Below, one piece after another: positions 1-32,378 of a stretch of DNA of 32,378 bases; within the stretch, counting starts at the first letter, position 1, and the number at the start of each line of letters is the position of its first letter. A model generated the notes under the pieces. That model had not been told where the DNA came from. It saw only the letters and a list, made by a program, of their open reading frames with translations, and did no database searches. The stretch covers positions 1 to 32,378 of the forward strand of contig JAGLLT010000012.1 in assembly GCA_023140385.1 (NCBI GenBank). Reading direction: 5' to 3'. The translations under genes and the position numbers were made by a program. Origin of the DNA: Candidatus Omnitrophota bacterium. Lineage in GTDB: Bacteria > Omnitrophota > Gorgyraeia > JAGLLT01.

Positions 1-34
1 TCGCACTTGTGATTACAATTTACAGATATGAGCT

Positions 35-1204
35 CTATTTAAAAATGATATTTGCTATCCACCCTAAAACAATTATTTGCGGAACAGTTATAATTGGCAG
101 CCATATAGCTGTTTTTTTACCAACATTATGCCACAGAAGGCCTATCTCTGTGTAGTCGGTTGCTACACCTGCCATAAGAAAGACAAGGCTGTTTCCAATG
201 GCACGTGTTTGTCTGAATATCTCAAAAGCCATTGGAGCGGAGCCTTCGGAGCATACTTCAATAACAGTGGCAACAAGCAATGTTACGAAGAGTCCGCCGA
301 CAGAAGCGCTCATATAGTTCTGGAAAATATGTGAAGGTACATATGCTCCCGCGAGAGAAGCAATCCCCATGCCTATAAGTATCCACCATAATACCATATT
401 GCTTAGAGACATCGCTCCCCGATAAACTCCCTTCATATCGTTTCGCAGGCTCTGCCATGATAATCTGTATTTTTTAAGCCGGCTCCTGATATCTTTTTTT
501 ATGGAGAAATCCTTATCGTATTCCAGTTGATTTGTATTTTTTTCAATAATATTCTTTCTCTCAAGTAACTGAAAGATAAGGCCCGTATTGATAGCAATTA
601 TAATTGCCGAAAAAACTATATACAGCGCTTTCATCCCGAAAAAACCTATAAGCATTATAGTCACGGCCACATTTGCCCACGGAGAAGCGAGCAAAAACGC
701 GACAACCGCGGCGTTTGACGCGCCTTTCTTATGAAGCTGTATCGCGAGAGCCAGTATGCCGTGTGAGCAAGTGCTCATCAAAAAACCGAGAAAAACAGAA
801 TAAAAAATAGTCTTTTTCTTCGGTTGCGCCAGGAGATGCGAGATGTACTCCCGGGGAACATAATGGTCTATTACTCCGCCAAGAAAAAAGCCTAACAATA
901 TCGCCCACCATATAATTTTAAAATATTCCCACAGCGCGATTCTGAAAGGCTCAAGCAGCGGAACCAGGTAAGATAGGAAGATGGTAGAAAGTAAGATTAA
1001 GATGACAATAAAATTTTTGTTTTTATAGATAGATTTCTTTTGGTTTGTACTGCAGGAGATTGTGCCATGAGTCGAAATACCATTTTTTTCCGCGAATTTG
1101 TTCATACAGCTTTTACTGCAGAAAAAATAGGTGTTTCCATGATGTGTGACGCGCAAGCTGTCCTTTTCGTTAACCGTCATTCCGCAAATTGGATCTTTAG
1201 CCAT
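35..1204 (-). CDS. YHS-domain protein fused to a DUF318/ArsP-type permease
   Basis: N-terminal YHS motif (KDPICGMTV...TYFFCSKSC), then about 8 hydrophobic segments with the STCSHG and VCSEGSAP motifs typical of DUF318 permeases. Confidence 0.8.
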   Translation of the reverse strand: MAKDPICGMTVNEKDSLRVTHHGNTYFFCSKSCMNKFAEKNGISTHGTISCSTNQKKSIYKNKNFIVILILLSTIFLSYLVPLLEPFRIALWEYFKIIWWAILLGFFLGGVIDHYVPREYISHLLAQPKKKTIFYSVFLGFLMSTCSHGILALAIQLHKKGASNAAVVAFLLASPWANVAVTIMLIGFFGMKALYIVFSAIIIAINTGLIFQLLERKNIIEKNTNQLEYDKDFSIKKDIRSRLKKYRLSWQSLRNDMKGVYRGAMSLSNMVLWWILIGMGIASLAGAYVPSHIFQNYMSASVGGLFVTLLVATVIEVCSEGSAPMAFEIFRQTRAIGNSLVFLMAGVATDYTEIGLLWHNVGKKTAIWLPIITVPQIIVLGWIANIIFK

Positions 1205-1389
1205 ATAAATTTATCCTATACTTATTTTTTATCTAACAATTAATAGACGAACGTCGTTTTTCAAGGAATTTTACTTCATACACACATATTTTACATCACC
1301 GGTATATACATTTCAAGTTCAATTGTTTGATTCTTACATCAATACCATTGGGTACAGCCCCTATTTGACATTACTTATATTTCCTGTAT

Positions 1390-1418
1390 TTGACAAACGC
1401 GTTATTCTGTGCTACGTT
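1390..1418 (+). promoter_or_regulatory. Putative sigma70 promoter for the pcm operon
   Basis: TTGACA, 17 bp spacer, TACGTT with an extended -10 TG, about 55 bp upstream of the pcm start. Confidence 0.4.
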
Positions 1419-1471
1419 TATAACAGCTTCTTTAGAGAAAGATATTGAGAGCCTGAAGTGATGGTTAAAAC

Positions 1472-2182
1472 ATGAAAAAATGTATACGAGTACTCTCTGT
1501 ATTATTTTTTATCTTTTTAATCGGCAATCAGCTTGATTACTTAAAAGCCGCCGATAGCCTCTTTAATGAACGCCGGGAAATGGTTGAAACTCAAATTAAA
1601 GAAAGAGGTATACAGGACAAAGCCGCTTTAGAAGCTATGCTTTCCGTCCCAAGACACAAGTTCGTCCCGCCGGCTCACAGAGCCTATGCTTACGCGGATC
1701 GCCCCTTGCCTATAGGCCATGGGCAAACCATATCACAACCTTATATCGTAGCCCTTATGACTTCCCTATTAAACCTCGATTCCAAGTCGGTGGTTTTAGA
1801 AGTGGGAACCGGCTCCGGCTATCAAGCCGCGATTTTATCCGGGATATGCAAAGAAGTCTACACAGTGGAAATCATTCCTCCTTTAGGCAAAAATGCCGCC
1901 GCTCTTCTTAAAGAGTATGATAATGTTACGGTTGAGATTGGTGATGGTTATTACGGCTGGAAAGAATATGCCCCTTTTGACGGCATCATGGTTACCGCGG
2001 CAGCTACCTACATCCCCCCTCCCCTAATCAAACAGCTTAAGCCCGGCGGCAAGATGATTATACCAATAGGCGGCGTTTTTCAGGTCCAGAGATTGATGCT
2101 TATTACAAAAAAACAAGACGGCACTTTGGTGAGTGAAAATATCATTCCGGTCCGCTTTGTTCCCCTAACCAGAGCAGATTAA
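1472..2182 (+). CDS. pcm: Protein-L-isoaspartate(D-aspartate) O-methyltransferase
   Basis: VPRHKFVP, GQTISQPYIVA, VLEVGTGSGYQAA, APFDGIMVTAA and VRFVPL motifs; N-terminal hydrophobic signal-like segment. Confidence 0.95.
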   Translation: MKKCIRVLSVLFFIFLIGNQLDYLKAADSLFNERREMVETQIKERGIQDKAALEAMLSVPRHKFVPPAHRAYAYADRPLPIGHGQTISQPYIVALMTSLLNLDSKSVVLEVGTGSGYQAAILSGICKEVYTVEIIPPLGKNAAALLKEYDNVTVEIGDGYYGWKEYAPFDGIMVTAAATYIPPPLIKQLKPGGKMIIPIGGVFQVQRLMLITKKQDGTLVSENIIPVRFVPLTRAD

Positions 2183-2198
2183 CCGTAAGTAATTAATT

Positions 2199-4607
2199 AT
2201 GATAATAACATTTATAACTCTTTTTTTAGCCGCTGTTACTTTCTTAGTATATGAAATATTATTAATGAAAACCTTAAGCATAGTCGGCTGGAGCCATTAT
2301 GCTTATATGGTTGTAAGTCTTTCTATGCTGGGTTTGGGCTTTAGCGGTGTACTTTTGAGCCTCTTCCCAAAATTTTTCCGTCAAAACCGCGACATCTGCA
2401 TACTAATCGGCGGCTTCCTGTTCAGTCTTATACTGCCCTTAACTTTTTACATAAATCAAAAACTACCCCTAAACTATCTTTATCTGGTATGGGACTGGCG
2501 GCAGTTTATATACATAGGAGTAAGTTATTTTTTATACGGAATTCCTTTTCTAATAATCTCCACCATATTAGCGATTTTTTTCCTCAGGCACCCCAAGAAG
2601 ACAAATCAAGTATATTCGGTAAACCTGTTCGGTTCGGGGTTTGGTGTTTTCTGCGCCGTCCTTATTATGCATTATGTTCAGCCGGAAAAGTATATATTTG
2701 TATGCAGCGTTCTAAGCGCTTTAATGGCTTTTGTTTGGGGATTAAGATACAAAAAGTTAAGCAAGCGGCTTATTCTCAGCTTCGTTTTTATAATAATCTT
2801 TTTAATAAACTTCTTTCTCATCCCCTCTTCTTTAATACAATATATCTCCGAATATAAAGGATTACCTTCACTTTTAAGATTACCGGGAACAAGAATAGTA
2901 GATACATACTTTAACCCCTTCGGCTGCCTGCATATTGTAGAAGGCGAAAAGATAAGAATAGCTTCGGGCTTGAGCATAACCTACAAAGAAAAGATACCGT
3001 TACAAAAAGCTATCACATTTGACGGCGGCGCCCCCTCTCCTATTTTAGATCCGGATAATATAAGTTCCGCCTTTTTTGAAGATCTAATTTTTTCAGCCCC
3101 TTACAGCGTTAAGTCAAATCCTAAAGTACTTCTGATAGGAGCCGGCGGTTTTGGCAGCGCCCTGCTGGCTAATTATCATAACAGCAGATACATTAAAGTA
3201 TTAGAGATAAATCCTAAGGTTATTTCCGCGTTAGAAAAGAATATGACAACTTCTTTTGGCCGGTGGATAAAAAAAGCAAATATACAAATAACCAAAACAG
3301 ACGCCCGAAGCTATATAGAAAAGTCTCAAGAAGAATTTGATATTATCCAAATGGATCCTGCAGGTACCCTGACTTCATCCGCTTCCGGACTATTCGCGCA
3401 AAATGAAGATTACTTAAATACCGTCGAATCATATAAACTTTTTATACAGAGGCTTGCCCCCGACGGTATGTTTATGATAAGCCGCTGGATGAGCACGCCG
3501 GCAAAAGGCGGAATAAAATTATTTGCTACCGGAGTTAGAGCATTAGAAGAGCTTGATATAGAAAACCCTGAAAATAACTTAGTTTTGATAAAAAATTGGG
3601 ACATCATAACCCTGCTGATAAAAAAAGACCCTTTTACCACTAACGAACTGAAGAATATAAAAAATTTCTGCGGCAAAAAACATTTTGATACTTCGTATTT
3701 TCCCGGGATAGAAAAATCGCGGACAAACCGCTTTCACATCCTGCCGGAACCCATATATTATCTGGCGGCGCGAAGTATAATAAACAAGCAAGACAGAGAA
3801 GATTTTTTTACAAATTATACATTTAATGTTAGGCCGGCTGTTGACAATAAGCCTTATTTTTCACATTTTTTTAAATGGACCTCCCTGCCCTATCTTATTA
3901 AAACTTTAGGCAGAGAGTGGATTCCTTTTGCCGAATACGGTTATCTAATACTCCTGGCCTCTTTCATTCAATCTTTGGTGGTAGGCGGATTACTTATACT
4001 TTTGCCTTTAGGAATTTTGGTTTTTAAGCGCGGGAGAGAAAACAGCGTTAAATTTAAATTCAATACCTGGCTGTATTTTGTATTTTTAGGTTTATCATTT
4101 ATGATTTTAGAAATGGGCTTGATTCAAAAATTCATCCTTTTTCTGCATAACCCTATATATTCCGCCTCTATAGTAATAGGTTCGTTTCTTACTATCTCAG
4201 GCATCGGAAGTATGCTAAGTAAAAGGTTTTTTAACAAACAGGCAAAATATCAAATAATACCTTTTATAATAATAACAATATTGGCCGTTTTATACGCTTG
4301 TTTTCTTGATTCACTTTTTTATAAGTTAATGGGACTAAACATTTACACCAAACTCTTGCTTTCGATTATAATTATTGCCCCTCTGGCCTTACTCTTAGGC
4401 ATTCCCTTTCCTCTCGGGATGCGGAAAATATCTCCTACGGGTGAAGTCAACACAGGCATCGCCTGGGGATGCAATGGGTTCTTCTCGGTAATAGGTGCTA
4501 TTCTAACTCCTATCTTAGCCATGCTTTTGGGATCTCAAATCGTGATTTTAATAGGCGGGCTGGGTTATCTTTTAGCAATGTTTATGTGGAAACTTAAATT
4601 TGACTAA
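2199..4607 (+). CDS. Multi-TM membrane protein with a central spermidine-synthase-like SAM-dependent domain
   Basis: TM bundles at both ends; central Rossmann motifs VLLIGAGG, VLEINP, DARSYI, FDIIQMD. Confidence 0.8.
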   Translation: MIITFITLFLAAVTFLVYEILLMKTLSIVGWSHYAYMVVSLSMLGLGFSGVLLSLFPKFFRQNRDICILIGGFLFSLILPLTFYINQKLPLNYLYLVWDWRQFIYIGVSYFLYGIPFLIISTILAIFFLRHPKKTNQVYSVNLFGSGFGVFCAVLIMHYVQPEKYIFVCSVLSALMAFVWGLRYKKLSKRLILSFVFIIIFLINFFLIPSSLIQYISEYKGLPSLLRLPGTRIVDTYFNPFGCLHIVEGEKIRIASGLSITYKEKIPLQKAITFDGGAPSPILDPDNISSAFFEDLIFSAPYSVKSNPKVLLIGAGGFGSALLANYHNSRYIKVLEINPKVISALEKNMTTSFGRWIKKANIQITKTDARSYIEKSQEEFDIIQMDPAGTLTSSASGLFAQNEDYLNTVESYKLFIQRLAPDGMFMISRWMSTPAKGGIKLFATGVRALEELDIENPENNLVLIKNWDIITLLIKKDPFTTNELKNIKNFCGKKHFDTSYFPGIEKSRTNRFHILPEPIYYLAARSIINKQDREDFFTNYTFNVRPAVDNKPYFSHFFKWTSLPYLIKTLGREWIPFAEYGYLILLASFIQSLVVGGLLILLPLGILVFKRGRENSVKFKFNTWLYFVFLGLSFMILEMGLIQKFILFLHNPIYSASIVIGSFLTISGIGSMLSKRFFNKQAKYQIIPFIIITILAVLYACFLDSLFYKLMGLNIYTKLLLSIIIIAPLALLLGIPFPLGMRKISPTGEVNTGIAWGCNGFFSVIGAILTPILAMLLGSQIVILIGGLGYLLAMFMWKLKFD

Positions 4608-4615
4608 ATAGTGAC

Positions 4616-4652
4616 GACAATCCCATCGGATTTTTATTGGAACCGGATTGTC
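4616..4652. terminator. Inverted repeat between convergent genes (possible bidirectional terminator)
   Basis: GACAATCC ... GGATTGTC arms lie between the two stop codons; long loop and no clear U-tract. Confidence 0.35.
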
Positions 4653-4667
4653 ATAGAGATTAAAACT

Positions 4668-5939
4668 CTACTCTCCTTTGTATTTTACCAGGCTAAAAAC
4701 TTCTACTCCCTGTGATTCAAGATTTTCCCGGCCCTTTAAATCCTCCAATTCTACTACAAAAGCCGCTTCAACAATACTAACCCCTAATCTTTGTAATATT
4801 TTCACAAAGGCTGACGCCGTGCCTCCCGTAGCTATCAAATCATCTATAATCAAAACTTTGTCCTCTTTGCCAATAGCGTCTTTGTGAACTTCTATCTGGT
4901 CTTTGCCATACTCTAAATCGTATTCTTGACTATATGTAGGAGCCGGCAGCTTCCCTTTCTTTCTAACAAGAACAAAACCAACATTTAACCTGTCTGCCAG
5001 AATACTGCCAAAGACAAACCCTCTGGACTCTATTCCCGCGATTAATGTTATATCTTTATCCTTGTACCTGCCGCATAAAGCTTCCATCACTTTTCCCATA
5101 GCTTTGGTATCTTTTAATAAAGTGGTTATATCCCTAAACATTATTCCCTTTTTAGGAAAATCCGGAATTGTTCTAATACTATTCTCAACAACATTCTCCT
5201 TATCTGCGATCATCCTAACGGCTCCGGTAACTATTTTTACCATGTTTCCTATATTTTGAGAGAACATCTCTTTAATTTGAGGCCACGACACAGGAGCCTC
5301 ATCTTCTTTCCAACTGTCATAATCCGTAACCATGGCTATGGCCGCGTACTCAAGCCCTATTTCTTTTGCTAAAATAGCTTCTTGAGCCACTGTCATATTA
5401 ATAACATCGCCGCCTAACATTTTGTACATTTTTGATTCTGCTCTGGTAGAAAAGCGGGGGCCCTCTATTGTCACTACACAGCCTTTTTTATGATATCTAA
5501 TACCAAGCTCCTGACAACTTTCCGCCAACTTGCCTCTTAAAAATCCCGAAAACGGGTCACCCAAAGGAGCATGTACCGGCTCACCCTCAAATTTATCATA
5601 AAAAGTTGACTTCCTGCTTTTTGTAAAATCTAAAAATTGGTCTAAAACAACAAAATCGCCTCTCTTAATTTCCTCCTTTAAAGAACCTACTACAGTTGTT
5701 GCTATAATATGCCCTACGCCTTCGGCCTTTAGAGCGGAAATGATGGCTCTAATATTGACCTGGCTTGGCGGAGTTTGGTGCTCTTCGCCATGCCTCGAAG
5801 CCAAAACAATCTCTTGCCCGGATAAAAGTATTATATTTAATTTGACGGTTCCATAAGGCGTTGTTATTACGCTTGTTCTCCCCTTACCGATACTGTCCAT
5901 TTTCTCTAAACCGCTACCGCCTATCACGCCTAATTTCAT
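4668..5939 (-). CDS. mtnP-apt: Fused 5'-methylthioadenosine phosphorylase (N-term) and adenine phosphoribosyltransferase (C-term)
   Basis: MTAP motifs GVIGGSG, TPYG, RHG, EGPRFSTRAES, VTDYD; APRT motifs IRTIPDFPKKGIMFRDIT, GIESRGF, RKKGKLP, VLIIDDLIATGGT; one continuous ORF. Confidence 0.9.
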   Translation of the reverse strand: MKLGVIGGSGLEKMDSIGKGRTSVITTPYGTVKLNIILLSGQEIVLASRHGEEHQTPPSQVNIRAIISALKAEGVGHIIATTVVGSLKEEIKRGDFVVLDQFLDFTKSRKSTFYDKFEGEPVHAPLGDPFSGFLRGKLAESCQELGIRYHKKGCVVTIEGPRFSTRAESKMYKMLGGDVINMTVAQEAILAKEIGLEYAAIAMVTDYDSWKEDEAPVSWPQIKEMFSQNIGNMVKIVTGAVRMIADKENVVENSIRTIPDFPKKGIMFRDITTLLKDTKAMGKVMEALCGRYKDKDITLIAGIESRGFVFGSILADRLNVGFVLVRKKGKLPAPTYSQEYDLEYGKDQIEVHKDAIGKEDKVLIIDDLIATGGTASAFVKILQRLGVSIVEAAFVVELEDLKGRENLESQGVEVFSLVKYKGE

Positions 5940-6006
5940 TTCAACTCCTCAATTTCTTATCCTCATAATTGTATCATACATTATAATTCAAATAGAACCG
6001 TCTCTT

Positions 6007-6951
6007 TTACCCTCCAATTTCTGACAGGATATTTTCAGGGGATGGCGGGATAGACTTGCCTAGAGAGCTCTTTATATATTTTCCCGAACGCTTAATGAGA
6101 TATTCCCCCTGCTTTAGCACAATATCATTAATAGAAAAAGGACGCCGTCCTGTATTGATAATCATCTTATCCTCAAGTATCCATTTTCCTTTTTCAATAG
6201 CAATTTGGCTAATATCTATTGCGCCGCTTATAACTACTAAATTTCCATTCTTGTCAGCGTATATTGGGATAAGTTTAATATCCATTTCATGCGACAAATA
6301 TTTTCCTTTCTCTACGATTTGCTCACTTGCCTTGCTTAGCACGTAAGCTTTTTCGTTGGATTCTCTATCTTCAAGGATAGCTTCAGGAAGAATTCTTGAA
6401 ACAACCGATCCTTTATCATTCTTAACTATGATTTCCCGATCATACACTACAGTATAACGTTCTCCAGATTCAGAATTTACAGGAACTTTATAATTCCAAA
6501 CGGACAAAAGAAATTTATCTTCAGTCTTATTTTCATTTGTTTGCCCTTTTGATAAACATTTCATGCCTTTCATTGCAATAAAAAGTTCAATGTGGCCTGT
6601 GGGTACACACAGCGCCCGGTCGGCAGTGTCCATTAAATTTGCTATCATACCAAATGGAGTGACCATAAAAATAAGCTTACCTGTCATTTTGGCTATAGAG
6701 TCTTTGTCGACGATTAGATCTTTTTTTACCTCGCCTGAATCCATATGAACATATATTTTTGGAATATACATTGTGAACTTATCTACGCGACTTTCATAGC
6801 GAAGCTCAGAATATGGGTCACCATCCTTAAGGGACGCTGATTTTAGGTTAAATCTTGTTGCACCGCAACCTGCTAATGCCATGGTCGTTACACTTATGGC
6901 TAAAATAGTTAACATGCGGGTAGTGTTAAATATAACCAATCCTGGTTTCAT
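6007..6951 (-). CDS. Hypothetical lipoprotein
   Basis: 314-aa ORF with a signal peptide and LAGC lipobox; RBS-like GGGAG upstream. Confidence 0.65.
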   Translation of the reverse strand: MKPGLVIFNTTRMLTILAISVTTMALAGCGATRFNLKSASLKDGDPYSELRYESRVDKFTMYIPKIYVHMDSGEVKKDLIVDKDSIAKMTGKLIFMVTPFGMIANLMDTADRALCVPTGHIELFIAMKGMKCLSKGQTNENKTEDKFLLSVWNYKVPVNSESGERYTVVYDREIIVKNDKGSVVSRILPEAILEDRESNEKAYVLSKASEQIVEKGKYLSHEMDIKLIPIYADKNGNLVVISGAIDISQIAIEKGKWILEDKMIINTGRRPFSINDIVLKQGEYLIKRSGKYIKSSLGKSIPPSPENILSEIGG

Positions 6952-7037
6952 GACTAAACTCCCGTTTATTTGTTTTTAAAAATGATATCGTCCAGGGCTT
7001 GATAGAATTCATAGATTATTTCGAGCAGTCATTCTAT

Positions 7038-7829
7038 CTATCTCAATGCCAAAACAGCTTTCTTTCTTATTGCTTTTTTTGATCTTCCGCCCCAATAGCC
7101 TTGCTGTTTCCATGACCATCTCGTAAACATTTTTTTGTCCATATCATACGCGGGGGAACCTAAAAAATCAATGTCATCCTCCCGCATGGCGCTGATTTCA
7201 AAGGGGCGTCCGGTTTTTATCTCAACTGTACCATTAAATATTTTCACAGTATCATTAGTTTCTTTGATTTTGTTGTTTTTCTCATTTTTTATTACGAGCC
7301 GCCTTTCTTCGTGGTAGGTAAATACGGATTTTACTCCAACGAGTGTTATCATATTTTCTCTAATGCTGATTTGAACTTCCTTTCTGTCATTTTTATTCGC
7401 GCCCGACCAGACATGATTGGGTATGTTGAAAGCACGAAATTCCTTTTCCGTAATCTCGTAAAGTTTCAATTTCTCTTTTTCGGCTTTGGTTTTTCCAATC
7501 AGTCCGTTCTTAACTTTTATAGCGACAAAAACAGGGTGTTCTATTATATATCTATGATTTCCCGGGCTATTTGCAATCGCGTAGCTTTCTCCTGAGAGTG
7601 CAAGATTAACAATATCCACCTCACAGCCATGCTCAATTTTTTTTACTCCATGCTGGGGATGCCATGAAAAAGCGTCTTTGTTATCTGTATCAAAGTCGCT
7701 GACAAACTTTACATATCCTTTGGGCCCCTCATGTGGAATCTCACCTAACCTATCCAAGTGGGAAACAGACGCGCAGCCATTTAATAATGTGATTAATGTA
7801 ATCGAGATAACAAGGTACATTTTTTTCAT
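7038..7829 (-). CDS. Hypothetical lipoprotein
   Basis: MKK start, hydrophobic stretch and LNGC lipobox; AAGGA RBS upstream. Confidence 0.65.
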   Translation of the reverse strand: MKKMYLVISITLITLLNGCASVSHLDRLGEIPHEGPKGYVKFVSDFDTDNKDAFSWHPQHGVKKIEHGCEVDIVNLALSGESYAIANSPGNHRYIIEHPVFVAIKVKNGLIGKTKAEKEKLKLYEITEKEFRAFNIPNHVWSGANKNDRKEVQISIRENMITLVGVKSVFTYHEERRLVIKNEKNNKIKETNDTVKIFNGTVEIKTGRPFEISAMREDDIDFLGSPAYDMDKKMFTRWSWKQQGYWGGRSKKAIRKKAVLALR

Positions 7830-7977
7830 GTGATTAAATTCCTTTTAAGTATTATTTAATTAAACAATCAAGCTTAAATCTCTGGTTTTATCTCACTTTT
7901 TATCCATAATAACATAAAATAAAGAGTTTTTGGCAAAAAAGAGAGGATATGCCTATTTATGATTTTTATATACCACA

Positions 7978-8012
7978 ACAAAAAACCCGAAAGGACTCAA
8001 TCTTCCGGGTTA
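7978..8012 (-). terminator. Intrinsic terminator downstream of the displaced tRNA 3' fragment
   Basis: Minus strand reads AACCCGGAAGA-TTGAG-TCCTTTCGGGTT followed by a T-run. Confidence 0.6.
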
Positions 8013-8083
8013 TAAGCATGGTAGAACTTTTGCAATAATCAATTCCTACGAAGCCAAAAACGAAAGCATTTTGGCGTAGTAGA

Positions 8084-8097
8084 ATGGTAGCCCCAAC
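8084..8097 (-). repeat. att-like direct repeat duplicating the tRNA-Glu 3' end (distal island boundary)
   Basis: ATGGTAGCCCCAAC is identical to 23750-23763; both copies are also preceded closely by CGTAGT. Confidence 0.75.
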
Positions 8098-8144
8098 CCG
8101 CGCTGGACACTAGGGACACTTTATTTCTATTTTCAGTTGCTGGC

Positions 8145-8213
8145 ATATAACGCTAGAGCTCACGGGCCACTGGACCGAAGGCATAGCGTTCCTTGTGCAG
8201 CAATTGGCTGGGC
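8145..8213 (-). repeat. Integron attC-like recombination site
   Basis: Minus strand just after the stop codon: R'' GCCCAGC, L'' TGCTGCAC, L' GTGAGC (pairing leaves one extrahelical base), R' GTTATAT; 69 bp. Confidence 0.7.
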
Positions 8214-8217
8214 CATT

Positions 8218-9099
8218 TTACTCAGTTACTAAAAAATCCGGCCTACCATGCCTGCTTGCTGACTCAGATATTTTTCTCTGTTTATCATCTAATGCATTTA
8301 TTTCTACTGTATAGTAGTGGCTTTTTTTTAATTTAATGCCTTGCTCAGTAATATTTATAAAAGCTTCCTGAACCGTGGGGCGTTTCGACCAGTTAAATAA
8401 ATACTTTTGTTCCATATAATCACGCGGATTTTTTTGCTCCATCAGTTGGATTCTATAAGTACTAGCGCCGGGATATGGTTCCCAAGTTACTATGATTGGT
8501 TCTGACAAAGAAACCTCACCTATTGGTCCTGATTTTATAACGGGATCAACATAATCTAAATCAAGCCCCCTGCCTATTTTCTTTTCATTAACTAGCATGA
8601 TTTCACTTGCATGAGCATTGCGGGGATTACCTATTTTGCCCGCGAGAATTAAATCTGCTGAAGAATGATCAAATTTATACCCATCAATTCTGTATTTCCC
8701 AAAAGGTACATTTATGGTGTACTCACCATCTGAATTTGTAACACCCCATTGACTCATTACGCTTCCATTTAGAGCAAGTCTCAAACGTAAGCCCTTAACC
8801 GGCTTGCCATTTGATGTAACTTGACCAATAATTTTTCCCCGGCCTTCTGTAAGAACTTTACTCCTATTATCGGAGAACTCACCGGAGTAAACTGCACTAG
8901 AGCCAAGAAAACGTTCCTTCTCAGCAATCTCAGGTAGCACAGTTACGGTTTCTTGTGATAGTGAAGTGAAATCCGAGCTTAAGAGGGGCTTGTAAAATTT
9001 GTAATAAGCAAAGCTTATTACTACTGTAATGAATAATAAAATCCCTCCAATACCTGATCCAATCACTATCAAAATTGTTTTAATTGTCTTCCTGTCCAT
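8218..9099 (-). CDS. Membrane-anchored protein with a carboxypeptidase-regulatory-like (prealbumin) domain and an FnIII-like C-terminus; probable gene cassette
   Basis: N-terminal TM; IIGQVT...GKPVKG...TNSDGEYTINVPFGKYRI motif; VTWEPYPGASTYRIQL; AGGAGG RBS. Confidence 0.65.
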   Translation of the reverse strand: MDRKTIKTILIVIGSGIGGILLFITVVISFAYYKFYKPLLSSDFTSLSQETVTVLPEIAEKERFLGSSAVYSGEFSDNRSKVLTEGRGKIIGQVTSNGKPVKGLRLRLALNGSVMSQWGVTNSDGEYTINVPFGKYRIDGYKFDHSSADLILAGKIGNPRNAHASEIMLVNEKKIGRGLDLDYVDPVIKSGPIGEVSLSEPIIVTWEPYPGASTYRIQLMEQKNPRDYMEQKYLFNWSKRPTVQEAFINITEQGIKLKKSHYYTVEINALDDKQRKISESASRHGRPDFLVTE

Positions 9100-9164
9100 T
9101 TTATCCTCCTTCCGAACAATTAATATACGGAATACGTTTTTTGCTATCCATTATAGATATCTGC

Positions 9165-9623
9165 CTACAAATTTAACAAACTCCATTGACTTAAATACTT
9201 TTCTTTAGGATCATCAAATTTTCTCATTTGATTATCATTATGTTTTTGACCCTTTTTGCCTGGCGTTTTCAACCAGTTTACATGCCCGTCTTTAACATAT
9301 TTTGCAACGACATTGCTTGGCACTACAAAAAAATCTGGATGCTTTTGATTGTTATTAAGATTCACAAAAACATAAAATAAATTATCCGCAAAATAATCCT
9401 CTGCCTTTTTGTTGAGTATCCAAGTTCTCTTTGAGCTACTATTTGTTTTTACTTGAATGCTAATAGTTTTAGAGGCATTTGAATTTGAACAAAGAATGTC
9501 AACTCCTTTTGTGTTTCTCAATGTTATTGAAGCGATATATCCTTGCATTGATAGTTCAGCAGCTACAAGATACTCTCCAGATACTCCTGCCAAAACTGTA
9601 TTTAATTTTCCCATGTCTTGCAA
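9165..9623 (-). CDS. Small PD-(D/E)XK-superfamily nuclease-like protein
   Basis: GEYLVAAEL helix, then GVDIL...IQVKT (E...D...QxK catalytic pattern). Confidence 0.65.
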   Translation of the reverse strand: MQDMGKLNTVLAGVSGEYLVAAELSMQGYIASITLRNTKGVDILCSNSNASKTISIQVKTNSSSKRTWILNKKAEDYFADNLFYVFVNLNNNQKHPDFFVVPSNVVAKYVKDGHVNWLKTPGKKGQKHNDNQMRKFDDPKEKYLSQWSLLNL

Positions 9624-9733
9624 CTTATTCCTTTTAATAGTTTCTTAAAATAGTGTTGAGTAATATTATTAATACTATATGACATAATTATACCAAACAC
9701 TACGGATAATCTATCTCTATAGCAGTTGATGCT

Positions 9734-9801
9734 ATATAACGCTGATATTATCTGTTAAAAATGGCGTAACTTTTTTTGTCAGGTGCATTCTTTTATTGGG
9801 C
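9734..9801 (-). repeat. Degenerate integron attC-like site
   Basis: Minus strand: GCCCAAT overlapping the upstream stop codon, then AAAAGAATGCACCTGAC (attC-like left arm), ending CAGCGTTATAT; the right L box does not pair. Confidence 0.45.
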
Positions 9802-10545
9802 ATCTTTTTTCTTTTCGGTTGTAATAGCATCACGAAGCCGATAGTCCTCGACAACCGCCAGCGCCTTTTTCTGAATCTCATTGGCAGCCGTCGTATCTCC
9901 CAAAGCAACAGCCACTTCAATTAAACGAAGACTTTCTTCAACAAAATGATCTTCACTGTATGCTTTGAAGTCCATTCTTCCGATTTTCGGATCGTTATAG
10001 AGTGTAGTGTCATGATCGTATGCTGCCTTCACGCGAGTGAATTCTCGGACTAGATTGCCCATATATTTCCGCGCAAGATCGAAGCGTTTAGCATCAATTA
10101 CTTCGTCTTTTGCGATATTCCAGCATTGCTTAGCCAATTTAGGATTCTCCTTGTCAAGGTATTCAAACAATTCGATCGTTTTGCTCCCTTCCTCAAGCGT
10201 CTCGTTTAAAGACGATACATCATGAAACAACGAAGAGTTGCCTTCACCCATTTCTATTTGATGTGCCTTTCGGTCACGTGTCTCTATGAGGGCCTTTTTT
10301 GCTGGTGGATAGACGTCGCCAAGGTCCTTCCAGTAGCCCAAAGCAAATGACAAGCGCACCCCGTACATCGCAGGCTCATGTTCAAGCGCATGGTCATGAA
10401 ACCAGATATACCTCTCAAGGGCTTCCTCATGCTTTCCTTGGTGAACCATTTCCCGGGTGTCACTCAGATAATTATTCATATCCTCTGCTTGCACCTGAGA
10501 AGACAGCACTATCAATGCAATGATCATGCCAAGTAACGTTCTCAT
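9793..10545 (-). CDS. Secreted alpha-helical (TPR-like) hypothetical protein; probable gene cassette
   Basis: AGGAGG RBS before the ATG at 10545; signal peptide ending VQA-E; helical repeat-like sequence. Confidence 0.65.
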   Translation of the reverse strand: MRTLLGMIIALIVLSSQVQAEDMNNYLSDTREMVHQGKHEEALERYIWFHDHALEHEPAMYGVRLSFALGYWKDLGDVYPPAKKALIETRDRKAHQIEMGEGNSSLFHDVSSLNETLEEGSKTIELFEYLDKENPKLAKQCWNIAKDEVIDAKRFDLARKYMGNLVREFTRVKAAYDHDTTLYNDPKIGRMDFKAYSEDHFVEESLRLIEVAVALGDTTAANEIQKKALAVVEDYRLRDAITTEKKKDAQ

Positions 10546-10625
10546 ATATCCTCCTTTGTTCAATAATTAACACACTATCTTTGTTTTTTAAGGAATTTTA
10601 ATACTATATTCTTCACCTCTTTCTC

Positions 10626-11183
10626 TCAATCTAACCAAATATCAGTAACTATATCAAATAAATCCACATTGTCATAATCCGCCGGTAAAATATTCCATGC
10701 CGGTTTATCAAACAAATTATAATTCTGTTTAAAAAATCCATTTACTATCAGCTCTGAACATATCAATTTTTTATGGCTATCAAAAAGATTATGAACTTTT
10801 ACATATGCATTGCCAAACCCGAACCACCCGACAAGGAAGTTTAAAAGTTGAGGAAAATCATAAGGTGTGTTGTTCATTGCGGCCCACCACAATGCTACCT
10901 TTATTTTATCTTTTTCCTTTTCCCAATATTTTTTTCTCAAAACTCTTATTTCAATACCTTTCTCAACATAGTCCTTTTGCAAATTACAAGTTCTTGATTT
11001 TGGAACCTGGCCTTCAACCAAATCATAGCCTCCAATGCTTCCCGCCACATGCGTCCATTTGCTACTTTCGCCATACCCATATTTTTCCTGAATCTTAATA
11101 GTAACTCTAGTCCCGCTCGCAAATAGTATCACATCTCCTATTTTAATCTTATTAGGATCAATTTGTTTACTGTTCTGCATCAT
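10626..11183 (-). CDS. Permuted papain-like NlpC/P60 (YiiX/YebB, peptidase C92-like) enzyme
   Basis: KIGDVIL, WTHVAG (catalytic His first), PYDF, LICSELI (catalytic Cys late). Confidence 0.8.
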   Translation of the reverse strand: MMQNSKQIDPNKIKIGDVILFASGTRVTIKIQEKYGYGESSKWTHVAGSIGGYDLVEGQVPKSRTCNLQKDYVEKGIEIRVLRKKYWEKEKDKIKVALWWAAMNNTPYDFPQLLNFLVGWFGFGNAYVKVHNLFDSHKKLICSELIVNGFFKQNYNLFDKPAWNILPADYDNVDLFDIVTDIWLD

Positions 11184-11229
11184 ATTAACCTCCTACAAGA
11201 ATAAGCCTTGTATCTATCCACCCCATATA

Positions 11230-11541
11230 TCACCCTTGTAAATTTTTAAATTTAAACAAAAATATTCCAAAAATTACGACATTTACTAAATCAACAAAAA
11301 TCCAAAATTCTCGACCGAAATAAAGTGGTATAACTGGATTAAACACAAGAGCGAGCAACCCCATTATCCATGCCCAGCGAATCCTTTGTTTCTTGTAAGA
11401 AACCCATGCTAAGAAAATAGCCGTAAAGCAAACAACAAGCCTTAGTAATGTATAGTAACCATAAGGCAATGGTAAGATTGCCAATAAAAGCATTACAATT
11501 GATGCAATAACAGGTGGTTTTATCGAAATCTTTGTGTCCAT
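11230..11541 (-). CDS. Small membrane protein, DUF6804-like
   Basis: LPYGYYTLLRLVVC...LVFNPVIPLYFGREFWIFVD pattern; start moved to the ATG at 11541, which has an AGGGG RBS. Confidence 0.65.
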   Translation of the reverse strand: MDTKISIKPPVIASIVMLLLAILPLPYGYYTLLRLVVCFTAIFLAWVSYKKQRIRWAWIMGLLALVFNPVIPLYFGREFWIFVDLVNVVIFGIFLFKFKNLQG

Positions 11542-11579
11542 ATAACCCCTTTGCCTTAATTTGCTTTGAGAGTAACTTT

Positions 11580-12002
11580 TTAGTCCCAATTTTTATTTTG
11601 ATCAAAATCAGACCATAAACCGGTTCCCTTTAAATCTGGTTGTCCGAATTTTGCATTATATTCTTTTGTGAATTTCATTTGTTTTTCAACGGCATTATCA
11701 AGATGGCGTTTCCATCCCCTCACATCAATACCATATTTTTCTTTATCATTATCTTGCAAGTCAAGAGACACAAGGGATCCTATTCTTATATTTGTTTCTT
11801 TTCCGTTCAAATCCTCAAAATATATTTTCGAATTACCCATAACACTTTGAATCTCTGACCACCAAAAATGTGGAAGTTTAGACTTAAATATTATTTTATA
11901 GTACCTCTTTTTAAAGAATGAAGTACCCTGCAATAAATAAGTATATACGTAAATATGGCTTTCTTTTTTCATGTCAGCAAATTCTAAAACTTTTAATTTC
12001 AT
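11580..12002 (-). CDS. Hypothetical protein
   Basis: 140-aa ORF with a GAGGAGG RBS, in operon orientation. Confidence 0.6.
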   Translation of the reverse strand: MKLKVLEFADMKKESHIYVYTYLLQGTSFFKKRYYKIIFKSKLPHFWWSEIQSVMGNSKIYFEDLNGKETNIRIGSLVSLDLQDNDKEKYGIDVRGWKRHLDNAVEKQMKFTKEYNAKFGQPDLKGTGLWSDFDQNKNWD

Positions 12003-12020
12003 TAAATCCTCCTCTAAGAA

Positions 12021-12653
12021 TTATTCATCATATTTAACATCATCTACGTCAGGATCTTTATTCAAGTTTTTATCCTCTTCGATTAAATCAATATCTTCAA
12101 TTTGATCAGTGCTATCTGAAGTGCCCCCAACATCAATAACATCCTTTGATTGAATAAATTCGCCTGATATTCTTTTTTCCACTAGCGTTAATAGCCAGAT
12201 CCCATAAAAGCGCATACCATAGGTAAAAATAAGTCCTAATATTATTGAAAACCCCGCACCCCATTGCCCCTTAAAGAAAAGTCCAATGGCCGCGATTGGT
12301 GATACTATTTGAAACATAAACATAAAAAAGAAAGCTATCCATCCTAAATAATAAAATATGGTCAAGAAAGAAAACATGAATACTGATGCACCAACTATAT
12401 GAGAAAAAATAATCGATAATCCTGCGAGGTGATTATGAAGGCTTTTAAATAAAGACAATGGCAAAATAATTAACAGGAACAATCCTATGGAAGCGCCTGC
12501 TAATACAGATATTATTGGGTACAGAAATTCAGAAACCTTAAGGATGCCGAAAATGAAGATAAATGGGATCATGAGAAAACCCAGGAACATAAGGACACCT
12601 AAAATGCCTGAACCTAAACCCTTAATTTTGTCCTTAATATTAAATCCGGCCAT
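12021..12653 (-). CDS. Membrane protein with an acidic C-terminal tail
   Basis: About 5 TM segments and a D/E-rich tail; AGGAGG RBS. Confidence 0.7.
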   Translation of the reverse strand: MAGFNIKDKIKGLGSGILGVLMFLGFLMIPFIFIFGILKVSEFLYPIISVLAGASIGLFLLIILPLSLFKSLHNHLAGLSIIFSHIVGASVFMFSFLTIFYYLGWIAFFFMFMFQIVSPIAAIGLFFKGQWGAGFSIILGLIFTYGMRFYGIWLLTLVEKRISGEFIQSKDVIDVGGTSDSTDQIEDIDLIEEDKNLNKDPDVDDVKYDE

Positions 12654-12670
12654 AAAGCCTCCTGGTTACT

Positions 12671-13603
12671 TCAGAAAAACCATGCTCTATTCCTAATGAT
12701 AGGAATTAATACTGTTAAAATCGGCATAACAATTAAAAATGTGACTATCTTAAATTTTCTGAATTTCACTTGTTTGTTCTTAACTGCTTCAATTCCTATA
12801 GCAAATAGTTTTAAAGAAACGGCAAGCAAAACAAATGGTATTAATATAACTATCAAAACGCCCACAAAATATCCCTTACTAAAAAAATCTGACCAATTAC
12901 TAACGTCGGTAATCGATTTGGAGCCAGTATAGAAAGCAAAAACTGATAATTTGCTTAAAAACTCAAGTATAGGGTTATAGGCAATAGTCATAAGAAACCA
13001 GAACTTTTTTGATAAACCGTAAAAAAAGAAATTAGTCCTATCTTTTTTATCTGAATAATCAAATTTGGCAGCTATTTTTGCCCCAATGAACGATCCAATT
13101 AAAACGGCAGTTATCTGTATTATCAATATATAAAGAAGTGAATCCGGCCAATCGCCTTCGAAGAATTGACCTTTAAAAATAAAAAGACCTGCCAGTAGCA
13201 AGGCTAACCAATATTTCATTAAGAGGCCTACCGTCAAATATATCCATGTTCTCAAACCTTTAAACCAATAGGCGAATAAACCGACAAAAAATATGCTACA
13301 TATAAAGTCGAAAATATATATTAAGGAATCAATGAAATGGCTTTGGAATTCTGAACTGAATATTTCAAGTTCGATGGATCGTTCATAAAATACTGTAATC
13401 ACATGACCTATGTTTGTGAAATACGAGAAACTCAAATAGAGAAGGAATATTGCCGCAAAACTGATCTGCTTGATAGTGCGGGAGGATTTATTTTTCTTTA
13501 CTTTAGCCGGTTTAATGGCGGGTAATTGTGTTCCACAAAATCCGCAAAACTTTGCTTCTACGCTTATATCTTTATTGCAATTAGGGCATTTCCTAAGGTT
13601 CAC
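12671..13603 (-). CDS. Zinc-ribbon-domain multi-TM membrane protein
   Basis: CPNC-x10-CGFCG at the N-terminus, followed by about 7 TM segments; GGAGAG RBS. Confidence 0.75.
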   Translation of the reverse strand: MNLRKCPNCNKDISVEAKFCGFCGTQLPAIKPAKVKKNKSSRTIKQISFAAIFLLYLSFSYFTNIGHVITVFYERSIELEIFSSEFQSHFIDSLIYIFDFICSIFFVGLFAYWFKGLRTWIYLTVGLLMKYWLALLLAGLFIFKGQFFEGDWPDSLLYILIIQITAVLIGSFIGAKIAAKFDYSDKKDRTNFFFYGLSKKFWFLMTIAYNPILEFLSKLSVFAFYTGSKSITDVSNWSDFFSKGYFVGVLIVILIPFVLLAVSLKLFAIGIEAVKNKQVKFRKFKIVTFLIVMPILTVLIPIIRNRAWFF

Positions 13604-13636
13604 TTAAAACTCTCCAATATAATTTTAAGATGATAT

Positions 13637-13996
13637 TTAATCCTCAAAAGTTATATCTTCTTCTGAAGATTGTGATTTATTTTTTGGATGGTCTTCTACT
13701 CCTATTAGTAATTCCGTATCGCCAAACCCAATAGTGTCCCCTTTTGTCAACTCAATTTTTCCATGAACTTGACAATTGTTTACAAATGTTCCATTTGTAC
13801 TGTCGAGATCCTCAATTAAACAGATATCACCCTCCCAATATATAATAGCATGCCTCCTCGAACAAAAATCGTCATATCCTATACGTATATTTGCTTCCTC
13901 ACTTCGGCCTATTAGAATCTTGGAATCTGATTTTACGAAGTATTTATGCCCTTTTAGGGGGCCTGAAACAACAAGCACAACAACAAGTTTTGTCAC
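13637..13996 (-). CDS. Stand-alone FHA-domain protein
   Basis: IGRS, SRRHA, IEDLDSTNGTFVN, GDTIGFG; all conserved pThr-binding residues present; start overlaps the kinase stop. Confidence 0.93.
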   Translation of the reverse strand: MTKLVVVLVVSGPLKGHKYFVKSDSKILIGRSEEANIRIGYDDFCSRRHAIIYWEGDICLIEDLDSTNGTFVNNCQVHGKIELTKGDTIGFGDTELLIGVEDHPKNKSQSSEEDITFED

Positions 13997-15057
13997 ATTA
14001 TTACTCCCTTTTTCCAGTTATTTAATGTTTCCGCGTATTTTCCCTTCAAATGTTTTTGATGGTCTTTGGGATGTTGCGCTATAGACTCTTCCAGTAGTTT
14101 AATAGCATCATTAAGCTTCGTATATTGCTTCCCAAGCTGAAGCGCTTTTTGTATATTTACATTCGGTACTTTAATTTTTTGAAGCTCATATTGCTCTATT
14201 GCGTTATAAAATTCCCTAGCAGTTGAAAAACGGTTTTTCATATCAGGTTCTAAGGCTTTTAGAATAATTTCATCCAGCTCGCCATCTAAATCTGTATTGA
14301 ATTTAGAAGGTGGGTCTGGCTTTTTATTACGGGATGCCTTTATGGCTGATTTCATTTCATTTTTCTTAGTTGCCTGATAACCACTCGGCATTTTATAGGG
14401 AGGAATACCGGTTACCATAATATAAAAAATAATTCCTGATGAGAAGACATCGCTGGCCGGTGATTCATAGTCCCAGAAACCTTCAGGAGGCAAATAGGCC
14501 AGTGTTCCGGCTGCTTCTGTAATTCTTGTAACCGGATCAACATGTTTAGCTAAACCAAAATCAGAAACCTTGGCAACAAGATTATTGTGCCGTATTGATA
14601 ACATGATGTTTTGGGGCTTAACGTCTCTATGAACTAAAGGAGGCTTTGTATTGTGCAGTTTTGATAAACCGCAACAAATATCCTTTTGAAGCTTAATCGC
14701 TATATCAATCGAAAGCTTAATCTCAGATTCAATATAATCAGCTAGCGTGCCACCTTCCACATATTCCATCGCAATATAGCAATATCTATTACCATCAAAT
14801 TTAAAGGTATTTGCTTCATATACTCGCACAACATTTTCATGCGTAATCTTTGAGAGGATATAAGCTTCGTTAAATAACACAGGTTCTTGCTCTTTTGATA
14901 TGCTTCCCTGATGGAATATTTTCAGTGCCTGAATACCTAAATATTTGTGGCGCACCTTATATACGCCACCGAAAGCTCCTTCTCCAAGGAATCGATCAAT
15001 ACTGTAGGTCTCCCGTATTTTCGTGTACTTTGGTATTAAAATTCTCTTTATTGTCAT
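13993..15057 (-). CDS. Hanks-type Ser/Thr protein kinase (soluble) with a short C-terminal helical/TPR-like tail
   Basis: LGEGAFGGV, ALK, HRDVKPQN, DFG, GTLAYLPPE, DVFSSG; no TM segment. Confidence 0.95.
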   Translation of the reverse strand: MTIKRILIPKYTKIRETYSIDRFLGEGAFGGVYKVRHKYLGIQALKIFHQGSISKEQEPVLFNEAYILSKITHENVVRVYEANTFKFDGNRYCYIAMEYVEGGTLADYIESEIKLSIDIAIKLQKDICCGLSKLHNTKPPLVHRDVKPQNIMLSIRHNNLVAKVSDFGLAKHVDPVTRITEAAGTLAYLPPEGFWDYESPASDVFSSGIIFYIMVTGIPPYKMPSGYQATKKNEMKSAIKASRNKKPDPPSKFNTDLDGELDEIILKALEPDMKNRFSTAREFYNAIEQYELQKIKVPNVNIQKALQLGKQYTKLNDAIKLLEESIAQHPKDHQKHLKGKYAETLNNWKKGVIM

Positions 15058-17555
15058 ATTTTCCGTATGCCTGCGTCACTCACCCTTTCACTTATCTTTT
15101 CTTGCTCATCTCGCGGCATTAAACTCCACAATTCAAACATTATGCTTTTCAATGAATCTAAATCTTGACGTTGCAAAGCAGCGCTTCCTTCATCAATTAA
15201 TTCTTCAGCTCTGTTTTTATCCGTAAAATTGCCTGGATCCTTTTTGACTTCTTGAAATGCAGAAACCCAAAACCCTGGCTGCCTGAACAATACTGCCCAT
15301 CTTATATTGATTATCTCTTCTGCAATCTTCTTGATCCTGTTAATATCTTTACTACCAATTGATTTCTCTGCCTCCTTTTTCAAGCTATATAATTGATCTT
15401 TATCATCATTGTTTCCATAAGAAGCGGTTATCTCTTCACAATCACTAACTATTTCATTGTATTCTTTCAGTGCTACTGGCCACTTGGCTAACTTCTCTAT
15501 AGAATCCAATTTTTGTTTTAACTCTTTCAAGTTTCGATCTGCTTTTTCCACAGCGTCAGGATCACCACCTTCAGCAGCTTGAATATCTGTTCTTATCTCT
15601 TTTATGCCTTCAGAAATATACGATTCAGACAGTTTATTCTCTATTGTCTTATCATTTGCCTGCATTATTTCTTGTTTTAATTTATTGAGCCTTTTTTCTT
15701 CACCATTGAGATCTGCCGCAATATGACCAGGCTCAAGCTTAGGTGATATTTTTTGAGTAACTATTCCGCTAATCTTTTTATCTAATAGCGGAATAAAAGC
15801 TTCTGCAGAAACAGCTCGTGACTGATCTACGCTAATTATTATTTCTACTTCACTATTTTCAGGAAGCGTTCTTGTAACGTCCGCCCCTTTAATCTGTAAC
15901 GTCCCAAGATGCCTATTTCTGTCTGCTATATCACTTTCTCCCTCCCATAGATGTATTTTTAATACGTCTTCATTCTCACCTGGCCGAACAGTTCGTGTTG
16001 TAAAATAGGAGAACGGCTTACTCCTTGCTGGCAAAGACTCACTTTTGGTCAAATGTTTACTAAGGGCTCCGTTTTCTAACTCTACCCCTATTGAACGGAT
16101 CAATGGTGGTTCCGCAACAGAGATACCCTGGGTAATCGTAAACGAATCTGGTTCAATTGGCACTTTATTTCCAGTTTTATCAAACAGCGCTAATGTAAAA
16201 TTATTAACTTTGTTTTCACGTAGATTTACATTTGCGAAAAAGGCATTATCTTTTATTTCTATCATACCGCTTTCCCAATCGCCGCCTGTTCTGTTTATTT
16301 GAACGCGCATACCCTCTGGCAGCTTCTCTTCTTCTTTGCTGGCGAAAAATCTACCTCCCACGGCGGGATCTATTTCTGTGGTCATCGGATTATACGCAAG
16401 CTTGACTGAAACTTTAGAATAATCCCTCTTTGTCAATTCATCAGGAATCAATTGCGAAGCCGCGAATATGGCAGCGCCTTGGGCAACAACTATTATCGGA
16501 TCAATCTTGCATTCAATTGGAATGCCAAAAGCATCCTTTAGTCTTTTTCGCACATAAGGAATTTGCGTGGGGCCGCCAACTAAAATAAGTTGAGATATAT
16601 CAGTAGGAGATAGCCCTTGGTTTTCCAAAACCGTACTAAATAATTGGATAGTTTTATCTATATAACATTCTATTAATGGAATAAATTCGCTTCTCTTAAG
16701 CGGAATAACGATATCAATTACCTTACCATTATTATCTTTATACCTATCACTATACACAACAATATCTGCTTCTTCACTTTGAGACAATTGTATCTTAGCG
16801 TCTTCGGCTGCACTTTTTAACCTCGCATTTAAGATTTGGTATTCTTTTGTCCTCCCTAATCCCGGTAAATTATATTCATTTGACAATACTGGATGTATTA
16901 TATTTTCAACAATTTTCCAATCGAAATCTTTTCCGCCCAAATGATTATCGCCAAAGTGATCAACAACACTTAATCTTCCTTCTTTTGCTGACATGATAGC
17001 TACATCGAATGTGCCTCCTCCAAGATCAAATACGATCCAATATCCTTTTGGCATTTTCTCAAGAAAACCGTAAGCAATTGAAGCAGCAATGGGTTCTTGG
17101 AGCAAAGGAGCATATTTTATTCCTGCGATTTTTGCTGCTCTTTGCGTTGCTTCACATTGGACTATCTCAAAATTGCAAGGAACTGTAATTACTGCGCAAC
17201 TAATTTCATCTTCCTCTGGTAAATTCTTTTTCGCAGTTATTTTTAAATCCTTTAAAATTTCTGCTGAAAGCTCTTCAGGGCTGAGTTTTTTATTACTTAA
17301 AACAAATTTTTTAACTTGTTGCGTCCCCATCCACCTTTTAAACTCTTCTACAGTATTATCGGGGTCATCAATAAGCCGTTCGTATGCTTTTCTCCCCACT
17401 CTAACAGTACCTTTTTCGTCTATCCTAACAACTGATGGGGTGAATTCTTCCCGCTTATAATTTTTAAAAACACGTACCTCACCATTTTCCATACATGCAA
17501 TTTCTGAGTTAGTTGTGCCTAAATCAATACCAAAATCTATTGTTTGTCTATTCAT
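15054..17555 (-). CDS. Atypical Hsp70-family ATPase (833 aa), not the housekeeping DnaK
   Basis: GIDLGTTNS, TVP, EPIAA, DLGGGTFD, LVGGPTQIP; ~100-aa insert before a divergent substrate-binding domain; long helical C-terminus. Confidence 0.92.
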   Translation of the reverse strand: MNRQTIDFGIDLGTTNSEIACMENGEVRVFKNYKREEFTPSVVRIDEKGTVRVGRKAYERLIDDPDNTVEEFKRWMGTQQVKKFVLSNKKLSPEELSAEILKDLKITAKKNLPEEDEISCAVITVPCNFEIVQCEATQRAAKIAGIKYAPLLQEPIAASIAYGFLEKMPKGYWIVFDLGGGTFDVAIMSAKEGRLSVVDHFGDNHLGGKDFDWKIVENIIHPVLSNEYNLPGLGRTKEYQILNARLKSAAEDAKIQLSQSEEADIVVYSDRYKDNNGKVIDIVIPLKRSEFIPLIECYIDKTIQLFSTVLENQGLSPTDISQLILVGGPTQIPYVRKRLKDAFGIPIECKIDPIIVVAQGAAIFAASQLIPDELTKRDYSKVSVKLAYNPMTTEIDPAVGGRFFASKEEEKLPEGMRVQINRTGGDWESGMIEIKDNAFFANVNLRENKVNNFTLALFDKTGNKVPIEPDSFTITQGISVAEPPLIRSIGVELENGALSKHLTKSESLPARSKPFSYFTTRTVRPGENEDVLKIHLWEGESDIADRNRHLGTLQIKGADVTRTLPENSEVEIIISVDQSRAVSAEAFIPLLDKKISGIVTQKISPKLEPGHIAADLNGEEKRLNKLKQEIMQANDKTIENKLSESYISEGIKEIRTDIQAAEGGDPDAVEKADRNLKELKQKLDSIEKLAKWPVALKEYNEIVSDCEEITASYGNNDDKDQLYSLKKEAEKSIGSKDINRIKKIAEEIINIRWAVLFRQPGFWVSAFQEVKKDPGNFTDKNRAEELIDEGSAALQRQDLDSLKSIMFELWSLMPRDEQEKISERVSDAGIRKI

Positions 17556-17558
17556 GCC

Positions 17559-18056
17559 TCACTCCTTTTTAGCTTTTTCTTTAGATTTTCCAACTATAAC
17601 TTCTCCATGAGATATAATTTTTCCTTTAAAATAAACAGATGGTTTTACTGTTTCCAGCATATTCATCTTACCATAAGGAAGATTATCAACCTCTTCAACA
17701 TGAAGTACTTTGACGGACATTCCATCGTTATAATCAGTATTTGCATGCTCAACAATTTCAATATCTTGTTTCTTAAAAATATCTTTAATTCGTCGAATTT
17801 GGTCTACAATTGAATTATCGATAGCGTTTTCACTAGCCTTACTTATCCTTTTATCAAGTCTCCACATCTCAATTGCAAATAAAGAAATAAGTTCAATGGA
17901 TGATATAAGTTCTGAGGCATCATGTGCATTCTCAGGTGATATAAGCTTACATCCGCTAGCAATACATCTTTCAAATTGAGCGCGGTCTTTGAAGAAATAT
18001 ATCAATCCTTTGTCATTTTTATTGGAAACCATCCTAATTTTTGGCTTTTGTGACAT
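17559..18056 (-). CDS. Divergent GrpE-like protein
   Basis: Helical N-terminal part, then IKDIFKKQDIEIVE...YNDGM...LETVKPSVYFKGKIISHGEVIVGK, which matches the GrpE beta-head pattern; directly upstream of the Hsp70. Confidence 0.65.
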   Translation of the reverse strand: MSQKPKIRMVSNKNDKGLIYFFKDRAQFERCIASGCKLISPENAHDASELISSIELISLFAIEMWRLDKRISKASENAIDNSIVDQIRRIKDIFKKQDIEIVEHANTDYNDGMSVKVLHVEEVDNLPYGKMNMLETVKPSVYFKGKIISHGEVIVGKSKEKAKKE

Positions 18057-18066
18057 GCAGCCCTCC

Positions 18067-19920
18067 CTATTTAACTTTTCTGTTGTAAGATTTCACTAAA
18101 TCATCATGCGTAGAAATATCTTGTTTATACGATTCGAATAGTCTTTGGTATTCTGAATATACATTATTATATGATTCAAGCATTGTGTTGTACTTATTGA
18201 TTTTTTGGTTGTATTTATCGAACAATTTATCTTTTCCAAACGACGTTCTCTTGATTTGCAAATCAAGTGCGTCTATTTCTGATTCCAATGCCTTTAGTTT
18301 GACGCCACTAGATTTCAGCGTTGCTTCCAAATCAAACAATCTACTTTCCTTCTCCTTTACTGTTTCAGCTAAAGCCTCACTTCTTGACTTCAGTTGGTAC
18401 AGGCTTGGGCTAGAACTAGAAGATTTACTTTTATATGAAGAAGTGCTTTTTGAAGTGCCGCCATTCGATGAATCATCATTCAAATTAACCATAACGACAA
18501 TAAATCCAATTAATAATATCCATCCAATAACAGACTTCCAATTTGAACCTGATGATGACTTTTTAGATGGATTATAACCTGCGGAACTTGAGGTTGATTG
18601 AGTAGACGCCCCTTCGTCATTATATTTACTACTCAAACGCGCACTTTCCATATTGCTTTTTGCAATTTCTTCGTCCTTTGCAAATTTTTGTTTAATATAT
18701 TGCGAACTAGCATACTCAAGTGCCTTTGTTACCATTTCATAGGCCTTTTGATAACCCCATTCACGCTTCTTTGCGGATATTGCTTTGTCTGCTGCCAGCA
18801 TATTATTAAGAATAATGCCCATATCTCTAAGATTACTTGCTAGCCCATCTCGGGCCAAGCCATAATCTGATATGCAATTAAAATCCACGATATTACCTTC
18901 CGCAATTATTTTCGAAACATTTTCTTCAAACCTAGAATATATATCTATAATAGTGTTTATTGGCTTGTTTTCTATTTGCTCAAATTCAGCAACTTCTTTA
19001 GATGAATTTTGACAATGTCTATTAATTAAAGTAACATGCGAAGCTAGTATTTCATTAAACCCTTCCCTTAAATATTCATATGAAAATGAGGATCCATTCA
19101 ATAAGGCAGCGTGCTGTTTAGTTCTTTCATAATCCTTAGACACAAGTGACTGAGATAAAAATCTGAAGTTGGGATTAGCTATATCACCTAAAAAATTATC
19201 GCGTATTTCTTGGATCTTCCTCACGGATAATCTTGGGTCATTAATTCTCTCGGCCTTTTCTCTTGTTCTTTCCCAGAATAATTCATTCGATGCAAGCAAT
19301 GAAATTCTGTTAATGGCAAATCTCCAATTTGTCCAGTGAGTTTCCGATAAATTGACGTTTCTTTTTTTCGCCGATTCGCTTTCTATTCTTAATTTTTTTA
19401 ATCTATTGCCACACTGTATGCAAAACCTATAATCTTGTCCAAACTGCATATTACACGTTGGACAAACCTCTTTAGTGAATGCGTCTACCTTATATTTAAG
19501 GTTCATCTCTCTTCCTATCACGCTACTATGAGATAAAATCATCTGGTTAACTAAAGCTGATACTTTCTCTTTCTCTGGGACATCAGAAGCAATAGTAGAC
19601 TTCCATAATTCATAAGAAGATTGGCGATTCTTATTAAACAAACAATCAAGTGCTTTTCTGTCACCGTCTGTATCAATCCAAAACCAGAAAATTTCTTCTT
19701 TTAGCCTAGAAATGGGGTTTTCCAGTCTTTGCAATGCATTAATAACACTTTGCTCACTTCTATCAACTTTTCCCATCCAAGAAAAGTCAAACTTATATGA
19801 CACACCGATACCCAATGACTTTTTTACTTTTATCTCATTAACCCGCTGCATTATCTCTCCAATGGAAGCATCAGAGGTTAACCCTAGCACTCTAAAAGCG
19901 TTATTTTGATATCTATACAT
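18067..19920 (-). CDS. J-domain-like protein (no HPD) with zinc ribbon, helical region, single TM and C-terminal coiled coil
   Basis: NAFRVLGLTSDASIGEI (J helix I/II-like), ALQRLENPISRL (helix III/IV-like), CPTC-x10-CIQC, TM VIGWILLIGFIVVMV, Ser-rich linkers, heptad-rich tail. Confidence 0.6.
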   Translation of the reverse strand: MYRYQNNAFRVLGLTSDASIGEIMQRVNEIKVKKSLGIGVSYKFDFSWMGKVDRSEQSVINALQRLENPISRLKEEIFWFWIDTDGDRKALDCLFNKNRQSSYELWKSTIASDVPEKEKVSALVNQMILSHSSVIGREMNLKYKVDAFTKEVCPTCNMQFGQDYRFCIQCGNRLKKLRIESESAKKRNVNLSETHWTNWRFAINRISLLASNELFWERTREKAERINDPRLSVRKIQEIRDNFLGDIANPNFRFLSQSLVSKDYERTKQHAALLNGSSFSYEYLREGFNEILASHVTLINRHCQNSSKEVAEFEQIENKPINTIIDIYSRFEENVSKIIAEGNIVDFNCISDYGLARDGLASNLRDMGIILNNMLAADKAISAKKREWGYQKAYEMVTKALEYASSQYIKQKFAKDEEIAKSNMESARLSSKYNDEGASTQSTSSSAGYNPSKKSSSGSNWKSVIGWILLIGFIVVMVNLNDDSSNGGTSKSTSSYKSKSSSSSPSLYQLKSRSEALAETVKEKESRLFDLEATLKSSGVKLKALESEIDALDLQIKRTSFGKDKLFDKYNQKINKYNTMLESYNNVYSEYQRLFESYKQDISTHDDLVKSYNRKVK

Positions 19921-19946
19921 TCATTCTCCTGCGAAATATTTTAATA

Positions 19947-20144
19947 TTACTTAATTCTTGCTCTTGTTTCTTCATCGTGTTTGCGCTTTACATACTTATC
20001 AATTTCTTGTCTAGTTATCCTATAGCCACCGCGCCTACCTTCCTTATAAGCCTTTATTTTCCCAGCTCGAATAAGCGCGCGTAAGTATTCTTCACTAACT
20101 CGTAACAAATCAGCAACTTCTCTTGTTAAATATATTTCTTGCAC
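19947..20144 (-). CDS. Excisionase/BldC-like HTH (HTH_17) DNA-binding protein
   Basis: YLTREVADLLRVSEEYLRALIRAGKIKAYK...YRITRQEID; GGGAG RBS. Confidence 0.85.
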   Translation of the reverse strand: MQEIYLTREVADLLRVSEEYLRALIRAGKIKAYKEGRRGGYRITRQEIDKYVKRKHDEETRARIK

Positions 20145-20201
20145 TTCAAATCTCCCTTTTTAAAAAAGTATTTAAAATAACCATAAGCACAATTAAATAC
20201 C

Positions 20202-20230
20202 ATTATATGCAATCTAATACATTGTGTCAA
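20202..20230 (-). promoter_or_regulatory. Consensus sigma70 promoter for the HTH-J-GrpE-Hsp70-kinase-FHA operon
   Basis: Minus strand TTGACA-CAATGTATTAGATTGCA (17 bp)-TATAAT, a perfect consensus. Confidence 0.8.
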
Positions 20231-20353
20231 TTATTTTTTCAATCTTTTACTAGGAAAAAACAGACGCAAAGGGCGGTGTGCACATCTCAACGGAACATTA
20301 GGAGACATTCTCTGACTACCTATGCTCTATGGGCATGACTGTTGCATGGGTTT

Positions 20354-21922
20354 TCATTCTTCCATCCTATTCAATATACCCTTTACATACGCATAATGCT
20401 TTTTTGGATTAGAAGTGCTCTTTTTGGCCACAATAGCAAACGCCTTCTTCACTTGCTCTTCACCAAAGGATTCCATCATCATTATGATATCTTCTACCGT
20501 CTGCGAGTCATTCTCCTTAAAGACTATCTTTGCGTGCTCTCTTGCTCTATTTAAACTCTTTGAGCCATAGGCTAACTCTAACCTATCCCACTCTGCCTCC
20601 AGCCGCTCCGGGTCATATAATGGTAATAGCTTATAGGATTTGGCTAAAAGGGTTTTGTAGGAATTTCCTTTAGGGCTGTCATAGGATACGTCTATAAGAT
20701 TTTCTCTTCTTAGCTCCTGCATCCCTCTACCTATAACCCACTTGCTTACATTAAAACGTTCAGCTAAGACATCCCCTGAAGAAAACCACCAGGGATTAGC
20801 ATTGCTTATGCTTACATAGGCTAAGTTAATAAAATAGCAAAATTTCGCCCTCATAGAGAGCTTTCTGCTCCATCCGTATTCCCAAAAATTATCCGGCACC
20901 TGGAAATACCATTCCTTTGGCGTTTTATAAATCTCGTCAGGATTATCATAATTTAATAACGTAACAGTCGCGTCCTTGCCATATTCCGGTTCAAATCTTA
21001 TAATCTCATAGGTGTCTTCAAGTTTTCTCAGGCTTTTTATAATCTGTCTTCTATAGCCGGTTCTTGTCATTTTATCACTCAAGCCTAAATCATCGGCTAT
21101 TTTTTCATAATTTAATATTATTTTACCTTGAGAGTTCCCATCAAATTCCCTTAAAAGTAACAAATATATATTAAAAGCTCTTTCATCGCGCTTTGTTAAC
21201 ATCCGGCCGGCTAATTTGGGATTCTCCAAAAGTTCCCATGATACAGGAACACTGCCCTCTGATATTGGCATACGAACTTTTTCATCTATCTTAATCTTCT
21301 TAAAATACTCATAAAGCTCACTTGCTAATCCTTCTGACTTTATCAAGGTGTTAGTCTCTACGTTTTTGCTAAACGCGTTCTCGCTCCAGTTAGCACTGCC
21401 TATTATGACAATCTCCTTATCTATCACTATTGTCTTGGCATGGGTATATGTGGTGAGGTTATCGTAATAAACGTCTATGCCTCCCTCATTGAGCATTTTA
21501 AAGCACCAGGCATTCTTACCCTCAGCTATCCATTTACCTTTATCCCGACGGTTAACAAAATCTATATTTTGATCCAGAATAACCCTTACATCCACTCCCC
21601 GCTTGTGAGCCTTCACCAACTCATCAACTATTTTATATACTTTTGAGTTTTTATGATAAGGGTTTAAACTTACCTGAAACATCACCATATATATTGATTC
21701 TCCTGCCTGCTCTATCGCTTTCTTAACGGCCGGATAATACTTTTTTCCACTTATATCCAGAACACCCGCGGAATATGAATTTTTTATGGGGGTATTTTCA
21801 GATATTTGCGCTGTGGAAGGAGTTGTGGTATATAGAGAAATACTTGATATGAAAAGGATAGCTGTCAAAAACAGAGTAAATCGTATTTTCTTTAACTTAG
21901 CTATCAATCTGCTTTCAGCCAT
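20354..21922 (-). CDS. PLD-family (single HKD, Nuc-like) protein fused to winged-helix and DnaD-like domains
   Basis: HAKTIVIDKEIVIIGSANWS; N-terminal hydrophobic segment; two HTH-like segments; C-terminal YAYVKGILNRM. Start probably 21922 or 21928 rather than 22003. Confidence 0.7.
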   Translation of the reverse strand: MAESRLIAKLKKIRFTLFLTAILFISSISLYTTTPSTAQISENTPIKNSYSAGVLDISGKKYYPAVKKAIEQAGESIYMVMFQVSLNPYHKNSKVYKIVDELVKAHKRGVDVRVILDQNIDFVNRRDKGKWIAEGKNAWCFKMLNEGGIDVYYDNLTTYTHAKTIVIDKEIVIIGSANWSENAFSKNVETNTLIKSEGLASELYEYFKKIKIDEKVRMPISEGSVPVSWELLENPKLAGRMLTKRDERAFNIYLLLLREFDGNSQGKIILNYEKIADDLGLSDKMTRTGYRRQIIKSLRKLEDTYEIIRFEPEYGKDATVTLLNYDNPDEIYKTPKEWYFQVPDNFWEYGWSRKLSMRAKFCYFINLAYVSISNANPWWFSSGDVLAERFNVSKWVIGRGMQELRRENLIDVSYDSPKGNSYKTLLAKSYKLLPLYDPERLEAEWDRLELAYGSKSLNRAREHAKIVFKENDSQTVEDIIMMMESFGEEQVKKAFAIVAKKSTSNPKKHYAYVKGILNRMEE

Positions 21923-21941
21923 TACCATTCTCTCTAAAATT

Positions 21942-22856
21942 TTATTTCCATGGCCCGGGAGCTTTCCATTTTTCATTAAACCTAATACCTTTATTGATTG
22001 CAACTAACGGCTCAATAAGAAACTTGTCTATCTCTCTAACTGTTGTGCTCAACTTTTCCGGCGCATGTTTAATATCTCCCTTCTTTAAAAAAGCCTTCCA
22101 TAATGTTTGCCGGTCAGATTTCTCATTATAAATTTCTTCAGCAAATAATGGCTTACATTGCGGCAAAGAAGTTTTACGGTTTTTAAATGTTCTTTTTAAC
22201 GCCTCGGAAAGTCTTGTCCCATCAAAGTTAAACTGATGCATAATAAGCCAAACATCATAAAAATCTTTCATTCTGCTGTTTAAAAAACCAAGTTTTACCA
22301 TAGTCTCAAATTTCTCACTGACAACACTCTCCGCCGGATATCCTTTAAGCTTAGGTTTTGGAAAATCTAAAATAACAGGATATTCAATTATTTTTGGCTT
22401 TGGATAAATAGTATCTCCAAAACCTATATCAACCTGCATAGAAATACGAGAACGCTCAAGTAATCCCAAAAACTTAACTCGTACCCCTTCATAATCGGCA
22501 TCTTCTTTTATTCGTTGACCTTTAATGTTTTTACAATCAAAGATAAGCCCATCAGAAACCACATCGATTTTACAAATATCCTTTATCATTTTCTCAATAC
22601 TAGATACCTGATTATCATATTGCGCTGAAAAGTCTATATCAAGGGTTGTCCTTCGTTCAGGCACATGCCATGCAGTAAACATCAAAGCCCCCTTAAGGAT
22701 AAACTTATCCGCATATTTAGACTGACTCACACGATAAAGAAATCTCTCCATGCCGTAATATTGGAGAACTTCAGAAAATGGGCGATTCGTTTTTTTCGCT
22801 TTATTCTGAAGCTGAGCCTTAATGGAGGCTTCTATATTTTTAATATCTTTTTTCAT
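21942..22856 (-). CDS. abiEii: AbiEii-family nucleotidyltransferase toxin (type IV TA)
   Basis: MERFLYRVS, FILKGALM, RTTLDIDF, VDIGFGD, SEKFE, NSRMKDFYD. Confidence 0.92.
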   Translation of the reverse strand: MKKDIKNIEASIKAQLQNKAKKTNRPFSEVLQYYGMERFLYRVSQSKYADKFILKGALMFTAWHVPERRTTLDIDFSAQYDNQVSSIEKMIKDICKIDVVSDGLIFDCKNIKGQRIKEDADYEGVRVKFLGLLERSRISMQVDIGFGDTIYPKPKIIEYPVILDFPKPKLKGYPAESVVSEKFETMVKLGFLNSRMKDFYDVWLIMHQFNFDGTRLSEALKRTFKNRKTSLPQCKPLFAEEIYNEKSDRQTLWKAFLKKGDIKHAPEKLSTTVREIDKFLIEPLVAINKGIRFNEKWKAPGPWK

Positions 22857-23455
22857 ATCATTGTTTCCAGCATTGGTTTAATAATTTTATGTACACGGCA
22901 GATTTTAGCGTATTTCATTATATCGAGTGGTTTTATGCCCTTCTCGGTAACCGCTATCCTAAGCGCGTCCCTGGCAATATTTACACCTATTCTATTGCGA
23001 AACTTAAAACAATCAGCAATCGTTTTAGCAAGGCTGTAAACTCTAATTTCATGTCCTTCAGCTTGATGTACATCAACGCCAGCATTCCAAGTTTTAACTG
23101 AAAAACGATAAAATCGTACTGGTGGGTACTTAATTCTATTGGCACGAGTCCCCGCGGGGATTGCAATATCTACATACCCGGGTATCTCATTCGTTGCTTC
23201 ATGAAAAAAAAGGGCAGACACAAGACAAATAATCCCTCTTGGCGCCTGAAGAGACGCAATGACAAGATCAGGATATGGCCCAAACGTATAATGAGTCATC
23301 CGGTAAAGCCCCCTGGCAATCTTCTCTATTTTACCTTCTTTCTCAAGTGCTCTAAGCGTATCTGGATGAAACCCCGCTTTTATAATTGAAGAAAACCGTG
23401 CAATGCCGCCATTTTTTTTGAAATAGTTGAGTATTTTTTCTGTTTTTTGTTTCAT
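22853..23455 (-). CDS. abiEi: AbiEi-family antitoxin/transcriptional regulator (type IV TA)
   Basis: N-terminal wHTH (GKIEKIARGLYR), ICLVSALFFH, VYSLAKTIADCFKFR; stop overlaps the toxin start; GGAGAGG RBS before the ATG at 23455. Confidence 0.9.
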   Translation of the reverse strand: MKQKTEKILNYFKKNGGIARFSSIIKAGFHPDTLRALEKEGKIEKIARGLYRMTHYTFGPYPDLVIASLQAPRGIICLVSALFFHEATNEIPGYVDIAIPAGTRANRIKYPPVRFYRFSVKTWNAGVDVHQAEGHEIRVYSLAKTIADCFKFRNRIGVNIARDALRIAVTEKGIKPLDIMKYAKICRVHKIIKPMLETMI

Positions 23456-23463
23456 AACCTCTC

Positions 23464-23519
23464 CGTATAAATTGTCACTACTTGTTAACAAGTATATACG
23501 TTTTATACGAACATGTCAA
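23464..23519 (-). promoter_or_regulatory. abiE promoter with an overlapping inverted-repeat operator
   Basis: TTGACA-17 bp-TATACT; perfect palindrome TACTTGTTAACAAGTA (23479-23494) with symmetric outer arms CGTATAAA/TTTATACG. Confidence 0.75.
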
Positions 23520-23618
23520 CACTTTTTCTTACCTAAATAATATGGTTTGAAACAGTTTCATTTTGTCAATATATTATAGTCATTTAAGAATAATTATAAA
23601 CCCTAAATCTATACCATT

Positions 23619-23639
23619 GTCCCACCTCGTAGGTGGGAC
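23619..23639. repeat. Short GC-rich palindrome (REP-like hairpin)
   Basis: GTCCCACCT-CGT-AGGTGGGAC, a perfect 9-bp stem. Confidence 0.5.
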
Positions 23640-23648
23640 GCAGCGCGC

Positions 23649-23699
23649 AAAAAAAAAGGGAAGTTGCTCCGCATCGTATAGTACGGAATAACTTCCCTT
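23649..23699 (-). terminator. Intrinsic terminator downstream of tRNA-Glu
   Basis: Minus strand AAGGGAAGTT...AACTTCCCTT stem followed by a run of 9 T. Confidence 0.75.
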
Positions 23700-23750
23700 A
23701 ATTTATGTAACCCCTTGTGATCACTTAAGTCGCAAGAGTATCCGTAGTGA

Positions 23751-23827
23751 TGGTAGCCCCAACGGGATTCGAACCCGTGTTACCGGAATGAGAATCCGGC
23801 GTCCTGACCAGGCTAGACGATGGGGCC
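23751..23827 (-). tRNA. tRNA-Glu (anticodon CTC)
   Basis: GGCCCCATCGTCTAGCCTGGTCAGGACGCCGGATT-CTC-ATTCCGGTAACACGGGTTCGAATCCCGTTGGGGCTACCA folds as a cloverleaf with encoded CCA. Confidence 0.97.
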
Positions 23828-23837
23828 GCGTCACAAG

Positions 23838-23866
23838 ATATTATCATTACGCTAACTTCATGTCAA
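23838..23866 (-). promoter_or_regulatory. Putative tRNA-Glu promoter
   Basis: TTGACA-17 bp-TAATAT, ending about 10 bp upstream of the tRNA. Confidence 0.5.
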
Positions 23867-23902
23867 TCAAAAAGTAGCAATAACGTCTCAATCAACCCTT
23901 CC

Positions 23903-24208
23903 CTACATACCCATACCCGGAAGATTAAATCCTCCGAGAGACTCCTTCATCTTGCTCATCATTATCTTCTTTACTTCACTGGATGCTTCATTAATACAGG
24001 CCTTTAAATTGGCCTCAAGGAGCTCCTTATTCTCTTCCCGGAGGAGATCTCCGGCTATCTGAATATCTTTGATGTTATTTTCCCCGTCAAAGACCATCTT
24101 TATTTTGCCGCCCAACTTCTCAACCTCCACTTGCGCGTTTGCCAACTGCCCCTTTATCTCTTTGGCCTTTTTCTGCATTTCAAAAAGCTGTTTCATCTTA
24201 CCTAACAT
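23903..24208 (-). CDS. ybaB: YbaB/EbfC nucleoid-associated protein
   Basis: MQKKAKEIK...GGKIKMVFDGEN...LEANLKACINEA...GGFNLPGM family pattern. Confidence 0.85.
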   Translation of the reverse strand: MLGKMKQLFEMQKKAKEIKGQLANAQVEVEKLGGKIKMVFDGENNIKDIQIAGDLLREENKELLEANLKACINEASSEVKKIMMSKMKESLGGFNLPGMGM

Positions 24209-24222
24209 TTTAATCCTTTCTC

Positions 24223-24669
24223 TTAAATATCGTTTTCAGTAATAACCTTAATCTTATTCTTCATTAGCAAGGCGCAGGTAACGCCATTGCCCTCCTTCAG
24301 CTTTCCGCTAAAGGTTCCATCGTAAATCTGCCCCTTGCCGCAGGCGGTGCTTTTTGACTTTAATATAGCATTTTTTATCTTATACTTTTTAGCTATCTCC
24401 AATGCCTTTCTTGAGCCTTCAATAAAATTCTTGGTAACGTCAGCTCCCTCTTCATTGATAACCCCGGCCTTTTCTTCCAGGACATCCTCACCGGAACCAT
24501 CTATCATTTCAGAAGGCAGGCGCGGCGTCAAAAGGCCGCCGAGTTCTTCCGGGCAAACACATACAGCCTTGCCTTCTTCAAGCATCTTTTTTATTTTTTT
24601 ATTAACTTGATTTTTTCCGTTAAAGCGGCAATTTATACCCGCCAGACAGGCGCTTACCAGTATCTTCAT
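24223..24669 (-). CDS. DUF523 / 2-thiouracil desulfurase family protein
   Basis: ILVSACLAG.NCRFNG, VCPEELGGL.TPR, LKSKS.ACG, GNGVT; start at MKILVS (24669). Confidence 0.9.
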   Translation of the reverse strand: MKILVSACLAGINCRFNGKNQVNKKIKKMLEEGKAVCVCPEELGGLLTPRLPSEMIDGSGEDVLEEKAGVINEEGADVTKNFIEGSRKALEIAKKYKIKNAILKSKSTACGKGQIYDGTFSGKLKEGNGVTCALLMKNKIKVITENDI

Positions 24670-25187
24670 CTTATCTGCTTTCTGTAAACTTCTCTTATGG
24701 CATTTAGTGTTTCTCTGTACTCTTTTGTAGCATAGTCGGGATATGTCCACTCCCAACTGACAAACCCTCCCTCTTTATATCTCAGGGCGCACTCCGCGAA
24801 AATACCTTTCTTAAGATATATCCTCTGCTGTTGATTCTTGGTAGTTGCTAACACAAATTTACCCAGGCTCATATAGCCCGGGTCTATATTTATCCTTCTC
24901 TTATTATCTATCGCCAGCTTTCGCTCAAGGCTATTAGTATATATTTTGATGTCCGCTATTTTACCACGAGATATGAGCCTTTTGAAAGCATAAAATTTTC
25001 TTTTCAAATCAGAACCCATTTCACCGGCATAATAGCCTGTCCTGTTTATCGGCAGAAAGTTACTTTCCAGATCAACTTCACCCAACTTCTTCTTCAATAC
25101 AGCTATTGCTTTATCAAAAAACTCTTCCCGGTTAGAAAAAAGCGAGATAACAAGTTTTACCTTATCAGGCGAGTTGACAGTTCCCAA
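24666..25187 (-). CDS. DUF4416-family protein
   Basis: YYAGEMG, RRINIDPGY, VLATTKN, RIYL.KGIFAE, WTYPDY. Confidence 0.85.
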   Translation of the reverse strand: MGTVNSPDKVKLVISLFSNREEFFDKAIAVLKKKLGEVDLESNFLPINRTGYYAGEMGSDLKRKFYAFKRLISRGKIADIKIYTNSLERKLAIDNKRRINIDPGYMSLGKFVLATTKNQQQRIYLKKGIFAECALRYKEGGFVSWEWTYPDYATKEYRETLNAIREVYRKQIR

Positions 25188-25836
25188 TTGTAACTCCTTT
25201 TAGAGGACAAATTTCGCAGGCCGGCTTGACCTTGCATATATTCTTACCCAGACTCACTATCAGAGCATGGTACTCATTATAAAGCCTTACATCTTTCTTT
25301 AAGTTTTTATAGAAGATATTCTGAATCTCATCATAGCCGCTGCTTTTTTGAACAATCCCCAGACGGGAAAATACTCTTTTGGTATAGGCATCAACCACAA
25401 AAACCGGTTTCCCTCCGCCGTAAAGGAGAATTGAGTCCGCGGTCTCCTTGCCTATCCCGTTTACTGCAAGAAGTTTTTCTCTTAAAACCTCAGTCGAATC
25501 ATCAAACATCTTCTTTAAAGAACCACTATATTCACAAAAGATAAAATTAATTAGGTTTTTAAGGCGTTTGGCCTTGATATTATAGTAGCCGCTTGATCTG
25601 ATAAGCCCCGCGAGCCTCTTTATATTTATCAACTTCAGCGCTTTTAGGCTTAATGCCTTTTCTTTCTTTAGATTGACTATAGCTCGCTCAACATTCTGCC
25701 AGTTGGTATTTTGCGTAAGTACAGCGCCTACTATTATCTCCAAAGGACTGTCACCCGGCCACCAATGCTGAGATCCAAACTTTCTTAACAGCTCATCGTA
25801 GATACGGTTGATAGCTTTTTCCTTACTCAAGGCCAT
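25165..25836 (-). CDS. Endonuclease III-like HhH-GPD DNA glycosylase with a 4Fe-4S motif
   Basis: WWPG, GAVLTQNTNW, LLAVNGIGKETADSILLY, VVDAYT, C-terminal C..KPAC..CPL. Confidence 0.9.
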   Translation of the reverse strand: MALSKEKAINRIYDELLRKFGSQHWWPGDSPLEIIVGAVLTQNTNWQNVERAIVNLKKEKALSLKALKLINIKRLAGLIRSSGYYNIKAKRLKNLINFIFCEYSGSLKKMFDDSTEVLREKLLAVNGIGKETADSILLYGGGKPVFVVDAYTKRVFSRLGIVQKSSGYDEIQNIFYKNLKKDVRLYNEYHALIVSLGKNICKVKPACEICPLKGVTIGNCQLA

Positions 25837-26498
25837 AGTATTTCGTACTTTCTTTTCCGACCTCTATAGTTTTTAAACAGGCCTATTATCCCCAGCCCAG
25901 CCAAAAATCCTCCTATATGGGCCAAAAAAGCAATCCCCTGATACTGCGGCGAAGCGGTGTATATCAATTGAAATATAAACCAGACGATTAAAAAGAAGCT
26001 TGCCTTAATCCAGATAAAACGCAAAAAGAAAAAAATCGGAACTATAGTCAAAATCTTCGCCCCGGGATATAAGAGCAGATAGGCGCCAAGAATTCCCGAG
26101 ATAGCTCCACTGGCGCCCAGCATAGGCACCCCTGATGCGTGGTGAATAAGGGCGTGTGTCAAAGCCGCTATAACACCGCAGACAATATAAAAAAATAAAT
26201 ATCTGAAATGTCCAAGCGCGTCTTCTATATCATCGCCAAAAATCCCCAGAAATAACATATTTCCGATTAAATGCGCCGGGCCCCCATGCAAAAACATAGA
26301 ACTTATAAGAGTTAAGAACGGAGGCGTACCCTGGCTGTGAAAAATATTCCGGGGAACAAGGGCAAATTTGTAGGTAAACATAGCTCCCTCCTTACCGGCA
26401 AAAAGCTGATAAAGAAAGATTATAACGTTTAAACCAATAAGGATAAAGGTGATATAAGGAACACGCTCCAGATAATTATCATCTTTTATCGGTATCAT
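25827..26498 (-). CDS. Rhomboid intramembrane serine protease
   Basis: SMFLHGG.AHLIGNM, GASGAISG, AHIGGF. Confidence 0.95.
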   Translation of the reverse strand: MIPIKDDNYLERVPYITFILIGLNVIIFLYQLFAGKEGAMFTYKFALVPRNIFHSQGTPPFLTLISSMFLHGGPAHLIGNMLFLGIFGDDIEDALGHFRYLFFYIVCGVIAALTHALIHHASGVPMLGASGAISGILGAYLLLYPGAKILTIVPIFFFLRFIWIKASFFLIVWFIFQLIYTASPQYQGIAFLAHIGGFLAGLGIIGLFKNYRGRKRKYEILWP

Positions 26499-26971
26499 CC
26501 TTCATCCCCCAGCCACTTTTTTTCTAACTCATCGGTTATTTTCTGTTCGTCTTCATCTTCCAGCTTAGTCTTTGAGGCTTCATTAGTAGACGTCTTTCTC
26601 TTTGACATTTTCCCGGTAAACTCTGAAACCGACATAACCTTCCGGCAAGAACTTCCCACTTTAAACCTTATCTCCTTGTCGTCGGTCACCACAACCACCC
26701 TTCGCGGATTGCTGTCCTTTGAAGCTAATCTAATAATCAAATTATCCGCCGGTTCACCCTCGGAAAACAGAACAACAAAACTGCTCTTATGCGGCGGCGC
26801 CACAACATCGCTTCTCCCGTCAAAAACCACCGTTACTTTATTTCTGCCGCACAGATTATGCCTTTTGATAATATCCAACAACTCCTGCCGTCCATCACTC
26901 AACTCCTTATCGGCAAGGCCGTTAATCTTATGCAAAACATTATAACCGTCTATCAGGTAATGAAGAGACAT
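26495..26971 (-). CDS. NYN-domain (YacP/Rae1-like) RNase
   Basis: LIDGYNV, VVFDG, FS..ADNLI, VVTDD. Confidence 0.88.
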   Translation of the reverse strand: MSLHYLIDGYNVLHKINGLADKELSDGRQELLDIIKRHNLCGRNKVTVVFDGRSDVVAPPHKSSFVVLFSEGEPADNLIIRLASKDSNPRRVVVVTDDKEIRFKVGSSCRKVMSVSEFTGKMSKRKTSTNEASKTKLEDEDEQKITDELEKKWLGDEG

Positions 26972-27903
26972 TATTTTCCTTTTCGGCTTTTAAAATAATC
27001 GCTTAATATCCGCCTATGATCAAAGGTAATCTCATCCGGCAGTTCGCCTTCTCTAAAAAACTCCGCCTTTTTGGCATCGCTGGCCGCCTTTGGTTCATCT
27101 TCCGTCCCGGCCGTAAAAACACAGGATATGGTATGAAAACGTGGATCCCTGTCAGGCTTAGAATAAACATGAAACTGCTTCAGCTCCCTTACCTTGATAC
27201 CGGTCTCCTCCTCCGCCTCTCTGCCGGCCGCCGTTTCTACCGACTCGCCCACCTCTACAAAACCGCCCGGCAGAGCCCAGCCAAAAGGAGGATTTTTTCT
27301 CTCAACAAGAATTATCGCGCCGTCTTTCTCAATAATGATATCCACTGCCGGCACAGGATGCCTCTCTATCTTCTTTTTTATTCTATCAAGGTGCTCCTTA
27401 AATACTTCCTTAAAAGTCCGGTAAGCCTTCTCATTAAAGAGAACAAAAATTATTTTTTTCAAGCCGCGGTTATACCAAGTGAACCCCACTACCTCTTCAA
27501 GCATTATCTTGGCGGCCTGCTCCGGTGAAAACCCTCCTACTCCGCAGCCAAGCGCGGGAAAGGCAATTGAGGCTATATCCTTCTCCCTCGCGGCGCCAAG
27601 AGCGCTCCTGGTTGCCTCTCTGATAATGGACTGGTCTGTTTTAAAATCTACTCCCATCGTAGCCGCGTGAATAACATACCTGGCCTTTAAATTGCCAGCG
27701 CCTGTTATAGCCGCTTCTCCCTTTTTTATGGGGCTGATTTCGTCCGCCTCCTTCTGTATTGAAGGCCCGCCCTTTCTTTTTATAGCTCCCGCGACGCCTC
27801 CACCCATAAGCAGTCTGTTATTGGCGGCATTGACAATAGCGTCAACCTCTATTTCCGTAATATCTCCTTTTATTACCTCTATTTCAATACCGTTTGTTTT
27901 CAT
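26971..27903 (-). CDS. Macro domain fused to a NUDIX hydrolase
   Basis: [35 protein letters not shown] box [23 protein letters not shown] and RDPR. Confidence 0.92.
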
Positions 27904-28440
27904 TCAGTATTTCTCCTTAATCTTATCTCTACACACAGAGCAAAACTGCCCCCTTTTAAAATCAACTTCTCTAATACTCTCCGAATAAGTCATTACGCAA
28001 CTTTTATTATGACAATGGACCAGGCCCAGAAGATGGCCGATTTCATGCGCCGCCTCCTTTGAGAGGCGCATAAGAAAGAGGACCGCGTTCTCAGGCAGAT
28101 TATAAAAGCTCTGATAAAGCCGTTTGGCAGAGACAAGGCACACTTTACCCCCCACAGAGTCTGCCTGTCCAAAAACAAAATTAAGATTTGCCGTATACAA
28201 ATCTTCATCCACTATCCCCAAAACCTTATTATAGTCCTCTAAAACAGAATTATCCAGCATACCGCGCAATATCTCCGGACTGTTATATTGCCTTCTTTTT
28301 TTATTGAAAGCGGCCAAGGGCAGCGGCAGTGACAGCACACTGTCTGAAAAGTCCTCACTTTGGAAAACACCCTCCAGCCGGCCTTTTAACTTCGCGAAAA
28401 GTTCATTATCCGCTTTTTTAAAGAAAACTATAGCTATCAT
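27904..28440 (-). CDS. Archaemetzincin-family Zn metalloprotease (M54)
   Basis: LNFVFGQA, HEIGHLLGLVHC...CVM...FCSVC. Confidence 0.92.
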   Translation of the reverse strand: MIAIVFFKKADNELFAKLKGRLEGVFQSEDFSDSVLSLPLPLAAFNKKRRQYNSPEILRGMLDNSVLEDYNKVLGIVDEDLYTANLNFVFGQADSVGGKVCLVSAKRLYQSFYNLPENAVLFLMRLSKEAAHEIGHLLGLVHCHNKSCVMTYSESIREVDFKRGQFCSVCRDKIKEKY

Positions 28441-28610
28441 CCTGATAAAATACCCGCTAATCTCCGATTTTCAGCCTATTATAACATACCCAACTTCCTA
28501 TCTCAAATCTTTTATATTCCGGTTTTTTCTAATTACAGGGCACTATTGACAAGTCACCTTTTATGTGCAATTATGATGAGAGAGAATAATCAACCACCGG
28601 GAGGCAATTT

Positions 28611-30035
28611 ATGTTTGACGACAGAAGCAAAAAGTTTAAAAATCAGTACGTTCCTCTTAAAAGGATGGACGTTGATAAATACATTCCTTTTGTCGGCAAA
28701 GATAAAATTAACCACCTTAAGTTTCTCGCCGAACCGCTCCTTCATAAGGTCTGGGCCAACGTCAACTCTACTATAATCGGCGGCGGTGTAGCAGAAATGC
28801 TTCAAAGCACCGTTCCTTTTGCCAAAGGACTGGGAGTTGACTGCAGGTGGTTTGTCATAGAAGGCACACCGGACTTCTTTCAGGTAACCAAAAAATTCCA
28901 CAACCTCCTGCAGGGCGTAAAGCAGGATATCACTATGGAGGAGGTCTTTCACGCCTATCTTGACACCCTCAACTGGAATACGGAAAAAACCAAGATAGTC
29001 GGCCATCTGGTGGTCATCCACGACCCTCAACCGGCGGCTATAGTAATGAGCGGCAACGTTTATGGACACATCCTCTGGAGATGCCACATCGATACCTCTC
29101 AGGCATCAAGAAGAATCTGGAGATTTTTGTTACCCTACATTAATCACTTTGACGGAGCCATATTCACCGCCAACGAGTTTATCAAGGAGCAAATTCAGGT
29201 GCCAGCCTATGAGGTACACCCCTCAATTGACCCGCTGAGAAAGAAAAATCACCTCTTTACGAAAAAAGAAGCCCGTGATATACTATCTGATTTATTTAAT
29301 GAGCATAATATAGACCCTCATCGCCCGATTGTGCTGGCCGTCTCACGTTATGATATACACAAAAACCAAAAAGGCATAATTCGCGCTTTTAAGCTCCTCA
29401 AAACGACTCTTTCAAAAAAGATTAAGCCCTATCTGATTATCGTCGGAAACACCGCTTCGGATGACCCCGAAGGAGAGCAGATGTACGCTGAAATTGAAAA
29501 AGAAATAGGCGGCGACAAAGACATTCAGACATGGCTTAATATTAAAAACAATGATGAGGCCATCGGCGCTTTAATGTCACTGGCGGACTGCTTCGTCCAC
29601 CTTTCAACCAAAGAAGGTTTTGGCCTGGTAGTTACCGAAGCTATGTGGCAAAAAACACCGGTCATAGGAAGCAAAATAGGCGGCATTAAACTTCAAGTCA
29701 TAGACGGAGAAACAGGCTATCTTGTCGAGCCTTCAGATTACAAATTAGCGGCCAAAAAAATACAATCTATATTAGAAAACCCTGCCGAAAAAAGAGAGTT
29801 TGGCAGGCAGGCTCACGAACACGTCAGAAACAACTTCCTTCTGCCCTCTCTGGTAGAAAAATACCTTATCCTCATGAGATACTATCTTGAGATTGACAAC
29901 AAGATACCGCCCTTCAGGCTTAATGAACTCACCTATAAAGAAATAAAATCAGCTCTTTATGGAAGAACTGTTTGGCCATTTTCTTCTAATGACCTGAAGA
30001 AAAAGATTGAAACAATTCTGGAAGGGATGCTCTAA
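28611..30035 (+). CDS. treT: TreT-like GT4 glycosyltransferase (trehalose synthase)
   Basis: VNST..GGGVAEML, FFQVTKKFHNLLQG, IHDPQP, WRCHID, PSIDPL, EGFGLVVTEAMW. Confidence 0.8.
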   Translation: MFDDRSKKFKNQYVPLKRMDVDKYIPFVGKDKINHLKFLAEPLLHKVWANVNSTIIGGGVAEMLQSTVPFAKGLGVDCRWFVIEGTPDFFQVTKKFHNLLQGVKQDITMEEVFHAYLDTLNWNTEKTKIVGHLVVIHDPQPAAIVMSGNVYGHILWRCHIDTSQASRRIWRFLLPYINHFDGAIFTANEFIKEQIQVPAYEVHPSIDPLRKKNHLFTKKEARDILSDLFNEHNIDPHRPIVLAVSRYDIHKNQKGIIRAFKLLKTTLSKKIKPYLIIVGNTASDDPEGEQMYAEIEKEIGGDKDIQTWLNIKNNDEAIGALMSLADCFVHLSTKEGFGLVVTEAMWQKTPVIGSKIGGIKLQVIDGETGYLVEPSDYKLAAKKIQSILENPAEKREFGRQAHEHVRNNFLLPSLVEKYLILMRYYLEIDNKIPPFRLNELTYKEIKSALYGRTVWPFSSNDLKKKIETILEGML

Positions 30036-30042
30036 AAGGCTG

Positions 30043-30390
30043 TCAGCCGGGAGGCCAGGTAAATTTTCTACCGCCTAAAAGATGCAGGTGCAAATGAAGA
30101 ACTTCCTGGCCGGCGTTTTCTCCGCAATTAAAGACTAACCTGTAACCATCTTCATTGAGGCCTTTATCTCTGGCAATTTTGTTGGCCGCCAAAACCAGTT
30201 TTGAAACAATATAACTGACATTCTCATTCAAATCCGATACCTTCTCAATATGAACTTTGGGCACGAGTAAAATATGAACCGGTGCCTGAGCCCTAATGTC
30301 CAAAAATGCCAGTACATCGTCATCTTCATACACAATATCCGCCGGAATCTCTTGTTTAATAATCTTACAGAAAACACAATTGTTATTCAT
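30043..30390 (-). CDS. hinT: HIT-family nucleotide-binding protein
   Basis: CVFCKII, AFLDI, GQEVLHLHLHLLGGR. Confidence 0.93.
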   Translation of the reverse strand: MNNNCVFCKIIKQEIPADIVYEDDDVLAFLDIRAQAPVHILLVPKVHIEKVSDLNENVSYIVSKLVLAANKIARDKGLNEDGYRLVFNCGENAGQEVLHLHLHLLGGRKFTWPPG

Positions 30391-30423
30391 TTTATCACCT
30401 TTCTTATTACCGCTTTTACCCGC

Positions 30424-31308
30424 CTAAGCGAAAACTACAGTGCGCCTGTCGTAGACAAGAGTCTTTCTTTTCAAATGATACCAAATAGCCCTGGACAAAA
30501 CAATCTTTTCCAAATCACACCCTTTGCGAATAAGGTCTTCTATGCAATCCGAGTGGCTAACTTTAACAACGTCCTGCTCAATAATGGGGCCTCTGTCCAA
30601 TTTTGAGGTCGCGTAATGACTTGTGGCTCCAATCACCTTAACCCCGCGCTCATAGGCCGAGTGATAAGGCTTTCGGCCGGGAAAGGCTGGCAAAAAAGAA
30701 TGATGTATGTTAATAATCCGGTTGGGATACTCTTTAATAAAATTATTGCTCAAGACCTGCATATAACGCGCCAGGACAACGAAGTCAACATTATGCCTCT
30801 TTAATAGCTTGAGTTCCTTCTCTTCCCGGGCCTTTTTATTTTTCGGGGTAATTTTAAAAAGATGGTAAGCAATGCCAAACTTATCGGCTACGCGGCGCAG
30901 GTCGGGATGATTGCTGATAATCAAGGGTATCTCCATCCGGAACTCACCCGATTGACAGCGTGATACAATATCATACAGGCAATGTGAAAGCTTAGACACA
31001 AAAATGGCCACTCTGGGGACTTCATAAGAAAAATGCAGCTTCCACTTCATTTTAAATTTGCGGGCGATTAAAGTTTCAAATTCACCCGCGATATTCGCGG
31101 CCGGGATTTTAAAGTCTGCCAGCTCCCATTCAACACGCATAAAAAACACCTTTTTGTATACATCAACGTGCTGGTCAAGATAAAGGATATTGCCGCTGTT
31201 TTCTGACAGAAACTTGGTAACCGCGGCTACCAATCCTTTCCTGTCGGAACAATGTATCAGCAAAATCGCGGAGCCGGAGCGTTTTTTCTTATTCAGTTTA
31301 ATACCCAT
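30424..31308 (-). CDS. purU: Formyltetrahydrofolate deformylase
   Basis: N-terminal ACT domain; LARYMQVLS, INIHHSFLPAF, GVKVIGATSH, GPIIEQD. Confidence 0.95.
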   Translation of the reverse strand: MGIKLNKKKRSGSAILLIHCSDRKGLVAAVTKFLSENSGNILYLDQHVDVYKKVFFMRVEWELADFKIPAANIAGEFETLIARKFKMKWKLHFSYEVPRVAIFVSKLSHCLYDIVSRCQSGEFRMEIPLIISNHPDLRRVADKFGIAYHLFKITPKNKKAREEKELKLLKRHNVDFVVLARYMQVLSNNFIKEYPNRIINIHHSFLPAFPGRKPYHSAYERGVKVIGATSHYATSKLDRGPIIEQDVVKVSHSDCIEDLIRKGCDLEKIVLSRAIWYHLKRKTLVYDRRTVVFA

Positions 31309-31317
31309 ATTTTTCCC

Positions 31318-31779
31318 TTATTGTTTATCCTCAGAGGGCATCCAGGGCCTGCTTCCTGATTTTAGTATAACCCTAATCATCAAAAATATAAAGGCAAAAA
31401 AGCTTAAACTCCCAAACGGTGAAAAACACGTACTTATATCTCCCGCCTTTCCCAAACCATACTGAACGACACCATAATGGTAACTTAATAAAATAAGGAG
31501 TAAAAAATTAGAAGCAAGGTAACCTTCGCGGTAATAATAGAAGCTATGCTTTTTGCAGATTCTCTGATAAAGGATGTCCATATAAAAAAAGAGAAGACAG
31601 CCGGCGGAAATAAAAGACGTAAAATAAAATATAGCGGCTTTATGACTGAGGAAATAACTCCCGCCTGCAAGTATTAACTTAACTGGCAGTGAAGAGTTGG
31701 GTGAGTTGTAAAAAACAATGCTTAAAATTAGTGAACTAAGCGCTATGGCGCCGGGAAAAATTTGTTTTCTAATTCTCAT
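31318..31779 (-). CDS. Hypothetical membrane protein
   Basis: About 4 hydrophobic segments; start moved to 31779 so the ORF does not overlap tRNA-Leu. Confidence 0.55.
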   Translation of the reverse strand: MRIRKQIFPGAIALSSLILSIVFYNSPNSSLPVKLILAGGSYFLSHKAAIFYFTSFISAGCLLFFYMDILYQRICKKHSFYYYREGYLASNFLLLILLSYHYGVVQYGLGKAGDISTCFSPFGSLSFFAFIFLMIRVILKSGSRPWMPSEDKQ

Positions 31780-31809
31780 TTTTAAACTCACCGTAAGCCC
31801 GCGGTAAAC

Positions 31810-31898
31810 TGGTGCGAGGAGGGGGATTTGAACCCCCACGAGATTTAACTCTCACTAGGCCCTCAACCTAGCGCGTATGCCAATTCCGCCACCCTCGC
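31810..31898 (-). tRNA. tRNA-Leu (anticodon GAG)
   Basis: GCGAGGGTGGCGGAATTGGCATACGCGCTAGGTT-GAG-GGCCTAG, long variable arm, GTTCAAATC, ending GCACCA. Confidence 0.96.
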
Positions 31899-31951
31899 AA
31901 TGTGATTTTTTACTATTCTATTCTTCTTTTTCCGCCGGTGAATATGACGCG

Positions 31952-32359
31952 CTATTTCCGGCCCTGGGATTGGCGCCATTGCTGATAAACAACCTGTCCG
32001 TCACGCACCATTTCTTTATAAACTACGCTTTCTTTTTCGACATCATAAATAATATCTGTCCCTACAATACTCCCCCACCAGACACCAATCTGTAAAAGTT
32101 TTTCATTAATCCATGTAAGAGTGGGCTCAGAATTGCTATGGTCAAGCAGGGTAATTTTAATCAGGTCTTTCCGCTCATTATAAATAAAAATAACTGTATT
32201 CCAGGGAGGCTGTCCCGTATAATCGGGGGCGCTGGCCGAAAACCAATAGGCTTTATTGGGCGAGAAGTGCTTTTCTCCCGGTACCAATTGGCGCGGAGAA
32301 TCCTCAAGCAGTATGCGGGAGGCAAACCTCTCCTCAAACGGCGTATGATAAAATCTCAC
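31952..32359 (-). CDS. Hypothetical protein, probably the C-terminal part of a gene starting beyond the window
   Basis: The frame stays open to the window edge; beta-rich sequence (FSPNK..., LTWINEKLL...WWG). Confidence 0.55.
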   Translation of the reverse strand: MRFYHTPFEERFASRILLEDSPRQLVPGEKHFSPNKAYWFSASAPDYTGQPPWNTVIFIYNERKDLIKITLLDHSNSEPTLTWINEKLLQIGVWWGSIVGTDIIYDVEKESVVYKEMVRDGQVVYQQWRQSQGRK

Positions 32360-32378
32360 CCTTCTCCATTTATCCGGC

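Follow-up and report, generated by a model that had tools for sequence, protein, structure and literature searches.

The window analysed here, a 32,378-nt stretch of DNA, carries a conserved cassette of five genes, encoding a J-like membrane protein, a mini-GrpE, an 833-aa Hsp70, a Hanks-type kinase and an FHA protein, that travel as one unit in strict synteny. We tentatively favour the reading that this mobile cassette works as a switch in which an ATP-driven Hsp70, anchored at the membrane, controls a protein kinase, for use in conflict with phages or other mobile elements; as an envelope sensor or anti-phage switch, it may represent a novel type.

ORF calling placed 11 ORFs on the minus strand between positions 10626 and 20144 (Table 1), confirming that the genes of the original prediction are real and correctly located. 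Their spacing was likewise as described, with 3 bp between the GrpE-like and Hsp70 genes and overlaps of 4 bp at both the Hsp70/kinase and the kinase/FHA junctions. The J-like, GrpE-like and Hsp70 genes follow one another in this order in 26/26 related loci, the kinase gene comes directly after the Hsp70 gene in all 24 loci with room for it (at least 1100 bp of sequence; 23 by blastp and L147 by tblastn), and the FHA gene is next after the kinase gene in 21/21 loci with room. As all related loci of sufficient length display this five-gene order, it is beyond chance, and the co-occurrence looked for in the synteny check is borne out. The eleven-gene operon originally proposed is not the conserved unit: the core comprises five genes, sometimes accompanied by the HTH gene and often by the DUF6804 gene.

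Table 1. Features of the cassette and its surroundings in the window, listed from high to low coordinates
Feature	Position	Strand	Basis
tRNA-Glu (CTC), edge of variable island	23751-23827	-	ARAGORN
AbiEi	22853-23491	-	AbiEi_4 35.2 bits (Pfam); PADLOC 214 bits
AbiEii	21942-22856	-	140.8 bits (Pfam); PADLOC 327 bits
PLD-family (DrmC-like) nuclease-like gene	20354-22003	-	PLDc_2 97.5 bits; PADLOC DrmC 47 bits
Promoter-like site TTGACA-17-TATAAT, upstream of HTH gene	20202-20230	-	12/12 sigma-70 consensus
65-aa HTH_17/excisionase-family DNA-binding protein	19947-20144	-	PF12728 50.1 bits; TIGR01764 45.5 bits
617-aa membrane adaptor, J-like N-terminus	18067-19920	-	Sequence and AF2 model
165-aa divergent mini-GrpE	17559-18056	-	Fold and sequence bridging
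833-aa atypical Hsp70	15054-17555	-	PF00012, 291 bits
354-aa soluble Hanks-type Ser/Thr kinase	13993-15057	-	PF00069, 171 bits
119-aa stand-alone FHA protein, predicted phospho-threonine reader	13637-13996	-	PF00498, 69.4 bits
310-aa multi-pass membrane protein with N-terminal zinc ribbon; clade-specific cargo	12671-13603	-	PF13240, 27.5 bits
210-aa multi-pass membrane protein; clade-specific cargo	12021-12653	-	No family (Pfam)
ORF	11580-12002	-	ORF call
DUF6804 small membrane protein	11230-11589	-	PF20619, 88.7 bits
185-aa protein, possibly permuted papain-like (C92/YiiX-type) amidase	10626-11183	-	PF05708, E=0.098

Pfam matches (Table 1) agree with the predicted HTH, Hsp70, kinase and FHA genes and with the N-terminal zinc ribbon of the membrane protein encoded after the FHA gene. 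The promoter predicted before the HTH gene was also found, as a perfect sigma-70 consensus resting on pattern matching only; the region holds 71 promoter-like sites compared to 55.9 ± 8.0 in shuffles, of which this is the sole perfect one. The HTH_17 protein is likely a local regulator, and 7/33 related loci (L092, L093, L108, L117, L126, L132 and L141) have a homologue immediately before the J-like gene. Downstream of the FHA gene the content varies among related loci: the zinc-ribbon protein, the remaining membrane proteins and the putative amidase are either confined to particular clades or unique. Homologues of the zinc-ribbon protein occur only in L090 and L108 among the related loci, the same two in which its gene is followed by a homologue of the 210-aa protein (L135 has a weaker 29% match to the latter, upstream of the cassette), and in other clades different genes occupy the position after the FHA gene. 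The 185-aa protein had been taken for a permuted NlpC/P60 enzyme, an assignment that we could not sustain: its single Pfam match, to Peptidase_C92, reaches 13 bits against a cut-off of 27, and the gene does not accompany the cassette elsewhere: no homologue turned up in any of the related cassette loci. It is possibly a permuted papain-like amidase, and a 34-aa remnant with 88% identity to it persists in a sister genome (G083).

The first protein of the cassette is modelled by AF2 (pLDDT 81.9) and comprises, from its N-terminus, a J-like domain (residues ~1-80), a helical region, a Cys4 zinc ribbon (153-175), a second helical domain (~193-438), a Ser/Thr-rich disordered stretch, one transmembrane helix (~463-485) and a coiled-coil hairpin (507-616) that is presumably extracytoplasmic. 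Among 109 relatives, 52 carry a C-terminal, peptidoglycan-binding LysM domain beyond the transmembrane helix and 2 a PQQ propeller. Alignment with 37 J domains by hhalign covered 24 columns (P=1.5e-4), a resemblance limited to helices I-II. Since the protein lacks the HPD motif and has no PF00226 match in a Pfam search, the J-domain claim is weak; the partial resemblance and the membrane location predicted for the protein stand. We refer to this protein as the adaptor. The mini-GrpE has no Pfam match of its own, but its AF2 model (pLDDT 81.8) retrieved GrpE chains from the PDB in all of the best 11 Foldseek rows listed (E 8.8e-5 to 0.047), and 30 of 118 family representatives match PF01025 at E<=0.01, two of them above the cut-off. 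The modelled fold and this bridging through the family confirm the GrpE-like assignment and identify the protein as a true divergent GrpE with the nucleotide-exchange-factor fold, lacking the long N-terminal part of canonical GrpE.

The Hsp70 consists of a nucleotide-binding domain (8-366), an insert of ~115 aa, an SBD-beta-like region (~484-590) and a helical C-terminal part of ~240 aa that matched no family. Because the insert replaces the canonical interdomain linker of DnaK, DnaK-style allostery cannot be assumed. Sixteen relatives all retain the ATPase residues D11, K73, E154, D177 and T182. In BLASTP alignment with E. coli DnaK, the region corresponding to DnaK 76-101 is missing and Pro150 stands in place of R167, the DnaK residue that contacts the aspartate of HPD. 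The protein scores below the curated cut-offs for DnaK (285 bits versus 648) and HscA, and the tree places it in a clade apart from DnaK, HscA and HscC with 100/100 support. A housekeeping DnaK is encoded elsewhere in the genome, on contig C7 (881 bits, versus 264 bits for the cassette Hsp70). These data support the earlier proposal of a private chaperone set, in which an Hsp70 distinct from housekeeping DnaK has its own GrpE-fold exchange factor and membrane partner. No kinase-Hsp70 fusion was seen among the best 120 longer kinases or among 103 Hsp70 relatives.

The kinase appears active as judged from its motifs: 18 relatives share without exception the Gly loop, K46, E64, HRD (143-145), N150, DFG (166-168) and also Q311, Y312, W348 and G351 of the tail, where a conserved helical hairpin is followed by a hydrophobic end (...NWKKGVIM). 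A kinase link is seen in a distant branch as well, the Haliscomenobacter gene behind the Hsp70 gene encoding a Pkinase+AAA fusion. The FHA protein carries GR, SRRH and STNGT, presumably the pThr-binding motifs of the FHA domain.

The setting of the cassette is that of a variable island. A tRNA-Glu gene and AbiE were found as predicted, accompanied by one nuclease-like gene rather than two, and in G083 the same tRNA-Glu borders a shorter AbiE island that lacks the cassette. With only 2 of 401 genomes of the phylum carrying it, the source genome included, the cassette is rare and very patchy in Omnitrophota (1 of 400 other genomes). Distant relatives are plasmid-borne in Pseudomonas (on a conjugative plasmid) and in Haliscomenobacter (adjoining BREX), and the occurrence in islands and on plasmids supports mobility. 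Defence neighbours at other loci include AbiE, ZacA, GajB, PDC-S06, HerA, IetA, DpdF-like, CapH/CapP and restriction-modification methylases. The defence-island enrichment expected from the original prediction is modest: it is about twofold per flanking protein (27/149 near the cassette versus 12/140 around housekeeping dnaK, Fisher p=0.024) and not significant per locus (15/23 versus 11/20, p=0.55), the cassette loci being non-independent and including several near-copies. The gene set had not been recognised as a named system; consistent with this, PADLOC has no model that fits the J-like, GrpE-like, Hsp70 or FHA protein, and we found no description of the cassette in the literature.

In the switch that we tentatively favour, the adaptor would span the membrane with a cytoplasmic N-terminus and an external C-terminus and sense a disturbance of the envelope or cell wall, whereupon its HPD-less J-like cytoplasmic domain would load or trigger the private Hsp70. 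With the mini-GrpE resetting it, this chaperone would then bind or release the soluble kinase, for which the conserved hydrophobic C-terminal tail is a possible handle. Once active, the kinase would phosphorylate its targets, the Ser/Thr-rich juxtamembrane stretch of the adaptor being one candidate, and the FHA protein would read the resulting pThr mark. The output might be the kinase itself acting as effector (growth arrest) or a switch for the variable downstream cargo. Because the cassette is rare, lies in islands and frequently has defence genes as neighbours, its most likely use is conflict with phages or other mobile elements. Several findings speak against this reading: a killing effector is not recognisable in the core, the J-domain resemblance is weak, the defence enrichment lacks significance per locus, 50,697 phage records gave no match to the C-terminal half of the Hsp70, kinase-Hsp70 fusions were not seen among the proteins inspected, and more distant triads have no kinase nearby.

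A fairly unlikely alternative is that the cassette serves envelope signalling rather than immunity, as an accessory module that amounts to a split PknB/PrkC-type receptor kinase: wall-binding receptor (with LysM or coiled coil, transmembrane helix and Ser/Thr-rich juxtamembrane stretch) and kinase would be separate proteins coupled by the private Hsp70 cycle, and the signal would pass through the FHA protein to cell division or the synthesis of the wall. It draws on the LysM domain of 52/109 adaptor relatives; matches to the cell-wall-binding lipoprotein YkyA were found in two relatives and, weakly, in the adaptor itself. The best NCBIfam matches of the FHA protein (FhaB/FipA) and the kinase (PASTA-kinase family), both below cut-off, point the same way, as do a core with no recognisable killing effector and the weak per-locus enrichment of defence genes. 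However, such a module does not sit well with the patchy distribution in the phylum, the island of G083 that lacks the cassette, or the plasmid-borne copies and repeatedly adjoining defence genes, and the related loci show no conserved neighbours of the cassette with roles in wall synthesis or division.

We consider it improbable that the proteins form a dedicated membrane-protein chaperone, similar to HscC with DjlB/DjlC, in which the Hsp70, recruited by the adaptor, would help to insert, extract or turn over membrane proteins of the host or encoded alongside (such as the DUF6804 and zinc-ribbon proteins), and kinase and FHA protein would only tune the chaperone. DUF6804, a frequent but not fixed companion, is encoded in 16/33 related loci and at a distant Clostridium triad locus (L008), membrane proteins often come after the FHA gene, and a Peptidase_M50 or AAA+ domain adjoins some triads. 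Moreover, Pfam searches of up to four genes per side revealed no kinase beside the more distant triads L005, L007, L008, L009, L015 and L006 (four selected neighbours only for the last), which argues that the triad has a function of its own and that the kinase is an add-on of some clades. Against a chaperone of this kind, the downstream membrane genes differ among clades, whereas kinase and FHA genes are fixed and translationally coupled to the Hsp70 gene in the present clade. A function for the mobile element itself (island maintenance, exclusion of rival elements or counter-defence) is highly improbable, for although the upstream regulator belongs to the excisionase/HTH_17 family and islands and plasmids carry the cassette, the loci examined show no conserved integrase, relaxase or replication gene next to it and the C-terminal half of the Hsp70 has no match in 50,697 phage records.

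Several described systems come close to the cassette. The GAP1-N2 GTPase-centred systems (Kaur et al. 2020, PMC7159879) include Hsp70, GrpE and DnaJ-fused proteins, thereby resembling the cassette in combining an Hsp70 with its own GrpE and J-type partner in a predicted conflict system, to which some add a kinase, but they are defined by the GAP1-N2 GTPase and FNIII-repeat proteins, and Pfam detected neither GTPase nor FNIII domains in the cassette operon. CnuD of the McrBC-type CoCoNuT systems (Bell et al. 2024, PMC11090510) similarly has Hsp70-like NBD/SBD followed by helical repeats in defence contexts, yet its ATPase motifs are degenerate and it accompanies McrB/McrC homologues, whereas the cassette lacks McrBC and its Hsp70 retains intact ATPase residues. 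HscC with DjlB/DjlC is also an extra, non-housekeeping Hsp70 beside its own membrane-anchored co-chaperone and shares the sporadic distribution and the missing DnaK 76-101 region (PMC8215388); HscC has 550-580 aa, relies on genuine HPD-bearing J domains and is presumed to function without an exchange factor (PMC8215388), in contrast to an 833-aa protein with insert, long helical tail, HPD-less partner, GrpE-fold protein and fixed kinase and FHA neighbours. In the tree, HscC of E. coli groups on the side of DnaK, subject to a long-branch caveat.

Canonical DnaK-DnaJ-GrpE is matched by the intact ATPase residues, the GrpE-fold partner and the J-resembling first two helices, but the failure to reach DnaK cut-offs, the separate clade, the replaced linker, the Pro in place of R167, the HPD-less adaptor and the presence of a normal DnaK in the genome distinguish the cassette from it. 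Kinase-based anti-phage defence is exemplified by Stk2. As in PD-T4-6, the Hanks kinase could be the effector, and the cassette kinase matches PD-T4-6 models at up to 198 bits; PD-T4-6 is, however, a single-gene system, and this match is to a generic kinase domain that mad6, PglW and PASTA kinases also share. The PknB/PrkC PASTA receptor kinases with FhaA and FhaB/FipA likewise pair a Hanks kinase with an FHA reader and have, besides a wall-binding domain outside the cytoplasm, a Ser/Thr-rich juxtamembrane stretch, whereas in the cassette receptor and kinase are separate, LysM or a coiled coil replaces PASTA, and Hsp70 and GrpE stand between receptor and kinase. Finally, DjlA-DnaK-GrpE activates the Rcs phosphorelay in E. 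coli, and by analogy a membrane-anchored J-type protein and an Hsp70 cycle would switch on envelope kinase signalling in both cases, DjlA-Rcs using housekeeping DnaK and a histidine phosphorelay, and the cassette private chaperones, a Hanks-type kinase and an FHA reader.

A run of minus-strand ORFs descends from 20144 to 10626 in the window, and six of its products could be named by Pfam, the 617-, 165-, 210-, 140- and 185-residue products having no Pfam family at E<=0.01. The tight spacing described in the original prediction was confirmed (a 3-bp gap between the GrpE-like and Hsp70 genes, and overlaps of 4 bp each at Hsp70/kinase and kinase/FHA), and a candidate promoter was found by pattern match ahead of the HTH gene, as the sole perfect sigma-70 consensus in 9000-24000. 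The run also lies, as proposed, in a tRNA island with AbiE, the order upstream being PLD gene, AbiEii, AbiEi and tRNA-Glu. The AbiE pair is clear (PADLOC, 326.9 bits for AbiEii and 213.9 bits for AbiEi; Pfam PF08843 and PF13338) and is a neighbour outside the five-gene cassette described below, but of the two nucleases said to accompany it a single PLD-family nuclease-like gene was found. Read from its first TTG, this PLD ORF shares 62 bp with the end of AbiEii, and its true start probably lies further downstream; the domain covers only residues 94-237, and the other ~300 residues are without a family. At the far end of the run, the 185-residue protein has no sequence match in the PDB and a lone Pfam match to PF05708 (Peptidase_C92; E=0.098, 13.1 bits vs a cut-off of 27), with His45 preceding Cys143 in the sequence; the original assignment as a permuted NlpC/P60 enzyme depends on that one match.

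Coordinates of features in the window and in related loci
Feature	Locus	Position	Strand	Evidence
Sigma-70 consensus (candidate promoter)	window	20230-20202		pattern match
HTH_17 protein	window	19947-20144	-	Pfam, 50 bits
Adaptor, 617 aa	window	18067-19920	-	
Mini-GrpE, 165 aa	window	17559-18056	-	
Hsp70, 833 aa	window	15054-17555	-	Pfam, 291 bits, NBD residues 8-366
Protein kinase	window	13993-15057	-	Pfam, 171 bits
FHA protein	window	13637-13996	-	Pfam, 69.4 bits vs cut-off 20.7
Membrane protein with N-terminal zinc ribbon	window	12671-13603	-	Pfam
DUF6804 membrane protein	window	11230-11589	-	Pfam
185-aa protein	window	10626-11183	-	
PLD nuclease-like ORF	window	20354-22003		
AbiEii	window	21942-22856		
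tRNA-Glu	window	23751-23827		
Methyltransferase pair	window	1472-4607		
Phosphorylase-phosphoribosyltransferase fusion	window	4668-5939		
152-aa phage-family protein	window	9165-9623		
Macro-NUDIX fusion	window	26971-27903		
PemK/MazF-like toxin gene	G083 (L157)	9455-9793		
MqsR-like / HTH-SocA(Panacea) pair	G083 (L157)	16008-17421		
241-aa protein	L132	16060-16785		
Pkinase+AAA fusion	L148	10356-12170		

In 60 metagenome loci fetched with the adaptor alignment, plus one genome locus, five of these genes (adaptor, mini-GrpE, Hsp70, kinase and FHA) form a conserved unit. Adaptor and mini-GrpE precede Hsp70 in all 26 loci that hold Hsp70, which are not 26 independent events since several are near-copies; the kinase comes next at each of the 24 loci that leave 1100 bp or more of room for it (blastp in 23, tblastn in L147), and FHA follows the kinase wherever there is room (21/21 loci; 19 by blastp, L121 and L142 by tblastn). 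The five-gene order is kept down to 44-48% Hsp70 identity (L087, L142), and the recurring kinase/FHA synteny rules out that these are chance neighbours. Conserved synteny was thus found for five genes, but not for the full eleven-gene operon originally put forward, as the flanking genes vary between loci. The HTH gene lies upstream in 7/33 loci and DUF6804 is present in 16/33, and the zinc-ribbon membrane protein and the 210-residue membrane protein occur together 3' of FHA in only two loci (L090 and L108). In other clades this position is taken by a ~188-aa conserved soluble protein, an RDD membrane protein with a zinc ribbon, A24-like membrane proteins or a TM-PLD protein. The ~188-aa protein, which has no Pfam family, lies directly 3' of FHA in a LysM-type subclade (L097, L100, L102, L124, L135); L103, L107 and L113 carry truncated or broken versions. 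Neither the 140-aa nor the 185-aa gene of the window turns up in any of these loci. At one locus (L132), which carries CapH/CapP-like and E1-E2-like genes upstream, FHA is followed by a 241-aa protein that combines a zinc ribbon with a TM helix and a coiled coil; this protein is similar to the outer, C-terminal portion of the adaptor and shares its Tyr-Asn-rich coiled-coil motif.

To our knowledge, bacterial Hsp70s beyond DnaK and HscA are almost unstudied. The source genome (1.5 Mb, 92.7% complete) encodes a normal DnaK on contig 7, which scores 881 bits vs 264 for the window Hsp70. Against the curated DnaK models, the latter reaches 285.4 bits (NF001413, cut-off 648) and 280.3 bits (TIGR02350, cut-off 822.55), matching well over the NBD only, and it likewise falls below the cut-off for HscA (TIGR01991, 259.6 vs 708.55 bits). 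We then built an NBD tree from 22 Hsp70s of ~830 residues (the window protein, ten database relatives, nine sequences from fetched loci and two from plasmids) and 19 DnaK/HscA/HscC rows that include the source genome's own DnaK and three E. coli proteins; the two sets split with support of 100/100, the placement of HscC being unsure owing to its long branch. The cut-offs, the separate genomic DnaK and the tree together rule out a duplicate of housekeeping DnaK. The active site is intact, with D11, K73, E154, D177 and T182 invariant across 16 relatives and aligned to E. coli DnaK D8, K70, E171, D194 and T199, which we take to be its catalytic and phosphate-binding residues. Overall, the NBD is 33% identical to that of E. 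coli DnaK and lacks the DnaK 76-101 region. Similarity to the DnaK SBD-beta begins at residue 488, pointing to an insert of ~115 residues in place of the short DnaK linker, and SBD-beta is followed by ~240 helical residues without a family; an atlas search with the tail (590-833) returned unnamed clusters only. The C-terminal half retrieved 103 clusters of near-equal length (515-855 aa) at 24-100% identity, two of them carrying the NCBI name Candidatus Omnitrophota, and nothing in phage records.

The original prediction had called the 165-residue product GrpE-like, and the GrpE fold was borne out by an AlphaFold model (mean pLDDT 81.8), built on an alignment of 21 homologues from related loci, in which two long helices precede a beta domain. 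GrpE chains fill the best 11 Foldseek PDB rows listed (E 8.8e-5 to 0.047, TM 0.37-0.49, probabilities 0.90-1.00), and subsequent matches all have E > 0.3. By sequence, the window protein has no Pfam match even at E<=10 and does not reach the PF01025 gathering score, and a profile search of PDB chains did not retrieve GrpE, the top match being unrelated (E=0.42). The family, by contrast, bridges to PF01025: the profile matched 2,373 representatives of a 50%-identity library at E<=1e-3 (1,062 at E<=1e-10), and a Pfam scan of 118 of the best 150 matches (the shortest excluded) yielded PF01025 at E<=0.01 in 30, always in the C-terminal half of the model, with the gathering score of 25.8 bits passed by two. 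On the strength of the fold prediction and this bridge, we take the 165-aa protein to be a real, divergent GrpE homologue outside the current PF01025 model.

The adaptor is harder to place. Its N-terminus resembles helices I and II of a J domain in sequence, and the HPD motif is absent from it and from 22 aligned relatives, its position being occupied by a ~20-residue loop with invariant D45, F46, W48, G50, D53 and R54. The equivalent of DnaK R167 is Pro150 in the window Hsp70 (family pattern [PV]LLQEP); if R167 is, as we assume, the contact of the HPD aspartate, then HPD and R167 were lost together and the adaptor would act on Hsp70 differently. There is no Pfam PF00226 match in the adaptor or in five distant relatives, and the hhalign alignment to 37 true J domains spans just 24 columns, in helices I-II (P=1.5e-4, probability 51%; P=0.15 for the reversed control). 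Language-model neighbours include DnaJ clusters at 0.76-0.79 only, under the level that counts, and Foldseek with the whole adaptor model returned generic helical repeats and nothing else. Because this J-domain evidence is weak, we treat 'J-like' as a lead, not a finding. In the adaptor model (mean pLDDT 81.9), a four-helix domain at the N-terminus leads into a zinc ribbon (153-175) and then a large helical domain to ~438; beyond it come a Ser/Thr-rich disordered stretch and, at the C-terminal end, a long coiled-coil hairpin (507-616). Lysines lie before, and acidic residues after, the hydrophobic segment at ~463-485, suggesting that the N-terminus is cytoplasmic and the C-terminus outside the cell. 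LysM, a peptidoglycan-binding domain, occurs in 52/109 adaptor relatives and a PQQ beta-propeller in 2/109; in all six LysM relatives aligned, LysM is C-terminal to the membrane segment, a layout that agrees with the predicted topology.

The kinase likewise has an intact active site, with G25/G27/G30, K46, E64, H143-R144-D145, N150 and D166-F167-G168 invariant in 18 sequences, and it ends in a conserved helical hairpin with a hydrophobic tail, in which W348 and G351 are invariant in the same number of sequences. The FHA protein retains GR (30-31), SRRH (46-49) and STNGT (66-70), presumably the pThr-binding Arg, Ser, His and Asn residues. Fusions of kinase and Hsp70 were found neither in the best 120 longer kinases nor in the 103 Hsp70 relatives; one is listed for Pirellula in a 2005 survey (PMC1262709).

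More distant full-length Hsp70s (26-34% identity) occur in Pseudonocardia, Actinophytocola, Byssovorax, Myxococcales MAG, Clostridium, Bacteroidetes and Gracilibacteria records. At the Pseudonocardia, Actinophytocola and Byssovorax loci, BLAST recognised the adaptor in all three and mini-GrpE in two. Pfam detected no kinase within at most four genes on either side of five distant triads of adaptor, mini-GrpE and Hsp70 (L005, L007, L008, L009, L015), one of which (L008) has a Peptidase_M50 and a DUF6804 protein beside it, nor among the four selected neighbours scanned at a further locus (L006). Distant relatives lie on seven plasmids: a conjugative Pseudomonas plasmid carries the triad alone with transposases adjoining, and on Haliscomenobacter plasmid pHALHY02 (L148) a cluster beside BrxL and PglZ has Hsp70 followed by a Pkinase+AAA fusion, annotated only as 'AAA family ATPase', that joins a kinase (27-288) to a Vps4/FtsH-type AAA domain (366-494). 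From the distant triads with no nearby kinase and this plasmid variant, the triad is the old core and the kinase, with or without FHA, a recurrent add-on.

The cassette is mobile. Its Hsp70 C-terminal half is present in 2/401 genomes of the phylum, source genome included, and G083, a sister genome of the same family, shares the island scaffold of tRNA-Glu, AbiEi/AbiEii (89%/82% identity) and methyltransferase pair (92%) without the cassette, in whose place lie PemK-, MqsR/MqsA- and SocA-like genes, together with 34 aa left over from the 185-aa gene. Since core genes across tRNA-Glu are merely 55-71% identical between the two and the island genes 82-92%, the island content looks recently exchanged. 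The shared pair (genes for a PCMT methyltransferase and for a spermine-synthase-like protein of 802 aa, 92% identical to those of G083) looks to be part of this exchanged island and not of the core genome. In the window we saw no integrase, nor, in 4000-24200, any convincing direct repeats of the tRNA end that would resemble att sites. Elsewhere in the window, a 423-aa protein fuses a PNP_UDP_1 phosphorylase to a phosphoribosyltransferase domain (some defence systems use such nucleoside-processing domains as effectors), a 152-aa protein has a match (E=3.5e-16) to phage family phrog_29029, whose function is unknown, and a homologue adjoining a DUF6804 gene at a related locus (L130), and a 310-aa Macro-NUDIX fusion protein lies amid ordinary core genes.

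To survey defence neighbours, we searched proteins of 110 aa or more in the flanks of 23 loci with PADLOC (E<=1e-5, in the control as well), dropping 13 of 162 from near-duplicate loci. Matches were obtained for 27/149 proteins and include AbiEi/AbiEii, ZacA (403 bits), PDC-S06 (931 bits), GajB, DpdF-like, HerA, IetA, CapH/CapP, PLD genes and restriction-modification methylases, compared with 12/140 around housekeeping dnaK at 20 loci, all of them generic (IscS, RecN-like, HtrA-like). The anticipated defence-island enrichment therefore holds per protein (Fisher p=0.024), but not per locus (15/23 vs 11/20, p=0.55), and is real in kind and modest in number.

The best-supported mechanism would be one in which a membrane-anchored Hsp70 cycle gates the kinase, with the FHA protein as reader. 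What the analysis shows is the unit, its folds, the intact active sites and the mobility; which way the signal runs, and what client, trigger and outcome are involved, we infer. Should the chaperone gate the kinase, it would be a bacterial counterpart to eukaryotic chaperone-controlled kinases. That the cassette serves in conflict with phages or mobile elements is plausible, if tentative. It is rather doubtful that the cassette is instead a non-immune envelope-signalling module, and quite unlikely that it is a membrane-protein chaperone. The conflict role in its most specific form, an immune switch, would have an HPD-less J-like transmembrane receptor, often with LysM, sense wall disturbance, the Hsp70 ATPase cycle activate the Hanks kinase, and the kinase arrest the infected cell or fire the variable cargo, with FHA reading; taken as a whole, this sequence of events is a somewhat improbable one. 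If true, it would define a new class of prokaryotic switch, built on an Hsp70 cycle instead of STAND, AAA+ or GTPase, and the cassette may offer a new means of sensing envelope attack. At ~6.5 kb, it is compact enough for direct testing, with clear mutant targets in Hsp70 (K73/T182), kinase (K46/D145), FHA (R31/S46) and the adaptor loop replacing HPD.

Among known systems, no PADLOC-DB v2 model matches the adaptor, mini-GrpE, Hsp70, FHA or membrane proteins, the only matches in the cassette region being the kinase (generic) and the HTH protein (mad1, 28 bits). Full-text literature searches turned up no description of the gene set, and the main texts of the nearest works, named below, do not give one, although it could appear in the neighbourhood tables that supplement Kaur 2020 and Bell 2024. 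GTPase-centred conflict systems with Hsp70, GrpE and DnaJ are described in Kaur 2020 (PMC7159879). Unlike the cassette operon, the GAP1-N2 systems among them have a GAP1-N2 GTPase and an FNIII-repeat protein, and membership is ruled out since none of the 35 window proteins scanned has a GTPase or FNIII Pfam match. Likewise, CnuD appears in McrBC-type systems in Bell 2024 (PMC11090510), but CoCoNuT type III (CnuD) has a McrB-like GTPase with a McrC/DUF2357 partner, neither of which is in the window, so that CoCoNuT membership is also ruled out. HscC with DjlB/DjlC is covered in Mayer 2021 (PMC8215388), and Hsp70-like switches in single-protein architectures are mentioned in a 2026 preprint. Bacterial DnaK derivatives are called unexplored 'dark matter' in a 2026 review (PMC13580251); if the cassette were an immune switch, much of this matter would be signalling or defence hardware, with the mini-GrpE family (~2,400 representatives at 50% identity) as its marker. 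Set beside these systems, the cassette is a compact, strictly syntenic pairing of a private Hsp70 cycle with a eukaryote-like kinase and pThr reader at the membrane.
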